Below, piece by piece: positions 1 through 64,000 of a stretch of 64,000 nt of DNA. The stretch is from an uncultured Bacilli bacterium. Its GTDB lineage: Bacteria > Bacillota_I > Bacilli_A > RF39 > UBA660. Location: contig CAKOYD010000001.1 in assembly GCA_934130545.1 (NCBI GenBank), positions 138,343 through 202,342 on the forward strand. Reading direction: 5' to 3'. The notes beneath the pieces are model-generated. The model had not been told where the DNA came from. It saw only the letters and a list, made by a program, of their open reading frames with translations, and did not search any database. Both the position numbers and the translations under genes were made by a program. Each line of letters starts with the position of its first letter. Positions within the stretch are counted from its first letter, which is position 1.

Positions 1-1957
1 CTTCTTTATTCTGATTAAATCCTACTTTAATTTCTTCAAATCCGACATTTGAGGTCATGACAATTGTTATGTGGTCAAATCTTATGACATTACCTTGATT
101 ATCTTTTATTTTACCTTCGTCTAATATTTGATAGAACAAGTTAATTACACTTGGGTGAGCTTTATCTATTTCATCTAGTAATAATATGGAGTTAGGTTTT
201 TCTTTAATGAGACCAAGAATGTTTTTGTCATCATATCCAACATAGCCAGGGTTAGAACCTATTATTTTATTTATAGAGGTAGCATCAGAATATTCAGACA
301 TATCTAGACGAATAAAATTAGATTCTCCTAAAAAACTTTTAGCATAATTTTTAGCCATTAAGGTTTTACCGACACCAGTTGGTCCAATAAATAGTAGTGA
401 ATAACATTTGTTATCCTTATAGCCTAGTTTTATTCTTTTAGTAATACTTATTAGTTCTTTAATAGCATTATCTTGGCCAATAATTGTTTTACTTAGACTG
501 TCTTCAATAGTTTTTATACTTTTTACTGAGTCAGATAATACTTCATACATAGGGATAGAACAACGGTTATTAATAACACTAGCTATATCATTTATTGATA
601 CTTCTTTACTGTTGGTAGTAGTTAGTTCTAAACTATTTAATTTATTTAATACTTCATTTTCTTTTTGACGATAGTAATAAGCCTTTTTAATATCATTATC
701 TAGTATATATGTTTTTTTCTTATCTCTTATATCATTTAATTCTTTTTGTAATTTGCTTGCTTCTTCGTTAGTATTATTTTGTAGACTTACTTTCGAGCAG
801 ACTTCATCCATAATATCTAGTTCTTTGTCAGGACGATTGCGGTCATAGATATATTTTTCTGATAAAGCAATAATTGAATCTATTACACTATCATTCATAC
901 TTACTTTATGATATTTTTCATAGAGAGGTTTTAGTTTTAATAAGATATTTTTAGTGTCAGAAATTGATGGTTCTTCCACAAAGATTTTTTGAAATCTTCT
1001 TTCTAAAGCACCGTCTTTTTCGATATATTTATGATATTCGGCAGTGGTAGTAGCCCCTATTATTCTTATTTTACCACGAGCAAGGGCCGGTTTTAAAATA
1101 TTTGATGCATCGATAGCGCCTTCCGCTCCACCAGCTCCTATAAGAGTGTGTATTTCATCAATAAATAGAATTATATCATTATCATTTTCAACTTCTTTAA
1201 TGAGTTTTTTCATGCGGTCTTCAAACTCACCACGATATTTAGTGCCGGCAACTAGAGAGGCCATGTCGATAGAAATTATTTTTTTACCATTTAATATTCC
1301 GGCTTCATTACGAGCAATTAATCTGGATAATTCTTCAACAATAGCAGTCTTACCAACACCAGGCAAGCCTATTAATAATGGGTTGTTTTTACATCTTCGG
1401 CATAATATTTCTAAAACTCTTTGGACTTCTTTTTCTCTACCAATAACGGGGTCCAATAAATTGTTTTTAGCTTTCTCAGTTAAATCTATTCCTAAATCTT
1501 CGGCTAATATTTTTTTCTTCTTCTTTCTTTTTTTGATTAATTTACTAGCAAATTCTTCATACATAGATTCAACATCTAGATCCATCGAGATAAATATTCT
1601 GATGGCTATCCCTTCTCCTTCTTCCAAAAGAGAAGAAAATAAGTGATATGGTGTTACCTCCCCATTATTGTTATCTTTGCTATCTAAGATAGCATTTTCT
1701 ATTACTTTTCTTAGTAATGGGGTATATAAGAATATTTCACTTTTCTTACTACCCATTCCTATTATATTTATTATTTGTTCTTTAAATTTATCATAGGTTA
1801 ATCCGTATTCTTTTAATCTTGTTGATAATTCACTATTAGTGTGTAATGTGGCTAATACTAAGTGTTCTGTTCCAATATATGGATGATTTAAATCTAACAT
1901 TTCTAATTTGGCTTTTACTAAAATATTTTGAGCTTCTTCATTAAAATTACCTATCAT
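1..1957 (-). CDS. clpC: ATP-dependent Clp protease ATP-binding subunit ClpC-like (C-terminus beyond window start)
   Basis: Minus-strand translation from ATG at 1957 (RBS AGGAG upstream) gives Clp_N repeats, Walker A GLPGVGKT in D1, a short middle region, and GPTGVGKT in D2. No stop within the window. The plus-strand ORF 1044..1646 is antisense noise. Confidence 0.85.
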   Translation of the reverse strand, partial: MIGNFNEEAQNILVKAKLEMLDLNHPYIGTEHLVLATLHTNSELSTRLKEYGLTYDKFKEQIINIIGMGSKKSEIFLYTPLLRKVIENAILDSKDNNNGEVTPYHLFSSLLEEGEGIAIRIFISMDLDVESMYEEFASKLIKKRKKKKKILAEDLGIDLTEKAKNNLLDPVIGREKEVQRVLEILCRRCKNNPLLIGLPGVGKTAIVEELSRLIARNEAGILNGKKIISIDMASLVAGTKYRGEFEDRMKKLIKEVENDNDIILFIDEIHTLIGAGGAEGAIDASNILKPALARGKIRIIGATTTAEYHKYIEKDGALERRFQKIFVEEPSISDTKNILLKLKPLYEKYHKVSMNDSVIDSIIALSEKYIYDRNRPDKELDIMDEVCSKVSLQNNTNEEASKLQKELNDIRDKKKTYILDNDIKKAYYYRQKENEVLNKLNSLELTTTNSKEVSINDIASVINNRCSIPMYEVLSDSVKSIKTIEDSLSKTIIGQDNAIKELISITKRIKLGYKDNKCYSLLFIGPTGVGKTLMAKNYAKSFLGESNFIRLDMSEYSDATSINKIIGSNPGYVGYDDKNILGLIKEKPNSILLLDEIDKAHPSVINLFYQILDEGKIKDNQGNVIRFDHITIVMTSNVGFEEIKVGFNQNKE

Positions 1958-2061
1958 ATACTACTCCTTTCATATTATATTCTATGTATATAATGGGTAA
2001 TTTTATTTATTTTTAAACTTCTAAATATCTACATTTTATATAAATTAAAAAAATATCAGCA

Positions 2062-2688
2062 TTATACTGATATTAAATTATTTATTCTATTAAGATAGTC
2101 ATCACTTTTAGTAATATAAGATCCAACGACAATTGTATCTATTCCACTATCTTTTATTAAATCAACATTAGTGTTATTAACACCGCCATCAATTTCTAGA
2201 GATAAATTATTATTTATTTTTTTGATATATTCTGCTCTACTTAGGGTGTTCGGCATAAATTCTTGGCCACCTTTGCCTGGGTTAACACTCATTATTAGGA
2301 TACCTTCAACTTTATTTAGATACGGGTATAATAATTCAACGTTAGTGTTTGGGCTGATAGCAAGTCTTGCTTGATAACCTAGAGAGTGAATTTTATCTAT
2401 TAGATTATCGATATCTTTATTTATTTCAATATGAATAGTTATATTATTAATATTCATATTATGTAGTTTTTCTATATAAATAATAGGGTCTTCTACCATT
2501 AGGTGAATATCTAGTTTTTTGTTGGATACGTTATTTATTTCTTTTATTTCTTCAATAGAAAATTTAGTATCAGGAACAAATAATCCGTCCATAACATCTA
2601 TATGAATATAGTTAGTTTTTGTATTATTTAGCTTTTTTATATAATCTATTTTATTATCTGTTGATAAGATAGATACTGATAGTTTCAT
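2062..2688 (-). CDS. rpe: ribulose-phosphate 3-epimerase
   Basis: TIM-barrel RPE motifs (HIDVMDG, HLMV, MSVNPGKGGQEF, EIDGGV). Last gene of the conserved rlmN-stp-pknB-rsgA-rpe cluster. Confidence 0.9.
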   Translation of the reverse strand: MKLSVSILSTDNKIDYIKKLNNTKTNYIHIDVMDGLFVPDTKFSIEEIKEINNVSNKKLDIHLMVEDPIIYIEKLHNMNINNITIHIEINKDIDNLIDKIHSLGYQARLAISPNTNVELLYPYLNKVEGILIMSVNPGKGGQEFMPNTLSRAEYIKKINNNLSLEIDGGVNNTNVDLIKDSGIDTIVVGSYITKSDDYLNRINNLISV

Positions 2689-2696
2689 TAAATCAC

Positions 2697-3530
2697 CTAC
2701 TTATTATTAATAAATTTTTGATAATTTTTATAACGAGATGGTAATATTTCGTTTTTATTTAATAATTCAATAACATGACAGCCTTCTTCTTTAGTATGAA
2801 GGCAATCACTATATTTACATAAATGAAGATTATTAAACATTTCAGGCATATTATCTCTTATATCTAGTTTAGTCATATTAGTAAAATCTATTTGAGAAAA
2901 TCCTGGGGTATCAACAATTAATGATGTACCTACTTGATATAATTCAGTATGTCTTGTGGTGTGTTTACCTCTATTTAGGGCATATGATATATCATTAGTT
3001 TGTAGATTTAGACTGCTATCCAATTTATTTAGTAAACTAGATTTTCCCGCTCCACTTTGACCAGCAAAGGCTACTATTTTATTTTGCATTAATTCTTTTA
3101 ATTTATCTAGTTCTGTATTAGTTATAACTGTATAGCCAATACTTTGATAATAACTAGTATATTTATCTATTTCTTGTAATTCAACGGGTGTTAATAGGTC
3201 TAGTTTAGTTAAACATATTATTGGTGTAATATTGTTATAAGATATAATTGTTAGTAATTTATCTAATAGATAAGTGTCAAAGTTAGGATTTTTAACACTA
3301 GTAACTACTAAGACAATATCAATATTAGCTACTTTAGGTCTTATTAATTCATTTTGACGTGGTAATATTTTTTCAATATAATTGTCTTTTTCATTAAAGA
3401 GTACTTTATCTCCTACTAAGGGAGTCATTTTTGAATATTTTATTTTACCACTACATTTACAGATATAATCTTGATTATTGGTTCTTACTGTATAGTCGTT
3501 ACTGATATTTTTAACAATTATACCTTGCAT
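2697..3530 (-). CDS. rsgA: ribosome small-subunit biogenesis GTPase RsgA
   Basis: Circularly permuted GTPase with GQSGAGKSSLLN and a C-terminal Cys/His zinc motif (CKYSDCLHTKEEGC). Confidence 0.9.
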   Translation of the reverse strand: MQGIIVKNISNDYTVRTNNQDYICKCSGKIKYSKMTPLVGDKVLFNEKDNYIEKILPRQNELIRPKVANIDIVLVVTSVKNPNFDTYLLDKLLTIISYNNITPIICLTKLDLLTPVELQEIDKYTSYYQSIGYTVITNTELDKLKELMQNKIVAFAGQSGAGKSSLLNKLDSSLNLQTNDISYALNRGKHTTRHTELYQVGTSLIVDTPGFSQIDFTNMTKLDIRDNMPEMFNNLHLCKYSDCLHTKEEGCHVIELLNKNEILPSRYKNYQKFINNK

Positions 3531-3539
3531 ATTACACTC

Positions 3540-5351
3540 CTATTCTGTACCGCTTCCACTACTGCTACTACTACTGCTAGCAGGTTTTTCTTCTGGTAAG
3601 GCATCAGCAATTTTTACTTTAATACTTATTCCACTAATAATAGGATCACCTATTCTTGATTGATAAGTTATTTTACTATTTTTTAATTCTTCGTACTTGT
3701 CTTGTGGTACTGCTTTATTGTTTTTATCTAAGACTGTTATTGAAACGTTATACTCATTAACAAAGGCTATTACTTCTGATAGAGTCCATCCTTCTTCGAC
3801 CATGTTAGGATATTCTTCAACGATGTTAGGAATATATAAAGTAATAGTATCGCCTTTTTCTAATAGTTTCTTTTCTTCACTATTATACTTAGGGTTTTGT
3901 TCTAAGATATGGTCTGTCTTATCTTTATAGTCATCTTTGTTTTCAACGTCTTTTCTTTCTATTAGAACGTTAATTCCTAATAATTCTAATTTGGCTTTTA
4001 CTTCTTTATAATCTAGGCCGGTATAGTCTTCTAAGTAATGGAAGTCGCCACCACTTGATTTAACAACAGTTATAATTGTACCTTTTTTTCTTACTGTGCC
4101 AGCTTTAGGTAAGGTATTGATGACATGACCTTCTTCAACTTTATCACTTGATTCTGTTTCTATGACATAGTCAAATCCTAGTTTAGTTAATTCATCTAGT
4201 GCTTCATTTATTTCTTTATTAGTTAAGTTGGGAACACTTATTTCTTTTACGTCACCAGTCATTAAAATAGTAAATACTATTACGCCAATAATGATTAAAC
4301 TTAAGAAGACACATGATAAGATTATTACTACTTTATTTTTCTTCTTTTCTGTTGGAGGTATAGTATCTTCATCTAGAAAATCAGATTTTATTTCAGTAGA
4401 TATTTCTTCACTTGGTATTTCTTCTTTATTTACTATTGGTTTTTTTATTTTCTTGATGGGATTTAGTTTCTTAGCTTCGTCATTATTTTCTATTTCAGGA
4501 TATTCAAAAGAATATTTTTCAACATCAGGATTATCTAAACATTTTACTAAGTCTTCATGCATTTCCATGACAGAATCATATCTATTTCTTGGATTTTTAG
4601 CTGCTGCTTTCATAACAATATTCTCAACACTTTGCGGAATTGTTGGGTTCTGTTTTCTTAGACTTGGCATTGGTTCTTTTAAATGCTTTAGGGCTATTTC
4701 AACAGCGTTATCACCTTTAAATGGAATAGTGCCAGTTAATAATTCATACATTAGTATTCCTAATGAATAGATATCACTTTTTATAGTAGCTCCTTTACCA
4801 CTAGCTTGTTCTGGTGGTAAATAATGCACTGAACCCATAACTGAGTTAGTTTGTGTTAATTGGGTAGCGTTTAGAGCCATGGCAATACCAAAGTCAGTTA
4901 TTTTTATTAAGCCATTATCCATAATCATTATGTTTTGTGGTTTAATATCTCGGTGAATTATATAAGCCGCATGAGCATGAGCAAGTCCATCAGTTAATTG
5001 GGTCATAATGTCTACTACTTCTGGGACGGTTAGACTACCTCTTTTCTTTAGTAATTGTTTTAAAGTCATACCATCAATATATTCCATTACTATATAATGT
5101 TGACCATCTTCTTCTCCAACATCGTATACTTCAACAATATTGGGGTGTGATAAATTGGATACAGATAAGGCTTCTCTTTGAAATCTTCTGATAAATTTAT
5201 CATCGTTTGATAAGTCTCCTCTTAATACTTTGATGGCAACTTTACGATCTAATATTAAGTCATTAGCTAAATATACATTGGCCATACCACCTTCACCAAT
5301 TGATTTAACAATCTCATAACGATCGTTAATTCTTTGCCCCTTTGATAACAT
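3540..5351 (-). CDS. pknB: Ser/Thr protein kinase with TM segment and three PASTA repeats (PknB/PrkC)
   Basis: Hanks kinase motifs (VAIK, HRDIKPQN, DFGIA), one TM helix, C-terminal PASTA repeats and a poly-Ser tail. Confidence 0.9.
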   Translation of the reverse strand: MLSKGQRINDRYEIVKSIGEGGMANVYLANDLILDRKVAIKVLRGDLSNDDKFIRRFQREALSVSNLSHPNIVEVYDVGEEDGQHYIVMEYIDGMTLKQLLKKRGSLTVPEVVDIMTQLTDGLAHAHAAYIIHRDIKPQNIMIMDNGLIKITDFGIAMALNATQLTQTNSVMGSVHYLPPEQASGKGATIKSDIYSLGILMYELLTGTIPFKGDNAVEIALKHLKEPMPSLRKQNPTIPQSVENIVMKAAAKNPRNRYDSVMEMHEDLVKCLDNPDVEKYSFEYPEIENNDEAKKLNPIKKIKKPIVNKEEIPSEEISTEIKSDFLDEDTIPPTEKKKNKVVIILSCVFLSLIIIGVIVFTILMTGDVKEISVPNLTNKEINEALDELTKLGFDYVIETESSDKVEEGHVINTLPKAGTVRKKGTIITVVKSSGGDFHYLEDYTGLDYKEVKAKLELLGINVLIERKDVENKDDYKDKTDHILEQNPKYNSEEKKLLEKGDTITLYIPNIVEEYPNMVEEGWTLSEVIAFVNEYNVSITVLDKNNKAVPQDKYEELKNSKITYQSRIGDPIISGISIKVKIADALPEEKPASSSSSSSGSGTE

Positions 5352-6094
5352 TATAAATCACCGCTTTCCTTCTTTAAATAAGCTATTGAAATGTTGTCAG
5401 TTCCTCCACGACTATTACTCTTTTTGATTAATTTTAATACAGTATCTTCGATTGATTGGTCTTCATCATTTAAGGCTTTTTCTATTTGTTCAGCTGTTAA
5501 CATATTAGTTAGACCATCACTACATAAGAATATTCCTTTTACTGATGTATCAACATCGAAGATATCTACTTCAATTGGGTTGTTAGCACCTAGTGCTCGC
5601 ATTAAGACATTTTTACGAGGATGATATTTAGCTTCTTCCTCTGTTAATTCACCAGTAGATACTAATAGATTTACTAGGGTATGGTCTTTAGTTACTTTAT
5701 GAAGAGTGCTATTTTTAATAACAAATCCTGAACTATCGCCAATATTACCAAATAAGATATAATCATCAGTTTTAATAGCCATAACTAAAGTTGTACCCAT
5801 ACCTTTACTATCGGGATTAGTATCAGTATATTCAAATATTTTATTATTTATTTCTTGAACTACTGTTCTCATCCATTCAATGGCACTATCTTTATCTTTT
5901 AGAGATGACATTTTATAGAATGATTCTGTTAAGTGATTAATAGCAATTGATGAAGCTATCTCACCAGCTTTATGTCCTCCCATACCATCAGCGACCGCTA
6001 ATAGATATTCTTTATTCTCATTATTAATTATTGTTACACTATCTTCGTTATGTGAACGAACTTTTCCTGGATCTGTATAATAAAATGTTTGCAT
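5351..6094 (-). CDS. stp: PP2C-family Ser/Thr phosphatase (Stp/PrpC)
   Basis: PP2C motifs (ADGMGGH, DGLTN). Stop overlaps the pknB start, as in the conserved stp-pknB pair. Confidence 0.9.
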   Translation of the reverse strand: MQTFYYTDPGKVRSHNEDSVTIINNENKEYLLAVADGMGGHKAGEIASSIAINHLTESFYKMSSLKDKDSAIEWMRTVVQEINNKIFEYTDTNPDSKGMGTTLVMAIKTDDYILFGNIGDSSGFVIKNSTLHKVTKDHTLVNLLVSTGELTEEEAKYHPRKNVLMRALGANNPIEVDIFDVDTSVKGIFLCSDGLTNMLTAEQIEKALNDEDQSIEDTVLKLIKKSNSRGGTDNISIAYLKKESGDL

Positions 6095-6096
6095 AT

Positions 6097-7131
6097 TTAA
6101 CCTCCTATTTTATTTTGGTTAGCGCGTAGTTGGCCACAGGCGGCATCTACTTTACCACCAAATTCACGTCTTATTGTTACGTTTATTCCACTTTTCTTAA
6201 GTATATCATAAAACTTCAATATTTGCACTTGTTTTGTACGTTTGAAATCAATATTTTCGGTTTCATTATATGGAATTAAATTAACATAACAGTTTATTCC
6301 TTTAATTAAGTTAGCTAATTCTTTGGCATTTTCAGCACTATCGTTTACTTTATCTAACATTATATATTCAAAAGTTATTCTTCTATTAGTATTTTTCTCA
6401 TATTCTTTAAGGGTTTCCATTAGTTCTTCTAGTTTATAGGCTTTACTAATTGGCATAATCTTATTTCTAATTTCATCATTGGGAGCGTGTAAACTAATGG
6501 CTAAGTTTACTTGCCCTTGTTCGTTCATGAATTTCTTGATGCCGGGAATGACACCACAGGTTGACACTGTTATGTGTCTAGTACCGATGGCAATTCCTTT
6601 AGGATGAGTTATTATTTTTATGAAATTCATGACATTATCGTAGTTGTCAAATGGTTCGCCGATTCCCATTACTACAACATGAGATATTCTTTGTTTAATG
6701 TCTTCTTCAATTAACAATATTTGTTCAACCATTTCATATGCTTCTAGATTTCTTACTTTTTTTAGTCGGCCACTTTCACAAAATTTACAGCCCATATTAC
6801 ATCCAACTTGTGATGAGACACATATACTAATACCATAATCGTGATACATTAAGACAGATTCTATGGTTTGACCATCTTGTAATTGGAATAGATATTTCTT
6901 TACTAAGTCATCTTCTTGTTTGTAAACTATTTTAATCATATCAAAGTTAAAGTCTTGTTTTAAATGTTCTTTAATGTTTTTACCAATATTATTCATTTCA
7001 TCAAAACTTTTTACTCTTTTTTGATATAGAAATTCATATATTTGGGTTGCTCTAAATTTTTTATCGTTAATAGATAGAAAATATGATTCTAAATCATTAA
7101 AGTTTATGCCATATATATTCATAAGTTTCAC
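6097..7131 (-). CDS. rlmN: 23S rRNA/tRNA adenine C2 methyltransferase RlmN (radical SAM)
   Basis: CxxxCxxC radical SAM motif (CNMGCKFCESG) and the RlmN/Cfr-family C-terminus (CGQL). Confidence 0.9.
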   Translation of the reverse strand: MKLMNIYGINFNDLESYFLSINDKKFRATQIYEFLYQKRVKSFDEMNNIGKNIKEHLKQDFNFDMIKIVYKQEDDLVKKYLFQLQDGQTIESVLMYHDYGISICVSSQVGCNMGCKFCESGRLKKVRNLEAYEMVEQILLIEEDIKQRISHVVVMGIGEPFDNYDNVMNFIKIITHPKGIAIGTRHITVSTCGVIPGIKKFMNEQGQVNLAISLHAPNDEIRNKIMPISKAYKLEELMETLKEYEKNTNRRITFEYIMLDKVNDSAENAKELANLIKGINCYVNLIPYNETENIDFKRTKQVQILKFYDILKKSGINVTIRREFGGKVDAACGQLRANQNKIGG

Positions 7132-7182
7132 TTCCTAGTTATATATAGTATACCATTTATTATATAGAAAATAAATATTTTA

Positions 7183-7212
7183 CGTTAAAAAAGAATAGGC
7201 TTTTGGCCTATT
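7183..7212 (-). terminator. rho-independent terminator after the VanY-like gene
   Basis: 7-bp stem aataggc/gcctatt with loop ttttg, followed on the minus strand by a T-run (cttttttaa). Overlaps the stop codon. Confidence 0.5.
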
Positions 7213-7759
7213 TATGTGTTTCTAGATATTCTTCTAGGGTTTTACCGCTATTATATATGTCAATAGCTTGTGGTCCAATATATCTTAGATGCCATGGTTC
7301 ATAGTTATATCCGGTAATATCTTCTTTATTTTTAGGATATCTTAATATAAACCCGTATAATGGACATTTTTGATGAATAATTTGTAGTTCTTCTAAGTCT
7401 TCTAATTCATATTCGATATAGCATTTATCATCTTTATAAAGACAAAAGTCAATGGCTAGGCCTGTTTGATGCTCTGAACTTCCTGGTTTGGCAATACTTT
7501 TAAAGGCATAGTTATATCCTTTCTCTAAAACTAATTTATTATATATCTTTTCTTGATAGTTATAATCACGATACCCACTTTCTATATCAATACTAATGCC
7601 TTTACTTTGTAGATATTCTTGAAATTTAAGAAAATTATCATAAGCTACTTTAGATAACATAACATTATCTTTATATTTACTATTTGTTTTAACTAGATCG
7701 TAGGGAACATAGTTCTTATCTAGTTTTTTATTTTTGTTTACTAATAATATATTATTCAT
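7208..7759 (-). CDS. D-alanyl-D-alanine carboxypeptidase, peptidase M15B (VanY-like)
   Basis: SGYRDYNYQ and EHQTGLAIDF motifs typical of VanY/M15 zinc peptidases. Confidence 0.7.
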   Translation of the reverse strand: MNNILLVNKNKKLDKNYVPYDLVKTNSKYKDNVMLSKVAYDNFLKFQEYLQSKGISIDIESGYRDYNYQEKIYNKLVLEKGYNYAFKSIAKPGSSEHQTGLAIDFCLYKDDKCYIEYELEDLEELQIIHQKCPLYGFILRYPKNKEDITGYNYEPWHLRYIGPQAIDIYNSGKTLEEYLETHK

Positions 7760-7776
7760 ACTATATTATATGCTTA

Positions 7777-9870
7777 TTATACTTTAGAGATACTTTTATG
7801 ATTTTTCATTAATTTCTTAATACCATATGGATGTGGAAAAGCAACGGTAATAATTGATTTATCAACAGAGATAACTACTCCTTCGCCATATTCAGTATGC
7901 TTTATTATTTCTCCTTCAGTAAAATCAGTATTAGTATTAGTATACATTTTTTCTTTAATTATTTTAGAGACTACTTTTATTGGTGGTGTTGTTTTATTTT
8001 CTTTTTCTAGATAGTTATCATCTATTTCTTCAATAAATCTACTTACGGGGTTAATTTGGGTATTACCAAATAGGGTTCTTTTTTTAGCATTTAGTAAATA
8101 TAGATTCTTTTTAGCACGGGTAATAGCTACATAACAAAGACGTCTTTCTTCTTCAATAGCAGCCATACCTCCTTCGTTGATTGCATTATAGTGAGGGAAT
8201 ATTCCTTCTTCCATACCAATAACAAAGACATTATCAAACTCTAGTCCTTTAACAGCATGCATAGTCATTAGGTTAACTTTATTAGTGCCATCTTGGTGCT
8301 CGGACATATCACTTACTAAAGATATTTCATTTAAGAAATCATCTAGAGATATAACACCATTTTCTTCTTCATAACTCTTAGTTATTGATTTAAACTCCTC
8401 TAAGTTTTCTAATCTTATTTCGCTTTCAAGGGTATGCTCCATTTTTAGTTCTTCACGCATACCGGTTTTATCTAATACTAAGTCAACTAATTCAGTTAGG
8501 GATAAACTAGCACTTTCTTTAATTAAGTCTTCAATTAACTCTTTAAACTTTAGTTCTTTACCAGTACTGATAGCATCAAATAGTGGGATATTTCTTTCGG
8601 TTGCAATATCGTTAATACTTTCAATTGTTTTATCACCAATGCCTCTTTTAGGAACATTTATTACTCTAGTTAAACTAACATCATCTTTAGTATTATTAAT
8701 AAGTCTTAAATAACATATTAAATCTTTTATTTCTTTACGATTATAGAAATAGAAACTACCAACTATTTTATAGGGAATATTATTCTTTAACATTTCTTCT
8801 TCGATTAAACGAGATTGAGCATTAGTACGATAGATAATAGCAATATCTTCATAGTTAACGCCTTCTTTTTTCATCTTTAATATTTCACTAGATACATAGG
8901 CGCATTCATCTTTATCAGTATCACTTCTTATATATTTAATCTTACTGCCTTCTTCGTTATTACTCCATAAGTTTTTATCTTTACGCATTTTATTATGTTT
9001 AATAACACTGTTAGCAGCATTTAGAATAGTTTTTGTTGAACGATAATTTTCCTCTAGCATAATAGTAATGGCATCAGGATAATCTTTTTCAAAGTTTAAG
9101 ATGTTTTTGTAGTTAGCACCTCGAAAGGCATATATGGCTTGGTCATTATCCCCTACCACAAAGATGTTTTTATATTTAGCACATAGCATTTTACTAAAGA
9201 CATATTGGGCTTCGTTAGTATCTTGATATTCATCAATTAGAACATATTGATATTTATCTTGATAGTATTCTAAGACATGAGGATTTTCGTTAAATAATTT
9301 AATTGGTAGGATTAATAAATCATCAAAGTCAACAGAATTATTTAATTTTAGTTTATCTTCATATTTCTTATATAATTCAACTATTTTAGAATCATATTCC
9401 ATTTTACTAAAATTACTTGGGGTAATCATTTCATTTTTAGCACTACTTATTTTATTTCTAATATCTTTAGCATTATAATACTTAGGATTTAAGTTCATAT
9501 CTTTCATTAGTTTTTTTACTACTGTTAGGGTATCATCGCTATCTAAGATAACAAAGTTGCGGTCATAACCTAGATATTTATAATTTTCTTTTAATAACTT
9601 AAGTCCTAAAGAGTGAAATGTTGATATTTGAATTAAGTAAGCATCAGTACCTATTATCTTCTTTACTCTTTCTTGCATTTCTTTAGCGGCTTTGTTAGTA
9701 AATGTGATAGCTAAAATATTATCAGGAGATACTCCGTTTTCTATTAAGTAAGCTATTCTACTAGTTAATACTTTAGTCTTTCCTGAGCCTGCTCCGGCTA
9801 GAACTAGCATAGGGCCATTTATATGCTCAACAGCCTTTTTTTGATTTATATTTAGATTATTTATATTCAT
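7777..9870 (-). CDS. pcrA: ATP-dependent DNA helicase PcrA (UvrD family)
   Basis: N-terminal LNxxQxxAV and Walker A AGAGSGKT, DEYQDT motif II, C-terminal UvrD_C. The size, ~700 aa, matches PcrA. Confidence 0.85.
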   Translation of the reverse strand: MNINNLNINQKKAVEHINGPMLVLAGAGSGKTKVLTSRIAYLIENGVSPDNILAITFTNKAAKEMQERVKKIIGTDAYLIQISTFHSLGLKLLKENYKYLGYDRNFVILDSDDTLTVVKKLMKDMNLNPKYYNAKDIRNKISSAKNEMITPSNFSKMEYDSKIVELYKKYEDKLKLNNSVDFDDLLILPIKLFNENPHVLEYYQDKYQYVLIDEYQDTNEAQYVFSKMLCAKYKNIFVVGDNDQAIYAFRGANYKNILNFEKDYPDAITIMLEENYRSTKTILNAANSVIKHNKMRKDKNLWSNNEEGSKIKYIRSDTDKDECAYVSSEILKMKKEGVNYEDIAIIYRTNAQSRLIEEEMLKNNIPYKIVGSFYFYNRKEIKDLICYLRLINNTKDDVSLTRVINVPKRGIGDKTIESINDIATERNIPLFDAISTGKELKFKELIEDLIKESASLSLTELVDLVLDKTGMREELKMEHTLESEIRLENLEEFKSITKSYEEENGVISLDDFLNEISLVSDMSEHQDGTNKVNLMTMHAVKGLEFDNVFVIGMEEGIFPHYNAINEGGMAAIEEERRLCYVAITRAKKNLYLLNAKKRTLFGNTQINPVSRFIEEIDDNYLEKENKTTPPIKVVSKIIKEKMYTNTNTDFTEGEIIKHTEYGEGVVISVDKSIITVAFPHPYGIKKLMKNHKSISKV

Positions 9871-9982
9871 CTATACCACTCTCCTAACTAATTGTATCAT
9901 ATAAATATCAATAATGGTTAATAATTAATGTTTAGTTAACAAAAATATTTTAATAGAATACACTATAAATGATAAGGAGGAA

Positions 9983-10422
9983 GTGATGAAAAAAATAGTT
10001 ATAAGTTTACTTATTATTTTAATTATTGGTGTTTCTTTAATATTTACAGCATTTAATAAGAAGAACGAATCTAGTTCGTTCAAGAAAATTACGGTAGCAG
10101 AAGTTGCACATAGTGTCTTTTATGCTCCCCAATATTTAGCTTTATCTTTAGGATATTTTGAAGATGAAGGATTAGATATTGATTTAGTACTTGCTAGTGG
10201 TGCTGATGCGGTTATGGCAGCAGTGCTATCAGGAGATGCAGAGATAGGATTTTCTGGTACAGAAGCAACTATTTATGTATATAATGGTGGTGAGAAAGAT
10301 TATGTAATGACTTTTGCCGGTCTTACTCAGAAAGATGGTAGTTTCTTAGTATCTAGAGAAAAGATTGATAATTTTACTATTGATATGTTAAAAGATAAGT
10401 ATATTATCGGTGGACGTAAGGG
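9983..10422 (+). pseudogene. ABC transporter substrate-binding protein (NMT1/SsuA/TauA family), N-terminal fragment interrupted by element A
   Basis: Signal peptide/TM plus NMT1-like N-terminus ending ...IIGGRKG. The frame then runs into element-derived sequence. It continues in frame at 12921 after in-silico excision (GGRKGGMPEM). Confidence 0.75.
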
Positions 10423-10450
10423 GTTTCTTGTTAAATGTGATAGTATATAG
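10423..10450. repeat. element A left att arm (ttcttgttaaatgtgatagtatatag)
   Basis: Matches the reverse complement of 12892-12917 at 20 of 26 positions, immediately abutting the core. Confidence 0.65.
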
Positions 10451-11942
10451 TTATGTTTTTGTCTTTATCAATTGTTAGATAATTAATAATACTACTTAAC
10501 ATATTTTTATTTATATCTTTTAAGTTAATAAAATTATCGATAATAGTGTCATAGTCGTACTTTTGCTTGTTAATAATATTCATTTTCTTTAATAATTTAT
10601 TTTCTTTATCCACAAGTGTGTTGATATTATTAGTTATTTCTTTAGTGTATTCTATATATTCTTGAGTGGTTATTATATTATCTAGTTTATCATAATAGAG
10701 TTGTTTCTTTTTTGATAGTAAGTTGTTTTTATCTAGTTTTATAGAATTTAGACTAGTGGTTAGTGAAGTTTTTATTTTTTTGTTAGTGCTAGTTTGTAAG
10801 ATTTCTTTTAAGTAGACTTTATTTATGTTAGATTTTAAATATTTGCTTATTTCTTTTAGGATGACTTGTTCTAATAAATTATAATTAATAGTATGAGGAG
10901 TGCATAGTTTGTACTTACTGTATTTTCGGTAGTATGCGCAACTTGTATAACTATTATTACCTATTTTAGATATTGTTATTTGGTGCTGACATTCATAGCA
11001 CTTGATAAAACCTTTGAGTAAATAGTTAGATGATTTAGATTGGAGATTTTTATTTTTAGATAAGTTATTATTTACAATATTAAATATTTGCTTGTCAATG
11101 ATTGGTAAATGAGAGTTTTGGGTAATAATCCAATTTTCTTTGGGAGTTTTTATTTCTTTTTTTATTTTATAATTTATTTTCTTTCTTATTCCTTGATATA
11201 ATGATCCTGTATATGTGGGGTTAGTTAAAATATCTTTAATGGTCTTGCTACTCCATATGCCGGTAGAGTGTCTATGTAAATTAGCATATACACTAGGAGT
11301 TGGAATGTTTTTAGAGGTTAATATATTGGCAATTTGACTCAGACCATAACCAAGATAAGCTAAATTAAATATTTGTTTTACTATTTGTGATGAATTATCA
11401 TCAATTACTAGTTTATAACGATTATTAGGATCTAGTTTATAGCCGTATACGGCTTTCCAACCTAAAAATAAGCCTTGCTCTTTTTTTGCCCGAAGACTTC
11501 TTCTTACTTTTTTGGAAGTATCTTTAGCATATTGATCATTAAAAACGGCTTTAAATGGTGCAATGTCATTACTAGTGCTGTCATAGTAGGTGTCAATATC
11601 ATCTAATATAGCGATATATCTTATATTATGCATGGGAAAATATTTTTCAAGATACTCCCCTGTTTTAATATAGTCTCTTCCTAATCTAGAATAGTCTTTT
11701 GTTATAACACAGTTAACCTTGTTTTCTTCAATATCGTTAATTAATTTTTTAAAAGATGGTCTATCAAAGTTTGTACCAGAATAACCGTCATCAATATATT
11801 CTTGATATATTTGGTAATTGATATCTAACTTTTCAAGATAATTTAGAATAATACTTCTTTGGTTAGAGATGCTTTCACTTTCTTCTTTATCTTTATTATC
11901 GCTATGAGATAGTCTGATATAGATACCTATTTTATATATCAT
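10431..11942 (-). CDS. large serine recombinase (resolvase domain + recombinase domain + zinc ribbon + coiled coil)
   Basis: N-terminal IGIYIRLSHSD...SISNQR...DDGYSGTNFDRP...YSRLGRD resolvase catalytic motifs and a C-terminal Cys cluster. Stop is 10 bp from the left junction. Confidence 0.85.
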   Translation of the reverse strand: MIYKIGIYIRLSHSDNKDKEESESISNQRSIILNYLEKLDINYQIYQEYIDDGYSGTNFDRPSFKKLINDIEENKVNCVITKDYSRLGRDYIKTGEYLEKYFPMHNIRYIAILDDIDTYYDSTSNDIAPFKAVFNDQYAKDTSKKVRRSLRAKKEQGLFLGWKAVYGYKLDPNNRYKLVIDDNSSQIVKQIFNLAYLGYGLSQIANILTSKNIPTPSVYANLHRHSTGIWSSKTIKDILTNPTYTGSLYQGIRKKINYKIKKEIKTPKENWIITQNSHLPIIDKQIFNIVNNNLSKNKNLQSKSSNYLLKGFIKCYECQHQITISKIGNNSYTSCAYYRKYSKYKLCTPHTINYNLLEQVILKEISKYLKSNINKVYLKEILQTSTNKKIKTSLTTSLNSIKLDKNNLLSKKKQLYYDKLDNIITTQEYIEYTKEITNNINTLVDKENKLLKKMNIINKQKYDYDTIIDNFINLKDINKNMLSSIINYLTIDKDKNITIYYHI

Positions 11943-12077
11943 TATCTAGTCCATAATATTTATTAAAGTATTCTACTAAGTAATAAGATAATAGTTTGTT
12001 AATGTCAAAATTTATTTCAGGATGGATATTTATAATATTCATAGTATCACCTAGTTTAATATATGAGTAAAAAAATA

Positions 12078-12093
12078 GATTATCACGAGTGAT
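12078..12093. promoter_or_regulatory. perfect palindrome TTATCAC-GA-GTGATAA between the XRE gene and the LSR 1 start
   Basis: 7-bp inverted repeat with a 2-nt spacer. The spacer is too short for a hairpin loop, so this looks like an operator in the recombinase promoter region. Confidence 0.45.
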
Positions 12094-12096
12094 AAC

Positions 12097-12336
12097 CTAT
12101 TTATCTAAATCATTAAATAATTCTTTTATATCAATATCTAGAACTTCAGCAAACTTCCATACTGTCCCTAAACTAAATGTTTGATGATAATTGGGACTTT
12201 CAATATTCATAATAAATCCATCACTATATGAACACTTCTCAGCAAATTCTGATTGTGTTAACTTTTTAAGTTTTCTTTGTTTCTTTAAATTTTGTGATAC
12301 TAAATAGTATACATAGTTTTCATCTTTCTTATCCAT
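12097..12336 (-). CDS. XRE-family helix-turn-helix transcriptional regulator
   Basis: LTQSEFAEKCSYSDGFIMNIE HTH_3-like segment. Divergent from the plus-strand ORF 12458..12667. Confidence 0.65.
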   Translation of the reverse strand: MDKKDENYVYYLVSQNLKKQRKLKKLTQSEFAEKCSYSDGFIMNIESPNYHQTFSLGTVWKFAEVLDIDIKELFNDLDK

Positions 12337-12457
12337 ATATTAGTACACTTCCCTCTACTAATATTTTCTCACTAAAGTTGATTTTTATTCTTCACTTGTT
12401 CGTTGAGATTTGGTATAATATAGTTATAATTCTTAAATTGATTAGTGGTGAAAAGGC

Positions 12458-12667
12458 ATGATTAAAGAAAATAAAGTTAATGAAGGTGAATTGGTACTAT
12501 ATAGTACAGTATTAAGTATTTATAACTATTATAATAAAAGTTTTACTAAAGAAATTAATGATAATATTCTTTTACTTTTAGATAGCTTAGAGAAAAATAG
12601 ATGGGATAATAGTGAAGCTGATATTGATAAAATAGAATTAATTGAAAAAATTACTTATCAAGATTAA
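12458..12667 (+). CDS. hypothetical small protein (element A cargo)
   Basis: ORF only. Divergent from the XRE gene. No recognisable motif. Confidence 0.3.
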   Translation: MIKENKVNEGELVLYSTVLSIYNYYNKSFTKEINDNILLLLDSLEKNRWDNSEADIDKIELIEKITYQD

Positions 12668-12878
12668 TTATTTTTTTATATAATTCTATTTCTTTTTGGT
12701 TGTTATCTTTAAATAGTTTAATAAATTTAGTTTTTAGGGCTTGATAGTATTCGGTTAATAATAGTAAGTCTTTTTTATTTAATTGGTTTTCTTTGAGCAT
12801 TTGTCTTATTACTAGGAGTTCTAATAAAGTGTTAGATAATTCTTCATTAATATTAAATCTTATGTCTTCTATTTTCAT
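12651..12878 (-). CDS. hypothetical small protein (element A cargo)
   Basis: ORF only. Convergent with and overlapping 12458..12667, so one of the two may be spurious. Confidence 0.25.
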   Translation of the reverse strand: MKIEDIRFNINEELSNTLLELLVIRQMLKENQLNKKDLLLLTEYYQALKTKFIKLFKDNNQKEIELYKKIINLDK

Positions 12879-12891
12879 TATTTCCTTTCCT

Positions 12892-12919
12892 ATATATTAT
12901 CACTTTATACTAGAAGGGG
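12892..12919. repeat. element A right att arm
   Basis: Reverse complement (ttctagtataaagtgataatatatag) mirrors the left arm. Confidence 0.65.
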
Positions 12920-12920
12920 T

Positions 12921-13061
12921 GGTATGCCCGAGATGACATTAGAATGGGGTATTAAGCAAGCCGGGTTAGATCCTAAGACGGATATGACAGTTGATACTTC
13001 TATTGCTTTTGCTGCTATGCAGGGAGCTTTTGTTGGAGGAACAGGTGATTTTGTAACACTA
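12921..13061 (+). pseudogene. SBP gene middle fragment (NMT1/SsuA family) lying between elements A and B
   Basis: Plus-strand translation GMPEMTLEWGIKQAGLDPKTDMTVDTSIAFAAMQGAFVGGTGDFVTL is typical of NMT1-family SBPs. The listed minus-strand ORF 12905..13093 is antisense noise. Confidence 0.7.
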
Positions 13062-13163
13062 TTTGATGATAGTGATATAGTATGAAAGTGCAATATATAT
13101 AATTCTATCTTCTTATCTATTTAATTATATAATTAATGATTTCTAATAGTCAACATAATTAAT

Positions 13164-14579
13164 CTATAGATAACTAGTATAGTTTACTTGGTAAGTTATG
13201 CTATATCTTTTAGTGGATTTACTATCGTAGCCTCTTTTAAATATAAACTCTTTTTGATATGGTTTTGGTAAATTATTTATTTTAATATCTAAGATTATTT
13301 GGTTATTGTTAGAAGATACATTAATACTATCTATTACTTTTATTAGAGTGTTTATAATAGTGCTTTCTAAAACATCATTAATATTATTAGTTATTTTGAT
13401 AGTATCTATTTCTTCGTTAGTAGACTTATAGATAGTTAGTAATTCTTTAGTTATATCTTGAGTGTTAATATTTAAGATTTTAGTAATATAACTTATGATG
13501 GTATTTAATTCATTTTCTCTAATGTTTGGATTATTACATTTATTATGAATATGACTAGAACAAACCCACGATACTGTTTTATTTTTTAGATAGATTCGAC
13601 GATAGTACGTTTTGTGGCAAGAAGAACAATATATTTTTTGACTATAGGTATATTTTTGAGGAGTATTACTACTCTTTTTTCGTAATTTGAGACGTTTATT
13701 GGCTAGATTCCATGTTTCTTCACTTACTATGGGAGGAATTTTAGTATTATCTTTATATATGTACCAAGATGATGGATCAAGATATTTTATTTTTTTAGTC
13801 ATATAGTCTGCTACTTCTTTTTTATGACCACAGTAATAACCTTTATATTTTGGATTAGTAATAATTCTTGAGATTGTAGTGGTAGTCCACTTTTTGGGGG
13901 TATTATAATCATTATTTAATATTTGGCTTATTTTTGTTAGAGATAATTTATTTTTGGTATACATTTTGAAGATATTTTGAATAACTGCAGCTTCTTCAGA
14001 AATAATTTCTAAATTCTTAGTAGTCATATTTTTCTTATAGCCATATAAGTTGTTGGCTCCTAGAACCTCTCCCCTTTTTATGGCTCTACTCATACCAAAT
14101 TTTATTCTTTCGGATAATCTTCTTACTTCATCTTGGGCAAGACTAGCCATTATTGTTAGGCGTAATTCCGAGTCATTTAATATAGTATTGATGTTATCGT
14201 TTATAAATAATACTGCCACACCATAGTTTAATAATTCTCTTGAATACTTAATACTATCAAGGGTATTTCTAGAAAATCTTGATATTTCTTTGGTTATTAT
14301 TAAGTCAAACTTATTTTTTTTGGCATCATTAATCATTTGCATAAACATTTTTCTCTTTATATCACTGACACCACTGATACCTTCATCAATATAACCAGGG
14401 ACATAAGTCCAATTAGGGTTATTCATTATATATTCAGAAAAGTGTTCATTTTGATTTTGTAATGATTTAATTTGCTCTAGGTGTTCGGTGGATACTCTAG
14501 CATAATAAGTAGCTCTTAGAGGAATATTATTTAATAATTCACCACTTGCTAATTTTTTCTTTACTTCATAGATATTCAT
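13164..14579 (-). CDS. large serine recombinase
   Basis: YARVST...QNQ...DEGISGVSD...ISRFSRN resolvase motifs, a recombinase domain and a C-terminal Cys-rich zinc ribbon. Lies at the left end of element B. Confidence 0.85.
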   Translation of the reverse strand: MNIYEVKKKLASGELLNNIPLRATYYARVSTEHLEQIKSLQNQNEHFSEYIMNNPNWTYVPGYIDEGISGVSDIKRKMFMQMINDAKKNKFDLIITKEISRFSRNTLDSIKYSRELLNYGVAVLFINDNINTILNDSELRLTIMASLAQDEVRRLSERIKFGMSRAIKRGEVLGANNLYGYKKNMTTKNLEIISEEAAVIQNIFKMYTKNKLSLTKISQILNNDYNTPKKWTTTTISRIITNPKYKGYYCGHKKEVADYMTKKIKYLDPSSWYIYKDNTKIPPIVSEETWNLANKRLKLRKKSSNTPQKYTYSQKIYCSSCHKTYYRRIYLKNKTVSWVCSSHIHNKCNNPNIRENELNTIISYITKILNINTQDITKELLTIYKSTNEEIDTIKITNNINDVLESTIINTLIKVIDSINVSSNNNQIILDIKINNLPKPYQKEFIFKRGYDSKSTKRYSITYQVNYTSYL

Positions 14580-14710
14580 TCGTTATAGTACTCTTTCTTT
14601 GACAGTTTATCTTGGCAGAAGTTATATAAATATAGGGAGATAATATTTTCTTCATATAGTTTGCTATTTATTTCAAGGGCTAGATTATTAGTAATTATTT
14701 TCTTTAGCAT
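14576..14710 (-). CDS. 44-aa small ORF overlapping the LSR 2 start (ATGA overlap); single-Cys peptide with a charged tail
   Basis: MLKKIITNNLALEINSKLYEENIISLYLYNFCQDKLSKKEYYNE. Read from the sequence; below the ORF-track length cutoff. Function is speculative. Confidence 0.25.
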   Translation of the reverse strand: MLKKIITNNLALEINSKLYEENIISLYLYNFCQDKLSKKEYYNE

Positions 14711-14778
14711 GTTATCACCTATTTAATTTTATGTGATAAATATTAATTTATAATTTACTAGTGGTTTATTATGTGATA
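14711..14778. promoter_or_regulatory. GTGATA-containing repeats upstream of the LytTR regulator gene
   Basis: TTATGTGATA at 14729-38 and 14769-78 (direct, 40 bp apart) plus the inverted copy gTTATCACct at 14711-20. LytTR proteins bind imperfect direct repeats. Confidence 0.4.
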
Positions 14779-14813
14779 GAATTAAATAGTACGTTTACTC
14801 TCATTAGATAAGA

Positions 14814-15569
14814 ATGGGAGTTATTATGAACTTTATTGTATATGAAGATGATACAAGATTTTCTTACGAATATAAAAAAGTTATTCACAAAGTTATGGGG
14901 CTATCGAGTGATAATTATAAGATAACAGAATTTAATAGTTATAATAAAGAAGTATGGGAAAAAATTAAGACAATTGGTAGTCCTAAAATATTTATTGTTG
15001 ATGTTGAAGTTCCTAATAAAAATGGTATTGATTTAGCAAGAATGATTAGAAAAAGCGGTGATTGGACAAGTCCGATTATTGTTATTACTAATTATCAAGA
15101 ATTTAGAAATGTCGGCTATACTGCTAAAATACTAATGTTAGATTTTATAAATAAGAAAGATAATATAAAAGAAGAATTATATCGTGATTTACTTATTGCT
15201 TTAGAAATTAATTCAACGAAGAAAGCTTTACGTTTTACTATTAAAGGTGAAGTTTATCAAGTTCCTTACCAAGATATATTATATATTGAAAAGAATATTA
15301 ATGATAATTATGCTACTATTGTTTGTTCAGATAAAGAATATACCATTAGAAAAACTATTTGTGAATTAGAAGAAGAACTTAAAGATGAGAATATTTTTGT
15401 TAAGAGTCATCGTAGTTTTATTGTAAATATAAATAATATTAAATCTATTAAGTTTGATTATTCAGTTATTGAGTTTGGTAATGGAATAGAAGCATTAATA
15501 TCTAGAAATAACAAAAAGAAATTAAAAGAGATTATGAGTTATAAGAATGAACGGCACTATAATATATAA
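14814..15569 (+). CDS. LytTR-family response regulator (AgrA/ComE-like)
   Basis: N-terminal receiver domain (DD...K pattern) and a C-terminal LytTR DNA-binding domain (FVKSHRSFIVNINNIKSI). Confidence 0.8.
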   Translation: MGVIMNFIVYEDDTRFSYEYKKVIHKVMGLSSDNYKITEFNSYNKEVWEKIKTIGSPKIFIVDVEVPNKNGIDLARMIRKSGDWTSPIIVITNYQEFRNVGYTAKILMLDFINKKDNIKEELYRDLLIALEINSTKKALRFTIKGEVYQVPYQDILYIEKNINDNYATIVCSDKEYTIRKTICELEEELKDENIFVKSHRSFIVNINNIKSIKFDYSVIEFGNGIEALISRNNKKKLKEIMSYKNERHYNI

Positions 15570-16848
15570 TATTATTGATTTTTATTTAATTAGTTTTTAT
15601 TACTATTTTACTAATCGTATTGTTTTTAGAAAACGAGTATATATTAACTATTACACTTTATTAATTTTTGTTATTTGTGGAGTTATGTTTTGTCTTGGTA
15701 AGATAATGCTTTGTAGTTTATTAATTATTATACCTTCTTTTTTAGTGGGATTTATTTATAATAAATATATTTTTAAGATGAAGACTTGTACTTCGTATTT
15801 ATTATCACTTATTTCTTCTTTTGTACTAGCTTTTATTGTAGCACTTTTTTGTGTACTATTTAGATTCTTAGGAATTAGTTTTGGTGGTAATTATTTATTG
15901 TTTTTATTGGCTAAAATGTTTTATATTGGGATAACGATGCTTATTACTTATGTAATTACGTGGAAAGTCTTCGAAAAGATTACCTTTAGTTATCGTAATT
16001 TTTGTTATATCATTGTGATAGGTGTTGTTATTTGTTTAGCATTATTAGTTATGGTTATGATTATGGTACATGAAAATAAGATATGTTTAATGTTATATCT
16101 TGCTTTAATAGCCATGCTATTACTAGGCACTTTGGTTGTGGACTATCGAGAGAAAAAGAATGCTGCTTGTGGAAAAAGGCTTATTGAACTATATGAATAT
16201 GCTAAAGAAAGTGATGCTGTTATTACCGAGTATAGAATGGCTTTACATGAGAGTAATAATACTCTACTAGCTATTAAAGGGATGCTTGGTGGTAATGCTG
16301 ATGAAATTAGAGATTATGTTGATAATGCTATTAAGAAACGTAGAAATATTACTGTTCCTAAAGATAACTTTGGTGCTTTAAATTATATACCTGTTCCTTC
16401 GATTAGATACTTTCTTAGTGGGAAGATATGTGCCATTAAGGATATTGGTTCTAGTGTAGAATTATTTATTAGTCCTGAGGTAGTTAAGATTAAAGATTAT
16501 GTAGGAATGGTTGATTGCTGGAATGATCTTTATATAGTTTTGGGAGTTGTGTTAGATAATGTAATTAATTCTTTGAAAGAAGCTCCTGATAAACTTTGCA
16601 GTATACAAATATATTTAGAAAGTACTATTTTACATTTTGAGTTTGCTAATACTTTTAATGATACTGCGAATGTTAGAAAAATAGCAAAGACAGGATATAA
16701 AACTAAGAATGTTAATCATGGTGTTGGATTGTCTTTAGTTGATGAAGTTTTAAAAGAGAAAAAATATTATAGTTTAGAAACGGATATTGTTGATAATTTC
16801 TTTGTTCAAAAATTAAAAATTGATTTAAGTAAGATTAAGATTAAGTAA
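15547..16848 (+). CDS. membrane sensor histidine kinase, AgrC/ComD-like (HPK10), GHKL ATPase
   Basis: Six or seven N-terminal TM helices, an H-box region and a C-terminal HATPase_c (NHGVGLSLV). Overlaps the response-regulator gene end. Confidence 0.75.
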   Translation: MNGTIIYNIIDFYLISFYYYFTNRIVFRKRVYINYYTLLIFVICGVMFCLGKIMLCSLLIIIPSFLVGFIYNKYIFKMKTCTSYLLSLISSFVLAFIVALFCVLFRFLGISFGGNYLLFLLAKMFYIGITMLITYVITWKVFEKITFSYRNFCYIIVIGVVICLALLVMVMIMVHENKICLMLYLALIAMLLLGTLVVDYREKKNAACGKRLIELYEYAKESDAVITEYRMALHESNNTLLAIKGMLGGNADEIRDYVDNAIKKRRNITVPKDNFGALNYIPVPSIRYFLSGKICAIKDIGSSVELFISPEVVKIKDYVGMVDCWNDLYIVLGVVLDNVINSLKEAPDKLCSIQIYLESTILHFEFANTFNDTANVRKIAKTGYKTKNVNHGVGLSLVDEVLKEKKYYSLETDIVDNFFVQKLKIDLSKIKIK

Positions 16849-16973
16849 ATTAATTCCCAAAAATCATTAAATATTTACTATTTATCATTTATTATAATTT
16901 TCTTATTTGTATGTGTTATGATGGTGTCATGCGAATAACCAATTCGTAAGATTGAAAGCGAGGTAAATTTGTA

Positions 16974-17183
16974 ATGAATGGTAAAGTAAAATGGTTTAAT
17001 AATGAGAAAGGATATGGCTTTATTGAATATAAAGACAATGAGGATATTTTTGTTCACTACTCTGCAATTAAGTGTAATGGATTTAAAACCTTAAAAGAGG
17101 GTGAACTTGTTCAGTTTAAACTTATTGATACTGATAAAGGTCTACAAGCTAGAGAAGTACTTTCATTATCTAGTATTTGTTAA
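16974..17183 (+). CDS. cspA: cold-shock protein (CspA family)
   Basis: MNGKVKWFNNEKGYGFI RNP1 and VHYSAI RNP2 motifs. Long 5' UTR. Confidence 0.9.
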   Translation: MNGKVKWFNNEKGYGFIEYKDNEDIFVHYSAIKCNGFKTLKEGELVQFKLIDTDKGLQAREVLSLSSIC

Positions 17184-17204
17184 AATATAAGTCATTAATT
17201 AATA

Positions 17205-17239
17205 CTCAATTACATATAATTTGTAGTTGAGTTTTTTAC
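17205..17239 (+). terminator. rho-independent terminator after cspA
   Basis: Stem ctcaattac/gtagttgag (8/9 pairs), loop atataattt, then TTTTTT. Confidence 0.55.
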
Positions 17240-17254
17240 TGCTTTCCTACCCTT

Positions 17255-17683
17255 ACACTAACAGAACCTAATGCAACAGCTGTAGAAAAAGCTGGGCTTG
17301 GTCATATTGTATGTTATGTTGGGGATTTAGGTGGTTTAGTGCCTTATACTGCTTATAATGCTAAGAAAAGTTTTATAGATAATAATAAAGATGTTATTAA
17401 GGGATTTAGTAAGGCTATTGATAAAGCACTTAAGTATGTTGATAGTCATGATAGTAAAGATATAGCACCTCTTATATTAGATTATTTTCCTGATACTAAG
17501 TTAGAGGACATGATTACAATAATTGATCGATATAAAACTGGTCAAGCATGGAAGAAAAATATTACTATTAATGAAGATGAATGGAATCATATTCAAGAAA
17601 TAATAATGGAAGCTGGCGAGTTAAATAATACTGTTAGTTATGATAAATTAGTATATTCTAAGCATTTTAAAGATTATGAATAA
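17255..17683 (+). pseudogene. SBP gene C-terminal fragment (NMT1/SsuA family)
   Basis: In-frame TLTEPNATAVEKAGLGHIVCYVGDLGG... continues to the stop at 17683. The listed ORF start at 17339 is an internal GTG. Confidence 0.7.
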
Positions 17684-18095
17684 TATAGTTCAAATAAAAA
17701 ATATTAGTAAAGACTTTTATAGTAAGAATAAGATAACTACTGCGATTAAGGATATATCACTTGATGTTAAAGATGGGGAGTTTGTGGCTATTGTTGGACC
17801 TTCAGGGTGTGGTAAATCGACACTACTTAATATACTATGTAATTTAGATAAGCCAACTAGTGGGCAAATAATATTGAAGAATAATGCAAAAATTGGTTAT
17901 ATGCTCCAACAAGATTGTTTATTTCCATGGTTAACTATTTTCGATAATTGTTGTATAGGGTTAAAGATTGAAAATAAGTTAACTAAAGAGAATAAAGAAT
18001 ATGTTAAGAATTTATTATATACCTATGGGCTTAAAGATTTTATGAATAGTTATCCTAATAGTTTATCTGGTGGTATGCGTCAAAGAGTTGTTTGA
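17676..18095 (+). pseudogene. ABC transporter ATP-binding protein (SsuB/TauB/NrtD-like), N-terminal fragment interrupted by element C
   Basis: Walker A GPSGCGKST, Q-loop and signature LSGGMRQRV, then an element-derived stop. Walker B and the H-loop are found at 24348+. Confidence 0.8.
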
Positions 18096-18105
18096 ATATA
18101 ATAAA

Positions 18106-18134
18106 GACACAAGAAAATACACCCTAAGGTGTAC
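18106..18134 (-). terminator. terminator of the MMPL gene
   Basis: Stem tacacc/ggtgta with loop ctaa, then a T-rich run on the minus strand. Confidence 0.4.
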
Positions 18135-18136
18135 TT

Positions 18137-21100
18137 CTATTTAAATAAATTAACTATTCTATCCCAAAGCGTTGTTGTTTTAGCTTCTTTTACACTTTGA
18201 GATGCTGTAGATGTTTTTAAGGCATCAGTAGTTAAGATAAATCTTGTTGTAGACTTTTCTGAAGATCCGGCAAATGTTTGATAGTTATCGGCTAAGTTAG
18301 ATAATTCTTTTGCACGATATGACATTGATTTTAAATTACCATTAACAAGAGCAGATATTTGTTTGATACCTTCAGTGTTATATTTAGATATACCTTTCGA
18401 TAATTCTTGAATACCATTATTTAATTCATCTACTCCATTATATAGTGTACCTAATGATGTTTTAGTAGCTTCGATTGAAGCTTGTTTTACTTGGTTAGCA
18501 ACAGATGTTGAAGTATTTTCAGCAACAATGGAAGCGGTTTGAATTGCTGACTCATATGCACTATTAATAGCGGTCATTCTTGTTGTTTCTTCCATTAATG
18601 TTTTCATTTCTTGTAATGTAGTATATTTGGTAATATAGTCTTTATTGTTAGTACATGCTTCAACATATGGTGCGGAAATAGTAGTGCTTTGACAAACACT
18701 TACTAGACTTGAAGTAATACCGTTTGCTTCTAACATATTAATACTATTTACTATATTTTGATATGTAGAGTTTTCTTTTAATTTATTAACAGCATTATTA
18801 CCTATTTGTTCCTTATATTCATTAGTAAATGTTTTGTTGACAGTGGCTACAGCTTGAGATTTGATGTATGCTACTTGTTCAGAAGTTAAGGCATCTGATT
18901 CATCATCTATTTTACTAATAGCTTGTTCTAGTCTTTCTTTTAATTCGTTAGAACCATTAGCAATTTTAGTAGCTCCTTCTTCGATAGTATTCATATTATT
19001 TTGTAAATTATTTACTTTGCTATATACTTCATCTAATTTATTAAAGATATTTAAATCATTTGTTTCAATTAACTTTGGTGTAATTATTGAATACATAGAA
19101 GATAATTCAAATTTTGTTGTATCATAACTAATGGTAATAGTATCCATATTCTTTAATTCATATAGTCCTAGACTTTCATATAAACCTGGTGTTGCTAAAC
19201 CAACAATAACATAATTATTACCATTATTAATTACTTTACCATTATCAATAGTTAAGTTTTGGTTATTTGTAGTGCTTATTACACTTCCTAAAGTAGCTAC
19301 AAATGGTGTATATAAACTGCCATGTTTATCATGATTAATATATTGGATTTTTATTGTTACTTTACCACTTTTACCTATGATATCACTTGCTTTGTATTCA
19401 GTACCATCTAATAGATATGTAATTTTTAGACTTACTGGTAATTCTTTATCAGTAGTACCTTTATATAAGATATCTCTTCCTTTAGCATCCCATGTTAATT
19501 GATTATTATTTTGAGTAAATGTTCGATCATCATTAATATTTAAGATATTTTTTAATTCTGAATAGTCTTCGATAGAATCTAGTTTATCAGAATTAATTAA
19601 TTGTTCATTAACAGTGGTACTTTTAATAGTGCCATCATAATTTAATTTACTATAAACAGATTCCTTTTTCTCTAATGCAAAGATGTTTGTTGGAAATACT
19701 GTTGTTAATATGCCACCTAATAATAACCAAGTGGCTATTTTCTTAGATTTTATTTTATTCATTATTTTTTCCTCCTTATTTTTAATTATTACTTTATCAA
19801 ATAGTAATAATATTGCTGGTAAGATAGTTATTACTACCAAGACGCTTATTAGAGCTCCTCTTGATATTAGTGTACATATTGAACCAATCATTTCGATATC
19901 AGAATATAATCCGACACCAAAGGTTGCTGCAAAGAAACACATGCCACTAATTAATATTGATGGTACAGCATAGTTCATTACTTCTAACATAGCTTGTTCT
20001 TTACTTAAACCTTCTTTTCTTTTATTTATATAACTTGTTGTTACTAAGATAGCATAATCAATAGTAGCTCCTAATTGAATTGTTCCTAAAGTAATAGGTG
20101 CTATAAATGGTAATACTGTTCCACCAAAGTATGAGAAACTCATATTCGTGAATATAGCAAATTCAATAGCAATAATTAATAATATTGGTAAGATAAATGA
20201 TTTTAGTACAAATAGTAAGACAATAAATATACATACTATTGAGAATATATTAACGTTATTATAGTCAGTATCATAAGTTTCTACTAAGTCTTTCATTAAT
20301 GGTCCTTCACCTGCTACAATAGCTTTTTTATCATATGATTTAACAATATTATTTAATTTATCAGTTTGATTATTTAACTCATTAGTGGCTATATCATATG
20401 TTGAGTTAACAATCATCATTTCATAGTTTTCACTTTCAAAGATGCTTGATAAATTACTTGGAATGATATCTTCTGTTACTCCTATACTACTTAGTTCTCT
20501 AAATGATAAAACAAAATCAATTCCGTCTAGTTCTTTTATTTGTGATATCATATTGTTTATATCTTCATTTTTTAAGTCTTTACTTATTAGTATTATTTCT
20601 GGACTAACAATATTATATTTTTCTTTTAATAATTTATTTGTTTTAACACTTTCTAATGTTTCTGGTAATGATGAATCTAGTTTGTAGTATACATCAACTT
20701 TTTTATTTGCAAGATATGCTGGTACTAATAGAATTAAGAAGATGGCAAATACTACTTTATAGTGTTTAATTATAAAACTATTAAATTTAGCAAAGCTTGG
20801 TATTAAATTACCATGTCTTGTTTTCTCTATTAATTTATCAGAGATTAGTAACAAACTTGGGAATAAGGTTAAGACTGTTAAGACTCCTAGTAAAACACCT
20901 TTGGCCATAACTATTCCTAAATCACGGCCTAATGTTAATCGCATAGCACATAGTGCTAAGAAACCAACGATTGTTGTTAAGCTACTACCGGTAACAGATA
21001 CAAAGGTATCTTGGATAGCTTCAGACATAGCTTCTTCTTTTGTTTTATATTTGTTTTTCTTATCTTCATATGAATGATATAAGAAGATTGAGAAGTCAGT

Positions 21101-21817
21101 AGTAACTCCTAATTGTAAGACTGCTACTAAGGCTTTAGTAATATATGATATTTGTCCTAAAAAGATGTTTGTTCCTAGATTTAAGAGAATTGCACATCCT
21201 ATATTACCTAATAGAACAAATGGTACAAAGTATGAGTCTAAGGATAGTTCTAGTACAATGGTACATAGTAGAACAGCAATAATAATATAGATAGCTATTT
21301 CACGTTCAGATAATTCCATAGTATCAAGGACCATAGAACTCATACCACCTTGAGATATTTTTCCTTCGGTTATTTTTCTTATTTCTTTTACGGCTGATAT
21401 TGTTTTTTCATTAGATGTTGATTCGTTGAAGGTAATAAACATAATATCAGTATTTTCTTTATGTAATTTGTCTTTTACTTCACTAGGAAGCATATCGATA
21501 GGAATTGATACACCAATAGCATCGTAAATACTTACGACATTGGCAACTCCATCAATACCTTTTATTTTTTCTTCTAGGGATAATACATCTTTAGCAGGCA
21601 TATTTTCGATAGTTGCTATTGAGTATCCACCCATGTTGAAGTCATTTGTTAATACATTTTGGCCTTTTATTGTTTCTATATCATCTGGTAAATAAACTAA
21701 AATATTATAATTTATTTTGGTTAATTTCATCCCAATAAATGATAGAACTAATAAAATACTAAATGTAATTATAATTAATGTTTTATGTTTGCATATATAA
21801 TCAGCAATTTTCTTCAT
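18137..21817 (-). CDS. MMPL/RND-superfamily membrane transporter fused to a C-terminal YhgE/Pip-like extracytoplasmic domain (~1226 aa)
   Basis: Two 6-TM bundles separated by a soluble loop (MMPL architecture), then a further TM and a ~500-aa Ser/Thr/Asn-rich coiled-coil region like the YhgE/Pip N-domain. Probable start at ATG 21817 (RBS GGAGGGAG). The track's 18137..21850 ORF uses an upstream Met. Confidence 0.7.
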   Translation of the reverse strand: MKKIADYICKHKTLIIITFSILLVLSFIGMKLTKINYNILVYLPDDIETIKGQNVLTNDFNMGGYSIATIENMPAKDVLSLEEKIKGIDGVANVVSIYDAIGVSIPIDMLPSEVKDKLHKENTDIMFITFNESTSNEKTISAVKEIRKITEGKISQGGMSSMVLDTMELSEREIAIYIIIAVLLCTIVLELSLDSYFVPFVLLGNIGCAILLNLGTNIFLGQISYITKALVAVLQLGVTTDFSIFLYHSYEDKKNKYKTKEEAMSEAIQDTFVSVTGSSLTTIVGFLALCAMRLTLGRDLGIVMAKGVLLGVLTVLTLFPSLLLISDKLIEKTRHGNLIPSFAKFNSFIIKHYKVVFAIFLILLVPAYLANKKVDVYYKLDSSLPETLESVKTNKLLKEKYNIVSPEIILISKDLKNEDINNMISQIKELDGIDFVLSFRELSSIGVTEDIIPSNLSSIFESENYEMMIVNSTYDIATNELNNQTDKLNNIVKSYDKKAIVAGEGPLMKDLVETYDTDYNNVNIFSIVCIFIVLLFVLKSFILPILLIIAIEFAIFTNMSFSYFGGTVLPFIAPITLGTIQLGATIDYAILVTTSYINKRKEGLSKEQAMLEVMNYAVPSILISGMCFFAATFGVGLYSDIEMIGSICTLISRGALISVLVVITILPAILLLFDKVIIKNKEEKIMNKIKSKKIATWLLLGGILTTVFPTNIFALEKKESVYSKLNYDGTIKSTTVNEQLINSDKLDSIEDYSELKNILNINDDRTFTQNNNQLTWDAKGRDILYKGTTDKELPVSLKITYLLDGTEYKASDIIGKSGKVTIKIQYINHDKHGSLYTPFVATLGSVISTTNNQNLTIDNGKVINNGNNYVIVGLATPGLYESLGLYELKNMDTITISYDTTKFELSSMYSIITPKLIETNDLNIFNKLDEVYSKVNNLQNNMNTIEEGATKIANGSNELKERLEQAISKIDDESDALTSEQVAYIKSQAVATVNKTFTNEYKEQIGNNAVNKLKENSTYQNIVNSINMLEANGITSSLVSVCQSTTISAPYVEACTNNKDYITKYTTLQEMKTLMEETTRMTAINSAYESAIQTASIVAENTSTSVANQVKQASIEATKTSLGTLYNGVDELNNGIQELSKGISKYNTEGIKQISALVNGNLKSMSYRAKELSNLADNYQTFAGSSEKSTTRFILTTDALKTSTASQSVKEAKTTTLWDRIVNLFK

Positions 21818-21993
21818 TTTTCTCCCTCCGATAATATAGTTTATTATCATTTGTTGTTTTGGTACACACTAATAAAATATATTATGTTTGTTATCCAACA
21901 TTTTGATTAATATGTATATATATTTAAGCAACATTTTGTATGTTAATTGCTTTTTTGTTATTTTTGCAATATAATTATGTCGAGGCGGTAAAA

Positions 21994-22560
21994 ATGAAGG
22001 ATAAAACTGATTTAAGAGTTATAAAAACGAATAAGATACTATTTGAGGCTCTAACTACTTTGATGAAAGAGAAAACTTTTGAAAAGATTAAGATATCAGA
22101 TATATGTGAAGTGGCTCTGATAAATCGTTCAACTTTTTATGCACATTATGAAGATAAATATGAATTGTTATTAGCACTTATTGAAGATTTAAAAGATAAT
22201 TTGTTAGTAGAGCTAAATAAGAATGAAGCTGAATCTTTGTCCAAAGAATATTTTATGGAACTTTTAGAGATTTTAATTGACCATATTGATAGTAAGAGAG
22301 AGATTTATAGTGCAATACTTTCTCATAATAAGAATGGAATATTTGTGGACTTTTTAATTGATGTGGCTAATCGAGACTTGGCAAAAAGATTAAAGGATAA
22401 TCAGGAAATAATTAAATCAAATATTCCAGCGGATATTATTTCTAAATTTTATCTTGGTGGGATAATAAATATTGGTGTTGATTGGATTATTAATAAAGAT
22501 AAATATAATAAGGAACAAATACTTTTATATCTAGATAAGCTTATTCCAGATAAGTTATAG
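21994..22560 (+). CDS. TetR/AcrR-family transcriptional regulator
   Basis: N-terminal TetR_N HTH (FEKIKISDICEVALINRSTFYAHYEDK). Divergent from the MMPL gene. Likely start at ATG 21994 with a GAGG RBS. Confidence 0.8.
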   Translation: MKDKTDLRVIKTNKILFEALTTLMKEKTFEKIKISDICEVALINRSTFYAHYEDKYELLLALIEDLKDNLLVELNKNEAESLSKEYFMELLEILIDHIDSKREIYSAILSHNKNGIFVDFLIDVANRDLAKRLKDNQEIIKSNIPADIISKFYLGGIINIGVDWIINKDKYNKEQILLYLDKLIPDKL

Positions 22561-22768
22561 TAAAGTCATGACTACGGTTGTGGCTTTTTTTATTTATTCT
22601 ATTTCTAATTTAAATGAATAAAATATAAGTGAAATTTGGTGATTTATGAAATATGAAATTATTAAAGTATTTGATGATGATATTAGTGAATTAGAAATAA
22701 AAGATATTGTTAATAAGAAGTTAAGCATCATTATGAATATTATAGAGTTTAATTAGAGGTGATTAGAT

Positions 22769-24319
22769 ATTATTAATAAGTTAAAAGTAGGAATTTATTT
22801 AAGATTATCGAGTGAAGATAAAGATAAAATTAATAAAGATGACTATAGTGAATCTATTAAGAATCAAAGAAATATGCTAGTGGATTATATAAGTAAACAT
22901 GATGATTTTTATTTGGTAGATGAATATTGTGACGAAGATTTATCGGGTGCTGGAACATATAGACCAGAGTTTGAAAGATTAATTAATGATTGTGAAGGGC
23001 ATAGACTCGATATCGTTTTATGTAAAAGCCAGTCAAGATTTTCTAGAGATATGGAAATTGTTGAAAAATATATAAATAATAAATTTATCGAATGGAATAT
23101 TAGATTTATTGGCCTTGCAGATAATGCTGATACTGATAATTTTGGTAATAAGAAAGCTAGGCAAATTAATGGATTAGTTAATGAATGGTATTTAGAAGAT
23201 ATATCAAATAATATTAGAAGTGCATTTAATTCTAAAATGAAACAAGGTGAGTTTATCTCCCCTTTTGCACCTTTCGGATATGAGATTTCTTCTAATGATA
23301 ATAATAAGATTGTTATTGATAAAATTGGCTCGGAAATAGTTAAAAATATTTATAATTTGTATTTAAAGGGGTTAGGATTTACAAAAATTGCAGAGTATTT
23401 AAATAATAATAATGTCCCCTCACCTTCTTTATATAAGTATCAAAAAGGATGTAAGTTAAATATAATTAGTAATAAGAGGCGTGATGAAATCAAATGGAAT
23501 GGCAGTGCTGTTAAAAAGATATTAACTAATGAAATATATATTGGAAATTTAATACAAGGCAAAAGAACAACAGTTAGTTATAAGAATCATAGAATTATAA
23601 ATAAAAGAAAAAGTGAGTGGATAAGAAAAGAAAATACTCATGAAGGTATTATAGATAAAGATACTTTTTATAAGGTACAGTCGATTATTAATAGTCGTAG
23701 AAGGCCCTCTAAAAAATTAGGCACGATGCATATATTTTCGGGAAAAGTTTTTTGTATGGAATGTAATAGTATGATGAAAAAAAAGAATTCACAAAGACAT
23801 GAATACTTGGTATGCTCTAATAGTAATTGTCTTAATAAGTCTATACGCTATGATATGTTAGAGGGTATTATACTTAAAGAAGTTAATGGATTAGTTAGTA
23901 AATATTATGATAGTGAATTATTAAAAAAATATAGTTTAGAAGAAAGAAATATTATAGATAAAGTAAATACTTTAAATATGCAACATAATGATTTAAGAAA
24001 TAGAATTTCTAGATTAGATAATTACTTAAAGTCTCTTTATGAAGATAAGGTTAATGGTGTTATTACGGAAGAATATTTTATAAAACTTACTAATAGTTAT
24101 AATAATGATAAAAAAATTATTGAAGATAACATTAAATCTGTAGAGAGTAAGATAAGTTATTATAGAAATTATTTTAATGATAATATTATAGATAGATATA
24201 AAAGTTTTGATAATTTAAATAAGGTAATTGTTGATGAATTTGTTAATAAGATATGTGTTGGGAAGATAGCTAATAATAAAAGAAAAATTGAAGTTAGATG
24301 GCGTTTTTTATTTAATTAG
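22769..24319 (+). CDS. large serine recombinase (no canonical in-frame start upstream of the catalytic Ser; possible ATT start)
   Basis: VGIYLRLSSEDKD...IKNQR...SQSRFSRD resolvase motifs, a recombinase domain and a Cys cluster. The frame opens at 22763 after TGA. The first in-frame ATG is 22874, which lies downstream of the catalytic Ser. RBS AGAGGTGA sits 6 nt before ATT at 22769. Confidence 0.7.
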   Translation: MINKLKVGIYLRLSSEDKDKINKDDYSESIKNQRNMLVDYISKHDDFYLVDEYCDEDLSGAGTYRPEFERLINDCEGHRLDIVLCKSQSRFSRDMEIVEKYINNKFIEWNIRFIGLADNADTDNFGNKKARQINGLVNEWYLEDISNNIRSAFNSKMKQGEFISPFAPFGYEISSNDNNKIVIDKIGSEIVKNIYNLYLKGLGFTKIAEYLNNNNVPSPSLYKYQKGCKLNIISNKRRDEIKWNGSAVKKILTNEIYIGNLIQGKRTTVSYKNHRIINKRKSEWIRKENTHEGIIDKDTFYKVQSIINSRRRPSKKLGTMHIFSGKVFCMECNSMMKKKNSQRHEYLVCSNSNCLNKSIRYDMLEGIILKEVNGLVSKYYDSELLKKYSLEERNIIDKVNTLNMQHNDLRNRISRLDNYLKSLYEDKVNGVITEEYFIKLTNSYNNDKKIIEDNIKSVESKISYYRNYFNDNIIDRYKSFDNLNKVIVDEFVNKICVGKIANNKRKIEVRWRFLFN

Positions 24320-24347
24320 GGATGTGTTTATGATATTCAAGGAGTTG

Positions 24348-24679
24348 CTTTAATTAGGACACTAGCAATTAAACCGGATATATTGCTTTTGGATGAGCCA
24401 TTTTCTGCTCTTGATTATCAATCACGTTTAGCAGTATGTGATGATGTATATAGAATAATTAAAAAAGAAAAGAAAACAATTATTATGATTACTCATGATA
24501 TTGCTGAAGCTATTTCTATGGCTGATAGAATTGTAATACTTACTGGCAGACCCGCAATGGTAAAGAAGATTATGGATGTTAAGTTAACTAATTCTAGTAC
24601 TCCTATTAATAATAGAAAGTGTGTAGAATTTAGTAAGTATTATGAAAGTATATGGAAAGAGTTGGATTTTCATGTATAG
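24348..24679 (+). pseudogene. ABC transporter ATP-binding protein, C-terminal fragment
   Basis: [23 protein letters not shown] (Walker B) and ITHDIAEA (H-loop). In frame with, and directly after, the recombinase stop. Confidence 0.8.
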
Positions 24680-25460
24680 TGATGAGTATAAAAAATATTT
24701 GAAGAAGAATAAGATTAATAATTATTTAATTAAGTTTACTCAGATTAGTATATTAGTTTTATTATTACTTTTATGGGAATATTTAGCAAGAAATAATATA
24801 ATTAATTCTTTTATATCTTCTTCTCCTTCAAGAGTAATTAAGGCTATTATAAATTTATATAAGCAAAATAATTTATTTAATAATATATGGATTACGGTAT
24901 ATGAAACATTAATTAGTTTTATACTAGGAACACTTATTGGAACGTTTATAGCAATTGTTCTTTGGTATAATAAATTTATATATAAAGTAGTTGATCCTTA
25001 TTTAACAATATTAAATAGTTTACCTAAGGTAGCGTTGGGTCCAATTATTATTATTTATAGTGGTGCTAATATAAATTCAATTATTACTATGGCTTTACTA
25101 ATTTCGGTAATTATAACAATCATAACGGTATATAATGGTTTTGTGAATACTGATTATAGCAAAATTAAATTATTGAACTCTTTAAAGGCTACTAAAATGC
25201 AAATTCTGAAATATGTAATTTTACCAAGTAGTTATTCAACTATTATTAGTTCTTTAAAGATTAATGTTAGTATGTCTTTGATTGGGGTAATTATGGGAGA
25301 GTTTCTAGTTTCGAAAAAAGGAATTGGATATCTAATTAATTATGGTTCACAAGTTTTTAACTTAGATTTAGTGATAGCGGGAATAATTATTTTAATGATT
25401 GTGTCTTATCTTATGTATTTAGCTGTGCTTTATATTGAGAAAAAGTTAATTAGGGAATAA
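24642..25460 (+). CDS. ABC transporter permease (SsuC/TauC-like, BPD_transp_1)
   Basis: Six TM helices with an EAA-like loop. Follows the ATPase gene. Confidence 0.8.
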   Translation: MKVYGKSWIFMYSDEYKKYLKKNKINNYLIKFTQISILVLLLLLWEYLARNNIINSFISSSPSRVIKAIINLYKQNNLFNNIWITVYETLISFILGTLIGTFIAIVLWYNKFIYKVVDPYLTILNSLPKVALGPIIIIYSGANINSIITMALLISVIITIITVYNGFVNTDYSKIKLLNSLKATKMQILKYVILPSSYSTIISSLKINVSMSLIGVIMGEFLVSKKGIGYLINYGSQVFNLDLVIAGIIILMIVSYLMYLAVLYIEKKLIRE

Positions 25461-25463
25461 AGA

Positions 25464-25507
25464 AAATCAGCACTGATAATGGGTGCTGATTTATATTTTT
25501 TTAATTT
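25464..25507. terminator. bidirectional rho-independent terminator
   Basis: 10-bp stem aaatcagcac/gtgctgattt with a 9-nt loop, and T-runs on both sides. Confidence 0.6.
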
Positions 25508-26138
25508 TTTTTCTTATTTTAACATTTACTTCTGGCATAATAACATTCATATCAAATGTTTTATTTAATACATTAATAAATTCTTCTATTTTGTCAGTAT
25601 CTTCATTTTTAATAATTAAATCTTTAACAATACCATCAACTATATATGTTTTTAACAAATCTTCTATTTGATGGTGTTTAATTGTTGTTTCAATATTGGA
25701 ACAATTTACATTTAAACTATGTAAGATATGGCATAAACTTTCTAGAGATAATTTATACTCTATACTGTTAGCGTAATCATATATTTGAGGTATTATTCTT
25801 CTTAAATTGAATATTGATAAATAGTCAACATTACCATATCCATCACTGGCTATAAAATACTTTTCTCCATTAATTTCAATTATATGATATAAACAATCAG
25901 AATTATAATATGAATCTTCATTATGATATTTAGAACTTAGAAATATTCGCTCTTGAGGGCTTAAACTATCTCTAAATTCTTGAGTAGTAATAGCGTCATA
26001 GTATAAGTCATACAAAGAATTCACTATTTTTTGTAATTCTTTTTGAGTTAATAAAGGTTTATAACCCTTTAATGTTTCTTTTGCCATAAATATTTTTAAT
26101 TTTAGATCATTTTTTACTTCATATTTTTTGTCATTCAT
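25491..26138 (-). CDS. hypothetical protein
   Basis: ORF only. Confidence 0.4.
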   Translation of the reverse strand: MNDKKYEVKNDLKLKIFMAKETLKGYKPLLTQKELQKIVNSLYDLYYDAITTQEFRDSLSPQERIFLSSKYHNEDSYYNSDCLYHIIEINGEKYFIASDGYGNVDYLSIFNLRRIIPQIYDYANSIEYKLSLESLCHILHSLNVNCSNIETTIKHHQIEDLLKTYIVDGIVKDLIIKNEDTDKIEEFINVLNKTFDMNVIMPEVNVKIRKKIKKI

Positions 26139-26153
26139 TTGTTAGATATCCCC

Positions 26154-27164
26154 CTATAAAAGATATGTAATAGTTAGTGGTATTATTAATTGTAATAATA
26201 CTAATACTACATATATTATATTAGTTAATTTCTTGTTATATATTAGTTTATCTAGTGAATTTACAAGTAATTTACTTAGGGCTACTGCTAATACTACTGA
26301 GTATATTGGGAAGATAAATCTAAGTATAACTAGAAATATGGCTATTATTATACCATAAATTATTTGGTTATTCAACAAAATTGGACTAGTTTTAGAGTCC
26401 ATTGATACAAATATTAGGATAAATAATAGATTGCCAATACTAATATTAAATATTCCATAAAAATACCACATATTATTAAATAGCCCTATTATAGAGAACA
26501 TAATAAATGCTGATAATAAGCATGATATAACAATACTTATTTTACTTTGATTTTTATAATATAGATATATTAAGATAATTGCTAATAAAATTATAGGGGT
26601 ATTATCATATACATTGCCTATTAAGTAATCTAGAACACTTCCAAATTTGCCCATTACTTCATTATAAGTACCTAAATAGTTTATTTTAGATAAGTTATAT
26701 AATGGGTTATCTAAAGTTAGATTTGTTTTAGAAACAATATTCCAAATACTTGGTAAGATGACAGCTAATAAATTTACATCAATATTCTTTATACTAATTG
26801 TTGTTAAAATAGATAGTACAATTGATAAGATAGTTAATATTAGAATATTAATACTAGGGCTTATAAATATTAATAAGATAATAGTTGGTATTAAATTAGC
26901 ACTAGTTAATAGTTTATTACTTTTTTTAATAAGTTTATTAATAGTTATAGCGATAATTATACTAGCAATAATAGGTATTATATATGTTAATAAAGTACTA
27001 AATACAATAGTAATATCTTTAGTATTAGTATAATTAGTTAATCCATATTTGCAGAAATTAAATAATAAAACTACAATAAGACATTTTAATATATTGTTAT
27101 TTAGTTTTGAAGTACTACTATCACTTGTTAAATATACTCCGTTTCTAACATTAAATTCGCGCAT
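26154..27164 (-). CDS. polytopic membrane protein, possibly RnfD/NqrB-like partner of the RnfC-like protein
   Basis: ~8 TM helices. Translationally coupled to the upstream RnfC-like gene (shared ATGA at 27164). The family call is weak. Confidence 0.35.
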   Translation of the reverse strand: MREFNVRNGVYLTSDSSTSKLNNNILKCLIVVLLFNFCKYGLTNYTNTKDITIVFSTLLTYIIPIIASIIIAITINKLIKKSNKLLTSANLIPTIILLIFISPSINILILTILSIVLSILTTISIKNIDVNLLAVILPSIWNIVSKTNLTLDNPLYNLSKINYLGTYNEVMGKFGSVLDYLIGNVYDNTPIILLAIILIYLYYKNQSKISIVISCLLSAFIMFSIIGLFNNMWYFYGIFNISIGNLLFILIFVSMDSKTSPILLNNQIIYGIIIAIFLVILRFIFPIYSVVLAVALSKLLVNSLDKLIYNKKLTNIIYVVLVLLQLIIPLTITYLL

Positions 27165-28423
27165 TATTTATTCTCCTTAGCTTTCTTTACAAATTCTTTA
27201 ACATTTATCTTGGCTGGGCAAACATAACTGCACATCCCACATTCAATACATTTATTAGCATGTAATTTTTCTAACACTCTTTGATTATTTACATTATGCA
27301 TAATAACTACTGGTAAAATATTAACCGGACAATTTTTTATGCATTTGCCGCACTTGATACATTTTGTTGGTGGTTCAATATTATTAGGAATAACAGTTAT
27401 GCCACATAAATTTTTGGTAATTACTAATTCATCTGAGGGAAGGCTTTTTCCGGATAGAGGTCCTCCGGCAATGAATAAATAGTCTTTTTTCTTTTTAGTG
27501 TATCCTCCAAGAGATGATATTAATTCACTTGTCAATGTACCTATTTTTACTTTAACATTTACTTTGTTAGCACATCCATCTCCGTTAATTGTAATTACTC
27601 TTTCTGTTAGTGGCCTATTATATTTTAATAATTCATATATAGCATATATTGTTTCAACGTTTTCAACAACAATATTTTTTTCAATAGGATATTTATTATA
27701 TTCTACATTACATATTGTTTTAACTAAATATCTCTCCCAGCCACTTGGATAAGCATCAGCAATACCATATAATTTGATGTTGGGATAACTATTTATATAT
27801 TTTAAATATTTGTTAATTACTTTGTCATTATTTTCTTTAACTGCAATATAACACTTGCTAATTTTTAATATCTCCATCATTGCATCAATAGTTTCTAATA
27901 GTTCTTCACATTTTTGATACATGACAGCATTGTCAGAACTTAGATATGGTTCACATTCAATACCATTTACTATTAGATAATTAATATCATTTTTACTAGT
28001 ATATTTTAAAATAGTTGGATAGTCATTACCACTTAGGCCTACTATACCTGAATTATTTAACATATAAAGAAATTCTTTTTTATTATATAGTGATATATTT
28101 CTTTTAGCACCTACTCTATCTTTATATTTTTCTTTATAGTCGTTTTCAATAACAAGACATGGGACTTTTTTCCCCGTATCTATCATCATATCTTTAATGT
28201 CTACTAAATAACCACTTACTGATGAGTGAATTGGAAAATCTATTGTCGTATTAATGGCTACTACTTCACCTTTGTAAATATAATCTCCGATGTTAACAAG
28301 TGGTCGATAAGTTATTTGCATTTTACTTTCTAGAGGTATATATACAATTATTGGCTTTAAATAACTTTCTATTTTTTTAGTACAACTTATTTTACTACTA
28401 TTTATATCTATCATAACTAACAC
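27164..28423 (-). CDS. RnfC/NqrA-like Fe-S oxidoreductase with two 4Fe-4S ferredoxin motifs
   Basis: N-terminal barrel-sandwich/SLBB-like region, then CIKCGKCIKNCP and CIECGMCSYVCP. Confidence 0.55.
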   Translation of the reverse strand: MLVMIDINSSKISCTKKIESYLKPIIVYIPLESKMQITYRPLVNIGDYIYKGEVVAINTTIDFPIHSSVSGYLVDIKDMMIDTGKKVPCLVIENDYKEKYKDRVGAKRNISLYNKKEFLYMLNNSGIVGLSGNDYPTILKYTSKNDINYLIVNGIECEPYLSSDNAVMYQKCEELLETIDAMMEILKISKCYIAVKENNDKVINKYLKYINSYPNIKLYGIADAYPSGWERYLVKTICNVEYNKYPIEKNIVVENVETIYAIYELLKYNRPLTERVITINGDGCANKVNVKVKIGTLTSELISSLGGYTKKKKDYLFIAGGPLSGKSLPSDELVITKNLCGITVIPNNIEPPTKCIKCGKCIKNCPVNILPVVIMHNVNNQRVLEKLHANKCIECGMCSYVCPAKINVKEFVKKAKENK

Positions 28424-28498
28424 CTAGTTTAATTATACATTATTTTTTGCTATAAATAAAGAATTATAATAAAAAGAAGAAAGCAATTTTTCTTCTTA

Positions 28499-29500
28499 CT
28501 AATTGTCTTGTGATAAATCTTTTCTTGATAATCCCATTTTAATTTTCATAAATTCATATTTTTCTTTAGCTAATTCTCGTGATTTAGATATTCCGTTATC
28601 TAATATTTCATTAAATTCATCACTATTTAATATTTGGTTATATCTTTCTTGTATTTGTCTGATATGGTTAGATGTTATATCTGCTACAAACTTTTTAAAT
28701 TCGCCATAACCTTTGCCGACAAACTGTTCTTCTAATTCTTTTACTGTTTTACCACTTATTAATGAAGCGATATTTAATAAATTAGAAATACCTGGTTTAT
28801 TTTCTTCATCATATTTTATAGTATTATCACTGTCTGTTGTTGCACGCATAATTTTTTTAGATATTTCTTCCGGAGAATCAAACATACTAATTACTCCTTG
28901 AGGATTTTCTTCAGATTTACTCATTTTTTTAGTTGGATCTTTTAAATCTTTTATTTTTGTACCTCCAACACTTACTAAAGGCTCAGGTAGGGTAAATGTT
29001 TGTCCATACTTGTTGTTAAATCTTTCAGCGATATCTCTAGCTAATTCAACATGTTGTTTTTGATCGATTCCAACGGGGACATAGTCGGCATCTAAGTATA
29101 GAATATCTGCAGCCATTAATATTGGATAAGTCATTAAACCAATTGTAAAATTTTTATTTTGTTTACTCTTTTCTTTGAATTGGATCATTCTAGTGGCTTC
29201 GCCATGATAAGTCGTACATTCTAATAACCATGAAATACATGGGATATATTCATTTTCTGATTGGATATAAATAGTATTTTTATTTGGATCTACGCCACAA
29301 GCTATATACATAGCAATAAATCTTCTAATTCTATTATTTAATTCAGTTGGATCTTGAGGTATTGTTAAAGCATGTAAGTCTGCAACAAATAAGTATGATT
29401 CATAGTCATCTTGCATTTCAACCATTTGTTTTATAGCACCTAGATAATTTCCTAGGGTTAATTCACCAGTTGGTTTTAGTCCTGTTAATATTTTTTTCAT
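28499..29500 (-). CDS. trpS: tryptophan--tRNA ligase
   Basis: Class I aaRS: TGELTLGNY (HIGH-like) and KMSKSE. Confidence 0.9.
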   Translation of the reverse strand: MKKILTGLKPTGELTLGNYLGAIKQMVEMQDDYESYLFVADLHALTIPQDPTELNNRIRRFIAMYIACGVDPNKNTIYIQSENEYIPCISWLLECTTYHGEATRMIQFKEKSKQNKNFTIGLMTYPILMAADILYLDADYVPVGIDQKQHVELARDIAERFNNKYGQTFTLPEPLVSVGGTKIKDLKDPTKKMSKSEENPQGVISMFDSPEEISKKIMRATTDSDNTIKYDEENKPGISNLLNIASLISGKTVKELEEQFVGKGYGEFKKFVADITSNHIRQIQERYNQILNSDEFNEILDNGISKSRELAKEKYEFMKIKMGLSRKDLSQDN

Positions 29501-29636
29501 TTATTTTCCTTCTTTCTTATTATTTATTTTATATTAGTATTAAAATAATAAGCACCATCGTTTTACTAGTTTTATCATACTTTTCACTCCTTGTTTAGTT
29601 AATTATATACTAATTTTAGCATATTGTAAATAATTG

Positions 29637-30725
29637 TTATTTATAATTATATTTACTTATATTTAATAAAATGCTCATTCCAAGTAAGCTACTTAATAAA
29701 CTAGAGCCTCCATAAGATAAAAATGGTAGTGTAACCCCGGTAACAGGAATTAATCCTACTACAACCATAAGATTTAATATTGCTTGAAAAGATAGGCCAA
29801 AAGTTATACCAAAGGCTAAATATTTACCAAATTTATCTTCACAATTAATAGCTATTTTAAACCCTTGATAAATAATAATAGTAAATAAACTTGCAACTAT
29901 TATAACTCCTAGAAAACCTAGTTCTTCACTTATAATAGCAAAAATAAAGTCAGTTTGGGGTTCTGGTAGATAAAAATGTTTTTGGATGGAATTACCTAGT
30001 CCTAGGCCTAATAAGCCTCCTGGTCCTATAGCATATAGTGATTGAATAATTTGAAAGCCACTTCCTAAGGGATCAGTCCATGGGTTTAAGAATGATAATA
30101 TTCTTAGTAAACGATACGGAGCAATTATTATTAGTACAACTACTCCTACTAAACCTACTAAGCCTATTTTAATAAAGAATGATAGTTTAACACCGCTTAC
30201 AAATAATAAAGCTACAATAGTCATAACAATAACTACTCCTGTACCAAAGTCAGGTTCTAACATAATTAATCCAAAAACAAGCATTAATATACCTAAAATT
30301 GGTAGAATACCCTTTTTTATATCTCTAATATCTTTATCATTCTTGGCTAAATATTTAGATGTAAAAATTATTAAACTTAATTTCATAAATTCACTTGGTT
30401 GAATACCTAAACCACCAATACCAAACCAACTTCTACTACCATTTCTAACGGTACCAATACCGGGTATTAAGACTAAGATTAATAATAAAAAGCAAACACT
30501 AAAAATAATGTTTGCTTTGTTTTTGTATTGTGTATATGGTATTTTAATTATTATAGACATTATTATATATCCAATTATGAGAAAGAATCCTTGAGTTTTT
30601 AAAAACTTGTATGGATCATTAAACTTATACTCGGCCCAAACATATGATGATGAATATATCATTAGTAATCCTAGTAAGGTAATTATAATGATAGCTATTA
30701 ATAATGTATAATTAATTTTTTTCAT
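29637..30725 (-). CDS. ftsW: FtsW/RodA/SpoVE-family SEDS peptidoglycan polymerase
   Basis: 10 TM helices and SEDS motifs. Lies in the pbp2B-mraY-ftsW cluster. Confidence 0.8.
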   Translation of the reverse strand: MKKINYTLLIAIIIITLLGLLMIYSSSYVWAEYKFNDPYKFLKTQGFFLIIGYIIMSIIIKIPYTQYKNKANIIFSVCFLLLILVLIPGIGTVRNGSRSWFGIGGLGIQPSEFMKLSLIIFTSKYLAKNDKDIRDIKKGILPILGILMLVFGLIMLEPDFGTGVVIVMTIVALLFVSGVKLSFFIKIGLVGLVGVVVLIIIAPYRLLRILSFLNPWTDPLGSGFQIIQSLYAIGPGGLLGLGLGNSIQKHFYLPEPQTDFIFAIISEELGFLGVIIVASLFTIIIYQGFKIAINCEDKFGKYLAFGITFGLSFQAILNLMVVVGLIPVTGVTLPFLSYGGSSLLSSLLGMSILLNISKYNYK

Positions 30726-30734
30726 ATTCCCCCT

Positions 30735-31730
30735 CTATATCCATACTCCATAGATAAGTGCTAATAAGCATAATATTAATTCTACTACCCAAAATAGTTT
30801 AACAATATCCCATTCACTCCAACCTAATCTTTCAAAATGGTGATGGATTGGGGTCATAATAAATACTTTCTTTTTGAATACTACTACTGAGAATATTTGA
30901 ATTATAACTGTTAGAGTTTCAATAACAAATACTCCGCCAATAACCGCTAAAGATAGTTCATGCGATGTTAATATAGCGATAGTTGCTAGGGTTGCTCCTA
31001 AAGTTAAACTCCCGGTATCACCCATAAATACTTTAGCAGGGTTTGTATTATATAGTAAGAAACCAATTAAAGCTCCTACTAAGATGAAACAAAATATTCC
31101 CATTTCTTGGTAGCCATCTATCCATTTACTTCCCCAAGCAATTAAACCAATGGCAAGAAAGGCAATTACTGATGTTCCAGCGGCTAATCCATCGAGCCCA
31201 TCTGTTAAGTTTACAGCATTTGATGAACCAACTAATAAGAATAGAATAAATATGCCATAGAACCAATCTAATTTCCATTTAATATGTAATAGTGATATTT
31301 CTAAGATTGAATCATTATTAGTATATTGTCTAAATAATATATAGAATATTAAGGCAACAATAAATTGTAAGAATAACTTTTGAAATTGAGTTAAACCTTT
31401 ATTGGTATTATTTTTTATACTAATATAATCATCGAGAAATCCAATAGCACCATATGATAAAAAGACAAATAAGACAATAAATAAATTCATTGAAAATTGT
31501 ATTTTATCAGTAAGTAATAGTATTACCACCGTAATAATCGTTGGAATTATAAATATTAATCCTCCCATAGTAGGAGTGCCCGCTTTATTTTTATGGGCTT
31601 CAACATATATGTTAATTCTTTGTCTTATCTTTATTTTTTTTAGTATGGGAATAAATATTAGACCCATGGCAGCGGCTAATAGAAAGCCAATCATTAATGC
31701 AAATAAAGATTTTGTTAATACTAACATCAT
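30735..31730 (-). CDS. mraY: phospho-N-acetylmuramoyl-pentapeptide transferase
   Basis: NAVNLTDGLDGLAAG, MGDTGSL and HHHFE motifs. Confidence 0.9.
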   Translation of the reverse strand: MMLVLTKSLFALMIGFLLAAAMGLIFIPILKKIKIRQRINIYVEAHKNKAGTPTMGGLIFIIPTIITVVILLLTDKIQFSMNLFIVLFVFLSYGAIGFLDDYISIKNNTNKGLTQFQKLFLQFIVALIFYILFRQYTNNDSILEISLLHIKWKLDWFYGIFILFLLVGSSNAVNLTDGLDGLAAGTSVIAFLAIGLIAWGSKWIDGYQEMGIFCFILVGALIGFLLYNTNPAKVFMGDTGSLTLGATLATIAILTSHELSLAVIGGVFVIETLTVIIQIFSVVVFKKKVFIMTPIHHHFERLGWSEWDIVKLFWVVELILCLLALIYGVWI

Positions 31731-31830
31731 CCCACATCCGTTTCTTAATATAATTATAGCATACTTTACTATAAATTATTAATGTATTTATATACTTTAC
31801 ATTATTTTTGTCAAATGAATAAATTACTTA

Positions 31831-33738
31831 TTAATTACCTAGAAGTAGTCTAATAGTTGAATTTTGTGGTAAAGATGTGCCGGCTGCTGGTGATTGAGCA
31901 AGTACTTTATCTCCAATACCAGTATATTCAACTTGGAAGTTTTTTAGTAATTTTGTGGCATCTTTGACAGTTAATCCTTCAACATTTTCTACTTTATAAT
32001 ATTTTACATCGTACCATTGATATATTTTGTCTAATCCTTCCTTGCTTTTTTCAATATTTAAGGCAGAGATTGCATCGGTTAAAATACTTTTAGCAATGGG
32101 TGCAGCAACAGTACCTCCATATTGAGTAACACCTTTAGGATTATCAATGGCAACATAAACAACTACTTGTGGGTTATCTGCTGGTAGAAAGCCAATAAAT
32201 GAAACGATATAATTTCCGGACATGTATACGCCATTTTTTACTTTTTGAGCAGTACCAGTCTTTCCTCCAACACGATAGCCGTCAATATAGGCATTTCTTC
32301 CTGTTCCATAGGCAACAACGGTTTCTAGAGCATTTCTAACTTGAGCACTTGAGTCAGCACTAATTACTTGGCTAACTTTTTGTGGATGGTTTTCTTTAAT
32401 TATTTCGTTAGTGTTTGGTTCGACAATGCTTTTTACTATGTATGGCTTGTATAATGTTCCACCATTAATGGCTGCAGATACGGCGGTGATTTGTTGGATA
32501 GCAGTGACACTTACTCCTTGGCCAAAGGCAGTAGTTGCTAATTCAACAGGCCCTACTTTACTTAGAGGAAACAAGATTCCGGTGGCTTCGCCATTTAAAT
32601 CAATACCAGTTTTTTTACCAAAGCCAAATTTGTTAATATATGAGAATAATTTTTCTTTACCTAAGCGGTTGCCTAGTTCAACAAATCCGGTGTTGCAACT
32701 GTTCTGAATTACTTGCAGGAAGGTTTGCGCTCCGTGTCCACCATGTTTCCAGCATTTAATTCTAGCTCCGTCGACATTGACACTACCACTATCGTAGAAG
32801 GTATCATTTAGTAAATCAACTGTGTGTTCTTCGAGTGAGGAAGCGACAGTTATTATTTTAAAAGTTGATCCTGGTTCATAACTGGCCCATATAGCTAGAT
32901 TTCTATTTATTTCTTCAATACTATAATCTTGATAATTAGATGGTGAGAATGATGGTTTTGAGGCAATACCAAGTATTTCTCCGGTATTAGGGTTCATGGC
33001 AATAGCCCAACTTCCATCAGCATTATACTTAGTCATAGCATTATCTAATTCTCTTTCAATTGATTCTTGAATATCAAAATTAACAGTTAGGTATAGATTC
33101 ATACCATTAGCTGGTTGTTCATAAACACTAGATATATTTAATTTTTGCCCTTTAGCGTCTGAATAGTACTTTATAGCGCCTGACTCGCCGGTTAAATATT
33201 TGTCATATTCTAGTTCAAGACCACTTAATCCTTGATTATCAATACCAACATAACCAATTGAATGTGCTAATAGACTATCATATGGATAATATCTTTTAGC
33301 TTCTTTTAAAAGATAGACTCCTTCGTAATTAAGTTTAGCAATGGCATCCGCTACTTCATAGGATAATTGTCTTCCTTCGGGATGAACTCTTTCTATTGAT
33401 GATTTCTTATATAAGTGTTCATCGATTACTTTTCGATCTACTCCTAAGATTTTAGAGATATTAATTGATACTTCTTCTTTATTTTTTATTTGATTAGGTA
33501 TAAAAACTAAGGATACAGTAGTTAAATTATCAGCAACAGTTATGTTATCTGATGTTATTATTTTTCCTCTTTCAGCACCTATTTCCAAGTTTCTACTCCA
33601 TAAAGAAGTTGCTAGACTATTTAATTTATCATAACTTATTACTTGAATATAGAAAACTTTACCTATTATTAGAACAAAGCATAAGATTATTACTATTAAT
33701 ATTATTCTTATACGTTTATGAATATTTTTTGTAAACAT
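31831..33738 (-). CDS. class B penicillin-binding protein (PBP2B/FtsI-like) with C-terminal PASTA
   Basis: N-terminal TM, dimerisation domain, and transpeptidase SxxK (STFK), SCN and KTGTA motifs. Confidence 0.85.
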   Translation of the reverse strand: MFTKNIHKRIRIILIVIILCFVLIIGKVFYIQVISYDKLNSLATSLWSRNLEIGAERGKIITSDNITVADNLTTVSLVFIPNQIKNKEEVSINISKILGVDRKVIDEHLYKKSSIERVHPEGRQLSYEVADAIAKLNYEGVYLLKEAKRYYPYDSLLAHSIGYVGIDNQGLSGLELEYDKYLTGESGAIKYYSDAKGQKLNISSVYEQPANGMNLYLTVNFDIQESIERELDNAMTKYNADGSWAIAMNPNTGEILGIASKPSFSPSNYQDYSIEEINRNLAIWASYEPGSTFKIITVASSLEEHTVDLLNDTFYDSGSVNVDGARIKCWKHGGHGAQTFLQVIQNSCNTGFVELGNRLGKEKLFSYINKFGFGKKTGIDLNGEATGILFPLSKVGPVELATTAFGQGVSVTAIQQITAVSAAINGGTLYKPYIVKSIVEPNTNEIIKENHPQKVSQVISADSSAQVRNALETVVAYGTGRNAYIDGYRVGGKTGTAQKVKNGVYMSGNYIVSFIGFLPADNPQVVVYVAIDNPKGVTQYGGTVAAPIAKSILTDAISALNIEKSKEGLDKIYQWYDVKYYKVENVEGLTVKDATKLLKNFQVEYTGIGDKVLAQSPAAGTSLPQNSTIRLLLGN

Positions 33739-33838
33739 ATTTTTTCACCTATTAAATAATATTCAAGTAAATAAAAAAAAGAAGATATGTTAACAATTAA
33801 AAAACTGATTACAGTGTGTCCTAATAACCAGTTTATAA

Positions 33839-35032
33839 TTATACTTTATTATATTTTTTATAATAAATAATACTTGCATATAAAGATACTACCATAAATA
33901 GAATGATAAACGCTATTGATAATGGCCCAGCAGTATTAGGGTTTTGACTAGATGTTGACGAGTTACTTGATGACGTTGAAGAACTTGCTGGTACACTTCT
34001 GTTAATTGTAATTTTGAATGTTGTTTCTTTATCTTCATCACCTAGTACTATTAATTCGAATGTGTTACTTCCAACATTTAATTGGACATCTCTTGGTCCA
34101 TAGCCATCTTTAAACTTAGCATTACTATCTTTTAATTCGACAAGTATTTTTGTACTAGAAACATTGTTATCAACGTTAATAGTATATTCTTTAACACTAG
34201 TTTTTAATTCAATGTTAGTACCGTTTACTTCTAATTTGGATAGTTCAGTATTTATAGTTGTTGATGGTTCATCACCGTCATCTTTAATAACATTCAAAGT
34301 ATATGTCTTAGTCTCGCCATTATTTTCAACAATAATAGAAATAATAGTCTCCTTATCATTTATAGTTAATGTTTTATTTTTTTCTTCACCGTTTACTATT
34401 ATTTTAACAGTGGCATTGCTATCTGCTGGAGTAGCATTTATTGTTAAACTATTTTGATCTTTTTCTAATGCAACATTATATCTTAGATTATCACTAGTAA
34501 AGGATGGTGAAATGTTTACAGGACTAGTTGATAATTCTTGTAAGTTAGTATTATATTGCTTTTTGGAAATAGTTGTTGATATATCATTTGCAGTATATGG
34601 ATTGTCTTTATTACTATCTCCATAGCATGTTATGTTTGATATAGTGACTGTAGTCGTATCAGTGATATTAGCACTAATATTAATTAATTTAGTCGTTTCT
34701 GGTAATGAACTAATTGGACTACTAGATGTAGAGATTGTTATGTTTTCGGCATCTGATGAAGTAACTGTCCAATTCTCTAAAGTACTTGTTCTTTCTTGAT
34801 TAGTAAGTTCGTTAGTAGTAGTCATTTTAAAACTACATGTTTTTATATCTCCTTTAGTATTATTAAAATTACTAATAGATATAACGATTGATGCCTTTTC
34901 ATTTGTACCTATTTCGTTTGGTGCAGACATGATAAATGTTAAGTCACTATCCGCTTTGACAGTACTGGTAAATGACATTAGCATAATTATTAATATTAAT
35001 ACTTTCTTCATAATATCGCCACCTATTTTCAT
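33839..35032 (-). CDS. cell-surface protein with two cadherin-like beta-sandwich domains and a C-terminal sorting signal (NPNTAG + hydrophobic + KKYNKV)
   Basis: Signal peptide, two LS.L.V...Y.V.V-type cadherin-like repeats, a Ser-rich linker, and a sortase-type tripartite C-terminus with a non-LPXTG motif. Confidence 0.6.
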   Translation of the reverse strand: MKIGGDIMKKVLILIIMLMSFTSTVKADSDLTFIMSAPNEIGTNEKASIVISISNFNNTKGDIKTCSFKMTTTNELTNQERTSTLENWTVTSSDAENITISTSSSPISSLPETTKLINISANITDTTTVTISNITCYGDSNKDNPYTANDISTTISKKQYNTNLQELSTSPVNISPSFTSDNLRYNVALEKDQNSLTINATPADSNATVKIIVNGEEKNKTLTINDKETIISIIVENNGETKTYTLNVIKDDGDEPSTTINTELSKLEVNGTNIELKTSVKEYTINVDNNVSSTKILVELKDSNAKFKDGYGPRDVQLNVGSNTFELIVLGDEDKETTFKITINRSVPASSSTSSSNSSTSSQNPNTAGPLSIAFIILFMVVSLYASIIYYKKYNKV

Positions 35033-35201
35033 ATCAATTATAACAATAAAATTATGAATAGTAAATACTTTAAAAATATTTTTACTAAAAATTGTAGGCT
35101 TTATGATGTAAATAAATGCATACTACTATTCAACCTTATATTTTATAATACCTGAAAATAAAAAAAGAATCTAGACATTGCTAAATTCTTAGTGTGTTCT
35201 A

Positions 35202-36095
35202 TTAACTCCATAGGTTACTTGGATATGTACCATTTTGTACTAAATCATTAATTGATTTTACTAGTTGTTCTTTATCTTCTTTATATGTTATTCCGTACCA
35301 TCTGGCAGTGGTTTTTAAAACGTCTACTTCTACCATACCTTTTTTAATTTGTTCAAAGACAATGTCTGGTATTAGGTACTCACATTTATCGATGTTATCT
35401 TTATTTTTCTCTAGGAAATCAGGAAAATGTTCTTCTAGATAATCAAATATTTTTGGTGTGAATGCAAACATATTCATTGATACTGGTGTGTCGTCATCAA
35501 TTTCAAAAGATTCTTCACCATTTAGTGGTGTTGCGATAATTTGATTACCTTTTCTTTCTACTAAACTTTCAGTAAGTTTTTCTAAGTGATTATCTTTTAT
35601 TTGACATATACCTCTTTTTACTGAGCCATTATCAGTAAGAGTGTTGCTAGCAATATATCCAACCATAGCATAGTTATCATTAGTTTTATTTTTTAAATAA
35701 GTACTTATTGTTTTATAAGCATCATAACCATAGAAATCATCTGAATTTATTATTGCAAAGTTTTCTTTAACAACATCTTTGCAACATAGTATGGCATGTG
35801 CTGTACCCCACGGTTTTACTCTAGTGTCTGGCACTTGATAGCCTTCTGGTAAGTTGTCTAGTTCTTGAAAAACATATTCTACTTTAATCTTACTTTCTAT
35901 TCTACTACCTACTGTTTCTCTAAAAATGTCATAATTTTCTTTTTTTATGATAAATACTACTTTATCAAAGCCACATTTTATGGCATCATAAATGGAATAA
36001 TCAATAATGAAATTCCCGTTATTGTCTATTGGCTCAATTTGTTTTAAGCCTCCAAATCTACTGCCCATCCCTGCTGCCATTATTACTAATGTCAT
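35202..36095 (-). CDS. sugar-phosphate nucleotidyltransferase (NTP_transferase family)
   Basis: MAAGMGSRFGG nucleotide-binding loop and KPWGTAHAI. Confidence 0.5.
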   Translation of the reverse strand: MTLVIMAAGMGSRFGGLKQIEPIDNNGNFIIDYSIYDAIKCGFDKVVFIIKKENYDIFRETVGSRIESKIKVEYVFQELDNLPEGYQVPDTRVKPWGTAHAILCCKDVVKENFAIINSDDFYGYDAYKTISTYLKNKTNDNYAMVGYIASNTLTDNGSVKRGICQIKDNHLEKLTESLVERKGNQIIATPLNGEESFEIDDDTPVSMNMFAFTPKIFDYLEEHFPDFLEKNKDNIDKCEYLIPDIVFEQIKKGMVEVDVLKTTARWYGITYKEDKEQLVKSINDLVQNGTYPSNLWS

Positions 36096-36215
36096 ATAAT
36101 TCCTCCTTTAGACTAATTAGTTAATTATATCTTAACATATTATTTTTTAATTGGCAATATTCAGAATATAACATATAAATTTAAATATTACATTATAGAT
36201 AAATTATTATATGCT

Positions 36216-37291
36216 TTATCTTAAAACTAGGATTTGGCCAACACTTAGATTATTAGTTGTTAGATTATTCAATGCTTTAATATTATCAACTGTAGTGCCA
36301 TATTTTCTAGCTATTTGGTATAAGTTATCGCCTGGTTTTACAACATAAGTGGTTTCTGGTGTTGGGATTATTAACTTAGTACCGATAGTTAATATGTCTG
36401 ATGTTAGGTTATTAGCATTTTTTATATTTTGAACAGTGGTGTTGTTTTCTTTGGCTATTGAATATAGCGTGTCGCCTGATTTTACCGTGTATAGTTGGGT
36501 TTCTTCTTCTATTTTAGATGGTATTTTCAATTCTTGATTAACAGATATAAAATTATTGGTTAAGTTGTTAGCTCGTTTTAAGTCATCAACTGTTGTGTTG
36601 AATTGTTTGGCAATGCTGTAAAGGCTATCACCTGGTCTTACTCGGTAGGTATTTGAAGTGGTTGTTCCAGTTGGTACTATTAGGATTTGGCCAATACTTA
36701 GAGTATTACTTGTAAGGTCGTTTAAAGATTTTATGTTGTCGACTGTAGTGTTAAAGTTATTGGCTATTGTATATAGAGTATCGCCTCTTTTAACTGTATA
36801 TAGTTGAGTGCCTTCTTCCATGCTTATCGATGTTGGTACTTGTAGTACTTGGCCGATGGTTAGTGTGTTATTTGTTAGGTTATTGAGTCTTTTTAGCGTA
36901 TCAACAGTTGTGTTGAATTTTTGAGCTATGGAATACAGGGTGTCACCTTTGGATACTTTGTATGTGTTTGTGGCTACTTCGTTTGGTGCAGTGTATGGAA
37001 TGCCTTTGTAGTCTAAGATGGCTTTGATGGTTGCTTCGGCTAGTTGTTGATAGTTATTTTTTAGGAATTGTAAGTCTTGTGGGTTATCTATGAAGCCGTA
37101 TTCAACGATTAACGGTTCGGTATTTCCGGTATTACGATGAATGAAATAGTAGTCTTTGCTGTTATCTGATGGTAGACGACGTTGGTAAACTTTTCGTTTG
37201 GTTTGGCCTAGGTCGCCAATGTTGTTTAGGACTTTGTTGGCTAGTGTAGAGTTGTTTCTTAGGGCGTAGATTACCTCAGCACCGGTGCCAC
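36216..37291 (-). pseudogene. N-acetylmuramoyl-L-alanine amidase (amidase_3), C-terminal part plus four LysM repeats; 5' portion separated by element D
   Basis: The minus-strand frame is open from 37304 with no start codon (GGTGAEVIYALRNN...). Four LysM repeats follow. The track ORF 36216..36821 starts at an internal Met. Confidence 0.75.
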
Positions 37292-37320
37292 CTTGTGAGT
37301 TTAGTTACCGCTAGTAAAAT
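37292..37320. repeat. element D left att arm
   Basis: See the element D entry. Confidence 0.6.
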
Positions 37321-37357
37321 TAATCGATGACTTTTATTTAGCCATCGATTAGCTATT

Positions 37358-37945
37358 TTAATTATTTGTTTGTAATTTTAAAGTTTTTACCATTCTATTT
37401 GTTAATGTTGGTTTGGCAAATTGTTCTTCTAATGTTAAAACACTGCTTTTATATCTGCTGTATGCTTTATCATAGTTTCCTTGTTCAATTTGTTCAACAC
37501 AATAATTTACTATGTTATCGTAAATATAATCATAAATAATACCAGATTTTTCTTCTTTATTAATTGTTTCAACAATTACTGGTGCTACTTCATAATAATG
37601 TTCTATATCTTCTTTTGAAACAAAATTGTCTCTAAACCATCTTAATACTGTTAATTCATAACAATTGTCATCAAATTTTTCTTGAAAATACTTCATACAA
37701 GCTGAAGTCAAATAACAACCACCAGACCCTGAACTTGTATCACTTTTATCAGGTCCATGTGTTGTAGAACTCCAAGAACCTTTATCATAGTTAATATTTA
37801 CATGAGTTGCATCATGTGGTTTATCTACTTCACCGCCATAAAAACTAATGTGATCATTACCATTTTTATCTGTGTTTACCTTTATAGTAACCCCTTTATC
37901 ATTTACATAATTTCCATACTTATCTCTATCTGCCATTATTAACAC
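37358..37945 (-). CDS. hypothetical protein (element D, att-proximal)
   Basis: ORF with GGCYLTSAC...CYELTVLRWFRDNF. No family recognised. A hairpin aatcgatgg...ccatcgatt follows its stop. Confidence 0.35.
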   Translation of the reverse strand: MLIMADRDKYGNYVNDKGVTIKVNTDKNGNDHISFYGGEVDKPHDATHVNINYDKGSWSSTTHGPDKSDTSSGSGGCYLTSACMKYFQEKFDDNCYELTVLRWFRDNFVSKEDIEHYYEVAPVIVETINKEEKSGIIYDYIYDNIVNYCVEQIEQGNYDKAYSRYKSSVLTLEEQFAKPTLTNRMVKTLKLQTNN

Positions 37946-38291
37946 CTCCCATTTTAATTTCTGACATTCTTAAAGAAATAATTGACTCTAACCACAACAA
38001 AGACCATTCAGCAAAATAAGAGCTTAAAGTTTTTGTTTCAGTATCCAAATCAATTAAATCAAATTTTATATTTTGTAATATTTCTTCATCTATAGATACC
38101 AAATTCCCTTTATTTATATATGTTGCTAAAATCGTATTAATTTCAACTAAAACTTTTTCAAAATTTTCTTTTTGCTCTTTGTATATATCTAATTGAGTTG
38201 AAGCTGTAACATAATAAATTAAATTTTTAAAAGCATAATCGATATTTTCTCTTGTTGGGTTTCCTACATTAAAAGTTTCTTCCATTAACAA
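37926..38291 (-). CDS. hypothetical protein (overlaps the start of 37358..37945)
   Basis: ORF only. Overlaps the downstream gene by 20 nt. Confidence 0.35.
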   Translation of the reverse strand: MLMEETFNVGNPTRENIDYAFKNLIYYVTASTQLDIYKEQKENFEKVLVEINTILATYINKGNLVSIDEEILQNIKFDLIDLDTETKTLSSYFAEWSLLWLESIISLRMSEIKMGGVNNGR

Positions 38292-38346
38292 TTCTCCTTT
38301 CTTGTCTTATATTATAGACTTTTTTTAAAATAAATCAACAATTTTA

Positions 38347-40011
38347 CTATTTAAATTTCATTTTCCCATTTCTCCCATAAGGATTTCTAACTAAATGCCT
38401 ATTTTCATACATAAAATTAATTTCTGGTATTACATCATATTTAAATATAATATTTATGTTTCTATTTTCATCAATTACTATCTTATCTATTAAAGTATTT
38501 ATTAGCTCTTTTTTAGGTTTTTTTAAATCTAATAGTTCTTTTATTTTCTTGGTATAATCTGGCAGTATATTTGCTTTATTCTTTATGTTTTTCTTTTTTA
38601 TTTTTTCTTCTTCAATTATATTATTAATCTTTTTTAATTTAGTTTCTGATTCAACAGATAATTCTTTATATAATTCAGTAGAAATTATATTATTACATCT
38701 ATCACTATATAAAGTAGATAATTTATTCATAATTTGTTCTTTTTCTTTTGTTAAATCTTTTATCTTTTTATCTATATCTTCTGTTTCTTTATGAACGTTT
38801 TTTTGTACTTCTTTATTTAATTCTCCTATATCTAGTTCTTTTATAAATTTTGATACTGAATTATTAAATTGCTCTAATATTTGTTCTTCTAAATAATCAT
38901 AAGGATAAAAGTGTGAACTACATCTTCCTCTTTTTGGATCTCTAGAATATCTATTACAATTAATAGACCAATAATCAAGTTTCTTTCTATAATAAACAGA
39001 TAGTCTATTGCCACACTCTTTACAAAATATTTTTCCTTCTAAAATTTTTTTGGGTCTTTCTGTTTTTAAACTATAATTTCTAGTTTTTCTTTTTCCTAAA
39101 GAATTAACATATTTAAAAGTTTCTTTATCTACTAATGGTTCATGAGTATCTTCAACTATTACCCATAAACTTTCATCTAAAGTTATTTTCTTCTTTGATT
39201 TATAATTTACTTTTGTTTGAGTATGTTGAACCATATCTCCAGTATAAATTCTATTACTTAAAATTTTCTTTACTGTTGATATATTCCAACTATCTCTATC
39301 AATCAATCTAGAAGAATAATTAGTTTTCTTATATCCTGCTGGTGTGGGTACATTCATATTATTTAATCTTGTTGCTATTTCTGTTGGTCCTATTCCTTCT
39401 GCTCTCCACTTAAATATATTTTTTACAATTGGTGCAGTTTCTGGATTAGGTATTAAATGTCCTTTATCCAAAGGATCTCTCATATAACCATAACAAGGTT
39501 GACTACCTATAAATTTACCATTCTTTCTTTTATCGTTTAATACATTTCTTATTTTTATAGAATTTTGTTTACTATAATAATCATTACAAGCAATTATAAA
39601 TGTTGAAGAATCATTACTAGCTTGATTTTTAAAACTATCATATGATTCAAGTATAGATATAAATCTTATATTATTTTCAGGAAAAAAAGTTTCAATATAA
39701 TATCCCGTCATAACATGATCTCTACCAAATCTAGATAAATCTTTAACTACTACACAATTTATCTTTTTTTGTTTTATATCCTCTAACATTTTTTGAAATC
39801 CTGGTCTATCAAAATTAGTACCAGAATATCCATCGTCTACATATTCTCCACATAGATTAAAATTATTATTTTTAACATAACTTCTTAGTAATTCTTTTTG
39901 ATTAATAACACTTTCACTATCAGATTCATATTTTTTATCTTTATCTTCTTGAGATAATCTTATATAGATTCCAACATTGAAATCTATTTCAGTTAAGTAA
40001 GTATTATACAT
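38347..40011 (-). CDS. large serine recombinase (paralog of LSR 1)
   Basis: VGIYIRLSQEDKD...VINQK...DDGYSGTNFDRPGF...LSRFGRD. Closest in motif string to LSR 1. Confidence 0.85.
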   Translation of the reverse strand: MYNTYLTEIDFNVGIYIRLSQEDKDKKYESDSESVINQKELLRSYVKNNNFNLCGEYVDDGYSGTNFDRPGFQKMLEDIKQKKINCVVVKDLSRFGRDHVMTGYYIETFFPENNIRFISILESYDSFKNQASNDSSTFIIACNDYYSKQNSIKIRNVLNDKRKNGKFIGSQPCYGYMRDPLDKGHLIPNPETAPIVKNIFKWRAEGIGPTEIATRLNNMNVPTPAGYKKTNYSSRLIDRDSWNISTVKKILSNRIYTGDMVQHTQTKVNYKSKKKITLDESLWVIVEDTHEPLVDKETFKYVNSLGKRKTRNYSLKTERPKKILEGKIFCKECGNRLSVYYRKKLDYWSINCNRYSRDPKRGRCSSHFYPYDYLEEQILEQFNNSVSKFIKELDIGELNKEVQKNVHKETEDIDKKIKDLTKEKEQIMNKLSTLYSDRCNNIISTELYKELSVESETKLKKINNIIEEEKIKKKNIKNKANILPDYTKKIKELLDLKKPKKELINTLIDKIVIDENRNINIIFKYDVIPEINFMYENRHLVRNPYGRNGKMKFK

Positions 40012-40279
40012 TCAATCCTCCAATCTTCTTACTTGACTGAGTATTAAGACAATTTAATAATACCGCATTATTAAAAAAATTACAGCGCATTATTTTCTTT
40101 TTCTATCTCTTCGATAAGATATTTTAAAATAAGATCTTTAAAAGTTATATCATTTTCATTCATAGCAACACCTACTTAAAGTTATGTTGTTTTCATTTAT
40201 TTTATTATTGTTTATATTCATTTTATATTCCCCCTTTTATTCAATAAAAAATCCCTATATTATTTTGATATAAGGACTA

Positions 40280-40486
40280 TTATTCATTTATAACTGAATC
40301 AATGTTTTTTATAATATATTCTATTAATAAAGTTTCCATTATAGATTGTATTGTAATTTTTTTATTTTCTATCACTCTTTTAAGAGCCATTTTTGTATGA
40401 TCATCAATTCTAAATTTAACTTGATTATTTTTTGCTAAAGCCATTTTTTCACTCTCCTTTCTAAAAATTGGTACTATTGTATGCAC
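40280..40486 (-). CDS. ribbon-helix-helix (CopG/Arc-like) DNA-binding protein
   Basis: KFRIDDHTKMALKRVIENKKITIQS beta-strand plus helix pattern. Real start is probably the internal Met. Confidence 0.45.
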   Translation of the reverse strand: MHTIVPIFRKESEKMALAKNNQVKFRIDDHTKMALKRVIENKKITIQSIMETLLIEYIIKNIDSVINE

Positions 40487-40625
40487 ATTAATTTTTAAAC
40501 ACTATTTTAGGAAAAGAATTTTGATAAAGCAGGATAAACCTGTTTACAAACAACTCACCAGTGGTGAGTTTTACCTTATTTTATAAGCATTTATATAATT
40601 AAGTAGTGTTTACACTTTTCATATT

Positions 40626-40686
40626 TGTTATACAATTGTATACTTTTAATTTCTTATATTATAAGGTATGTTATACAATCGTACAC
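40626..40686. promoter_or_regulatory. two copies of TGTTATACAAT(T/C)GTA(T/C)AC upstream of the RHH gene
   Basis: Copy 1 contains the perfect palindrome TATACAATTGTATA. Copies are 43 bp apart. Confidence 0.4.
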
Positions 40687-41073
40687 ATTTTTTAAAATAA
40701 CTTACTAAGATTTTTGGTACTAAAAACATAATAATATAATCAATACTTAGTACCAAAACTTTTTATATTGAATTTAAAGGGAGATTTTTGAATATGAAAA
40801 AAGCACTGACCTTCTCTATGAGGCCAATGCCGTAAATACATATAATTGCATTATTATTTCATATTCTACTATATTGTATCACATGATTGCCGAAAGTCAA
40901 TTAGTAATAAATGTTGTATTAATCTTGATAAAAATGTTGTATAAAATCTCTATAAAGCCATATAAATACTACATTTATACAAATAGATACTTTAATAGAT
41001 TATATGTTATTGACAAATATATGTAATTTTTACTTCTTAAATTTTTATCAAAATAATGTTGTTATTATAACTA

Positions 41074-41466
41074 TTATTTATAATTCCAAATACCTAATTG
41101 TCCTTTAACTTTTATTGGAGTAATGGGTTTCACATCTTCCAAAACCCATGCATATCTTCCAACTTCATAATGACCTGCAATAAAATTATTTTTGTTTTTT
41201 TCTTTCTCTTTTTTTATAAACTCTTCTGTCATATAAATACAATCAACTAAATTACACTTACATATTATATGTCCATAATTAAGTTCATCTTCATTATATA
41301 GTTCAGATAATCCTTTTCTTTCTTTTTCTTCTTTTCTTATTTTTGCAACTCCAGCTTGTATGTATAATTCTCCACGATAATTAGTTTTCCAACTTCTTGT
41401 TTCAATATATTTAACTTTATTTTTTATCAATGTAGCAAAGGGTTCTTTAATTGTTAATACTTTCAT
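41074..41466 (-). CDS. ASCH-domain protein (PUA-like fold)
   Basis: KPFATLIKNKVKYIETRSW...GHIICKCNLVDC...GRYAWVLEDVKP pattern. Confidence 0.55.
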   Translation of the reverse strand: MKVLTIKEPFATLIKNKVKYIETRSWKTNYRGELYIQAGVAKIRKEEKERKGLSELYNEDELNYGHIICKCNLVDCIYMTEEFIKKEKEKNKNNFIAGHYEVGRYAWVLEDVKPITPIKVKGQLGIWNYK

Positions 41467-41483
41467 AAACTATATTACTCATT

Positions 41484-42623
41484 TTAATCTAAAACTGCTT
41501 GTTTTAAGTCTGAAGCCAATTTATTCATAGAGTCATTTAATTTATCAATATCATGCTTTGACATAAAATATTCTTCACCATCATTACTACTTCTATCTAA
41601 AATATCAAATGTAATTCTATAAACATGATCACTTAATAAATTATTGTTTTGCCACATACAATCTTTTTTAGCTTTAATATAAAAATTATTTTTATTAATC
41701 TTTAATATATCAATATCTTCTGGTGATGAAACATAAAAACCTGTTGTTCTTACTTTTTTACTATTTTTATATGTAATACCTTCTTCATCTACCTTTTCAT
41801 ACCAGTTAGAATTAAAATAATATAATCCATTTTCATTTTTGGTACAATAATCCAACAAATTACCACGATACGCATCTTTTAAAGCATTATTAGTTTGATA
41901 TTCTTCACATGCTTTTATATATTCAATGCTAACACGTGACTCACATTTAACAGCCTTTTTCATAAAATCTTCTGCTGTCGTAACTACTAACAATTTTACA
42001 GAACCTAATGTTTTATCTGATAACTCAACTTTATGAGGTTGCGCTATATTACCTTCATCGTTTGAAATTATAAATATTTTATCATCCATATGTAAATCTA
42101 AGAAAATTTGTTTCGAAAATAACGCTTTATTTAATAGTGGTATTAAGTAATCTACTCTAAAATTTGCCTCAGCCATTACTAAGTATTTTTGATCATAACC
42201 TTGATTTCTTAATGAAATCATATATTGATTTTTTTTGAATGTCTTAACCTCTATTTGTGGTCTTTTTTCTATTGGAAACCAGTGATTATCAAACTTTAAA
42301 AATGGAATAGCTCTCTTTTTATATTTTATTCCAATAACATCTGGAGCAATCCCCGCAGTTTTAGGATTATAATCATAATAATCGGTAATAACTTCAACCT
42401 TTTCGCCTTTAAAAACTTGAGGTAAAATAATTTTATTAAATAAAACACTTTCAGGAATTATATTTATCCATCTATCAAAAATTCCACCCATATAATCTGC
42501 TTTAGATGTTAAAGCACCTTGCATAGGTCTATCACCTTGCATTTGTGTTAAATTAGCAATAAAATATACTGCCTTTTTAGCATCATTAATACTTATTTTT
42601 ACTTCATTCATACTAACCTCCAA
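41484..42623 (-). CDS. putative type II restriction endonuclease partner of the Dcm methyltransferase
   Basis: Immediately downstream of, and co-oriented with, the C5-MTase. Candidate PD...(D/E)xK (APDVIG ... IEVK). No named family recognised. Confidence 0.4.
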   Translation of the reverse strand: MEVSMNEVKISINDAKKAVYFIANLTQMQGDRPMQGALTSKADYMGGIFDRWINIIPESVLFNKIILPQVFKGEKVEVITDYYDYNPKTAGIAPDVIGIKYKKRAIPFLKFDNHWFPIEKRPQIEVKTFKKNQYMISLRNQGYDQKYLVMAEANFRVDYLIPLLNKALFSKQIFLDLHMDDKIFIISNDEGNIAQPHKVELSDKTLGSVKLLVVTTAEDFMKKAVKCESRVSIEYIKACEEYQTNNALKDAYRGNLLDYCTKNENGLYYFNSNWYEKVDEEGITYKNSKKVRTTGFYVSSPEDIDILKINKNNFYIKAKKDCMWQNNNLLSDHVYRITFDILDRSSNDGEEYFMSKHDIDKLNDSMNKLASDLKQAVLD

Positions 42624-42625
42624 AA

Positions 42626-43795
42626 TTATTCAGACATATCTGATTTTTCTAATAGTTCTAACAAGTCAGTAGCAAGCATTTGTATTACTGGAACAGAAAC
42701 TGCATTTCCTGCTTGTTTATATAGTTGAGAATCGGGATATGGCCTTCCATTTATAACCGTAGGTAATTTGTATCCATTATCAATAGGAAAGCCCTGTAAT
42801 TTAAAAGTTTCTTTTGGTGTTAACTTTCTGATACCATCATTTACTTTTATCAAAGGCACATTATGACCACCAGTACCCATATTTGCTGTAAGTGTGGGGC
42901 AAACACCACTTTGGTTTTTTCTTACATACATACCTCTTCTACATTGATAAAATTCGTACATTTCATCAATTTGTGTATTTAAATTTATTTTTTCTTTTTT
43001 ATTAGATTTTTCAAATTCTTCATCTGACATAAAATAGTTTGGATATTTTTCTTTTGTATAATAATACTTAGTTGCATTTTCTTTTGTCAAATTATAATCA
43101 ATAACCTTTTTTATATCTTTAATTCTTGATGCTTTATCTTTCTTCTTTATCCTACTTTCAATATCCTTAAATATTTCAAAATTTTTTATATCTTTTTCAT
43201 TTAATAAACCTATAATATATATTCTTTCTCTATTTTGTGGTACATTAGTATAATCCATGGTATTTAATACTTTTTCAAAAACTGTATATCCACAATCTTC
43301 TAGTTTTTGTTTTATATGTACATAAGTTTTTTTATTATCATGAGCCTGCAAATTTTTCACATTTTCAAGAAATAATACACGAGGTTTATAAAATTTTTCT
43401 CCCAGTTGTTCAATTAAATCTATAATATTTAAAAATAAATTTCCTCTATCATCTTCAAACCCTTTGCGCTCACCAGCAATACTGAATGCTTGACAAGGAA
43501 AACCACCATTCAAAATATCTATCGGTTCACTTAATATTTTATCATGTAATTTTTGATAATATTTTTGTTGTGCTTTATCTGTTGCTTGTTCTGGATGAAG
43601 TACTAATTTTATATCACCTTCTAGTAATTGATGTGAAAAATTAGTTCTATATGTCTCACATGCATATTCATCTATTTCATTTGCCCAAAGCAATTTATAT
43701 TTAGAATTTTTTGTCTTTGCATTTTTAAAACCTAAGCATATTCCACCAACACCTGCAAATAAACTTCCAACCTTATATTCAACCATATGTACCAT
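42626..43795 (-). CDS. DNA (cytosine-5)-methyltransferase
   Basis: Motif I LFAGVGG, motif IV GFPCQAFSIAG, motif VI ENV, motif X QAGNAVSVPV. Confidence 0.9.
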   Translation of the reverse strand: MVHMVEYKVGSLFAGVGGICLGFKNAKTKNSKYKLLWANEIDEYACETYRTNFSHQLLEGDIKLVLHPEQATDKAQQKYYQKLHDKILSEPIDILNGGFPCQAFSIAGERKGFEDDRGNLFLNIIDLIEQLGEKFYKPRVLFLENVKNLQAHDNKKTYVHIKQKLEDCGYTVFEKVLNTMDYTNVPQNRERIYIIGLLNEKDIKNFEIFKDIESRIKKKDKASRIKDIKKVIDYNLTKENATKYYYTKEKYPNYFMSDEEFEKSNKKEKINLNTQIDEMYEFYQCRRGMYVRKNQSGVCPTLTANMGTGGHNVPLIKVNDGIRKLTPKETFKLQGFPIDNGYKLPTVINGRPYPDSQLYKQAGNAVSVPVIQMLATDLLELLEKSDMSE

Positions 43796-43886
43796 CCTTT
43801 CTAATTTTTATGTGCTAATATAATTATAACATGAATTTCAATTATTTTATTGTATAAGTTAGCAAAACACTAGGAATATTATTTTT

Positions 43887-44807
43887 TTATAATTCTCTAG
43901 GACAATTAGGCTTATATTTAACATCATTAAATCCATATACTTTTTTACAATCATGACAGATAACTGCTATAAAATCAGCGCCATTAATTTTATGCCCATC
44001 TCCCTTTTGTATTAAAATATTTTTTGAATTACATTCAGGACAAAATATATCTTTTCTCATAACTTCATCTTGACTATAAGAATCTCTTATTATTTCATAA
44101 CCATTTCTATCATATTTAGGATAAAATTCATACTTATTAAACACTTTAATTCTTCCAAACATAAACTCTAATTTATCAATTTGTTTTTCGATATGATAAT
44201 GTCCACAATACCACTTATCATAATCAATAGACTCTTCTAGTTTATCTAAAAACTTTTCCATACTTTTATCTACATTAGATTGATCGATGCCTTTCATAAA
44301 TACTTCAGTAGGTTCATATTTTAATGGACAAGTATGTGATAAAACAATATCAATATGGTGTCCTTTATATTTATTTAAAATATTATCCATTTCTTTTTTA
44401 CTAAGTTGTTCATCTTTAAACCAAGGATATCTATATATAATTCTATAATTTTTATCAACAGAATAAGCGCCACCAATGACTAATACTTTTTTATTATCTA
44501 TATCATACAATTCACCATTTTTAGCAAATATTAAATTGGGATATGCTTCTTCAATAAATACTTTACCACCAAACATATCAATTTCTTTATATGTTGATAT
44601 ATTTTCTGGTCTTTCTTCATGATTACCTTGAACGCAAAATAATTTTATATTATAACTATTTAACTGTTCTTTTAACGTCTTATCTCTTTCATCTAAATAA
44701 TAATTAATTCCAGTATCACCTAATATAATCAACATATTATTTTTGTTTTTTTCTATATTATGCAATCTATAAAATTCTCTATGTGTATCTCCCGTTATAT
44801 AAATCAT
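43887..44807 (-). CDS. calcineurin-like metallophosphoesterase with C-terminal Cys4 zinc ribbon
   Basis: GDTHRE, LGDTGINYY, QGNHEE and CGHYH phosphoesterase motifs. C-terminal CPECN...CHDCKK. Confidence 0.6.
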   Translation of the reverse strand: MIYITGDTHREFYRLHNIEKNKNNMLIILGDTGINYYLDERDKTLKEQLNSYNIKLFCVQGNHEERPENISTYKEIDMFGGKVFIEEAYPNLIFAKNGELYDIDNKKVLVIGGAYSVDKNYRIIYRYPWFKDEQLSKKEMDNILNKYKGHHIDIVLSHTCPLKYEPTEVFMKGIDQSNVDKSMEKFLDKLEESIDYDKWYCGHYHIEKQIDKLEFMFGRIKVFNKYEFYPKYDRNGYEIIRDSYSQDEVMRKDIFCPECNSKNILIQKGDGHKINGADFIAVICHDCKKVYGFNDVKYKPNCPREL

Positions 44808-44823
44808 ATATTCCTCCTATAAA

Positions 44824-46863
44824 TTATAACTGTTCTATTACATATTTTGATAAAAAACTTATTTTAAATTTTGAAACATTTTCTTTTAATTTAATTTTTA
44901 ATTTCTCAATGTCTTCGACTTCTTCCCCAATAACATTGATTATATTTTCAATATCTTTTTCATATACTCCAAGACTTTTAAGATTTTTTCTAATTTCTGA
45001 ATTTGAAAAATATTGAACTTCAATAGGAAGTAATATTTTTTGTTCTACTAAATTTAATTGTTTTTCAGTAGCAGCACAACATTTTAAAAAGTAATAAACT
45101 ATTTTGATTTTTGAATATATTTGATGTTCTATCATACTATATTTCAATTTTATAGTATTTGATATTAATGAATCAATATTTTCTTTGTTTTTTTCTAAAA
45201 TTTTATTTATAATATATTTTATACTATATCTATTTTTATGTAATGAATAACTTATTATTTTAGAGTCTATATTCACTTTATGATTTATTGTTGTTTCACA
45301 ATATATAATTTTTAAAAGCTGACATAGTAAATTATATCTTCCTATAGTTTCGTCTTTTATCATTTTATTTATAATATCCAATAACGAACTATAATTTGCT
45401 CTAAAATAAGTATATAACTCGTTAATTGTAGAAAAACGATATTTGTATCCAATATTTTCAATATAATCTTTATAAGTTATATTTAACTCATTCAAAAAAG
45501 TTATAAAATCTTCATTATTCTCAAAATTTCCATTAATAATATCTATATCTTTACTTTCATTATCAGTTAATTCAAATTTAATTGTTTTTATTGCATCATT
45601 AAATACATATTCTTTGTCCTTTGGACCTTTTAAATAATATGCATATCCCAAAAAATGTTTATTTAACCTTCCCGTTCTACCAACCAAATTATAAAAATCA
45701 AATGCATCAAATTCTGTTTTATTACGCTGAGGTGAAGTTATGATAATGTTTTTTGAACATATATTAACACCCTCAAGTAAAGTAGAAGTACAAAGCATAT
45801 TTTTGAAATTTTCTTCTTCTTCATATAAATCTATTTGCATTAATCTTACACCTAATGGCAATTGACCATTATGAACTAAAAAACCACGTTCCATAGCTTT
45901 AATAACATACCAATCTTCATGGATTTCATCTTTTGCCCATTGAAGAAAATTTGAAATCAATTCATTTTTTAGATTAATAATTGGATATGTATTACATATT
46001 TCTCTATTAACGAAATTTGCTAATTCTTTCACCGTAGAAAAATATATCAAATTTTTTTGTGTTAATAATTTTCCTTTTAATAAATCTATTGTTTTATTAT
46101 ACTTTTCTTCTTTGCTATTTAAATTGATCTTAATAAGCTCATTTACCACCGGCGAAAAATTACTTTTATACATAATAGGTTGCTTAGATAAAATATTTCT
46201 ATCTTCTATATCTTTAATAAATGGCGCAAGTAAAACATATTTCTCCGCCTTGTCAGCTAAATATTTATAAGCCATATTCAAAACTAATACTCTATCATTT
46301 GTTTCATCGGTTTTTAGCTTATAAACCTCATCAATAACTAACAAATCTATCTTTTCTATATTATTATAAAACCTACATTCCATAACTTTATCATGTGTTA
46401 ATATAAAAATATTGTGTTTATCAAAATCATATTTTTTATTTTCATCATAGTTAATATGTGTTTTATAAACATTTAATTTTGAAGTATATTTCTTTATTAT
46501 CTTTTTTAAATATTCATCAACAAGTGCCAAAGTAGGTACAATAAGAACAATATTTTTTGGATAGAACCTAGCAATATATTCAAATATACAAAAAGTTTTT
46601 CCAAAACTAGTAGGTGCACTAATAATAACAGCGGAATTATTATTTATTATATTTATTATTTTTAATTGCTCTTTATGTAAAATTATTTCTTCATCTAAAC
46701 TAGATATTGCAAAACTATTAAACAATGCAGAGTCAAAACTAAATTCTTTTGAATACATATTTAATCCTAAATTAAATAAGTCATCTGACAATATTTGAAT
46801 GTTTTTCTTATCTTCCTCAATTTTTTTTATATATTTTTCCCTAATCTCACTGATGGTTTCCAT
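44824..46863 (-). CDS. SF2 helicase (Hachiman HamB-like candidate)
   Basis: Motif I APTSFGKTF, motif II DEVYKL, motif VI VGRTGR. Translationally coupled to the upstream 304-aa gene. Confidence 0.6.
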   Translation of the reverse strand: METISEIREKYIKKIEEDKKNIQILSDDLFNLGLNMYSKEFSFDSALFNSFAISSLDEEIILHKEQLKIINIINNNSAVIISAPTSFGKTFCIFEYIARFYPKNIVLIVPTLALVDEYLKKIIKKYTSKLNVYKTHINYDENKKYDFDKHNIFILTHDKVMECRFYNNIEKIDLLVIDEVYKLKTDETNDRVLVLNMAYKYLADKAEKYVLLAPFIKDIEDRNILSKQPIMYKSNFSPVVNELIKINLNSKEEKYNKTIDLLKGKLLTQKNLIYFSTVKELANFVNREICNTYPIINLKNELISNFLQWAKDEIHEDWYVIKAMERGFLVHNGQLPLGVRLMQIDLYEEEENFKNMLCTSTLLEGVNICSKNIIITSPQRNKTEFDAFDFYNLVGRTGRLNKHFLGYAYYLKGPKDKEYVFNDAIKTIKFELTDNESKDIDIINGNFENNEDFITFLNELNITYKDYIENIGYKYRFSTINELYTYFRANYSSLLDIINKMIKDETIGRYNLLCQLLKIIYCETTINHKVNIDSKIISYSLHKNRYSIKYIINKILEKNKENIDSLISNTIKLKYSMIEHQIYSKIKIVYYFLKCCAATEKQLNLVEQKILLPIEVQYFSNSEIRKNLKSLGVYEKDIENIINVIGEEVEDIEKLKIKLKENVSKFKISFLSKYVIEQL

Positions 46864-47761
46864 AATCGTCTATCCTTTCATAAATATATTTTAAAAATTC
46901 ACCTTTAAACTTTTCTCTATTTAAAATCGGTAGTGAAATACAGTAATATATAGTATCAAGATTAAACATTTGTTTTTTTTCAATTTTATCAAACTCTCTC
47001 AAAATTTCATCAATTTCTATTTTGCCTCCATGCATAACAAATAATGGAATCCCTATACTTTTTATATTCTCCCGATTCACAAATTCACTAAAAGTCAAAC
47101 ATTCTTCCACGCTTTCAATATAATTGTTTTCTATTATTGGCATCTTATAATTATCAATATTTGATAATACTAACATATATTCATCTTCGATTTGTTTTTC
47201 ATAACTTAAAAGAGAATTGTTTAGTGCAACTATTCCCTTATTTAAATCAGAATAGAACTTTGATTCTCCAAATAGCAACATATTATTTTGTTTATTGTAA
47301 AACAAAGTATCAATTCCAAAAACACTCATATTTGGATCAGTTATCATCGTTAATTTTGGAATAATACAGGTCATCTTAAAATATTCAAGTAATATTACAC
47401 TAAAAATATATTCTCCTATTTTTCCAATCTTATCTTTTCTAAATTTAAGTAAGGAAGTTTTATCTTTCCCAGTAATATCAATAAATTTTTCAAGTTCTCT
47501 ATAAAATTGATTTTCATCAAATAGTATATTTTCTTCATCTATAAATTTTTTTAAATTCTTATAAAGTTTAGCATAGTTTTTTTTCGTTGGTGTAAAACAA
47601 ATTGATTCTTTATTTTCTATATATTTTAATAATCTTTCTTCGTTAAAAAAATATTTAAACAACAATTCATAAAAATTGTCTTCGTTAATCTTTATATGCA
47701 CAATAGAATATTTGTTTTTTTCTTCATATACAATAAAATCATCATATTTTTTACTTATCAT
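46847..47761 (-). CDS. DUF1837-like PD-(D/E)xK protein (Hachiman HamA-like candidate)
   Basis: ~300 aa with GIDTLFY ... LLFGESKFY (a D ... ExK arrangement). Immediately upstream of and overlapping the helicase gene. Confidence 0.45.
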   Translation of the reverse strand: MISKKYDDFIVYEEKNKYSIVHIKINEDNFYELLFKYFFNEERLLKYIENKESICFTPTKKNYAKLYKNLKKFIDEENILFDENQFYRELEKFIDITGKDKTSLLKFRKDKIGKIGEYIFSVILLEYFKMTCIIPKLTMITDPNMSVFGIDTLFYNKQNNMLLFGESKFYSDLNKGIVALNNSLLSYEKQIEDEYMLVLSNIDNYKMPIIENNYIESVEECLTFSEFVNRENIKSIGIPLFVMHGGKIEIDEILREFDKIEKKQMFNLDTIYYCISLPILNREKFKGEFLKYIYERIDDYGNHQ

Positions 47762-47952
47762 ATTACTACACCTCTACTTCAAAAAAATAAACAGTATCCA
47801 TCTTAAAAAGATTAAATACTGCTTATCTTATGTAATAATTATACCATATATTTCCAAAATTTTTATATTTTTGTTAATATTTAATAGTCAAAAATGGATT
47901 TTTGTATCTTTTTTTCTACTTTTTTTAAATTTTAGTGTCCTAATACTCAATC

Positions 47953-47980
47953 ATTTATTTGTAGTGGTAACTGAACTCTG
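47953..47980. repeat. element D right att arm
   Basis: Reverse complement mirrors the left arm. Confidence 0.6.
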
Positions 47981-48272
47981 CACCTCCTGCATTTAAGTGA
48001 TTAGATATAACCACCACATTAGGATCATTACCAAATGCCTCCAGTATCTCCTTTGTTCTATTAGCAGGCGTTATTGTCTCATCACTATCTCTAGTAATAT
48101 AAACAGGAATTCCTAATTCTTTAAGTCTATTATACATATATTGAGATATTAATAAATTATAATCTTTTTCATAAGTATTTTCTCCAATAGCGCCACTATC
48201 CGAACCGCCATGTCCGGCATCAATAACCACACCGGTTAGTTTATTAGTGTTATTCATTTTATCACTCCTCAT
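47981..48272 (-). pseudogene. N-acetylmuramoyl-L-alanine amidase N-terminal fragment
   Basis: VVIDAGHGGSDSGA...ISNHLNAGG, then the element arm, then a stop. Confidence 0.75.
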
Positions 48273-48317
48273 AATAATTTATGAAAAATAATTAAAATAG
48301 TTAAAATTTATTAATTT

Positions 48318-49229
48318 TTACATTCTCTTAGAATTAACTAGTGGCTTTAATACCCTTGCTTTTAAATTAGGTAATTTAGTTATGGGAATACCTTCTTTTT
48401 TCTTAGTAGTAAACTCTAATAAATATTCTTCTAATGTTCTATCATTTATACTGTATAGTAATCTAAATATATATTCTTCATCATAATAATACAAATCATC
48501 GTAAGTTATATATCCATTATCTAGAGAATATTTAGTTATCCTAGCAAGTAGTTCCATCATATAATTATCTTCGTTAGAATGACAATATCTATCAATAGTA
48601 TTACTTAGTTCTACTACTTTACTAGCCACTTCATAATTAGTAAATCCTATCTCTTCCTTACCTTCTTCATTTATATATATTGCTATACTATTTAATATAT
48701 CTTTTATATCTCGTTTACCAATAATCTTAGTCCATCCTAGAGAATTTAGCATTATACCATCCAATCTGTCTGCACATAGTTTTGGCCTAGCATTATCCAC
48801 TAGACTATATTTTTTAAAATCAATTATCTCATTAGCACTAACACCGTCTTTTAACAAGCATTGTTTAAGATAATTATCAGATAGAACAATTCTTTCAGTA
48901 TATTCTTCAGTACTTTCTTGGTTAGCATAATCTTTATTCATATAATCAATAACATGAGAAAAACATGGTGTCCCTACATCATGAAATAGTCCAGCAAGAG
49001 TGGCTTTTCTATCAGATGATATCTTATATGTCAACAAAGCTGTTGTTAGAGAATGCGTATATCGGCTTATATAAGTACTGAAATTATATATATCTTTAGA
49101 AGCATAGTCCATTCCACAAAAGTATCCTATCTTCTTGAGTCTAATCAAACTTGGCGTATCTAAATATTTAACGAGAAAATCAGGCATATTAGCATAGCCA
49201 AGTAAATATAAGTAATAGTTTAAGTCCAT
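48318..49229 (-). CDS. HD-domain phosphohydrolase
   Basis: H...HD motif (LFHDVGTPCFSHVIDY). Confidence 0.6.
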   Translation of the reverse strand: MDLNYYLYLLGYANMPDFLVKYLDTPSLIRLKKIGYFCGMDYASKDIYNFSTYISRYTHSLTTALLTYKISSDRKATLAGLFHDVGTPCFSHVIDYMNKDYANQESTEEYTERIVLSDNYLKQCLLKDGVSANEIIDFKKYSLVDNARPKLCADRLDGIMLNSLGWTKIIGKRDIKDILNSIAIYINEEGKEEIGFTNYEVASKVVELSNTIDRYCHSNEDNYMMELLARITKYSLDNGYITYDDLYYYDEEYIFRLLYSINDRTLEEYLLEFTTKKKEGIPITKLPNLKARVLKPLVNSKRM

Positions 49230-49393
49230 AATACATTTCTCCTTTACTAATAATTTTTTATCTTATTATAGCATAAACTTTACTATATTAGGTAGACATT
49301 TATTTACAATAAATTTAAGTAAAATATTTTACATTTTTAATTTACATATTAGTTGATAGATGCTATACTTATGGTAGGAGGAGTGATTTATTT

Positions 49394-49849
49394 ATGTTTA
49401 ATATTGATAGTTCTTTTAATAATGTTGCACAAGCTGGTATTTGGTTTATCATCTCTATGGTAATTGCTATTATTGGTGGTATTTGTGTATACTATGTTTT
49501 ACTTACTAAGGAGAATTATGAGAAGTGTACAGGTTATACAAAGAAATTGTTTGATTTTGTTACTTTCAAGAAATTAATTTTAGAAGATATATTAAAGATT
49601 TTATATATAATTGTTGCTATTTATATTACTTTATCTTCATTAGGATTAATATCTACAAGTTTTGTTTTATTCTTAGTACAATTAGTATTTGGTAATATTA
49701 TTGCTAGAATTGGTTTTGAATTTTCTTTATTAATGATAACTATATGTAAGAATACTACGGAAATTAATGATAAGTTAAAACAAAATATAGTTTCTAAGAA
49801 GGAAGAAAAGAAAGAAACTAAAAAAGAAGAAAAGAAAGAAGATAAATAA
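49394..49849 (+). CDS. small membrane protein with a Lys/Glu-rich tail
   Basis: Three TM helices, and a KKEEKKETKKEEKKEDK tail. Confidence 0.45.
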   Translation: MFNIDSSFNNVAQAGIWFIISMVIAIIGGICVYYVLLTKENYEKCTGYTKKLFDFVTFKKLILEDILKILYIIVAIYITLSSLGLISTSFVLFLVQLVFGNIIARIGFEFSLLMITICKNTTEINDKLKQNIVSKKEEKKETKKEEKKEDK

Positions 49850-49883
49850 AAAAACTTTATATTAAAAACCAAGGGTTTATAAA

Positions 49884-51194
49884 TTATCCTTGGTTTTTGT
49901 TTGTTAATATATAGTCTTTTAGTTCGTTATATGGTAGTTTTAATTGTTCTGATGTAGTCATATCTTTGATAGTATACATATTTTCTTGAATTTCATCACT
50001 ACCTACTACTATAACATATTTAATATTTTCTTTACTTGCGTATTCAAAGCATTTTTTTAATTTACGATTATTCATTTCAACGATAACATTAATATTATTT
50101 TGGCGAAGATTTCTAGCTAACATCAATGATTCAACTTCAGTACCCATGGGAATGATATAGGCATCTATTAAATTATCAGAAGACATTTCATCTTTTATAA
50201 TCGTATATATAGGTTCTAGACCAAATGATAGTCCTACAGCAGGATAAATATTACCATCATCAATAAAGTCAGTAATTATTTTATCGTATCGACCACCACC
50301 ACCTAGAGAACAAGTTAATCTTTCTTTTTTATCAAAGAATTCAAATACTGTTGATGTATAGATACTTAATCCACGAGCTAATGTTGGAGTAAATGTAGTA
50401 TTATCTGATAAGTTTAATTTCTCAATATATGAAGATAATGTTTTTATTTCTTGGATAGCTTCACAAGCTACTACTCTTTCATCATTTTCATATGTTTCAA
50501 TATAATCAGTTAGTGATTTATTAAAGTTATCTAATAATTTATTAGCAGTTTCTTCATCTATTTCTATTTTAGATAGTTCTTTAATAAAGTCTTGTCTACT
50601 AATCTTCTCAATCTTATCAATAATACCAATTACTTCTTCTACTTTATCCTTAGAAATATTAGAGTCTTCAATTATTATACTCATTAATTTTCTATTATTC
50701 CATTTAATATTTATATCTATTCCTAATTTAGTAAATATATCAACAACCATTTGCATTTGTTCGGCTTCAATTACTTGACCACTTATGCCAACAACATCAA
50801 CATCACATTGATAGAACTCACGACATCTTCCAGTTTTAACTGGGCCATTTCTAAATACTTTACCTATTTCATATCTTTTTAATGGTAATCTTAAATCTTT
50901 TTGGTTAGCAATAAATTTACAGAATGGTATAGTTAAATCATATCTTAATCCTAGTCGTCTATTACCTTGGTCTGTTAGAGTATACATTTCATTTAATATT
51001 TCAGCGCCATCTTTATACTTATATGCTAGAATATCATAGTTATATAATACTGTTGAATCTAGTGGTTGATAATTATATTTTATAAATGTTTCTTTTAAGG
51101 TATCTGTTATTTTATTTCTTATTAATTGGTCTTTACCATAATAATCAGTAGTACCTTTTAAATTTTGAGTATTTATTTTCATAATACACCTCAC
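49884..51194 (-). CDS. hisS: histidine--tRNA ligase
   Basis: Class II aaRS motifs and a C-terminal anticodon-binding domain. ~420-aa body. Confidence 0.85.
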   Translation of the reverse strand: MRCIMKINTQNLKGTTDYYGKDQLIRNKITDTLKETFIKYNYQPLDSTVLYNYDILAYKYKDGAEILNEMYTLTDQGNRRLGLRYDLTIPFCKFIANQKDLRLPLKRYEIGKVFRNGPVKTGRCREFYQCDVDVVGISGQVIEAEQMQMVVDIFTKLGIDINIKWNNRKLMSIIIEDSNISKDKVEEVIGIIDKIEKISRQDFIKELSKIEIDEETANKLLDNFNKSLTDYIETYENDERVVACEAIQEIKTLSSYIEKLNLSDNTTFTPTLARGLSIYTSTVFEFFDKKERLTCSLGGGGRYDKIITDFIDDGNIYPAVGLSFGLEPIYTIIKDEMSSDNLIDAYIIPMGTEVESLMLARNLRQNNINVIVEMNNRKLKKCFEYASKENIKYVIVVGSDEIQENMYTIKDMTTSEQLKLPYNELKDYILTNKNQG

Positions 51195-51296
51195 TTAGTT
51201 AAGATTATACTATAAATTAGGTAGATATTCAATATTAGTATTTTAAGATATCTACTATTTTTATTATATATTTATTTATTAATAATATATTTTAGT

Positions 51297-51644
51297 ATGA
51301 ATAAGAGTATACAAATTAAGAATATTGATATTGAGAATATCATTTGGGTAATATATATAATTATTATTTTATTAGCACTTTTATCTAATTATTATGAGAA
51401 GAATAGTATTGTTAATAATAATTATCAAGATGGAATAGATAGTAAGAATATAAATATATTTATTTTTATAGTACTAGTAATTATATATCTTTATTTTTTA
51501 AATAATAGTTATAATCAATATAGAAATAATCCTAGTGACATAAATTATACTAACTTAATGGCTAATATTTTTAATGTTATTGGAGGTTTTATCTTTCTTT
51601 ATGTGGCAATAAATTCTGGTGTAGATAGTAATATTGATATATAA
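51297..51644 (+). CDS. small membrane protein
   Basis: Three TM helices. ORF only. Confidence 0.3.
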   Translation: MNKSIQIKNIDIENIIWVIYIIIILLALLSNYYEKNSIVNNNYQDGIDSKNINIFIFIVLVIIYLYFLNNSYNQYRNNPSDINYTNLMANIFNVIGGFIFLYVAINSGVDSNIDI

Positions 51645-51658
51645 AAAGAAAAGTATTG

Positions 51659-53266
51659 CTACTTTTCGATGTTAACGATAGTAATTATTTCTTCTTCTTC
51701 GAGATAAGATACTTTAATAGTATCACCATTTATTAAGAATGGTAATAAATCGCTAGTTGTTAATGATACTTTATATTTTTGATTGTTAGTATCCATAATA
51801 TAATAATAACTATTACCTTCGACTATACCCATACTAATATTCTTTATAGTTATTTCTTTAGTTTGTAATAATTCTTCGTTATAGTTAGTTGAATAACTTG
51901 CTAGATAGTTGGCTGCGGCTTTATTTATGCCTAGTGAAGCATCAGATACTACTACTTTTTGGTAGTCTGCTACATCGATAAAGGCATACATTTTAACTAA
52001 GCCAGCATTATCTTTTAAACTTACTAAATATGTTGGTTTACCATTTAAGTTAATTAGTAATGGGAAGGTTGATGTATATTTCATTTGTTGAACTTGTCCT
52101 TCAGCAGAGGCCATAGCAGAATATTCTTCAGCACCTGGTACTTTGTAATAGTTTGTTTCTTTGGTACGCATATTACATAGAATAAATCCTAGGTTAGATT
52201 CGTCTGATGATACTGATGTTATTCCAGTATATAGATATATATCATCATTTAGACTTATATAATTATAACCATCTGTTGTCATAATAACGCCTTTTTGAGA
52301 AAACAATGTATTGAAGAAGCCATTTTGATATTGACCCCAATCATCGACTTGTTCAATAATTAAACTTGCTGAGTAGATATGATCAACCCATGTTGGGATT
52401 TCTTCTAATTTATATTTTTTACTTTTACCCGTTATTGGGTCCAGTATAATGGCACCATTTATTTCTTTTTTGACACCGACTGCTTTATAGGATACGGTTG
52501 GCACTATCCAATATGGATTACCTTCATTATCTATTTCAAATGAGGCTGTGTCAAATATTTCTGTTGGGTGATTAAATCTTAGTTTACGATATAAGTTTTC
52601 ATTGAATAAGGCACTTGGCATATATTTCATACCTTTATCAAGTCTTATTAATTTAGCTTCACCATTGACAGAGTTAACTGTTATATAACCTTTTATTCCT
52701 TCTTTTCTATTAGAGAAGTATTTTATTATTGAGGCATATTCTAATGGTGTGACACGAATTATTTCATTGTTATAGTTTATTTGAGTATATAAATCACTAA
52801 CATAGAATTGACTTACCCAGTCAGACATTTGGCCCATTACACGATCACCTAGTTTTTGGCTAGAGGTTTTATCAAGTAATGGTAAAGTATTAAAATCTAC
52901 TTCTTTGATGCCTTCGGTAAATTCAATACTATCATTAATTGTTATTCTATTAGCATAACTTTTAGAGTTAAATAATGGTGATGCTATAAAATTAGCAATG
53001 ATAGTACCACCAATTATTACGAATATAGCAATTATACTTTTTGGAAATTCAATATTTCTTTTATGAAAAATATTAGTTATATTACTATATTTAAAGTTTA
53101 ATAATTTAAATACGCTAGTTATGTTGTAGACAATAATTAGTGCAATTATATAGGCCCAAAAGCCAAAGCTATGAATATTTATTGGAGGTAAAAATAGATA
53201 GTATGTTATCATAGCAAATACTAAAGTTAATATTATTCTTATTAATAAAATTTTATTATTTTTCAT
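51659..53266 (-). CDS. membrane-anchored protein with a large extracytoplasmic domain
   Basis: Three N-terminal TM helices then a ~430-aa soluble region. No family recognised. Confidence 0.4.
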   Translation of the reverse strand: MKNNKILLIRIILTLVFAMITYYLFLPPINIHSFGFWAYIIALIIVYNITSVFKLLNFKYSNITNIFHKRNIEFPKSIIAIFVIIGGTIIANFIASPLFNSKSYANRITINDSIEFTEGIKEVDFNTLPLLDKTSSQKLGDRVMGQMSDWVSQFYVSDLYTQINYNNEIIRVTPLEYASIIKYFSNRKEGIKGYITVNSVNGEAKLIRLDKGMKYMPSALFNENLYRKLRFNHPTEIFDTASFEIDNEGNPYWIVPTVSYKAVGVKKEINGAIILDPITGKSKKYKLEEIPTWVDHIYSASLIIEQVDDWGQYQNGFFNTLFSQKGVIMTTDGYNYISLNDDIYLYTGITSVSSDESNLGFILCNMRTKETNYYKVPGAEEYSAMASAEGQVQQMKYTSTFPLLINLNGKPTYLVSLKDNAGLVKMYAFIDVADYQKVVVSDASLGINKAAANYLASYSTNYNEELLQTKEITIKNISMGIVEGNSYYYIMDTNNQKYKVSLTTSDLLPFLINGDTIKVSYLEEEEIITIVNIEK

Positions 53267-53275
53267 ATTTCTCCT

Positions 53276-54931
53276 TTATCTTTCAAAATAACTGCCACCA
53301 ATAAATTCTCTTAAGATAGATACGCTTGGGACGTCTTTGCTTGGCATTGGTAAGACAAACTTTAATAGTTGTAATAGTCTTAGGGCAGTGTCATATTCAG
53401 GGTCATCTTCTTGGACAGTGAATAATAATGGTTCAGCATAAGTTTTTAAGACCGCTAATTCGTAGGCTAATGTTGAATTAAAGATAGTATCAGCTTCATC
53501 TTGGAATGGGAAGATATATTTTTCTTCACCTTTTCTAACGTCGGCCCATGATTTTAGAGTTTGGCTTGGAGAATATCCTCTGACACGATTATCTCTAACC
53601 ATTCTTCTTAATAATCTTAAGTCAGTCATACTAATTCTATTATCGTTATCGATATTTAAGAATGGTAACGGGCTTATATATATCTTATATTTATTTTTTC
53701 GTGGGATACTTTCTAATAAAGCATCATTTAAGCAGTGCAATCCTTCAATTATCAAGATATCTTTTTCTTCTAATTTAATAGCATTCTTAAATGTTTTCTT
53801 ACCTTTTACAAAGTCAAATGTTGGTGTTATTACTTTACTGCCTTTTAACATTTTAGATATTTGGTTATTAAATAATTTAGTATCGATGGCTCTTAAACTT
53901 TCAAAGTCGTAGTTACCATTTTCATCTAATGGTGTATCTTCTCTATCTAAGAAATAATCATCTAGTGATAAGGCTATTGGGTTTAAACCTAGAGTTTTTA
54001 GATATAGAGATAGTTTCCTTGCAGTTGTAGTTTTTCCTGATGATGATGGGCCAGACATAAGTACTATTTTGATGTCTTTACTTTTTTGCTTGATGGTTTC
54101 TGCTATTTTTAATAGTTTATAGTCTTGAATAGATTCTGATAAGTTAATTAATTCTCCTGGTTTAGTGTTAACTATTGAATCGTTTAAATCACCTAAGTTA
54201 TTAATATTTAATATTCTTCCCCACTCAGCATATTCTTCCAGAGAATTAAACAAGTTATCATGATGAGTATATTTAACTATTTTACCATTATTATATATAG
54301 ATGGATATCTTAAAACTATACCTTTACCTTCTAATAATGTTAAGTCAAAGTATTTTAAAACTCCTGAATCGTTTGGTAATAGTCCTAGAACATAGTGATA
54401 TGTATTTTCAAATTTATATAGAGTTATGTAGTTAGATTTGTTATAAAATAGTGTTTTAACTAAATCTTTTCTTTTAATATTTTTAAAGTATTCCGTAGCT
54501 TCTTGAATTGTCGTTTCAATCTTAGTAAATGGAATTTGTTTTGCTATTTTATCTTTCATAACTACTTTAATTAATTCTAATTTATCTTTAGTTATTTTTT
54601 TATCAATATCAATATATATTCCTTTATCTAATGAATGCCTTACTATTACTTTAGTATCTGCTCCTAAGACTTCATATACAGTCGTTTTAAAGACTATTGT
54701 TAAGGCTCTTTCATATGTTCTATTACCTAGGGAAGTATTTATATCAAATAATTCTAAAGTACCATTTTTAGTTAGAGAATCATTATAATTAATAAATTCG
54801 TTGCGATACTTTGCTATTAAGATATCAAAAGGTAAATCATTCTTTAAGTTTTCTAATACTTCATATAGTTTAATACCTTTTTTATATTCTAATTTTTTAC
54901 CATTTTGTAATGTTACTATTATGGTTTCCAT
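53276..54931 (-). CDS. TGS-like N-domain fused to a uridine kinase/phosphoribulokinase-family P-loop kinase
   Basis: LMSGPSSSGKTTTARKL P-loop in the C-terminal half, and a beta-grasp-like N-terminus. Confidence 0.5.
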   Translation of the reverse strand: METIIVTLQNGKKLEYKKGIKLYEVLENLKNDLPFDILIAKYRNEFINYNDSLTKNGTLELFDINTSLGNRTYERALTIVFKTTVYEVLGADTKVIVRHSLDKGIYIDIDKKITKDKLELIKVVMKDKIAKQIPFTKIETTIQEATEYFKNIKRKDLVKTLFYNKSNYITLYKFENTYHYVLGLLPNDSGVLKYFDLTLLEGKGIVLRYPSIYNNGKIVKYTHHDNLFNSLEEYAEWGRILNINNLGDLNDSIVNTKPGELINLSESIQDYKLLKIAETIKQKSKDIKIVLMSGPSSSGKTTTARKLSLYLKTLGLNPIALSLDDYFLDREDTPLDENGNYDFESLRAIDTKLFNNQISKMLKGSKVITPTFDFVKGKKTFKNAIKLEEKDILIIEGLHCLNDALLESIPRKNKYKIYISPLPFLNIDNDNRISMTDLRLLRRMVRDNRVRGYSPSQTLKSWADVRKGEEKYIFPFQDEADTIFNSTLAYELAVLKTYAEPLLFTVQEDDPEYDTALRLLQLLKFVLPMPSKDVPSVSILREFIGGSYFER

Positions 54932-55037
54932 GTTATCACTCCTCTTTACTCTATATCAATTATAACAATATTTATTTTAAATGTAAACTTTTTATTATAA
55001 AGGCATGAAAAAAAGAAATATAAAATTTCTTTTAGTC

Positions 55038-55511
55038 TTAATCAAGATTCTTAAATGTTTCTTGCATTTTAGTTGCTATGTCGTTATTGTCTAACATTAT
55101 TAAGATGATAACATTGTCTTTGCTTTCAACAATGACACTGCTTGCTTGTACACATATCCATTTAGCAGGATCTACTTTTTCTTTAATTTCTTGTTTAGTC
55201 TTTTCAATATCAACACCATCTTTTACTCTTACTACTACTACAGAGTGTGCTATAGAACTCATTTCTGGTTCAGAGGCTATTCCTTCTTCAAAATCTAGGG
55301 AATCTAGTCCTAAATAATATGATAAGTTTTCTTTTGTTAATTTTGTTTGAGTCATTTTTGGGCAATCTTCTCCAACCGGGGCATATACTTTAGATAAGAT
55401 TTCTTTTAGAGTATATGTTTGTTTTTGTCCTTTAGTTCCACAGGCAGTAATTGTTAGTAAAATGATAGTTAGTACTAAAAGTTTTGGTAATACTTTTTTC
55501 ATTATTTTCAT
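55038..55511 (-). CDS. lipoprotein
   Basis: Lipobox LTITAC after the signal peptide. Confidence 0.5.
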   Translation of the reverse strand: MKIMKKVLPKLLVLTIILLTITACGTKGQKQTYTLKEILSKVYAPVGEDCPKMTQTKLTKENLSYYLGLDSLDFEEGIASEPEMSSIAHSVVVVRVKDGVDIEKTKQEIKEKVDPAKWICVQASSVIVESKDNVIILIMLDNNDIATKMQETFKNLD

Positions 55512-55579
55512 CCTTTCTTGGTAGTTATACTACTTGAGTTAATTATAGCAAATATTTTTATTAAATGGTAGTGTATTTA

Positions 55580-56125
55580 TTACTTTTGGGATAATTGTAA
55601 TAGCTTTTTCATAGTGTTGGCGGTTCTTATAGTTATTTTGTTAGTTATACTAGTGCTAGCAGTTTTAATCCACCATGTTGATTTACGGTAATCTTTTAGA
55701 ACAAATGACCAAAATATAGTGTTGTGGTATTCTTCTATTTGATCAATATTTTCTTTAGGGCTACCTATTGTATTATAGACTTCTTCGTAAGTAGTTGGTG
55801 GTATTATAAAGATTAAGTTATCATATATTTCTTTATTAGTAGTACCCCACCATGATGGACTATTATTTAATATATCTTCTAGTTCAGGTACTGTCATGAT
55901 ATAGATTGGTATTTTTATATTAAAGTTAAATTCAATAATTTTAGATATGTTTTCTATTATTAATTCTTTATTATTTATGTTAGATTCAATAATGATATTA
56001 CCACTATTAAGATAAGTGGATACGTTTTGATAATTATTTTCTTCTAGTAATTGTTTTAGTTTAGGCATAGATACTTTGTTTTTGCCACTTATATTTACTC
56101 CTCTTAGTAATACAATATATTTCAT
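55580..56125 (-). CDS. DUF1697-like protein
   Basis: MKYIVLLRGVNISGKNKVSM... N-terminus is characteristic of this family. Confidence 0.5.
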   Translation of the reverse strand: MKYIVLLRGVNISGKNKVSMPKLKQLLEENNYQNVSTYLNSGNIIIESNINNKELIIENISKIIEFNFNIKIPIYIMTVPELEDILNNSPSWWGTTNKEIYDNLIFIIPPTTYEEVYNTIGSPKENIDQIEEYHNTIFWSFVLKDYRKSTWWIKTASTSITNKITIRTANTMKKLLQLSQK

Positions 56126-56127
56126 TT

Positions 56128-56625
56128 TTACTCCTTTATAGTTATTTTATCTTTAATTAAGAATAGTATTATAGGTCTTAAAAAGCCTAGTGATAGAACA
56201 GTTAGTACGGTTAAGATATCTCCATATTTATTTGTAGTACTTTTATATATTTTGTGAGAGATTATTGTGTTAAATGTAAATGATAATATTAAACTTACCA
56301 GAAGTATACAAAATGGAATAAGAGTTAGTTTTTGGTAGATGTAAAAGTATGCTGTTAGTGATATGTTAATAAAGTTTAAGATGGCTGTTAAGTAACCTAG
56401 CACTTTGTTCCCAGCAATAGTGCCTAGTAAGTATTTGTTATAGAATGGTATCCATGCAGTATATGGGTACTTATGGTTTAAATTTTTATTTATAGTTGTA
56501 ATAGTCATACTTTCAAATATATAACTTATTATCACATATATTACTGTTATTACTAGTAAGGATATATAGATAAGAAATATAAATGATAGTATGCTCATTA
56601 AGAATATGACACTAAGTCCGCCCAT
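56128..56625 (-). CDS. small membrane protein
   Basis: Four TM helices. ORF only. Confidence 0.35.
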   Translation of the reverse strand: MGGLSVIFLMSILSFIFLIYISLLVITVIYVIISYIFESMTITTINKNLNHKYPYTAWIPFYNKYLLGTIAGNKVLGYLTAILNFINISLTAYFYIYQKLTLIPFCILLVSLILSFTFNTIISHKIYKSTTNKYGDILTVLTVLSLGFLRPIILFLIKDKITIKE

Positions 56626-56701
56626 GTTAATCGCCTTCTTTTTATATGATTATAACATAAATATTAAAAAAATAGATATTTCTATCTATTAATATTCATT
56701 A

Positions 56702-56778
56702 TGGTAGCGACGGAGGGGGTCGAACCCACGACCTATCGGGTATGAACCGATCGCTCTAGCCAACTGAGCTACATCGCC
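56702..56778 (-). tRNA. tRNA-Met (anticodon CAT), CCA encoded
   Basis: Minus-strand cloverleaf folded by hand: 7-bp acceptor stem, D-arm GCTCAGTTGGCTAGAGC, a perfect 5-bp anticodon stem with loop TTCATAC, and T-arm GTGGG-TTCGACC-CCCTC. Resembles elongator tRNA-Met of Bacilli. Confidence 0.8.
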
Positions 56779-56836
56779 ATGAAAAGTAAGCAATATAATA
56801 GTAGCATACTTTTTCTAGTTTGACAATAGTTTTTTG

Positions 56837-58606
56837 TTATTTTGTTCTTCTAGCTTGGTATTTTTGCATATTTTCTAAAATATCATCTCTAATTTTTATA
56901 ATTTTTTTCAGTTCTTTAGTATCCTCTGTTTCCCATCCCATTTCTATATATGCTTTGGTATATTCATATTTTGTGCGGTTAAATTTACTTTTAAATTTTA
57001 CAATTAGGGAATTTAAGGCTTTAAAATTTTCTTTTCCTACTTCATTATATATAATATCAATATTACCATTTTTACGACTAGTTATTATTGCTTTTTTATA
57101 CTTTTGATAAAAATCATTTACTAAGAATAATGCTAATTCGTAGGTTGTACCATCCTTAATTTTAGATTCTTTAGGTGTGTTTAAAATATAATTTGAATTT
57201 TGATGCATACTTGTACATATTTCTTGAGATAGTAATTCATTGATTATTTCATTAAATAACTCATATGAGCGAAAGTTTCTTTGATGATCAATTGGCTTAG
57301 ATGAATCATAATTTTTTGTGATTTCTCCTTCTAAAACTTCCCAACCACCAATACATAAATAATTACTTGGAGTAACCTCTTTAAGAACTATTTCATAGAT
57401 GTGATTAAATTCATGAATTAGGATATTATCTAGGTATTCTTCACGACTCCCCATTGATATAAATAATAATTGCTTTAAGTGGTAGTTATTGCCATCATAA
57501 ACTAGATTTGGACAAGTAAATGTTGCATTTCGATGATATGCTCTAGCATTAAACCCATCTTCTCTATCTAATAAGTTTAGACTAGTTATTTCTTGACGAT
57601 ATTTGACATATTCAGGTAAACTTTCATAGTACTCAGTCATTAATTCATTTCTTATACTTTCACGACTAGTCTTTAAGTGGTTTACTAGTTCTTCTGTTGG
57701 AGTAGCAGATTTGGCCTCTTTATTCATTTTGCATCTTTGGTAATTTTCGCTAAGATTTATACCTAGATTTTTAAAATATGTAACTCTATCTTGAATAATA
57801 CTGCGTTTTTGCCATGAGTCATCTTTCTGAATTATAATTTCACTTTCACCGCTAAATGATTCAACTAATGGTGGAGAATTTAACGGATTAGTTCCGATAA
57901 AGTTTTTAATTCTTGGAGTTAAATCATCGTATGACATTTTTTTATTTAAAAAGTTTTCTAGTTCTTGGAATTCTTCTTTAGTAAAAATATCTTTTATTTC
58001 GTCAATATATTTTTTTAGATATTTGGTTTCTAATTTACTATATAAATCTTGGCATCTTACAATATAATCACGATATACTTTTGTTGATTCAAGGTATTTA
58101 TGATATTCTTCTTTTATTTTTTGATACGTCTCAACAACTTTATTTAACTCCTCATAACCACCCTTTTTTATATATTTTATTAAAACATCAGCATTAGTAT
58201 TCTTTCCAAAGTAATTTAATAATTTTTTTATTTTAGGATATGATATCTCACTAATATCATTATTTAAATATTTAATATATTCTTCAATTGGGGTTTCATT
58301 ATCAAATATTTCATGTTCTCCAAATAAAGATTCTAAAAATCTATGCTTTAAGTTTCTCGGAATTTTTAAATCTGCTAATAACTTTTCTTCTAAATAATCT
58401 TTTACTTTTTTGTCATTTTTCTCGATTATTTTTTCATAACTTTTAGGACTGCCATAGCTTACTATAAATACATTTTTAAACTTGTCTTCAATATAGTCTC
58501 GTTCTTCTTCACCATAGAAATTAACAAATGCTTCAATTATTTGGGAAAGCTTTTCTCTTATTATTATTGAGGCATTAAATCTTTGAGATATAGTTTCGGT
58601 AATCAT
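56837..58606 (-). CDS. hypothetical protein with HExxH zinc-metallopeptidase-like motif
   Basis: ILIHEFNHIYE. Overlaps the upstream 94-aa gene by 4 nt. Confidence 0.45.
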   Translation of the reverse strand: MITETISQRFNASIIIREKLSQIIEAFVNFYGEEERDYIEDKFKNVFIVSYGSPKSYEKIIEKNDKKVKDYLEEKLLADLKIPRNLKHRFLESLFGEHEIFDNETPIEEYIKYLNNDISEISYPKIKKLLNYFGKNTNADVLIKYIKKGGYEELNKVVETYQKIKEEYHKYLESTKVYRDYIVRCQDLYSKLETKYLKKYIDEIKDIFTKEEFQELENFLNKKMSYDDLTPRIKNFIGTNPLNSPPLVESFSGESEIIIQKDDSWQKRSIIQDRVTYFKNLGINLSENYQRCKMNKEAKSATPTEELVNHLKTSRESIRNELMTEYYESLPEYVKYRQEITSLNLLDREDGFNARAYHRNATFTCPNLVYDGNNYHLKQLLFISMGSREEYLDNILIHEFNHIYEIVLKEVTPSNYLCIGGWEVLEGEITKNYDSSKPIDHQRNFRSYELFNEIINELLSQEICTSMHQNSNYILNTPKESKIKDGTTYELALFLVNDFYQKYKKAIITSRKNGNIDIIYNEVGKENFKALNSLIVKFKSKFNRTKYEYTKAYIEMGWETEDTKELKKIIKIRDDILENMQKYQARRTK

Positions 58607-58887
58607 AATTCATTAATCCAACTTTCTAATTCGATGTAATTATCTTGAAGCATAGTACTGCCGGTAATTACTTCTTTGCTATCAATTATTATTCTAAACT
58701 TTTGGTCATCTAGTATTTTAGTACTATTACTATTTGACCAAGTTCTTATTATTCTTAGTAAACTATTTATTTGGTCTTCTGTCATTGTTTTTATTTTACC
58801 ATTAATATTTATTTGCATTTTTGTAATATCAATATAGATATTTCGTTCACTATTTAGATTAGTTATATTTATTTCAATACTATTCAC
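58603..58887 (-). CDS. hypothetical small protein
   Basis: ORF translationally coupled between ligA and the HExxH protein. Confidence 0.35.
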   Translation of the reverse strand: MNSIEINITNLNSERNIYIDITKMQININGKIKTMTEDQINSLLRIIRTWSNSNSTKILDDQKFRIIIDSKEVITGSTMLQDNYIELESWINEL

Positions 58888-58895
58888 TGTACCAC

Positions 58896-60908
<2,013 letters not shown>

Positions 60909-60925
60909 TTATATAATATTTATAT

Positions 60926-63900
60926 TTATACTGCAATAGGTACTAATTTTTCATCAATAATTGAATATAGATAAGTACTTACTGGTTTATTTAGTTTACT
61001 GCTTATATATTCTTTATATACTTTTAATTGTTCTAAATAAGCTTTATCAGTAGTATTTTTTAATTTATAATCTATTATTTTTATTTTATCATCATACTCT
61101 AGTAATAGGTCAATAATACCATGATATTCTTTATTATCTTTAGTATATATAAATTCATATTCTTTATACACTTGGGCTTCTTTTATATCACCAACTGCTG
61201 AGATAAATTTATTTATTTTATCTAGGTAAAATGGTTCAATATCTAATATTGGGTTATTAAAGTCGACAGTTTCAAATATATAGTGCATATAAGTACCATA
61301 TTCCATGTTTTTAGCTTCTTCTTTACTTATTAGTTTATTACTTATTTTAGAGGCTCTTTGTTTTTGTTCTTCAACTTGGTCAATAGATATTTCTTTAGTA
61401 TTAATAATAGTATTATCTTGTTCTATTTTATCTTGATAATTATTACTTAGAACAATGTTATAGTCTTTAGATAGATTTATATCATCTAAGTTAATAGATT
61501 TTATATAATTTGGTATTTTTGTTTTTATTGAATTAATAATATCTAAGAAAGATTTGTATTTACTTCTAATAGAGGTATCTACAATATCTTCAACAATATT
61601 CTTTTCTTCATCAAGAGAGCATACCATAATCATTTTTTCTTTACATCTTGTCAAGGCAACATAAAATAGTCTAATACGTTCAGATATATCTTCTTGTTTA
61701 TATTTATCTTTAAATAAATCTTTTAGAATAGTACTGCCTATTCCTTCGTTATAATATGGAGTAATAATTCCTAGAGAACTATCATATATAAATCTATCTT
61801 TAGTGTCTTCTTTATTAAACTCTTTGTGAAAACCACTGAAATAACAAATGTTAAATTCTAGACCTTTAGATTTATGAATATTCATTATCTTTACGTTATT
61901 ACCACTCTTAGTATTTAGAGAATATCTTATTTCATTATTACCATTAGTCATTTCTTTTAGATATTCACCGAATAGATATGGGTTATAGCCTAAGTTATCT
62001 AAGTTCATAGCAATATTTTGTAAGTTTTGAATACGATACATACTTCTTTCAATGTCTCCTACTAAAATCGTTTTTTCGTAGATATTAAACTTATCAATTA
62101 TGCTATTTAGTAGTTCTATATTGGTTAATTCTTCTAAATTATCAGATATTTCTTTACTTAATTTAAAGATTTCTGTATGGTAGAATTCTTTATTAGTAAA
62201 TGTTTTAAATATTTCACCATCTGAACAACCAAAAAGATAACTTCTAGCGATTGATGTGTAATAATATTTAAATTCTGTATCATATTTCTTTTCTTTTATT
62301 TTTAAGATAAAGTTTATAATATTTTTTATTAATATAATATCTGTTTCAGTGGTTAGTTTTTCATCTTGATATATAGATAGTGGAATATGTAGGTATTCAA
62401 ATATCTTTTTATATAATGGGAATGATGATCCTCTATCCATGATAATACAGATATCTGAATAAGTAATATCTTTTACTTCTAAGGTGTCTTTATCAAATAT
62501 TTGGTAGTGGTTATCTACTTTATTTTTTATATCATTAGCAATAATAAAAGCTTCAACTTCTTCTTTAGAATATGTTTTATCTTCTAAGTGATAGTTATAT
62601 ATTTCTAGATTATTATTTTGATTAGTTAGGCCTTGTTCGTTATATGTAGTATTACCAAATACCATTTGATGAGATTCACTATATTGTGCTCCTCCTAGAG
62701 TATTATCCATAATTAGATTAAATATTTCATTAATATTATTTAAGACTTCACTTCTTGACCGGAAGTTTTTAAGTAAGTCTATTTTTAATCCGCCATCAGC
62801 GTTTGCATATTTATCATATTTATTTTTAAATATTGTTGGGTTGGCATTTCTAAAACGATAGATAGATTGTTTGATATCTCCAACCATATATACGTTATGG
62901 TTTTCTATTAAGTTAATAAAGGCTTCTTGTAAATCACTAGTATCTTGATATTCATCAACTAATATTTCATTATAATAGTTTTGTAATTCTTTTCTTATTT
63001 CTTCATTATCTTTAACTATTTTAATGGCAAATAAAGCAATATCAGTAAATTCGTAAGCATTATTATTTCTTTTAAATTCCATTATTTGACTATCATATTC
63101 TTTAATAATTTTAATAATAATTCTTATATAGTTTTCTGTCTGCTTTAAAGATTCTTCAATTTCTTTTTCACTAGAGAATCGGCATAAGGTTTCAAACTCT
63201 TTTAGTATTTTTGATATTTCATCTTTTAATTTCTTAATATCATCTTCACTATCTTTAGGTATTCTTGGTAAACTTACTAAAGCAAAATTATTGGCTATTT
63301 CATCATAACTACTACTTTTTAGTAGAGGTTCTAAAGCGATAGACATATTTTCATAGAAGGTACTATCGGATGAATAGCTTAATCGATATAGAACATTTTC
63401 TAGTTCAAGTAATTTATTCTGTAGTAGTTCGTTATATTGTTTTAGATACTTAGGAATATCCAATTTATAATTATCAAGATATTCATCTTTATCTAGACGT
63501 AAATTTAGAGAATTGTTAATTTTCTTCATTGCATTTTTAATTTCTTTATCATCTTTAGTGCAAAAATTATTAATTAGATTTGTGAAATCATTATCTTGTT
63601 TTTGATATAGAGATTCAAAAATACTATCTAGTATGGTGTCTTTTTGAAGTTCTAGTAAACCATTATCAATAATGGTAATATTTTTAGGAATATTTAAGAG
63701 ATAATGATATTTTTTAACAATAGAGCCGGCATAACTGTCAAATGTTGTAATATATGAAGCATCAAGATAGTCTAGTTGTTTTTTTAGGGATGGTTCTTGT
63801 TTAATTTTCTTTCTAATTCTATTTTTCATCTCACCGGCAGCTTCATTAGTAAATGTTAGTACTAATAGTCTGTTAATATCAATTCCTTGTTTTAATTTTC

Positions 63901-64000
63901 TTAATACCCTTTCAGATAGAACGGCCGTCTTACCTGAACCAGCTCCGGCTGATACAATAATATTTTGCCCTTCTTCGTTTATAGCTTGTAATTGTTCTTT
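60926..64000 (-). CDS. addA: AddA/RexA-like helicase-nuclease (UvrD helicase + C-terminal RecB-family PD-(D/E)xK nuclease); N-terminus beyond window end
   Basis: Open minus-strand frame to the window edge, with Walker A SAGAGSGKT at 63.9 kb, DEYQDT, and a C-terminal GIIDLL...DYK nuclease motif. The track ORF starts at an internal Met. Confidence 0.75.
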   Translation of the reverse strand, partial: KEQLQAINEEGQNIIVSAGAGSGKTAVLSERVLRKLKQGIDINRLLVLTFTNEAAGEMKNRIRKKIKQEPSLKKQLDYLDASYITTFDSYAGSIVKKYHYLLNIPKNITIIDNGLLELQKDTILDSIFESLYQKQDNDFTNLINNFCTKDDKEIKNAMKKINNSLNLRLDKDEYLDNYKLDIPKYLKQYNELLQNKLLELENVLYRLSYSSDSTFYENMSIALEPLLKSSSYDEIANNFALVSLPRIPKDSEDDIKKLKDEISKILKEFETLCRFSSEKEIEESLKQTENYIRIIIKIIKEYDSQIMEFKRNNNAYEFTDIALFAIKIVKDNEEIRKELQNYYNEILVDEYQDTSDLQEAFINLIENHNVYMVGDIKQSIYRFRNANPTIFKNKYDKYANADGGLKIDLLKNFRSRSEVLNNINEIFNLIMDNTLGGAQYSESHQMVFGNTTYNEQGLTNQNNNLEIYNYHLEDKTYSKEEVEAFIIANDIKNKVDNHYQIFDKDTLEVKDITYSDICIIMDRGSSFPLYKKIFEYLHIPLSIYQDEKLTTETDIILIKNIINFILKIKEKKYDTEFKYYYTSIARSYLFGCSDGEIFKTFTNKEFYHTEIFKLSKEISDNLEELTNIELLNSIIDKFNIYEKTILVGDIERSMYRIQNLQNIAMNLDNLGYNPYLFGEYLKEMTNGNNEIRYSLNTKSGNNVKIMNIHKSKGLEFNICYFSGFHKEFNKEDTKDRFIYDSSLGIITPYYNEGIGSTILKDLFKDKYKQEDISERIRLFYVALTRCKEKMIMVCSLDEEKNIVEDIVDTSIRSKYKSFLDIINSIKTKIPNYIKSINLDDINLSKDYNIVLSNNYQDKIEQDNTIINTKEISIDQVEEQKQRASKISNKLISKEEAKNMEYGTYMHYIFETVDFNNPILDIEPFYLDKINKFISAVGDIKEAQVYKEYEFIYTKDNKEYHGIIDLLLEYDDKIKIIDYKLKNTTDKAYLEQLKVYKEYISSKLNKPVSTYLYSIIDEKLVPIAV

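Follow-up and report, generated by a model that had tools for sequence, protein, structure and literature searches.

The question raised by this locus is whether a small recombinase element lying inside a transporter gene is a mobile module that has recently arrived there, or a long-standing resident whose removal switches the gene on. The element, which we call A, occurs in a 64,000-nucleotide stretch of DNA (the window) from an uncultured low-GC gut Bacilli lineage whose genome has 26% GC. Its core-to-core length is 2,497 bp, and it interrupts a gene for an NMT1/NitT-TauT-type ABC substrate-binding protein (SBP). Besides a large serine recombinase (LSR), it contains an XRE gene and three ORFs no longer than 75 aa; domain searches of its ORFs detected no Mob domain, and it lacks cargo and any recognisable oriT. 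The operon is also split by two more LSR elements, B in the SBP gene and C in the ATPase gene. An earlier, sequence-only reading of the window had described A as a compact LSR element of about 2.5 kb with recognisable att sites, and the element is indeed genuine and intact, with recognisable attL and attR and with attP and attB deducible. That reading was also right about an LSR of roughly 500 aa (503 aa) and an XRE gene (79 aa), and its count of two tiny ORFs missed a third, of 36 aa. We consider it probable that A is an intact, minimal and old LSR gene-intervening element, serving alongside B and C as an excision-dependent on-switch for the transporter. The features on which we base our analysis are listed in Table 1.

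Table 1. Coordinates of element A, the interrupted SBP gene and candidate control sites, numbered from the first letter of the window.
Feature	Positions	Strand	Remarks
SBP gene, 5' piece	9986..10422	+	Pfam NMT1 (NMT1/THI5-like); includes GG core; in-frame join to 12920
attL	10395..10448	+	B arm 10395-10420, GG 10421-10422, P' arm 10423-10448
Large serine recombinase LSR_A, 503 aa	10431..11942	-	Resolvase, Recombinase and Zn_ribbon_recom domains
ORF36, micro-ORF, 36 aa	11932..12042	-	Strong SD (AGGTGAT); 11-nt overlap with LSR start
Sigma-70-like promoter candidate GTGATA-17-TATATT	12058..12086	-	Upstream of ORF36/LSR; -35 is the conserved palindrome half
Extended dyad/hairpin, core TTATCACGAGTGATAA (12080-12095)	12068..12107	-	Begins at XRE stop codon (sense strand), then U-run
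XRE/Cro-CI-type HTH protein, 79 aa	12097..12336	-	HTH_3; phage repressor PHROGs
XRE/ORF69 divergent control region	12337..12457	.	About 90 nt invariant in four lineages despite dS 0.4-1
Dyad ATTAGTA-N10-TACTAAT	12339-12362	.	Invariant; over XRE SD (XRE leader)
Promoter candidate TTCACT-17-TGgTATAAT	12391-12419	+	In XRE/ORF69 control region
Promoter candidate TTGAGA-16-TATAAT	12403-12430	+	In XRE/ORF69 control region
ORF69, 69 aa	12458..12667	+	No known family; divergent from XRE; convergent with ORF75, 17-nt 3' overlap
ORF75, 75 aa	12651..12878	-	No known family; at element edge; start codon 13 nt from P arm
attR	12892..12945	+	P arm 12892-12917, GG 12918-12919, B' arm 12920-12945
SBP gene, middle piece	12920..13066	+	Between elements A and B
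Outward promoter-like site in left end of element B, TTGACT-18-TATAAT	13124..13153	-	11/12 match
SBP gene, 3' piece	17267..17683	+	Completes 333-aa protein collinear with intact homologues

The element is inserted at the Gly codon of a ..GGRK/GGMPE.. motif in the SBP. The GG dinucleotides at 10421-22 and 12918-19 form the sole crossover register that gives back the host frame (..IIGGRKGGMPEM..), and in silico ..IIGGRKGGMPEMTLEW.. was obtained from joins equivalent to 10422+12920 only. The core had been proposed at these very positions, and frame restoration and arm symmetry agree in placing it there. A crossover within the maximal overlap (the common AAGGGGT, 7 bp) is ruled out by a frameshift and by the odd spacing of the resulting attP. 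In silico removal of A leaves AAG-GGT-GGT-ATG, which is scar-free on paper, and the uninterrupted natural site of another species, AGAAAAGGTGGTATGCC, has the identical K-G-G-M join. When the three host pieces are joined, the resulting 333-aa protein is collinear end to end with intact homologues of 332-334 aa.

The arms flanking the core, one of them reverse-complemented, had been described as identical at 20 of 26 positions. This symmetry is real, with a corrected count of 19/26, which rises to 21/26 when the two bases next to the core are left out; at least 19 of 26 identities were reached at a frequency of 3e-5 in random pairs of 26-mers drawn from A. AGAA/TTCT motifs in the arms are symmetric about the 2-bp core in the GG register, and attP of A is an imperfect inverted repeat. 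Loss of this symmetry in homologous elements had been set beforehand as a refuting test, and in the three other, diverged lineages symmetry is kept at 18, 16 and 18/26. All four lineages carry the GG dinucleotide in both attL and attR and agree at every P-arm position from 12893 to 12914, and the same attR occurs on four more metagenome contigs. The P' arm of attL overlaps the final LSR_A codons, and its drift (16-19/26) could indicate relaxed constraint on excision. For the A118/LI integrase, the attP and attB half-sites differ in the position of the distal (zinc-domain) motif, the shift being about half a turn of the helix. The left half-sites of A share the 9-mer GATAATATA (read outward) with a shift of 4 bp, the copy in the B arm lying nearer to the core than that in the P arm, and the right half-sites lack a clear motif. 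For constructing attP, it is important to note that the join originally suggested (12880-12919 with 10421-10460) would double the core; the right join is 12880-12919 with 10423-10460.

The assignment of LSR_A is firm in domain scores (PF00239, E 3e-18; PF07508, E 7e-22; PF13408, E 1e-8) and in its match to the PHROG 95 integrase (E 8e-84). Its RLS catalytic-serine motif aligns with ERLS of the TnpX catalytic domain 2mhc (E 3e-22), and the protein is about 38% identical to TndX. By eye, the C-terminal ~130 aa are helical in appearance. Relatives of LSR_A down to 57% identity target the same codon. In two different host contexts, a relative at 57% identity, P0011, lies beside NMT1 stumps (147-153 aa), with the same GG junction as A, a similar P' arm and the same target codon. 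In L092, the element with the 57%-identical LSR, the XRE partner is 68% identical to that of A.

Divergence among lineages bears directly on the age of A. The same A and B insertions occur in three other lineages (L088, L089 and L090), and across lineages PcrA dS (0.49-1.09) and LSR_A dS (0.75-1.45) have the same rank order. The SBP pieces have an overall dN/dS of 0-0.12 at dS 0.3-1.0 (0.08-0.12 for the 5' piece against three lineages, and 0-0.10 for the middle piece), and the N-terminal ATPase piece has 0.05-0.06. Within the element, dN/dS is 0.07-0.13 for LSR_A, 0.01-0.04 for XRE, 0.10-0.31 for ORF36, 0.09-0.31 for ORF69 and 0.12-0.17 for ORF75, and none of the orthologs compared contains a stop codon. 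Exact copies of LSR_A are indexed in 33 blocks, of which 21 contigs were read, with the same context at all three places shown, and the cluster of N-terminal SBP stumps has 86 members, some on 55-130 contigs. Apparent variants of 168 and 66 aa in the protein clusters are gene calls that read TGA as Trp, not rearrangements. Judged by these ratios, the split SBP pieces and all genes of A are under purifying selection; judged by its divergence, A predates the split of the sampled lineages and is vertically inherited, not a recent arrival. The earlier description of A as an integrative module is at odds with this lack of recent mobility. The element occupies the same site in lineages whose synonymous divergence is 0.5-1.1, its divergence following that of the host, and therefore a long-resident gene-intervening element fits better.

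Searches for an excised or empty form of A gave negative results. No intact SBP allele of the host clade was found above 76% identity. Exact protein look-ups, both for the SBP freed of A and for the fully restored SBP, were negative, with low power, and no junction-spanning SBP fragment exceeded 79% identity in a low-power search that apparently covered only proteins of up to ~182 aa. The JGI contigs contained no attB_A, and all four of their P-arm matches were attR, with no attP_A; attP of A was likewise absent from IMG/VR, each of these searches again having low power.

Within the SBP gene, 146 bp separate the natural targets of the recombinases of A and B. Element B carries a LytTR two-component sensor, and its outward promoter-like site, invariant in four lineages, points through attL_B and attR_A towards ORF75. 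A natural contig of 808 bp (L091) has A integrated but lacks B, its flanks meeting exactly at the GA join that had been predicted. Other taxa have more LSR insertions in the same SBP gene, and in a related lineage this gene is internally deleted without any element. An SBP stump ending after GGMPE (P0387) was considered as a second insertion site, and instead reflects an internal deletion or frameshift. In PcrA-anchored synteny searches of GTDB genomes, the closest matches were 54-74% identical and had no transporter beside PcrA.

Among the small ORFs, ORF36 is called in independent assemblies and has relatives upstream of LSRs at 77%, 57% and 45% identity, as well as upstream of LSR_D in the window; they share the motif LIxxFLIEY. 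ORF36 is a candidate coupling peptide or cofactor. It has no phmmer match among 1.8 billion representatives, and none of ORF36, ORF69 and ORF75 matches Pfam or PHROG. Directionality in LSRs is governed by a coiled-coil motif that forms an insert within the zinc-ribbon domain; no family match to a recombination directionality factor (RDF) was obtained for any of the three ORFs. A consensus promoter scan found no promoter-like site belonging to ORF75. A toxin-antitoxin reading of XRE and ORF69 does not suit their divergent orientation, which is not that of an operon.

The XRE protein (PF01381, 31.1 bits versus a 23-bit cut-off) is 96-99% identical across lineages. Its gene had been taken to diverge from that of the LSR; in fact it is co-directional with and upstream of the LSR gene, and diverges from ORF69 only. 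The palindrome TTATCAC-GA-GTGATAA between the two genes is perfect, as had been reported, and lies at 12080-12095 instead of 12078-12093. Its proposed role as a symmetric operator does not agree with the comparison of lineages, in which only one half is kept: GTGATAA(TCT) is invariant, the spacer ranges from 2 to 5 nt, and the distal half-site TTATCAC becomes TTATTAT, TTATTAC or TTATCTT. In all four lineages the site forms a hairpin with a 9-14-bp stem (dG -9.1 to -12.2 kcal/mol, z -2.4 to -4.8) and a U-run, and changes in the 5' arm keep G.U or A-U pairs while loop and spacer length vary. Because the retained half lies within a hairpin with a U-run at the XRE stop codon, an XRE terminator or attenuator is more likely than an operator. 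The stem is A/U-rich, not G+C-rich as in intrinsic terminators, and a terminator consensus scan that needs at least three GC pairs found none here; such a stem may be normal for a genome of 26% GC. At the ORF36/LSR promoter candidate, the block GTGATAATCT..CATATATT.AACTAGGTG is kept in four lineages. The strongly conserved regulatory DNA of A is the XRE-ORF69 intergenic region instead of the palindrome. A string common to the palindrome and the P arm, ATTATCAC, was rejected as a shared protein site, its 7 copies genome-wide against 4.7 expected not being significant. An Rfam scan of 9700-25600 found no known RNA or riboswitch. The regulatory logic of A is read from consensus matches and conservation alone.

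Since A is old and vertically inherited, and both the element and the split gene are under purifying selection, its role is most likely that of an excision-dependent gate on the SBP gene rather than that of a fresh mobile arrival. LSR_A would pair attL with attR and cut at the two GG cores, releasing a 2.5-kb circle that carries attP and exactly restoring the SBP gene. Together with B in the same gene and C in the ATPase gene, A would thereby switch the transporter on, and the population germ line would retain the integrated form. The XRE protein would presumably act on the invariant divergent promoter region that it shares with ORF69, the hairpin and U-run might limit read-through into ORF36-LSR, and LSR translation may be coupled to ORF36. 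We infer continued excision of A, its timing, and any small protein that sets its directionality.

Several alternatives must be weighed. The need for A, B and C all to leave before the operon works looks costly for a simple switch, and the classic rationale of excision in a terminal cell is missing, because the transporter has no known role in sporulation or differentiation. In a sporulation-linked variant, A would be excised only in the terminally differentiating mother cell, as skin, SPbeta, gin and skinCd are, the spore chromosome would keep it, and the transporter would be mother-cell-only. This would account for finding only the integrated form in hundreds of assemblies although the split gene is under purifying selection, and the experimentally shown Firmicutes cases of LSR gene reconstitution are all of this kind (PMC5595907, PMC4191935, PMC5025042). 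Spo0A (Response_reg plus Spo0A_C) is encoded on the contig of one lineage, and the conserved CATATATTA before ORF36 weakly resembles, in our own reading, a sigmaK-type -10. However, the split genes encode an ABC importer with no known sporulation function, the promoter-like sites are of sigma-70 type, and sporulation of the host lineage is unproven; moreover, the contig lacking B could represent a heritable B-free strain, which is not expected from mother-cell-only excision. We regard this variant as rather unlikely. It is somewhat more doubtful that A forms part of a conserved, multi-element programmed rearrangement in which the unrelated elements A, B and C are interwired, gate one nutrient ABC-transporter operon and use a micro-protein cofactor. 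Such a system would belong to a group of related uncultured Bacilli of the gut and would lie beyond the gene sets classically split in sporulation and heterocyst formation; ORF75 of A, promoterless itself, would be transcribed from the invariant outward promoter of B, and a previously unrecognised family of 27-39-aa micro-proteins upstream of this LSR clade would provide the cofactor or directionality factor.

That A is a currently mobile, self-contained module, whose XRE protein binds the palindrome as an operator setting integrase expression, also seems improbable to us. In this lineage the palindrome has no mismatch; it precedes the ORF36 start codon by 37 nt and overlaps a -35-like box with one half, where repressors typically bind. 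XRE shows extreme conservation and is a conserved partner in the LSR_A family, and the identical P0011 protein in two host contexts implies that the family can move. Yet the distal half-site and the spacer vary despite near-identity of XRE, the changes preserve RNA pairing ahead of a U-run, ATTATCAC is not rare in the genome, and A co-diverges with its host without recent mobility. Least probable, and in our view very unlikely, is an inert relic, that is, a dead element in a dead operon, with an inactive recombinase and a fixed scar in a dispensable LSR landing pad. The failure to find an excision product in searches is in keeping with it, as is the element-free, internally deleted SBP gene of a related lineage, and three insertions in one operon plus LSR insertions in the same gene elsewhere suggest that the gene tolerates disruption. 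Against this, a dead gene at dS 0.5-1.1 is expected to have stops or frameshifts and dN/dS near 1, whereas all host pieces and element genes are intact with dN/dS of at most 0.31, mostly at most 0.13, and the GG cores, P arm and regulatory DNA are invariant.

To our knowledge, gene reconstitution by LSR excision has been demonstrated experimentally only for Firmicutes sporulation genes and cyanobacterial heterocyst genes. With an excision-dependent gate at A, a transporter operon of the human gut microbiota would join these cases. The locus gives an unusually clean evolutionary signal, an old insertion with both split gene and element under purifying selection. With an LSR, an XRE protein, three micro-ORFs and defined attP and attB, A is also a very small natural system for TnpX-like directionality control. 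For use as tools, attP and attB of A can be written down directly, and A and B together offer two orthogonal recombinases with targets in one gene.

Among known systems, the gene-intervening elements excised by LSRs in spore formers, namely skin/SpoIVCA in sigK, SPbeta/SprA-SprB in spsM, gin/GirC-GirX in gerE, and skinCd (PMC5595907, PMC4191935, PMC5025042), resemble A in encoding the LSR inside an ORF-splitting element, in inheritance of the integrated state, in a short common attL/attR core with imperfect inverted repeats, and in precise excision that reconstitutes the gene (for A, in silico). However, they are prophages or composites of 14.6-134 kb that split sporulation genes, whereas A has 2.5 kb and no phage genes and splits an ABC importer gene, in an operon split by three LSR elements. 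The interruption elements of heterocyst formers (e.g. the fdxN element/XisF) range down to ~1.3 kb and are then essentially recombinase-only, hit many different functional genes, several per gene cluster, and are retained over evolutionary time, with recombinase lineages that track target sites (PMC4874684). They share with A small size, several elements per cluster, retention and lineage-target tracking, but belong to another phylum and cell biology, with many tyrosine-type recombinases and excision tied to a known terminal cell type.

The small HTH_3 protein of A, divergent from a small ORF with a strong promoter, recalls the Cro-CI (XRE) immunity modules of phages and ICEs. Those modules control a lytic or transfer programme, which A lacks, and differ in that A has its repressor gene directly upstream of the recombinase gene with a hairpin between. 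The closest characterised enzymes to LSR_A are TnpX and TndX of the Firmicutes serine-recombinase IMEs Tn4451 and Tn5397; they share its extended RLSxxD...ESxSIxNQ N-terminus, and both kinds of small element insert inside genes. As summarised in PMC5704250, citing Lyras 2004, TnpX can both excise and insert its element with no RDF present. By analogy, such action would suit a minimal element, and the enzyme of A may need none. Tn4451 and Tn5397 have a mobilisation gene, oriT and cargo, a GA core, relaxed target choice and frequent transfer, whereas A has no recognisable counterpart of these genes or sites, and has a GG core, a strict target and vertical inheritance.

The ABC-transporter operon that houses element A (9983-25460; SBP, ATPase and permease genes) lies in a window of about 26% GC and has three interruptions, each by an element encoding a large serine recombinase (LSR). 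Elements A and B both split the gene for the NMT1/NitT-TauT-type substrate-binding protein (SBP). XRE_A, ORF36 and LSR_A all lie on the minus strand, so the XRE gene is upstream of and co-directional with the recombinase, and divergent from ORF69 only; the sequence-only reading had placed it divergent from the recombinase. In several publicly available gene calls for this organism, TGA is translated as Trp (..DDSDIVWKCN.., ..HIICSWVFY..), which implies that some pipelines used genetic code 4 on these low-GC contigs. The long ORFs of the window agree with code 11.

Coordinates of the LSR elements and associated genes in the window
Feature	Position	Strand	Remarks
LSR_A	10431-11942	-	503 aa; Resolvase, Recombinase and Zn_ribbon_recom domains
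ORF36	11932-12042	-	36 aa; overlaps LSR_A start
XRE_A	12097-12336	-	XRE/HTH_3 protein
ORF69	12458-12667	+
ORF75	12651-12878	-
Element B	13067-17265		splits SBP 146 bp downstream of A, at ..TLF|EPN..; GA core
LSR_B	13164-14579	-	element B
Micro-ORF	14576-14710	-	element B; 44 aa; overlaps LSR start
LytTR response regulator	14814-15569		element B
Histidine kinase	15547-16848		element B
Cold-shock protein	16974-17183		element B
Element C	18091-24347		splits ABC ATPase gene at ..QRV|ALIR..
ORF	21940-22560		element C; 206 aa; TetR-like by eye
Fourth LSR	38347-40011	-	554 aa
Micro-ORF	40080-40163	-	27 aa; precedes fourth LSR
C5 DNA methylase	42626-43795
HamA and DEAD/ResIII helicase pair	44824-47761		Hachiman-like in appearance

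Element C, in which GAGTTG is common to 18085-90 and 24342-47, also encodes a 1237-aa MMPL protein and its own recombinase, LSR_C. As listed, with an ATG at 22874, LSR_C is missing the region of the catalytic serine. The open frame extends upstream (22755-22880; ..KVGIYLRLSSEDKDK..) behind the Shine-Dalgarno sequence AGAGGTGAT, but without ATG, GTG or TTG, which points to a non-canonical start codon (probably an ATT near 22770). In lineage L088, the ATPase gene is broken where C splits it in the window, and the adjacent genes differ.

The host reading frame reaches ..IIGGRKG at 10423 and continues as ..GGMPEMTLEW from 12918/12921. The two junctions, attL and attR, have AAGGGGT in common, and this maximal-overlap register was rejected because its product is a frameshift. 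The reading ..GGRKGGMPEM.. is obtained solely from joins equivalent to 10422+12920, and therefore the 2-bp cores are the GG at 10421-22 and the GG at 12918-19, exactly the ends that had been proposed from the sequence, with a core-to-core length of 2,497 bp. The GG register alone also places the AGAA/TTCT arm motifs symmetrically about the core. After reverse-complementing, the arms are identical at 19 of 26 positions, rather than the 20 originally counted, or at 21 of 26 without the two core-proximal bases. Among random 26-mer pairs drawn from element A, at least 19/26 occurs with a frequency of 3e-5.

Joining the three host pieces (9986-10422, 12920-13066 and 17267-17683) yields a 333-aa protein, which intact NMT1-family proteins of 332-334 aa cover end to end, with up to 72-75% identity. 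An uninterrupted natural site in another species reads AGA-AAA-GGT-GGT-ATG-CC, i.e., the same K-G-G-M join. The deduced excision products are attP, TCCTATATATTATCACTTTATACTAGAAGG-GG-GTTTCTTGTTAAATGTGATAGTATATAGTT, and attB, AAAGATAAGTATATTATCGGTGGACGTAAG-GG-TGGTATGCCCGAGATGACATTAGAATGGGG, the latter being asymmetric (10/26). Reading outward, the left arm of attB and the P arm both have the 9-mer GATAATATA, which is 4 bp closer to the core in attB; no matching shifted motif was seen in the right arm of attB. Shifts of the zinc-domain motif are known for LSR sites, and the 4-bp offset appears to resemble them.

LSR_A, its RLS serine motif included, aligns to the catalytic domain of TnpX (2mhc, E 3e-22) and is about 38% identical to annotated TndX genes of enterococcal plasmids; its best identity in a phage collection is at most 35%. 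It belongs to the TnpX/TndX-like branch, whose best-studied member is described as carrying out excision and insertion without a recombination directionality factor (PMC5704250, citing Lyras et al. 2004). No excision product of element A was found by exact protein look-ups, a junction-fragment search, or in JGI contigs and IMG/VR, searches of low power because short variant contigs are seldom retained in assemblies. The protein predicted from excision of element B (middle and C-terminal pieces, 186 aa) has an exact match in a protein collection. On the 808-bp contig that encodes this match (ERZ27241599), A is integrated and B is precisely missing, with the join CTATTTGA|ACCTAAT, so such elements are absent or precisely excised in nature. 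This contig reflects either excision in a subpopulation or a B-free strain.

The sequence-only reading presented A as a compact integrative module. The observation is real and was accurately placed; however, A is a long-resident intervening element and not a fresh integrative module. The exact LSR_A protein occurs in 33 indexed blocks, and the 21 contigs read showed three distinct places, all with the same context. Relatives at the same site are 87% (L089), 83% (L090) and 77% (L088) identical, and all three lineages keep the XRE/ORF69/ORF75 set and the neighbouring element B. In Nei-Gojobori estimates for these three lineages, each against the window, dS is 0.49, 1.09 and 0.80 for PcrA (dN/dS 0.03-0.05) and 0.75, 1.45 and 1.09 for LSR_A (dN/dS 0.07-0.13). 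Because the host and element divergences share this rank order, the insertion is older than the split of the sampled lineages. For the other element genes, dN/dS is 0.01-0.04 (XRE, whose amino-acid identity of 96-99% is above that of PcrA), 0.09-0.31 (ORF69), 0.12-0.17 (ORF75) and 0.10-0.31 (ORF36).

The interrupted SBP gene is still under selection: dN/dS is 0-0.12 for its pieces and 0.05-0.06 for the N-terminal ATPase piece, and no stop codons were found in orthologs of the host and element genes. A dead gene would not look like this at such divergence. No intact SBP with more than 76% identity was found among 5.8 billion proteins, in contrast to a cluster of N-terminal SBP stumps with 86 members, some on 55-130 contigs. 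Ordinary decay of the gene is seen in a related lineage (L101, 1907-2500), where the SBP ortholog has no element and carries an internal deletion/frameshift beyond ..GGMPE; its identity is 90% over 61% of a 104-aa query.

Arm symmetry, whose loss would have counted against the sequence-only reading, is kept in the homologous elements, at 18, 16 and 18 of 26 positions against 19 in the window, and GG is present on both sides in every lineage. The P arm (12893-12914) is identical across the four lineages and the P' arm has drifted. In L088, the lineage with the 77%-identical LSR, the LSR is separated from the P' arm by an added nuclease-like YhcG/DUF1016 gene (11513-12835); the element is thereby 3,845 bp long, with the arm still at the junction. 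A second arm-like sequence (..CTAAATAGTGTATAGTAATAC..) is retained there beside the LSR end, an arrangement that hints at cargo capture via accretion at the att site.

The palindrome TTATCAC-GA-GTGATAA (12080-12095), the centre of a longer dyad (12068-86 / 12089-107), had been interpreted as an operator controlling the integrase. Across the other lineages, however, invariance is limited to the GTGATAA(TCT) half. The opposite half reads TTATTAT, TTATTAC or TTATCTT, with a spacer ranging from 2 to 5 nt in length, while XRE is nearly unchanged. On the sense strand of all four lineages, a 9-14-bp A/U-rich hairpin starts at the XRE stop codon, with a U-run after it (dG -9.1 to -12.2 kcal/mol, z -2.4 to -4.8). 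Its substitutions are C-to-U and G-to-A, which retain G.U or A-U pairing. The invariant half coincides with a -35-like box (GTGATA-17-TATATT) upstream of ORF36's strong Shine-Dalgarno sequence. These features lead us to prefer, at somewhat better than even chances, a terminator or attenuator combined with a promoter; a symmetric operator is rather improbable, although the two functions are not mutually exclusive. Among the non-coding DNA, it is the intergenic region of XRE and ORF69 that is truly invariant; it contains strong sigma-70-like and extended -10 promoter candidates for ORF69 as well as, over the XRE leader, an ATTAGTA-N10-TACTAAT dyad. We would look there for the putative XRE operator.

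ORF75, which starts 13 nt inward of the P arm, has no promoter-like sequence of its own; the nearest on its strand, TTGACT-18-TATAAT (13153-13124, 11/12 match), falls within a block at element B's left end that is invariant in four lineages. Transcription from this site would traverse attL_B, the middle SBP piece in antisense and attR_A into ORF75, and a regulatory link from B to A's ORF75 is thus possible. The same invariant left end has a perfect 16-bp A/T palindrome (13121-13136, TTAATTATATAATTAA) that overlaps the outward promoter-like -10.

Related elements target the same gene. An identical element encoding a 57%-identical LSR (P0011) is present in two distinct host contexts, in both beside an NMT1 stump (147-153 aa), and its junctions, GG|GTATCTCAATTAAAGT.., match GG|GTTTCTTGTTAAATGT of A and GG|GTATCTAGTTAATAGT of L088. 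The P0011 element is larger than A and encodes a TraF-like protein and, though 3 kb away from the LSR, an XRE that is 68% identical to XRE_A; it also has a 39-aa micro-ORF that is a relative of ORF36. Similar micro-ORFs, sharing the motif LIxxFLIEY, lie upstream of a 45%-identical LSR (L096) and of the window's fourth LSR. A is the stripped-down member of a family with the core module XRE, micro-ORF and LSR. SBP fragments in many other taxa end exactly at ..GDFVxLF, the element B site. A JGI metagenome contig from another species (L102, 3705-12357) has two other LSR elements in the orthologous SBP gene, one near residue 104 and one at the B site. Their recombinases are 370 aa and 580 aa long, one being 51% identical to LSR_B, and site A is intact. 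The NMT1-type SBP gene is therefore recurrently targeted by LSRs in these bacteria. The fourth LSR, 34% identical to LSR_A and preceded by a member of ORF36's micro-ORF family, adjoins a defence-type cluster (region 38347-47761) with the methylase, a metallophosphoesterase and the HamA-helicase pair.

Mechanistically, A is like the gene-intervening LSR elements of spore-formers, but those are 14.6-134 kb long and lie in sporulation genes (PMC5595907 and references therein). A Spo0A homologue (Response_reg and Spo0A_C) is encoded on the contig of the 83% lineage (L090, 15392-16153). The host clade may thus sporulate or have sporulating ancestors, and excision of A could possibly be restricted to the mother cell. 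A similar mechanism also applies to the interruption elements of heterocystous cyanobacteria, which can be as little as 1.3 kb in size, interrupt 22 different genes and are maintained over evolutionary time (PMC4874684). The enzymes nearest to LSR_A are TnpX and TndX of Tn4451/Tn5397; unlike these transposons, A has no mobilisation function, uses a GG rather than a GA core and is strictly site-specific.

Follow-up and report, generated by a model that had tools for sequence, protein, structure and literature searches.

An old, still-excisable gene-intervening element in a split ABC transporter operon probably carries a self-contained sensor-to-cold-shock-protein module

A transporter gene split by precisely bounded elements

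We analysed a 64,000-nucleotide stretch of DNA (the window) from an uncultured Bacilli bacterium, in which the gene for an NMT1/NitT-TauT-type ABC substrate-binding protein is cut into three pieces by two elements, A and B. The neighbouring ATPase gene, its operon partner, is cut by a third, element C. We placed the element boundaries by aligning the pieces to intact 333-aa homologues, which read GGRxGGMPEM and TLFEPNAT, and for element B also from a natural contig, L027.

9983–10421, + strand: piece 1 of the binding-protein gene, with an NMT1 Pfam match, ending ...GGRKG within a GGGG run
12921–13066, + strand: piece 2 (GGMPEM...FVTLF), between elements A and B
13065–13066: attL crossover dinucleotide GA of element B
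13067–17265: element B, 4199 bp
17264–17265: attR crossover dinucleotide GA of element B
17264–17683, + strand: piece 3 (EPNATAVEK...DYE), placed by alignment to intact homologues

Element B is inserted between Phe and Glu codons (TLF|EPNAT), and joining the attL and attR dinucleotides reproduces exactly the native TLFEPNAT. L027, of 808 bp, shows this junction: it consists of window positions 12741–13066 joined to 17255–17747, an exact empty site for element B with the right end of element A still attached. The contig encodes the fused 186-aa product of exact excision (P0391). With defined att junctions, a common crossover dinucleotide and a precise empty site, element B is a large-serine-recombinase element. 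An initial annotation had placed it at 13056–17260; its ends move to 13067 and 17265 by homologue alignment, as the natural contig confirms.

Because the exact excision junction occurs on a natural contig, element B still excises precisely or is polymorphic. We found one such empty-site contig, a count in which the true frequency is masked by 90% clustering of the protein database. An alternative source of L027 is a strain that has lost element B, rather than ongoing excision. The integrated form is present in all long contigs and dominates assemblies, and searches of viral contigs and of the fetched loci gave no attP circle junction. Kinase-bearing contigs of 4.1–4.4 kb had been candidates for excised circles, and the two fetched (L025 and L026) proved to be fragments of the integrated form. 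At element A, joining simply at the shared AAGGGGT core gives a frameshift; native GGRKGGMPEM requires a GG crossover shifted by one base within the GGGG run.

All three pieces of the interrupted gene are under purifying selection. Piece 1 has an ω of 0.10 against the related locus L008 and no stops or indels in 8 loci, piece 2 has an ω of 0.00 and is 100% identical in amino acids to L008 despite a dS of 0.34, and piece 3 has an ω of 0.09 and is free of stops and indels in 13 loci. The gene is rebuilt in frame and kept under selection, as befits a gene-intervening element. Were element B instead a dead insertion, it would be a fixed remnant in a binding-protein pseudogene whose two-component system and Csp had been co-opted as host genes. 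That reading is consistent with the integrated state of the long contigs and with the absence from the protein database of any intact gene above 75% identity. However, the selection on the three pieces at dS 0.3–0.5 without stops or indels in sampled loci, an ω of 0.11 for the element's recombinase and the precise empty-site contig largely refute it, and we regard it as highly improbable.

Searches with Rfam at the gathering threshold found no riboswitch or other known RNA upstream of the transporter or of csp. A related species (L028) has a spore-coat gene, CotZ, in the neighbourhood of its homologous transporter operon.

The recombination module

Besides a large serine recombinase (LSR B) and a 44-aa ORF, element B carries as cargo a LytTR response regulator, an AgrC-like kinase and a cold-shock protein (Csp). 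The first two occupy the left part of the element.

13067–13163: non-coding left end, with a near-consensus minus-strand promoter (TTGACT-18-TATAAT, 13153 to 13124) pointing outward from the element
13164–14579, − strand: LSR B, a large serine recombinase of 471 aa
14576–14710, − strand: 44-aa ORF, a candidate recombination directionality factor (RDF)

LSR B contains all three expected domains (Pfam Resolvase, 104 bits; Recombinase, 74; Zn_ribbon_recom, 30) and the N-terminal catalytic Ser motif YYARVST, and it matches PHROG 95 integrase (3.5e-95), PDB 3g13 (1.6e-35) and SprA/YokA (9dxh, 7e-10). It is only 25–27% identical to LSR A, LSR C and LSR D of the window. The left end of the element is almost invariant, with positions 13065–13163 99% identical between species where dS is ~0.5.

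The stop codon of the 44-aa ORF and the start codon of LSR B overlap in the sequence ATGA, and a similar tiny upstream ORF accompanies each of LSR A, C and D. GirX, the RDF of another non-phage intervening element, is 42 aa long (PMC5595907). By its position, the 44-aa ORF is a candidate RDF of LSR B. Its exact sequence was called on 121 contigs, and Pfam, PHROG and PADLOC searches matched it to no family and detected no homology. With a saturated dS, the comparison does not show selection on it as a coding sequence.

A regulator, a sensor kinase and a cold-shock gene

The cargo genes lie on the other strand. The regulator-kinase operon diverges from that of orf44 and LSR B, and ~115 bp separate orf44 from the start of the regulator.

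14754–14782, + strand: promoter-like site of the regulator-kinase operon (TTTACT-17-TG-n-TAGAAT), conserved in L008
14826–15569, + strand: LytTR response regulator, 247 aa
15547–16848, + strand: AgrC-like (HPK10-type) histidine kinase, 433 aa
16861–16893, + strand: direct repeat AAATCATTAAAT-N9-TTATCATTTATT, a candidate LytTR site, 21 bp from start to start and abutting the csp −35 region
16914–16922, + strand: extended −10-like element TGTTATGAT for csp; a TGnTAnnAT-type element is similarly placed in other lineages
16974–17183, + strand: Csp, a cold-shock-domain protein of 69 aa
17204–17232, + strand: intrinsic-terminator-like hairpin 3′ of csp, conserved in L008 and L009

The regulator, whose start with ribosome-binding-site support is 14826 and not 14814, has LytTR (74 bits) and Response_reg (34.5 bits) domains, resembles ComE (PDB 4cbv, 4e-15) and carries a phospho-acceptor Asp59 in the motif IFIVDVEVP, as read from its sequence. 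The kinase gene overlaps it by 23 nt and encodes ~6–7 transmembrane segments within residues 1–200 (by hydropathy), an H-box EYRMALHESNNTL with His234, and a GHKL domain (HATPase_c_5, 47 bits). The sole solved-structure relative of this HPK10-type kinase is S. aureus AgrC (PDB 6e52, 1.4e-11), with the H-box His aligned. The NCBIfam AgrC model covers the full kinase at 50.2 bits versus a cut-off of 500, and the AgrA model matches the regulator at 42.2 bits versus 400; as with every curated equivalog, the scores lie far below the cut-off, and the earlier label "AgrCA-like" holds as a likeness and not as membership of these families. Csp scores 91.8 bits for CSD (PF00313) versus a cut-off of 27, contains the RNP motifs KGYGFI and IFVHY, and occurs as the exact sequence on 505 contigs. 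The genes of the initial annotation, a LytTR regulator and a polytopic HPK10-type kinase followed by csp on a large-serine-recombinase element, are therefore all present.

The direct repeat upstream of csp is a predicted binding site of the regulator, and the support for it is suggestive. The pair scores 21.6 bits versus 14.1 for the next best in 64 kb, with a matrix that included the window's own boxes. With a matrix from the window and L009 lineages, the pair upstream of csp comes first of ~11,000 in L016 and second in L015, whereas one from L016 and L022 places the window site only 46th of 128,000, and L020 has no clear pair. The motif is AT-rich, and its validation across lineages is mixed and partial. 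No csp-like pair was found on either strand of 14580–14825, which includes the recombinase promoter and the region upstream of the regulator operon. Between LSR B and the regulator lie a TTATGTGATA repeat and a TTATCAC/GTGATAA palindrome, which we considered as a regulator operator and rejected: L008 does not conserve one arm, and the second arm overlaps the −10. The csp leader RNA showed no significant fold (z = −0.9).

Element B is probably old and vertically inherited

Four lineages (the window, L008, L009 and L019) have element B at one and the same site, with flanks that have diverged alongside it and kinase identities of 91% (L019), 75% and 55% (L009). The two-component system accompanies LSR B in every lineage with the element. 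A collinear alignment to a second species extends over 21 kb at 88.6% nucleotide identity, with dS of 0.3–0.75 alike in host and element genes. The three host-gene pieces, LSR B (ω 0.11), the regulator (0.12), the kinase (0.24) and Csp (0.012) are all under purifying selection, with ω spanning 0.00–0.24, and no stops or indels appear in any sampled locus. The best reading is that element B is an old, vertically inherited gene-intervening element. The initial annotation had called the system mobile, which stands in the sense of precise excision or polymorphism; free mobility has to be qualified by the shared site and the co-divergence with flanks.

A metagenome scan with the kinase alignment returned three near-identical loci and nothing else, and no kinase relatives were found in IMG/VR. 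Plasmid or viral relatives were set aside: on plasmids, identity is at most 35% for LSR B and at most 28% for the kinase, the latter confined to the kinase domain. A defence-system reading was likewise rejected, with PADLOC matching only generic CSD and HTH.

The three-gene unit outside the element

The order regulator-kinase-Csp recurs in 6 of the 7 kinase lineages examined, down to 30–33% identity; it is found with kinase homologues P0121, P0124, P0130, P0125 and P0129, with P0133 the exception. Where flanks outside the element are available the context is ordinary chromosome with no recombinase or Agr peptide genes: the triads of L016 and L020/L021 have housekeeping genes as neighbours, and neither a recombinase nor AgrB, AgrD or an exporter is close to them. 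As judged from gene order, regulator, kinase and Csp form an evolutionarily conserved three-gene unit and not an Agr quorum-sensing locus. The pairing of the two-component system with Csp, initially noted as an uncommon combination, is not an accident of cargo given this conservation, which in two lineages extends to loci without a recombinase. We found no description of the module in the literature.

A quorum-sensing reading would make the pair a mobile Agr-type system whose kinase has a thiolactone or linear peptide as its signal, encoded elsewhere or by the 44-aa ORF (…LYNFCQDKL…), with Csp as a passenger. It draws on AgrC as the only structural relative and the full-length NCBIfam match, on the similarity of the regulator to ComE and AgrA, and on a sensor domain that evolves faster than the kinase domain (52–68% versus 85–90% identity). 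The 44-aa ORF also contains a single Cys, directly followed by residues that differ between species (QDK versus KNN). However, the initial annotation had noted no AgrB/AgrD-type genes on the same strand, and no AgrB or AgrD family was found either in element B or among the ~38 window ORFs scanned; at the triads of other lineages, neither a peptide ORF nor AgrB nor an exporter lies close by. The 44-aa ORF is a poor candidate for the kinase's peptide: this sole small Cys-containing ORF is coupled to LSR B by the overlap, lies on the opposite strand to the two-component system, and is matched by equivalent ORFs at LSR A, C and D, which lack such a system; no such ORF occurs at the other triads. 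Pherotype-like hypervariability of the sensor was considered and rejected, since within-species diversity is low and conservative (114 near-identical variants) and ω is 0.375 in the sensor, which does not indicate diversifying selection, and 0.134 in the kinase module. The Csp linkage in 6 of 7 lineages further argues that Csp is not a passenger. Because the AgrCA-like pair is conserved beside a cold-shock gene, a classic quorum-sensing role is unlikely; a peptide signal from elsewhere in the genome may still act on the kinase.

Comparison with known systems

Element B resembles the gin element in gerE of Bacillus cereus ATCC10987, which encodes the GirC recombinase and GirX, and the akin skin/SPβ-type elements (PMC5595907, PMC5025042, PMC5499854). 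All lie within a coding gene, carry a large serine recombinase and excise precisely to restore frame, keeping the host gene intact; like gin, element B is small and non-phage, with a tiny unannotated ORF that is a possible RDF. Unlike these, it interrupts an ABC transporter binding-protein gene and no known sporulation gene, has no known sporulation promoter or timing, is one of three independent elements in one operon, carries a sensor-regulator-Csp cargo and persists at one site across lineages to 55% kinase identity.

The Anabaena heterocyst fdxN, nifD and hupL elements (XisF, XisA, XisC) offer a parallel of several independent elements, each with its own recombinase, in one functional unit. 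XisF is the best NCBIfam match of LSR A and LSR B, far below cut-off. The phylum and process differ, however, and there is no evidence here of a terminally differentiating cell type.

The two-component pair shares with staphylococcal AgrCA, ComDE, FsrCA, PlnBCD and VirSR a polytopic sensor of 6–7 transmembrane segments, an HPK10 H-box with GHKL, a LytTR regulator with Asp59 and a candidate 21-bp-spaced direct-repeat operator. It departs from AgrCA-type systems in lacking AgrB, AgrD, an exporter and a repeat pair upstream of its own operon, in having csp as its conserved neighbour and likely target, and in scoring far below equivalog cut-offs. In Bacillus subtilis, DesK/DesR is a thermosensing two-component system of the HisKA_3/NarL families whose output is a desaturase. 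By analogy only, it shares with the module sensing segments that are all membrane-embedded and a cold-adaptation output, although its kinase and regulator families are unrelated and the output here is Csp rather than a desaturase.

A model for element B

We consider it probable that element B is a non-phage gene-intervening element that is old, vertically inherited and still excisable, and that combines a recombination module with a self-contained sensor-to-Csp module. LSR B, with the overlapping 44-aa ORF as candidate directionality factor, would recombine the GA dinucleotides to remove 4199 bp and restore the Phe-Glu junction. The kinase would autophosphorylate on His234 and pass the phosphate to Asp59 of the regulator, which would then bind the 21-bp-spaced direct repeats beside the csp −35 and switch on Csp synthesis. 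The signal would be sensed within the membrane domain of the kinase, and no peptide encoded next to the three genes would serve as that signal. With Csp as the conserved output, our leading guess is cold or membrane stress.

The two-component system might instead act as a DNA-rearrangement switch, in which the regulator, once phosphorylated, activates the divergent operon of the 44-aa ORF and LSR B, and a signal thereby triggers excision and rebuilds the transporter gene. The closeness of the divergent operons and the constant company of the two-component system and LSR B fit such a switch, and purifying selection on the split host gene can be argued to mean that excision must matter. Against this, the intergenic region (14580–14825) has no csp-like repeat pair, its TTATGTGATA repeat is not conserved in L008, and the same triad exists in other lineages without any recombinase; we think the switch improbable.

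A broader and equally doubtful possibility is a signal-gated gene-reconstitution switch: three vertically inherited, independently recombining elements must leave to rebuild the ABC operon, and the sensor of element B responds to cold, the membrane or exit from the host by inducing Csp and possibly excision. If so, programmed DNA rearrangement would control an ABC-transporter operon of a gut lineage, beyond the classical genes of sporulation and heterocysts, from which, to our knowledge, gene-intervening serine-recombinase elements are almost exclusively known.

One transporter operon split three times, with selected pieces and a natural excision product, suggests wider gene reconstitution, reversible or programmed, in uncultured gut Firmicutes. 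The triad suggests that not all AgrC-like kinases are receptors for quorum sensing and that some sense stress or the membrane and control a Csp, and such kinases should not be annotated as quorum sensors from homology alone. The operon also supplies three natural sets of recombinase and att sites, each with a candidate mini-RDF.

Element B interrupts a substrate-binding protein gene

The open reading frames flanking elements A and B are fragments of a single NMT1/NitT-TauT-type ABC substrate-binding gene, which lies in three pieces; the next gene, an ABC ATPase, is split after GGMRQRV by element C. In intact homologues of the binding protein (332-334 aa, at most 75% identity) the sequences across the two junctions are GGRxGGMPEM and GDFVTLFEPNAT. 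When pieces 2 and 3 are fused at the GA dinucleotide of 13065-66 and 17264-65, the product reads exactly TLFEPNAT, and because this restores the protein sequence we place element B at 13067-17265, a length of 4199 bp.

Features of the binding-protein gene and element B
9983-10421, binding-protein piece 1
12921-13066, binding-protein piece 2, between elements A and B
13164-14579, minus strand, large serine recombinase LSR B, with Resolvase, Recombinase and zinc-ribbon domains
14826 (best start)-15569, LytTR response regulator with Asp59, nearest to ComE
15547-16848, kinase of 433 aa, overlapping the regulator gene, with a GHKL domain of HATPase_c_5 type and about 6-7 hydrophobic segments in residues 1-200
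16974-17183, cold-shock-domain protein (Csp) of 69 aa, with a terminator-like hairpin downstream
17264-17683, binding-protein piece 3, after element B

The empty-site (attB) junction of element B is GGTGATTTTGTAACACTATTTGAACCTAATGCAACAGC, and the predicted circle (attP) junction is …CTTACACTAACAGATGATAGTGATATAG…. The protein predicted for removal of element B alone (MPEM…FVTLFEPNAT…DYE, 186 aa) was found by exact lookup in a public collection as entry P0391. Its 808-bp contig matches window positions 12741-13066 (99.1%) and then 17255-17747 (97.2%), running from the right end of element A through piece 2, the predicted junction and piece 3 to the ATPase start. Since an assembly at k=141 cannot make this join over 11 nt of similarity, precise empty-site molecules exist in nature. 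The integrated form prevails in long contigs, and excised forms cannot be counted from the protein database, which is clustered at 90%. Several metagenome contigs stop at element boundaries. The right end of L025 coincides with the left junction of element C, while L004 has its left end a few bases before piece 2, near the right junction of element A; such breaks are as expected if integrated and excised populations were mixed in the assembly graph.

Element B is ancient and its host gene remains under selection

A genome-collection scan recovered two further loci. Element B is present in L007, an 'uncultured Bacilli' metagenome-assembled genome (kinase 97% identity), and in L008, which represents a second species (kinase 75%), elements A, B and C all occupy the same sites. 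The window and L008 are collinear over 21 kb at 88.6% nucleotide identity, and by the Nei-Gojobori method dS falls between 0.3 and 0.75 both for host genes and for genes of the elements. A third lineage, L009 (kinase 55%), carries kinase, Csp and piece 3 in order with an identical GA junction, and in L019, a fourth lineage (kinase 91%), the arrangement is the same across the stretch that its contig covers. From the shared site and arrangement in L008, L009 and L019, we conclude that element B predates the split of these lineages.

dN/dS (omega) between the window and L008, Nei-Gojobori
PcrA (host), 0.03
Binding-protein piece 1, 0.10
Binding-protein piece 2, 0.00
Binding-protein piece 3, 0.09
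LSR B, 0.11
Response regulator, 0.12
Kinase, 0.24
Csp, 0.012

No stops or indels occur in the binding-protein or ATPase pieces of any sampled locus. Judged by its sequence, the interrupted binding-protein gene is still selected as coding sequence. Element B is an old gene-intervening element, still able to excise, and the transporter gene that it splits continues to be selected.

The cargo is a conserved regulator-kinase-Csp unit

Domain matches recovered every gene that the initial annotation had listed here: recombinase, LytTR regulator, polytopic kinase and Csp. Its proposed AgrC relationship of the kinase was borne out as a match, but one scoring 50 bits against a curated cut-off of 500; the regulator likewise falls far below curated AgrA (42 bits, cut-off 400). 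Among solved structures, only that of S. aureus AgrC is related to the kinase, and the AgrC phospho-acceptor histidine aligns with His234 in EYRMALHESNNTL. AgrB and AgrD families were found neither in element B nor among the approximately 38 window ORFs scanned. Among plasmids and the window's other recombinases we found no close annotated relative of LSR B, the identities being at most 35% (plasmids) and 25-27% (the other three recombinases).

A search without a profile across 1.8 billion cluster representatives returned 1294 kinase relatives, just one above 50% identity, and neighbourhoods were viewed for the best full-length matches.

Kinase relatives (entry, identity, contig, Csp next to kinase)
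P0121, 55%, L009, yes
P0124, 31%, L015, yes
P0130, 33%, L016, yes
P0125, 30%, L020/L021, yes
P0129, 31%, L022, yes (contig stops 20 codons into csp)
P0133, 29%, L023/L024, no

At every locus with an adjacent Csp, the LytTR regulator, kinase and Csp are consecutive and on the same strand, at distances of 90-145 nt. The triads of L016 and L020/L021 lie amid housekeeping genes (SAM synthetase, glyoxalase, cation efflux, Ham1), and none of recombinase, AgrB, small peptide gene and exporter occurs close by. This recurrence, including in contexts lacking a recombinase, indicates that linkage of the kinase family to csp is conserved and recombinase-independent. The order kept around P0121, P0124, P0130, P0125 and P0129 speaks against an accidental combination of cargo genes. 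By gene order, Csp is likely the output of the module and not a passenger. Full-text searches on LytTR together with cold-shock protein or cspA turned up no description of such a module, and the cargo of element B is an undescribed yet conserved kinase-regulator-Csp unit. Overall, the initial observation stands, and its reading as a mobile quorum-sensing-type system is supported in part; an excisable intervening element with a conserved cargo unit takes its place, which makes the finding more interesting than first stated, for different reasons.

Signal and the 44-aa ORF

Between species the sensor domain is less conserved than the kinase module (52-68% versus 85-90% identity; omega 0.375 versus 0.134), and is still under purifying selection. 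Among 114 same-species kinase variants, sensor substitutions were sparse and conservative and showed no division into specificity groups. The 44-aa ORF, previously suggested to encode the kinase's peptide, has a single Cys with variable residues downstream of it. Two features argue against that role: its stop overlaps the LSR B start, and comparable tiny ORFs lie upstream of the window's other large serine recombinases (LSR A, C and D), none of which is accompanied by a two-component system. By position, the ORF resembles GirX, the 42-aa recombination directionality factor of the non-phage gin element (PMC5595907), more closely than AgrD, and its role is putative. A peptide signal for the kinase could conceivably be encoded elsewhere in the genome; any signal named for the module, and any physiological timing of excision, is an inference.

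A candidate csp operator

Upstream of csp lies a direct repeat, AAATCATTAAAT-N9-TTATCATTTATT (16861-16893, 21 bp start to start), finishing 23 nt short of an extended -10, TGTTATGAT (16914-16922). In L016 an 11-nt repeat free of mismatches, TTAATCACAAA, occurs with 21-bp spacing at an equal distance from csp; the pairs upstream of csp in L022 and L015 are weaker. In a pair scan the window site scored 21.6 bits against 14.1 for the next best in 64 kb, using a matrix that included the site itself. With a window and L009 matrix, the csp-upstream pair ranked first of about 11,000 in L016, second in L015 and 52nd in L020; in the reverse test the window site ranked 46th of 128,000. Given this mixed cross-validation, the repeat is a suggestive candidate operator. 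No comparable pair was found between LSR B and the regulator gene, and a TTATGTGATA repeat in that intergenic region is not conserved in L008, so the sequence gives no evidence for control of excision by the two-component system.

Comparison with known systems

In its recombination half, element B is like the gene-intervening elements skin, gin and SPbeta (PMC5595907, PMC5025042, PMC5499854), but differs in host gene, in cargo and in the triple interruption of one operon. The sensory half has the same build as AgrCA/ComDE; it departs from Agr in showing no AgrB, no clear AgrD and no repeat pair upstream of its own operon, and in scoring far below equivalog level.

Elements A and C and other islands

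Features of elements A and C
10422-12918, element A, second recombinase element in the binding-protein gene, also encoding 69-aa and 75-aa ORFs
10431-11942, minus strand, LSR A
11932-12042, minus strand, 36-aa ORF of element A
12097-12336, minus strand, Xre-type HTH of element A
18091-24347, element C, with an MMPL protein, TetR, a 36-aa ORF and LSR C (DUF4368)

In-frame repair of element A to GGRKGGMPEM requires a GG crossover with a one-base offset within GGGG runs; joining the pieces at the common AAGGGGT core would shift the frame. In L028-L030, which belong to another species, this site is occupied by a different recombinase element, at least 8.6 kb long, that carries a small resolvase and a Macro-domain gene. 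The non-coding ends around piece 2 are near-invariant between species (12879-12920, 100%; 13065-13163, 99%) at a dS of about 0.5. A near-consensus minus-strand promoter (TTGACT-18-TATAAT, 13153 to 13124) reads out of element B, antisense across piece 2, toward the minus-strand genes of element A.

Element C is polymorphic, as L007 and L018, of the same species as the window, lack it and have an intact ATPase gene. In the L009 lineage its site carries a different element with a peptidase M50 gene. The LSR C start is GTG in L001 and GTA in the window (22787-22789), and initiation at the next in-frame ATG (22874) would remove 29 N-terminal residues, the catalytic-serine motif GIYLRLSSED among them. 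Element C may thus be fixed in position in this strain.

In a related species, a gene for the spore-coat protein CotZ (L028/L029, 17612-18022) is found close to the corresponding transporter operon, so there are probably spore formers in the wider clade, a point relevant to a possible link between excision and sporulation. The fourth large serine recombinase (38347-40011, 554 aa, 34% identity to LSR A and C), with a tiny upstream ORF, sits at the border of a stretch with very low GC content (38-48 kb, 21-25%) that encodes a C-5 cytosine DNA methylase and a DEAD/ResIII helicase and is probably another island.

Follow-up and report, generated by a model that had tools for sequence, protein, structure and literature searches.

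The window (the whole stretch of 64,000 nucleotides analysed here, from an uncultured Bacilli bacterium of the human gut) appears to carry an adaptive cassette, composed of a TetR-family repressor gene and a divergently oriented gene for an MMPL-type RND transporter fused to an extracytoplasmic partner module. The cassette is the sole cargo of a 6.3-kb integrative element (element C), and we infer that it acts as an inducible lipid or amphiphile exporter with a wall-spanning stalk, the probability of this statement as a whole being about 0.55. Its observed parts, i.e., gene content, domain architecture, linkage, fusion statistics, internal start signals, att sites, and the empty site, are held with high confidence when taken by themselves; the stalk or conduit mechanism, taken by itself, is put forward tentatively and at clearly less than even odds. 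The positions of all features are compiled in Table 1.

Table 1. Features of element C and its surroundings (positions counted from the first nucleotide of the window)
Feature	Position	Strand	Remarks
Interrupted ABC-ATPase gene, 5' part	17676..18090	+	ends ...LSGGMRQRV
Duplicated core of element C	18081-18090; 24338-24347		CAAAGAGTTG; CAAGGAGTTG
Integrative element C	18091..24347	.	6,257 bp; carries fused gene, TetR, recombinase
Terminator-like hairpin 3' of fused gene	18114..18137	-	
Fused MMPL-ectodomain gene	18137..21817	-	1226 aa + stop; likely start ATG at 21817
Strand returning into beta-domain, and tail	18140..18286	-	ends in conserved motif LWDRIVNLFK
Long alpha-helical hairpin	18287..19063	-	aa 919-1177; hypervariable distal tip aa ~969-1117
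xxxLxxG heptad repeats	18377..18451	-	TIGR03057 match, aa 1123-1147
Membrane-proximal beta-rich domain	19067..19675	-	aa 715-917; family-defining
Signal peptide or 13th TM segment	19676..19762	-	aa 686-714: MNKIKSKK, hydrophobic core, PTNIFA/LEKK
Internal Shine-Dalgarno AAGGAGG and in-frame ATG	19760..19777	-	SD 19771-19777; ATG 19760-19762 = Met686; kept within fused ORF
MMPL/RND core	19778..21817	-	aa 1-~680; 12 TM helices and two periplasmic domains
Divergent intergenic region	21818..21993	.	two conserved direct repeats AAATGTTGnnTAW ~30 bp apart
TetR-family regulator	21994..22560	+	188 aa from likely start Met19 of ORF 21940..22560; TetR_N, TetR_C_8
Terminator-like hairpin 3' of TetR gene	22562..22587	+	
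Large serine recombinase	22874..24319	+	Resolvase, Recombinase, Zn_ribbon_recom; DUF4368 match weak
Interrupted ABC-ATPase gene, 3' part	24348..24679	+	ALIRTLA... to stop

Element C splits the ATPase gene of an NMT1-type ABC transporter operon exactly in LSGGMRQR/VALIRT (the slash marking the point of interruption), i.e., it inserts site-specifically into the codons of the ABC signature motif (LSGGMRQR/V), and its ends form imperfect inverted repeats (TTGAATAT...ATATTCAA). In a contig of the same species (L111, 98.6% nucleotide identity) exactly 6,257 bp are missing at this site and the target gene is intact, so that the element can be termed mobile, and the cassette is indeed the cargo of an integrative element, as had been predicted. 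Identical att junctions are present in five genomes (among them L010, L011, L017, and L019), and in L039 attB is empty. Mobility of the cassette itself is supported by a comparison of two of the related loci: the host genes of L011 are as distant from those of the window as are the host genes of L004 (ABC 59-67%, permease 54% identity), whereas the cargo of L011 is much closer to that of the window than the cargo of L004 (MMPL 87% vs 67%, TetR 89% vs 55%). A scan of viral contigs for attP-like patterns returned chance matches only.

The organization of the element resembles that of TndX/TnpX-type elements (Tn5397, Tn4451 class), with which it shares a single large serine recombinase at the element end (here with an identity of about 30% to TndX along its entire length), a short core that is duplicated, imperfect inverted repeats at the termini, insertion at a specific site, and a precise empty site. 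It differs from them in that neither conjugation or mobilisation genes nor antibiotic-resistance genes are carried, in its cargo, the TetR-MMPL cassette, and in its target, the coding sequence for LSGGMRQR/V.

Concerning the regulator, the expected divergent TetR gene is confirmed by matches to the Pfam models TetR_N (26.4 bits, cut-off 24) and TetR_C_8 (40.8 bits, cut-off 26.1) on the strand opposite to the fused gene, and it likely starts at position 21994, not at 21940. The two direct repeats between the genes are, judged from their sequence, a candidate promoter or TetR operator, and, AT-rich as they are, could be promoter elements only. The cassette of TetR and MMPL-ectodomain genes is standard among relatives, the TetR gene being divergent in most of the 80 related genome loci that were compared. 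It was found in 160 species-representative genomes, in most loci with no recombinase nearby, and in L004 it is flanked by genes for PAP2, a PlsC-type acyltransferase, a DAG-kinase-like protein, and a PS decarboxylase. This wide distribution, together with the adjoining lipid-metabolism genes and with the fact that the characterised structural relatives export lipids or siderophores, would also suit a housekeeping exporter, which like MmpL3 or HpnN would carry a lipid or glycolipid of the cell's own envelope to the wall and not serve the detoxification of external amphiphiles, the copy on the element being the form that a near-core function takes in this lineage. We regard this as unlikely: the conspecific L111 lacks the cassette at this site, although it may have a second copy elsewhere, and divergent TetR-type regulators typically go with inducible efflux, FarR/FarE being an example.

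The 1226-aa start of the fused protein is supported by GGAGGGAG directly upstream of the ATG at 21817 and by a homologue from another assembly (P0121), which is likewise 1226 aa long and 97% identical; the reading frame as such is open upstream of this ATG (ORF 18137..21850(-), 1237 open codons). The ORF, Pfam matches, hydropathy, and AF2 models agree with the original prediction of a protein of about 1226 aa in which an MMPL/RND core is followed by one more TM segment and by an extensive coiled-coil region outside the cytoplasm. The core matches the Pfam model MMPL (PF03176) in two stretches with 187.9 bits (cut-off 20.5), the subfamily models TIGR00833 and TIGR00921 match the fused protein below their own cut-offs, and the hydropathy scan and AF2 secondary structure, taken together, fit a core of 12 TM helices with two alpha/beta domains in the periplasm, which are short in the AF2 model. 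In Foldseek searches MmpL4 and MmpL5 are nearest to the core (E 2e-27, TM 0.77-0.79, rmsd 3.5-4 A), and they are the closest solved proteins in sequence as well as in fold; the 12-TM core that had been proposed is confirmed. Residues D241 (TM4, ..GVTTDFS..) and D587-Y588 (TM10, ..GATIDYA..), which we take from established knowledge of MmpL3 to be the RND proton relay positions, are invariant across 64 homologues.

The core is followed by a lysine-rich stretch and a 13th hydrophobic segment (aa ~694-714), the additional TM foreseen in the original prediction, and after aa 715 the hydropathy scan of the fused protein detected no further hydrophobic segment. Beyond it lies an ectodomain of about 510 aa, 31% of which are Ser, Thr, or Asn, which agrees with the coiled-coil region of about 500 aa, rich in these residues, that had been described. 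AF2 predictions, which concern monomers, resolve it with a pLDDT of 86 into a beta-rich domain and a long helical hairpin; in the model of a 537-aa segment, the beta-domain comprises residues 27-224 and a returning strand, the hairpin residues 230-488, followed by a C-terminal helix. The hairpin contains a single descending helix of 119 residues, about 17 nm in length. No Pfam or NCBIfam model matches the beta-rich domain (aa 715-917); its nearest PDB folds are eukaryotic mu-homology domains (E~3e-7, with a TM score of only 0.2-0.45), a match that says nothing on lipid handling. In the full-length model the linker between TM12 and TM13 and TM13 itself have a pLDDT of 35-45, and no docking between the ectodomain and the periplasmic domains of the MMPL core is claimed.

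Sequence conservation decreases from the membrane outwards, with entropies of 0.93 bits in the MMPL core, 1.28 in the beta-domain, 1.7 in the proximal hairpin, and 2.35 in the distal tip, where also the largest indels are situated. Taken as a whole, the partner changes more rapidly in evolution than does the core (34-88% vs 53-94% identity). Exactly two closely spaced cysteines occur in the mature ectodomain of 36 of the 68 family members, in the 1226-aa protein near the hairpin tip, and 19 of the 68 have none. The tail belongs to a large, unnamed and unannotated family (3,612 clusters at 50% identity) that almost always accompanies MMPL exporters; in 79 of the 80 related loci an MMPL gene lies directly upstream of the partner module.

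The tail had been proposed to be a YhgE/Pip-like N-domain, and this part of the original prediction had to be abandoned. TIGR03061 and TIGR03062 found no match, be it on the complete protein (E<=0.01), on the tail (even at E<=10), or on ten longer relatives; EsaA, YueB, and PIP do not figure in the 50 best PDB fold matches. With the YhgE/Pip/EsaA/YueB proteins (phage infection protein; T7SSb subunit) the present protein shares membrane anchoring, a coiled-coil-rich extracytoplasmic region of great length, an exposed variable part, and xxxLxxG heptad repeats (TIGR03057, 28 bits on the tail vs a cut-off of 18.6, and as much as 139 bits among relatives), but this repeat does not by itself define the YhgE/Pip family. 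In contrast to YhgE/Pip, there is no C-terminal multi-TM domain after the ectodomain, and the domain order is reversed: the EsaA-like fold, with helical domains and a beta-domain at the distal tip as in EsaA and PIP, is not that of the tail, the beta-domain of which is membrane-proximal. Moreover, the linkage of the tail is with MMPL genes and not with those of a T7SS. By its own standard the original proposal is half refuted: similarity to YhgE/Pip is lacking, and in most relatives the cassette has a chromosomal location, yet the copy in the window is mobile.

A kinship with these proteins in function could nevertheless be sought, as in the original suggestion of a phage-receptor-like module, in that the ectodomain might mainly be a surface fibre like Pip, YueB, or EsaA, the tip of which contacts phages, host molecules, or other cells, with the MMPL part as an anchor or with an unrelated job. 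EsaA and PIP are long and wall-spanning and have an exposed tip as phage receptor, the shared xxxLxxG repeats and the fast evolution of the partner point in the same direction, and a tip hypervariable in sequence and length on a conserved base would be expected of a surface under phage or immune pressure just as much as of a conduit. We consider this explanation improbable, given the missing TIGR03061/03062 matches, the absence of EsaA, YueB, and PIP from the 50 best PDB fold matches, a topology opposite to that of EsaA/PIP, and the lack of a meaningful match among viral structures; furthermore, the near-obligate linkage to MMPL and the TetR gene would be unexplained if transport were irrelevant, and the presumed proton-relay residues are invariant.

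Concerning the junction between core and partner, a canonical signal peptide, ending in PxxxFA/LTKxETVY, is situated there, and a signal-peptidase-I-like site, at which the protein may be cleaved, is predicted from the motif PTNIFA/LEKK. The junction ATG has an SD-like motif in front of it in 58 of the 63 fused loci, compared to 9% of other in-frame ATGs and to 70 of 76 true MMPL starts. Split and fused forms alternate among relatives, the fused ones retaining the internal RBS, ATG, and signal peptide, such that separate MMPL and partner products can probably also be made. The fusion is shallow, and one fused gene versus two genes is a minor variation. Within this clade of gut Bacilli, fusion is the norm (67/80 loci), and at least 120 clusters of full-length fused proteins (1210-1393 aa) exist. 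That the fused ORF might have arisen by an error of sequencing or assembly, or be a pseudogene in decay that derives from two genes, as could be suspected from relatives in which two genes overlap by a few bases and from a low-coverage contig (L008/L009, 1.9x) with the ORF broken at 888 aa, is refuted by the identical in-frame fusion in these independent loci and clusters, by the 97%-identical copy from another assembly, and by a MAG copy of the broken locus (L011) with an intact ORF. The architecture, originally called unusual, is so only against characterised proteins, whereas among relatives, with MMPL upstream nearly throughout and mostly fused, it is standard. Among the results listed by a keyword search of the literature, none was a paper on this architecture.

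Among characterised systems, YdfJ and YdgH of B. subtilis are likewise Firmicute MMPL-family transporters; judged by their lengths of 724 and 885 aa, respectively, both would lack a C-terminal ectodomain of about 540 aa. FarE/FarR of S. aureus also combines a Firmicute MMPL-type RND pump, here for antimicrobial fatty acids, with a divergent TetR-family regulator that controls it, and confers inducible fatty-acid resistance (PMC10019231, PMC12671165). In contrast to the present cassette, FarER is chromosomal and not located on a recombinase element. To our knowledge, FarE has neither a large C-terminal ectodomain nor a partner protein.

The mycobacterial MmpS4/5-MmpL4/5 systems and the present one have in common a helical hairpin that is long and antiparallel and in many cases bears a pair of Cys close to its tip, an accessory element with a TM-anchored beta-sandwich, and an operon under a repressor of its own. 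In MmpS5L5, a coiled-coil hairpin of 196 aa per protomer builds a tube of about 13 nm, MmpL5 has a disulfide at the tip, and MmpS5, which consists of a TM helix and an Ig-like domain, stabilises the tube (PMC12501195). Apart from these similarities, there are several differences: the hairpin of MmpL4/5 is a 196-aa insertion in periplasmic domain 2, whereas here it belongs to a separate C-terminal module, such that the parallel is one of analogy, not homology; MmpS is a separate small protein, whereas here beta-domain and hairpin form one module of about 510 aa, downstream of or fused to the C-terminus and behind a signal peptide; and the host here is a monoderm low-GC gut bacterium. No sequence homology was detected between the present module and the MmpS or MmpL4/5 modules.

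If the cassette is an inducible exporter, TetR would sense a compound of hydrophobic or amphiphilic nature (e.g., fatty acids, lipids of bile or diet, or a lipid of the cell's own), by which the divergent promoter would be de-repressed, and the MMPL core, driven by the proton-motive force, would move the compound out of the outer leaflet of the membrane. The signal peptide of the partner module itself, which in the fused protein also serves as TM13, would bring this module to the cell exterior, with the beta-domain at the membrane and the helical hairpin projecting through the cell wall. There it may serve as a scaffold or conduit that takes the substrate away from the membrane, and would thus be functionally comparable to the MmpS Ig-like domain together with the coiled-coil tube of the mycobacterial MmpS5-MmpL5.

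The C-terminal ectodomain of the fused gene (the tail or partner, aa ~715-1226) represents a large family, new, unnamed and apparently undescribed, which in gut Bacilli is closely linked to MMPL pumps or fused with them; each of the other parts, namely MMPL core, TetR regulator and serine-recombinase element, belongs to a kind already known. A search with the tail alone yielded hundreds of relatives, most of them free-standing, ~570-610 aa long and possessing a signal peptide at the N-terminus and no Pfam domain, whose genes lie directly 3' of a ~685-aa MMPL gene, often with an overlap of a few bases, and are accompanied by a divergent TetR_C_8 regulator. The exhaustive phmmer search with the beta-domain of the tail returned 3,612 cluster representatives at E<=1e-3 and 667 at E<=1e-30, the domain being situated at residues ~26-235 in proteins of 500-890 aa or at ~715 in fusions of ~1220-1370 aa. 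No family model or name for the partner was found in the databases searched, the cluster look-up included, and none of the papers listed by a literature keyword search describes the MMPL plus ectodomain architecture. The plasmid collection contained a single remote partial match to the tail (27%, over the beta-domain), so that the tail is not a known plasmid gene, and the PADLOC defence models matched neither the transporter nor TetR nor the recombinase.

The genome scan, driven by an alignment of 12 sequences and covering one genome per species, gave 160 relatives in species-representative genomes, and the best 80 of these 160 loci were analysed. Nearly all loci belong to uncultured gut bacteria of low GC, with the labels Bacilli, Tenericutes, Mycoplasma sp. 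CAG, Coprobacillus sp. CAG or Erysipelotrichaceae. Four (L010, L030, L057, L071) stem from MAGs recorded as Muribaculaceae or Phocaeicola vulgatus, which may be due to errors of binning or labelling; the flanking host genes of L010 are 92-95% identical to the window. Among the best 80 loci, the MMPL gene is situated immediately 5' of the partner in 79, the one exception being a contig edge, and most possess a divergent TetR gene; pump and partner form one in-frame fusion in 67 and two separate genes in 13. The full-length search gave no fewer than 120 clusters with 100% query coverage, their lengths being 1210-1393 aa. According to these counts of linkage and fusion, the "giant fusion" is the standard form, in this clade, of a conserved cassette of a divergent TetR gene, an MMPL gene and a partner, and the rarity of the architecture assumed in the original prediction was not borne out.

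Concerning the fused gene itself, its length of 1226 aa is right, since a Shine-Dalgarno sequence (GGAGGGAG) directly precedes the ATG at 21817 and a 1226-aa homologue of 97% identity (P0121) is known from independent assemblies. The first ~680 aa form an MMPL/RND core, as predicted: in the Pfam scan MMPL (PF03176) reached 187.9 bits, the cut-off being 20.5, and the hydropathy scan and the AF2 secondary structure, taken together, agree with 12 TM helices plus a pair of short periplasmic alpha/beta domains. MmpL4 and MmpL5 are the nearest solved relatives of the core by sequence (E~1e-12) and also by fold (Foldseek E 2e-27, TM 0.77-0.79, rmsd 3.5-4 A, ~700 columns), followed by MmpL3 and HpnN. 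Asp241 (TM4) and Asp587-Tyr588 (TM10), at the positions of the proton relay known from MmpL3, do not vary among 64 homologues; the pump is probably active. TM12 is followed by a Lys-rich stretch and by hydrophobic segment 13 (aa ~694-714), C-terminal to which the hydropathy scan of the fused protein found no further hydrophobic segment; Ser, Thr and Asn make up 31% of the region beyond. The original description of the sequence (a core, an extra TM, a Ser/Thr/Asn-rich tail and a TetR gene) thus matches the HMM and hydropathy data. In the full-length AF2 model (residues 27-1226, pLDDT 74.6) the linker between TM12 and TM13 is of low confidence, such that docking of the ectodomain on the core cannot be judged.

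The TetR gene is indeed divergent from the fused gene (TetR_N and TetR_C_8 matches), and homologues of 186-190 aa make the start given in the table the most likely one. A direct repeat of about AAATGTTGnnTAW, in the form AAATGTTG, occurs twice in the intergenic region, at a distance of ~30 bp; both copies are conserved in distant loci (L001-L089), and GTAAAGATAA occurs in this region in 38 of 67 loci. Judged by sequence, the repeats are a candidate operator or promoter architecture. A sigma-70 promoter scan gave fewer matches than in shuffles, the GC content of the window being ~26%.

Features of the window and of the modelled ectodomain (window positions, unless given as residues of the 537-aa modelled segment)
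Feature	Position	Strand	Remark
NMT1-type gene, N-part	9983..10450		
Large serine recombinase	10431..11942		within NMT1 gene
Large serine recombinase	13164..14579		within NMT1 gene
LytTR response regulator and GHKL kinase	14814..16848		within NMT1 gene
Cold-shock protein gene	16974..17183		within NMT1 gene
NMT1-type gene, C-part	17339..17683		
ABC ATPase, first part	17676..18095		first 139 aa
Core, first junction	18081-18090		10 bp
Element C	18091..24347		6,257 bp
Open frame of transporter	18137..21850	-	1237 codons
Fused gene	18137..21817	-	1226 aa
Beta-domain of fused gene	19067-19675		
TetR-MMPL intergenic region	21818-21993		two direct repeats
TetR start	21994		most likely start
Serine recombinase of element C	22874..24319		481 aa
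ABC ATPase, remainder	24320..24679		
Core, second junction	24338-24347		10 bp
Beta-rich domain	residues 27-224		AF2
Long helical hairpin	residues 230-488		AF2
Strand going back into beta-domain	residues 499-508		AF2
Short C-terminal helix			AF2; conserved motif (L/F)WDR(I/V)KNLFK

The AF2 model of the tail was built on 68 sequences and has a mean pLDDT of 86. The descending arm of its hairpin is a single helix of 119 residues, about 17 nm long. Exactly two Cys, 8-22 residues apart, are found in the mature ectodomain of 36 of the 68 family members, and none in 19; the pair of the window protein (aa 1042 and 1055) is close to the hairpin tip. Hairpin length differs among relatives, being far greater in some of 1370-1393 aa, and a subgroup of fusions of 1317-1393 aa (P0128, P0129, P0135, P0139, P0154, P0195, P0240) exhibits a longer, more repetitive coiled-coil part with faint coiled-coil Pfam matches. 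Column entropy climbs stepwise from the MMPL core (0.93 bits) over the beta-domain (1.28) and the membrane-proximal hairpin halves (1.7) to the distal tip (2.35), where the largest insertions also fall. The ectodomain may also have a Pip-like receptor role, be it as a side effect of or a rival to a role in passage through the wall, as exposure to phages or host accounts for the hypervariable tip equally well.

The presence of a YhgE/Pip domain in the tail, which had been proposed originally, is refuted. TIGR03061 and TIGR03062, the NCBIfam models defining YhgE/Pip, matched neither the whole fused protein nor the tail alone, even at E<=10, nor ten longer relatives of the tail. The sole common feature is the xxxLxxG heptad repeat (TIGR03057), for which the score is 28 bits in the window protein and as high as 139 bits in relatives of the tail. 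Furthermore, the beta-domain of the tail is membrane-adjacent, whereas in EsaA and PIP, with their "there and back again" fold, it is situated at the distal phage-exposed tip (bioRxiv 10.1101/2020.08.17.254201), and neither EsaA nor YueB is among the top 50 PDB fold matches of the tail (Foldseek). For the beta-domain, Foldseek against the PDB gave only eukaryotic mu-homology domains (E~3e-7, TM 0.2-0.45), the best folds being AP-2 mu2 and COPI delta; this is taken as a likeness of fold and nothing more. Phmmer and profile searches of PDB sequences with the tail yielded coiled-coil noise only (chemoreceptors, Lpp, designed bundles), and the viral structure library no meaningful match.

At the fusion junction (internal SD and ATG at 19760-19777), the window gene reads ...AAGGAGG-N8-ATG AAT AAA... 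inside the open frame; the split locus L001 has the same Shine-Dalgarno (SD) sequence and ATG, and its MMPL frame ends 8 nt further on. An SD-like motif 4-12 nt 5' of the conserved in-frame junction ATG is present in 58 of 63 fused loci, compared to 9% of the remaining in-frame ATGs in these fused ORFs and 70 of 76 true MMPL starts. The junction Met is at least 90% conserved and is followed by a canonical signal peptide (MKKxxKK, a hydrophobic core, and PxxxFA followed by LTKxETVY), in which an A-x-A-like motif points to a cut by signal peptidase I between the two last-named parts. Since the internal SD/ATG and the signal peptide are kept, the ectodomain can probably be made and exported alone even from fused genes, which would account for the ready alternation of fused and split forms. 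Fused genes retaining internal start signals are new. That the fusion is an artefact can be dismissed, given the 67 of 80 fused loci, the at least 120 clusters and a 97%-identical copy in another assembly. On the L008/L009 contig (4.6 kb, 1.9x coverage) the fused ORF is broken at 888 aa, probably by an assembly error, as the MAG contig L011 contains it intact at the same locus.

The mobility ascribed to the fused gene was confirmed by a split ABC gene, defined junctions and an empty site in the conspecific locus L111. The ABC-ATPase gene is interrupted between LSGGMRQR and VALIRT, its halves being 56% and 65% identical to the corresponding halves of an intact 249-aa homologue. Only three genes are situated between them, i.e., the fused transporter, TetR and a large serine recombinase ~30% identical to TndX over its full length. 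The ends of element C are imperfect inverted repeats, and the core CAAAGAGTTG is found at both junctions; a circular form would have the junction ...ATATTCAAGGAGTTGTTTGAATAT..., and the restored target would read ...CGTCAAAGAGTTGCTTTAATTAGG... A related element occupies the same nucleotide position in four other genomes (L010, L011, L017, L019), and in L039 the target is uninterrupted. By match coordinates, the elements of L017 (~3230-11780) and L019 (~4005-15809) measure ~8.5 kb and ~11.8 kb and carry extra cargo beside the TetR-MMPL cassette. L111, found by scanning metagenomes for the uninterrupted target, corresponds to window 10685-18097 at 98.6% and passes straight into window 24337-25394 at 96.5%; it thus possesses the neighbouring elements and lacks exactly element C, which is direct evidence of a recent insertion or a precise excision. 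The host genes of L011 are as distant from the window as those of the element-free L004 (ABC 59-67%, permease 54%), and its cargo is far closer than that of L004 (MMPL 87% vs 67%, TetR 89% vs 55%), a pattern of identities that fits horizontal movement of the cassette together with the element. Viral contigs contained 8 matches to an attP-like pattern; related genes accompanied none of them, and they are therefore regarded as chance matches. A minimal element carrying a whole pump into ABC signature-motif codons is new.

A second split gene, for an NMT1-type substrate-binding protein, lies just upstream; it is interrupted by an insertion of ~6.9 kb whose genes are given in the table; the same arrangement is found in L090 and L111. 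In L098, L100, L120 and L124, other serine recombinases (25-28% identical to that of element C) split the same ABC-ATPase gene elsewhere. Serine-recombinase elements of the clade appear to target the NMT1/ABC/permease operon repeatedly. In the element-free loci L004 (5558-13813) and L013, the NMT1 gene and an intact ABC gene enclose the cassette, on whose flanks are genes for PAP2 phosphatase, DUF308, a PlsC-type acyltransferase, a DAG-kinase-like protein and phosphatidylserine decarboxylase, with two WXG100 genes in the vicinity. The lipid-metabolism genes among these flanks in L004 (all except DUF308) fit a lipid-related substrate of the cassette.

The core is competent for proton relay, pump, partner and TetR are strictly linked genetically, the carrier is mobile, and the partner is exported via its signal peptide or TM13. 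Beyond this, a hydrophobic or amphiphilic compound sensed by TetR would de-repress the pump, and the ectodomain would serve as a scaffold or conduit across the cell wall. Both the induction via TetR and the stalk or conduit are derived from two precedents. In S. aureus FarR/FarE, a divergent TetR regulator and an MMPL-type pump make resistance to antimicrobial fatty acids inducible (PMC10019231, PMC12671165). The MmpS5-MmpL5 complex of M. tuberculosis is a trimer with a 196-aa antiparallel coiled coil per protomer and a tip disulfide; as shown in 2025, the coiled coils build a ~13-nm tube, which is required for efflux and is stabilised by MmpS5, a TM plus Ig-like protein (PMC12501195). In the module, as in MmpS5-MmpL5, a TM or signal anchor occurs together with a beta-sandwich-like domain and with a long hairpin that often has a Cys pair at its tip; unlike in MmpL5, the hairpin is not inserted in periplasmic domain 2. 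The module showed no homology to MmpS or the coiled coil of MmpL5, and its structural models are monomers.

The joint reading, to which we assign as a whole a probability of only about 0.3, is that of an unnamed family, of thousands of clusters, of dedicated extracytoplasmic MMPL partners in monoderm gut bacteria, which might oligomerise into a wall-spanning stalk or tube and would be a Gram-positive counterpart, of unrelated fold, to the MmpS5L5 tube and to periplasmic adaptor proteins. The partner would either be secreted as a protein of its own or come from a fused gene in which its RBS and signal peptide are retained, and some lineages would shuttle the whole pump between strains on a minimal serine-recombinase element targeting ABC signature-motif codons.

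RND/MMPL pumps of Gram-positive bacteria are poorly understood, including the passage of substrates through the thick wall. The module is found alongside MMPL genes in uncultured gut Bacilli, in at least 160 species-representative genomes, and resembles the MmpL5 tube in architecture, the module itself being unrelated. Here it rides on a 6.3-kb element that one strain possesses and another lacks, and the use of ABC signature-motif codons as an attachment site may be of interest to serine-integrase engineers. If the stalk or conduit proves true, the module would constitute a new class of RND accessory component, and it could be one determinant of the tolerance of gut commensals to bile, fatty acids or drugs.

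Follow-up and report, generated by a model that had tools for sequence, protein, structure and literature searches.

Sporulation gene-intervening elements, such as skin (in sigK) and SPbeta (in spsM; SprA/SprB) of Bacillus subtilis, skin of C. difficile and yin (in yabG) of C. botulinum, are bounded by large serine recombinase (LSR) sites, reside inside mother-cell genes and include different elements that have converged on one target gene; they represent prophages or prophage remnants with a recombination directionality factor (RDF) under sigma-E/K control (PMC4191935, PMC5499854, PMC5025042, PMC10747680). The gin element, located in gerE of Bacillus cereus ATCC 10987, is 28.6 kb in length and encodes three recombinases and a partner, GirX, and its sporulation-specific excision has been shown experimentally (Abe et al. 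2017, PMC5595907). The island described here splits an amidase gene in a 64,000-nucleotide stretch of DNA from an uncultured Bacilli bacterium (the window). It resembles the former elements in its LSR-bounded location inside a putative mother-cell gene and in the convergence of different elements on that gene, but lacks phage genes and any detectable internal sporulation promoter. Like gin, it is a non-phage serine-recombinase island with a restriction-modification (R-M) system (a putative one here); each interrupts a mother-cell gene of the sigma-K phase (a phase suggested for the amidase by a promoter motif) within a short conserved stretch of its coding sequence, with in-frame restoration on excision. 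In contrast to gin, it encodes one LSR, targets an amidase, is known from sequence alone and belongs to a far more widespread family with interchangeable cargo. The amidase was not among the reported targets of intervening elements (sigK, spsM, spoVFB, spoVR, gerE and yabG) in the literature searched.

SCC elements (SCCmec, Ccr) integrate at the 3′ end of rlmH, a gene that survives the insertion, and employ two recombinases. Like the present island, they are LSR-moved cargo islands without transfer genes, which use one conserved chromosomal attB across species and exhibit variable cargo and tandem or composite arrays, whereas the window island is located mid-gene, in a catalytic motif, so that the amidase is split. 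Defence-island hot spots likewise represent fixed chromosomal sites with alternative defence systems per strain, and the HamA and HamB pair observed here is canonical; in the present case, however, an LSR attB within a coding sequence defines the hot spot, in place of flanking core genes or a tRNA, and the cargo is partly non-defence. The target gene itself is comparable to cwlC and cwlD of Bacillus, whose products combine an Amidase_3 catalytic domain with C-terminal peptidoglycan-binding repeats, and carries a sigma-K-type promoter motif as in cwlC. Its C-terminal repeats are LysM, in contrast to the SPOR repeats of CwlC, and it is therefore not a CwlC member. The CwlD equivalog TIGR02883 was its best curated model match, although the score of 78.7 bits is far below the cut-off of 221.55 and thus excludes CwlD membership.

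The split amidase gene and its reconstruction

The minus-strand gene, encoding an Amidase_3 domain and five LysM repeats, is interrupted at ...SNHLNAGG/GTGAEVIY... by an island of exactly 10,687 bp (37294-47980; Table 1). The sequence-only reading of this region had correctly located both fragments and the intervening LSR island, but had counted four LysM repeats where Pfam identified five. The start codon was assigned to ATG 48257; from here, the 5′ fragment reaches the core at 47985-47981 and its frame continues inside the island to a stop at 47955. An in-frame ATG at 48272 is an unlikely start, as it is positioned only 2 nt past the promoter -10.

Fusion of the fragments at the shared core, as would result from excision, yields an in-frame protein of 449/454 aa (...SNHLNAGGGTGAEVIY...), as had been proposed. 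Pfam Amidase_3 matches this protein at profile positions 1-173 of 174, spanning the junction (4.4e-31), and is complete only when both halves are joined. Since DAGHGG is separated from the remaining active site, it is evident from the sequence that neither fragment could be active.

Comparison with relatives, which the sequence-only reading had advised, revealed an intact gene on contigs L001/L002, where the site is empty and the flanking genes are as in the window. The fused protein was shown to be 99.3% identical to this intact allele across all 454 residues (100 synonymous and 3 non-synonymous differences), and the two L001/L002-to-window alignments overlap by precisely the 5-bp core. On a further empty-site contig (L048), the flanks are 100% and 99.9% identical to those of occupied contigs. 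The reconstituted amidases of four other hosts were found as exact intact proteins on 134, 19, 1 and 2 contigs; for that of the window, the only intact gene on record is a 99% relative. The gene is situated between an HD-domain gene and a nucleotidyltransferase/SpoVD/MraY/FtsW cluster, an arrangement that is kept in relatives.

Table 1. Features of the amidase locus and its island (positions are those of the window)
Feature	Coordinates	Strand	Details
Amidase 3′ fragment	36216..37293	-	GTGAEVIY...; zinc and catalytic residues not in the 5′ fragment; five LysM repeats; stop codon at 36216
attR copy of core AGGTG	37289..37293	-	Common to both junctions
P arm of attP	37294..37323	-	...GCGGTAACTAAACTCACA; inverted match to P′ arm
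Terminator-like hairpin	37321..37351	-	Between last island gene and P arm
Two island ORFs without assigned function	37358..38291	-	121 aa (37926-38291); 195 aa (37358-37945), weak CFI-box-CTERM match
LSR, 554 aa	38347..40011	-	Pfam Resolvase, Recombinase, Zn_ribbon_recom; PHROG integrase
Two overlapping micro-ORFs just upstream of LSR gene	40080..40221	-	21 aa, ...LSRCCYE (40221-40156); 27 aa, MNENDITFKDLILKYLIEEIEKENNAL (40163-40080)
54-aa ribbon-helix-helix (RHH)-like protein	40280..40444	-	First gene of recombinase module; weak Pfam RelB match (8.5e-4), below cut-off
Promoter-like site (TTGACT-16-TG-TACAAT), then terminator-like hairpin	40802..40900	-	Within 587-nt non-coding stretch
ASCH-domain protein	41074..41466	-	Pfam ASCH 1.6e-4; PHROG 3193 2.2e-35
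Probable type II restriction endonuclease, 379 aa	41484..42623	-	P94-D95 ... E125-x-K127 motif; no family match
C5 cytosine DNA methyltransferase	42626..43795	-	Pfam DNA_methylase 1.6e-76; PADLOC MTase_II 5.9e-101
Calcineurin-like metallophosphoesterase	43887..44807	-	Cys-rich C-terminal tail; Pfam Metallophos 8.1e-12; PHROG 1649 4.5e-30
HamB helicase, Hachiman	44824..46863	-	PADLOC HamB 6.4e-94; Pfam DEAD/ResIII; overlaps hamA by 17 nt
HamA (DUF1837), Hachiman	46847..47761	-	Pfam HamA 2.7e-13, 50.7 bits (cut-off 25); PADLOC HamA 1.6e-11
P′ arm of attP	47951..47980	-	CAGAGTTCAGTTACCAC...; inverted relative to P arm, 18/23 match
attL copy of core AGGTG	47981..47985	-	Common to both junctions
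Amidase 5′ fragment	47981..48257	-	Residues 1-92 of 449-aa protein, including DAGHGG (first zinc-ligand motif)
Sigma-K-type promoter motif	48275..48301	-	ACTATTTTAATTATTTTTCATAAATTA; ends 17 nt before ATG 48257

Ends, recombinase and cargo of the island

The attP consists of imperfect inverted arms, GGTAACTAAACTC and GAGTTCAGTTACC, flanking AGGTG. Their inverted match, observed at the same 18/23 as in the sequence-only reading, was reached by 11 of 20,000 random 30-mer pairs from the window. P′ arms related to that of the window were identified in L019, L040 and L066, and the same P arm is present beside the amidase 3′ fragment in L032-L045, L055-L062, L064, L065, L067-L069 and L071-L073; islands of the L032 type possess another P′ arm, together with an 11-bp attL/attR identity. 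A P-arm scan of an independent collection returned 10 matches, eight of which are located beside seven distinct amidase alleles and two at P-core-P′ junctions, with none at a non-amidase target. Natural P-core-P′ junctions occur in L066/L070, and neither attP nor the P arm matched IMG/VR. The junction of an excised circle, proposed earlier as a check, was not found as a free contig in the collections searched, where two attP-like junctions sit within long contigs (one of 331.8 kb), nor did these collections contain a rejoined attB or a circle junction from the same sample.

The LSR exhibits all three expected domains (PF00239, 3.6e-22; PF07508, 2.9e-24; PF13408, 1.2e-10) and matches PHROG integrase at 1.1e-104. 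It aligns over its full length with SprA of SPbeta (E 5e-19), its best NCBIfam match is CcrB, at a score far under the cut-off of that model, and its relatives comprise >120 protein clusters that are 84-98% identical. These domains, together with attL and attR, a short core and the empty site of relatives, identify the insert as an LSR integrative element. An RDF was not recognised among the small island ORFs, which are without family match; candidates are the 54-aa RHH-like protein, conserved in L040 (94%), L051 and L053, and the two conserved micro-ORFs. Peptides of the same pattern are encoded upstream of LSR genes in L032, L003, L051, L053 and L045; the window LSR at 22874 is also preceded by such a peptide.

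The adjacent, co-oriented hamA and hamB genes constitute a type I Hachiman system, in agreement with the Hachiman-like pair recognised earlier, and the phosphoesterase also named at that stage was confirmed by its Metallophos domain and has homologues in sibling islands L051, L066 and L070. As regards the R-M pair, the methyltransferase is well supported, while the restriction partner depends on the PD...ExK motif, which is invariant across 38 homologues of the 379-aa protein and makes this a probable PD-ExK nuclease. The encoding gene always adjoins the methylase gene; a Foldseek search of the AF2 model (pLDDT 89.4) against the PDB returned nothing significant, EcoRV recurring at E 0.4-1.8. 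The region containing the promoter-like site and hairpin, which had no match in Rfam, may possibly encode a small RNA, and the slot of the two ORFs without assigned function varies among sibling islands. Based on Pfam and PHROG, capsid, tail, terminase, lysis and replication genes are absent from the window island and from all sibling islands inspected, and the Pfam results for all island ORFs included no relaxase, coupling protein or type IV secretion genes. The island is non-autonomous and without transfer machinery.

A family of islands at one amidase site

We consider the element to be a site-specific LSR cargo island dedicated to the amidase attB, with a probability of about 0.85. The attP of this island (element D) recombined with attB within codons N-A-G-G/G-T-G-A-E of the chromosomal Amidase_3-LysM gene. 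In at least 12 diverged amidase genes (51-62% identity), this codon position is occupied by the same LSR (84-98% identical), with cargo that differs between islands; this upholds the earlier claim that the locus acts as an attB for defence-gene delivery. Selection on the catalytic motif holds attB constant, and thereby allows one recombinase to dock in amidases of such low identity. The join point is identical at all loci, and the break point recurs in >20 independent assemblies.

Sibling cargo includes a KAP NTPase, an SMEK_N protein, type II and type III R-M systems and PDC-S72. In L053 the cargo is a radical-SAM/SPASM (RiPP-like) cluster, so that, beyond what the sequence-only reading had described, cargo is not always defence. 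Across islands, only the recombinase module is constant and cargo beside both ends is exchanged; the natural P-core-P′ junctions between adjacent elements suggest that such exchange probably takes place by way of tandem or composite arrays, with subsequent deletion. Island cores are 93-97% identical while the host amidases are 51-62% identical, a comparison which shows that the family moves horizontally among distant hosts. Between strains, the island is ~10 times less diverged than its flanks.

Among species-representative genomes, the amidase is split at the same point in 6-7 of 17. Contigs with the split gene number well over 100 in one host species, and those with the intact gene about six; the fragments are still open, and decayed fragments were not observed among the split copies. 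Sites that are occupied, empty or differently occupied are found together in single species, empty and occupied sites have the same protein haplotypes, and one host haplotype bears at least four different element ends. Other LSR lineages occupy the same point, with at least three att-arm types converging on the gene, and a second LSR family inserts at its DAGHGG motif. Since all of these share one gene with the LSR described here, the amidase site is a hot spot dedicated to the integration of cargo islands. Elsewhere in the window, LSR elements interrupt two genes of an ABC transporter, one for the binding protein and one for its ATPase (LSGGMRQRV/ALIR...).

Promoter context and competing explanations

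Using the sigma-K consensus as quoted in PMC3789822, a motif of the form AC-N16/17-CATAnnnTA was identified upstream of the amidase gene, a feature absent from the sequence-only reading. Only four such motifs, this one included, occur on both strands of the whole window, and in eight independent host lineages the motif precedes the amidase ATG by 14-21 nt. CATAnnnTA alone precedes the amidase in at least 9 of 11 lineages, compared with 3.3% of 364 other ORFs (at -45..-8); it includes the minimal sigma-A -10 (TAnnnT), the conserved part being the extra CA. Sigma-E/K motifs were not found upstream of the LSR or small island genes. The PBP of the window scores 714 bits with the SpoVD equivalog, above its cut-off of 688, a Peptidase_S11, Gate and Gate trio (dacB-spmA-spmB-like) is encoded to the left of the window, and sibling hosts encode GerA/GerAC/spore permease, SleB-like and CtpB-like genes beside the amidase. 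The uncultured orders to which the host is related are mixed for sporulation (PMC10868615), and these gene contents make the hosts probable spore-formers. Judged by promoter motif and gene neighbourhood, the amidase most likely acts late in the mother cell as a wall hydrolase with a CwlC-like function, a role which would account for the tolerance of site occupation.

The somewhat unlike base composition of the two amidase fragments, and the two tandem amidase paralogues of some relatives (L011, L012 and L016), might suggest remnants of two paralogues or pseudogenes that flank the island by chance, as the sequence-only reading had allowed for. This is refuted by the in-frame join, whose product is 99.3% identical over its entire length to those of intact single genes in the same gene neighbourhood; with an Amidase_3 domain that is complete only over the join and a recurrent break point, the probability of this explanation is negligible. 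A degraded prophage or phage satellite, or an amidase that is a prophage endolysin, is also improbable: PHROG matches for the LSR, ASCH protein and phosphoesterase, a Caudoviricetes label given in one source to a homologue of the 379-aa protein, and the frequent nature of known intervening elements as defective prophages (PMC4191935) are offset by the absence of structural, packaging, lysis and replication genes from window and sibling islands, by the lack of IMG/VR matches and by the conserved chromosomal context of the amidase.

Tolerance of the insertion may be reached by two routes, namely excision in the terminal mother cell with the gene rebuilt, or cheap gene loss. By the former, which we rate at slightly under even odds, the island would be a sporulation gene-intervening element like skin, SPbeta, vfbin, vrin, gin and yin: LSR and an island-encoded directionality factor would excise it in the mother cell, rebuilding a sigma-K-driven amidase that acts late, e.g. 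in mother-cell lysis, while the forespore would retain the island, such that defence cargo is inherited without cost to the gene. The conserved promoter motif, the spore-related genes within and around the loci, the exact frame recovered on excision with identical intact alleles on record, and the prevalence of split yet open copies in one species are consistent with this route, as are the targeting of the amidase by several LSR lineages at two sites (like different skin elements on sigK) and the full-length similarity to SprA. Precedents are provided by gin, a non-phage LSR element with R-M cargo (PMC5595907), and by cwlC/cwlH, which encode sigma-K-phase mother-cell lysis hydrolases in B. subtilis (PMC517825). 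Against it stand the lack of a sporulation-type promoter and a recognisable RDF, the missing circle or rejoined junction, the non-sporulation targets of the other LSR elements in the window, and an ImmR/ImmA-like pair in a sibling island, typical of ordinary mobile-element induction; as the island is younger than strain divergence, purifying selection in the split state is not readable from strain comparison. By the latter route, whose chance likewise falls a little short of one in two, an LSR family that targets an invariant catalytic-motif sequence would simply inactivate an amidase that is redundant or dispensable in the gut, the gene being lost while the island is present and any excision being that of an ordinary mobile element in growing cells. 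The conserved motifs cut in the ABC-transporter genes, the tandem paralogues and the absence of sporulation control signals in the island agree with such inactivation. Shared empty and occupied haplotypes, with several different elements on one haplotype, point to frequent heritable gain and loss, and an island much younger than the host alleles means that open fragments need no selection. Simple inactivation leaves unaccounted for the conserved promoter (background ~3%), the convergence of at least three att-arm types and a second LSR family on one gene, and the absence of decayed fragments.

The conserved sigma-K-type promoter in probable spore-formers links the amidase island to the known intervening elements. 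We tentatively propose, with the balance leaning somewhat against it, that, in uncultured gut spore-formers, this whole island clade relies on a mother-cell amidase under sigma-K control as its germline-safe docking site. Excision would occur only in the dying mother cell, possibly directed by an unusually small factor (a conserved 25-32-aa micro-ORF or the 54-aa RHH protein), and the island would be kept in the spore, rendering interchangeable defence cassettes, among them Hachiman, R-M, KAP and SMEK, cost-free for the host gene.

The dedicated cargo island defines, at the sequence level, a precise hot spot (NAGG/GxGAE of an Amidase_3-LysM gene) for cargo exchange among uncultured gut Bacilli, and its co-existing occupied, empty and differently occupied states offer a natural system for defence-island turnover. 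A recombinase site fixed by protein function across 51-62%-identical amidases is of practical interest for broad-host-range LSR genome engineering. If the sporulation link is true, developmental gene rearrangement would extend to a cell-wall hydrolase and to metagenome-only lineages, and mid-gene insertion near fixation without gene decay would be accounted for. If the germline-safe docking site is real, the amidase would represent the seventh, and by far the most widespread, target of sporulation rearrangement, tying this phenomenon to defence-island turnover.

The split amidase gene and the island within it

All genes in this AT-rich region (G+C ~26% in the window) are located on the minus strand, and the two amidase fragments lie ~10.7 kb apart (Table). 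The 5' frame codes for MNNTNKLTGVVIDAGHGG...VVVISNHLNAGG, followed by unrelated sequence up to its stop; an in-frame upstream ATG at 48272 is an unlikely start, since it is positioned only 2 nt past the promoter -10. The pentamer AGGTG is common to both junctions (47985-47981 and 37293-37289). As the sequence-only reading had proposed, joining the fragments in silico at this core restores the frame, leaving a single core copy, a rebuilt attB (...AATGCAGGAGGTGGCACCGGTGCT...) and an uninterrupted 449-aa gene (454 aa from the upstream ATG). The Pfam Amidase_3 profile extends across the join (profile positions 1-173/174, 4.4e-31), and five LysM repeats were identified in the joined protein rather than the four counted previously.

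A protein search with the joined sequence retrieved an intact 449-aa protein (P0001, 99% identity) carried by two empty-site contigs, L001 and L002, the neighbours of which are those of the window: an HD-domain gene upstream, and nucleotidyltransferase, cadherin-like protein, PBP and MraY genes downstream. An intact amidase at the same position in relatives, the comparison suggested by the sequence-only reading, is thus present. The alignment of either contig to the window falls into two blocks, which abut at the core with an overlap of exactly 5 bp. The joined protein was shown by tblastn to be 99.3% identical to the intact allele across all 454 residues, with 100 synonymous and 3 non-synonymous differences between the split and intact alleles. 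Because of this end-to-end identity and substitution pattern, an origin of the fragments from two different amidase paralogues, which would align poorly to single-copy orthologues, was ruled out. The exact reconstituted window protein has no record as an intact protein in an exact-match search. The break is located between the DAGHGG and G-x-E motifs, which carry different metal ligands according to an alignment with solved Amidase_3 domains (Cwp6, CwlV, CwlD and LytH); judging from the family, both fragments should be inactive. In the empty-site strains, the HD-domain and amidase genes are separated by an extra gene for a 305-aa protein with no Pfam hit (L001 750-1667, L002 1710-2627); this gene is absent from the window, where the gap is ~15 bp.

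Table. Features of the window and insertions at the second amidase site, with island genes in order from the amidase 5' fragment onward
Feature	Coordinates	Strand	Remarks
Amidase 5' fragment	ATG 48257 to stop 47955	-	open frame past junction; good ribosome-binding site
HamA	46847-47761	-	Pfam HamA 2.7e-13
HamB	44824-46863	-	PADLOC 6.4e-94
Calcineurin-like phosphoesterase	43887-44807	-
C5 DNA methylase	42626-43795	-	PADLOC MTase_II 5.9e-101
379-aa protein	41484-42623	-	no family match
ASCH protein	41074-41466	-
Non-coding stretch			587 nt, between ASCH gene and 54-aa gene
Ribbon-helix-helix-like protein	40280-40444	-	54 aa
Two micro-ORFs	40080-40221	-
LSR	38347-40011	-	large serine recombinase, 554 aa; resolvase, recombinase and zinc-ribbon domains
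Two ORFs	37358-38291	-	function unassigned
Terminator-like hairpin		-	directly before P arm
Amidase 3' fragment	37293 to stop 36216	-	no start codon; opens with GGTGAEVIYALRNN..., then LysM repeats
Binding-protein (NMT1-type) gene, split	9983-10450 / 17339-17683
ATPase gene, split	17676-18095 / 24383-24679
Other LSR genes	10431-11942; 13164-14579; 22874-24319		22874 on plus strand
DAGHGG-site insertions	L045 2700-2790; L034 1103		relative to L040 and L033, respectively

The HamA and HamB proteins represent a canonical Hachiman pair, and this pair and the phosphoesterase were both recognised correctly in the sequence-only reading. Its restriction-modification (R-M) pair is borne out for the methylase, while the partner nuclease is only probable. 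The 379-aa protein has 551 homologues, none of which is named, and P94-D95 and E125-x-K127 are invariant in 38 aligned homologues. In its predicted structure (pLDDT 89.4), P94-D95 is placed at a strand start and E125-x-K127 inside a later strand, as are the motif residues of PD-(D/E)XK nucleases. A Foldseek search of this model against the PDB returned nothing significant (EcoRV recurs at E 0.4-1.8), and its assignment as a restriction enzyme is therefore kept at probable. Phage structural, replication, lysis and conjugation genes are absent among the island genes, and an Rfam scan of 35000-49500 gave no match.

The long non-coding stretch preceding the recombinase module contains an extended -10 promoter-like site followed ~40 nt later by a terminator-like hairpin (40802-40900, minus strand; no Rfam match). 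Nearby, the motif ATTGTATAAC recurs and TTTTGGTAC...GTACCAAAA form an inverted repeat; the region may encode a small RNA or serve as an operator. Upstream of LSR genes, micro-ORFs of 25-47 aa terminate at a distance of 67-117 nt and share the amphipathic pattern (F/I)K(D/E)LIL.YL...I. They were observed in the window island, upstream of the LSR gene at 22874 (+) and in the related contigs L032, L003, L045, L051 and L053, even where the surrounding DNA is unalignable. In the LSR-D family, a 19-21-aa ORF ending in ...L(N/S)RC(C/Y)YE extends into the start of the following micro-ORF. The products of these micro-ORFs could act as leader peptides or as directionality factors of very small size.

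Recombinase specificity and use of the amidase site

Relatives of the recombinase form more than 120 protein clusters in gut metagenomes (84-98% identity), one of which is annotated from 'Firmicutes bacterium CAG:884'. At every fetched locus the order is a ~100-aa Amidase_3 fragment, variable cargo, the recombinase, one or two variable ORFs and the LysM fragment. The chromosomal flanks are wholly different by host (CofD/UDG; acetate kinase/SWIM; NERD/HRDC; HMA/P-type ATPase), and the host amidases are 51-62% identical with saturated synonymous sites. Islands of the L040 type share 96.7% identity with the window island across 5.6 kb, from methylase to recombinase, and the L032-type recombinase gene is 93.5% identical to that of the window. 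The join point, between GGT and GG, is the same in all cases, and in silico joining yielded open 393-470-aa genes in five of five host backgrounds. For four other hosts, the exact joined protein corresponds to an intact public gene, present on 134, 19, 1 and 2 contigs. The empty site of L048 aligns to occupied contigs at 100% over 2311 bp and 99.9% over 1632 bp, with the two alignments overlapping by the core.

The ends of the island constitute an imperfect inverted repeat, as expected for a serine-integrase attP (...GGTAACTAAACTCACAAGGTGCAGAGTTCAGTTACC... for the window island). The inverted 18/23-bp arms of the sequence-only reading were reproduced as the best 23-bp window, a match reached by 11 of 20,000 random 30-mer pairs from the window. 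As an independent check on specificity, a metagenome collection was scanned with the P arm alone. Eight of the ten hits border on amidase genes, at the same codon of seven different alleles, the other two adjoin the P' arm, and none is located at any other target. The island was shown to be an element of the serine-recombinase type that entered the catalytic-motif codon string by attP x attB integration. The recombinase family was likewise shown to be specific for this amidase codon string, to move between distant hosts and to exchange its cargo. In L032-L039 (1310-1360, 13040-13075), 11 bp (GGTGGCGATGG) are common to attL and attR, and the left arm of L032-type islands resembles a direct, not an inverted, copy of the P arm.

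Among one-genome-per-species representatives, the gene is split at the same point in 6-7 of the 17 species with a recognisable orthologue. At least three arm types occur at this point, including GGTAACTAAAC and GTTACACTTTGA; the recombinase of L003 is only 50% identical to that of the window, and a single host haplotype (identical 290-aa 3' fragment) carries four different element ends at the same nucleotide. In two hosts, the DAGHGG-coding motif of the amidase gene is itself the insertion point of another recombinase family (531-535 aa, DUF4368), and the gene is left in three pieces. In two other species an LSR gene (32% identity to the window LSR) immediately precedes, in the same orientation, an amidase gene that appears intact (L009 556-3377, L010 8381-11200).

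The amidase site has been gained and lost repeatedly and recently, because strains of one host differ at 0.1% of island positions compared with 1.3-5.7% in the flanks, and because split and intact copies carry the same amino-acid variants. The dN/dS between the split and intact alleles is 0.007, and the split alleles differ from each other by 12 synonymous and 6 non-synonymous changes. Purifying selection on the split state was nevertheless dropped as evidence: the island is ~10-fold less diverged than its flanks and therefore younger than the alleles, which renders the selection test uninformative.

Cargo exchange and the search for excision products

The site is common to sibling islands, in line with the defence-gene delivery proposed for this attB, but their cargo is not always defensive. 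The window island carries Hachiman, phosphoesterase and R-M genes, whereas L019, from the same species, has two unassigned genes in place of Hachiman and the phosphoesterase. Islands of the L040 type encode a 963-aa KAP NTPase with the same R-M as the window, those of the L032 type a 1367-aa SMEK_N protein and a Sau3AI/MutH-type R-M (REase_II 1.6e-105), and L003 a type III R-M with candidate system PDC-S72. L051 harbours an ImmR/ImmA-like pair, a phosphoesterase, two methylases and an HNH nuclease (REase_II 5.2e-65); the HTH + Peptidase_M78 (ImmR/ImmA-like) pair adjoins the amidase 5' fragment (2374-3235), which suggests damage- or signal-induced control of this variant. L053 carries Fic, GH10 and APH genes on one side of the recombinase and, on the other, up to the amidase 3' fragment (11735-18750), three radical-SAM/SPASM genes and a PqqD-like gene (RiPP-type), acetyltransferases, CYTH and DUF4085. 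Defence is the commonest cargo, not the sole kind.

The excised circles anticipated by the sequence-only reading were sought with an exact degenerate attP pattern, which was unmatched in JGI metagenome contigs and IMG/VR; no free junction was found in either. The P-arm-only scan yielded two P-core-P' junctions, which were rejected as circles: both are embedded in long contigs between two elements, and therefore represent tandem or composite arrays. These natural attP-like junctions (L066 2999-3045, in a 331.8-kb contig, and L070) are bordered on one side by a remnant element (an 84-nt LSR tail and a 535-aa ORF) and on the other by an island 95.7% identical to the window island over a stretch reaching from the phosphoesterase gene across the 379-aa gene as far as the ASCH start. 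They suggest that cargo is swapped via tandem arrays followed by deletion.

Probable sporulation setting and two readings of the island

A match to the sigma-K promoter consensus is located upstream of the amidase start (48301-48275, 17 nt before ATG 48257). The sigma-K consensus of B. subtilis consists of AC at -35, a 16-17 bp spacer and CATAnnnTA at -10. In C. difficile it is AC at -35 and CATATAAT at -10, and sigma-E has the same -10 but ATA at -35 (PMC3789822). Four sigma-K-type motifs occur in 128 kb of sequence, including the amidase copy. The motif was found 14-21 nt before the amidase start in eight host lineages with otherwise unalignable upstream regions, and CATAnnnTA alone in 9 or more of the 11 lineages. 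This position is occupied by CATAnnnTA in 3.3% of 364 other ORFs, where CA precedes only 3.7% of the TAnnnTA sites located there. As the motif contains a minimal sigma-A -10 (TAnnnT) in the same geometry, the promoter argument rests on the conserved CA and the lack of TTG at -35.

A SleB/CwlJ-like hydrolase gene beside the amidase in several hosts has a CATA-type -10 as well. Several genes of the region suggest that the hosts form spores. Sibling hosts have GerA/GerAC/spore-permease, SleB-like and CtpB-like genes next to the amidase. The window PBP (31831-33738, minus strand), two genes downstream of the amidase, scores above the cut-off for the SpoVD equivalog (714 vs 688 bits). In a near-identical strain, a Peptidase_S11 + Gate + Gate trio is found ~14 kb beyond the left edge of the window (L049 14579-16745); it resembles the B. 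subtilis dacB-spmA-spmB operon, and NCBIfam gave its Gate proteins no name. The window amidase misses the CwlD equivalog cut-off by a wide margin. CwlC and CwlH, two hydrolases of the late sigma-K/GerE phase, bring about mother-cell lysis in B. subtilis (PMC517825); CwlC has the same general layout, an Amidase_3 domain followed by wall-binding repeats, which are LysM in the window. From promoter and gene context, we infer that the target amidase belongs to the late mother-cell genes. MAGs of uncultured 'Bacilli/Tenericutes' represent the hosts, and related uncultured orders are predicted to include both sporulating and non-sporulating families (PMC10868615).

Two readings of the island are about equally likely. 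It may be a gene-intervening element of the skin, SPbeta or gin kind (PMC4191935, PMC5595907, PMC5025042, PMC10747680), in which case excision in the mother cell would rebuild the amidase gene and the spore would retain the island. The sigma-K-type promoter, the convergence of several recombinase lineages on this gene, and a split state near fixation in one species with zero decayed copies argue for such an element. Alternatively, the amidase may be dispensable and the island an ordinary mobile element. Strict motifs identified no sporulation promoter on the island coding strand, the single relaxed match (41024-40999) fitting a sigma-A promoter too, and the island has no recognisable directionality factor, both of which favour an ordinary element. 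So do the ImmR/ImmA-like pair of the sibling island, the youth of the island, which makes the selection test uninformative, and the lack of excision products in JGI metagenome contigs, IMG/VR and the exact-protein search. Other LSR elements of the window also split ABC-transporter binding-protein and ATPase genes at conserved motifs, a further point for an ordinary element, as these are not sporulation genes. This operon is split twice; the ATPase gene is cut in frame between LSGGMRQRV and ALIRTLA.... Genes on the inserts encode a LytTR two-component pair, an MMPL protein and a TetR regulator.

LSR islands in coding sequences, possibly sporulation intervening elements, are a known class of defence-island hot spot. 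No report of an amidase as an LSR or intervening-element target was found in the literature searched, in which the reported targets are sigK, spsM, spoVFB, spoVR, gerE and yabG; the Amidase_3-LysM gene is thus a new one. Also new are the breadth of its use, which spans hundreds of contigs and at least 12 host alleles and involves several recombinase lineages as well as two sites within the gene, and the clear cargo modularity of amidase-site islands.
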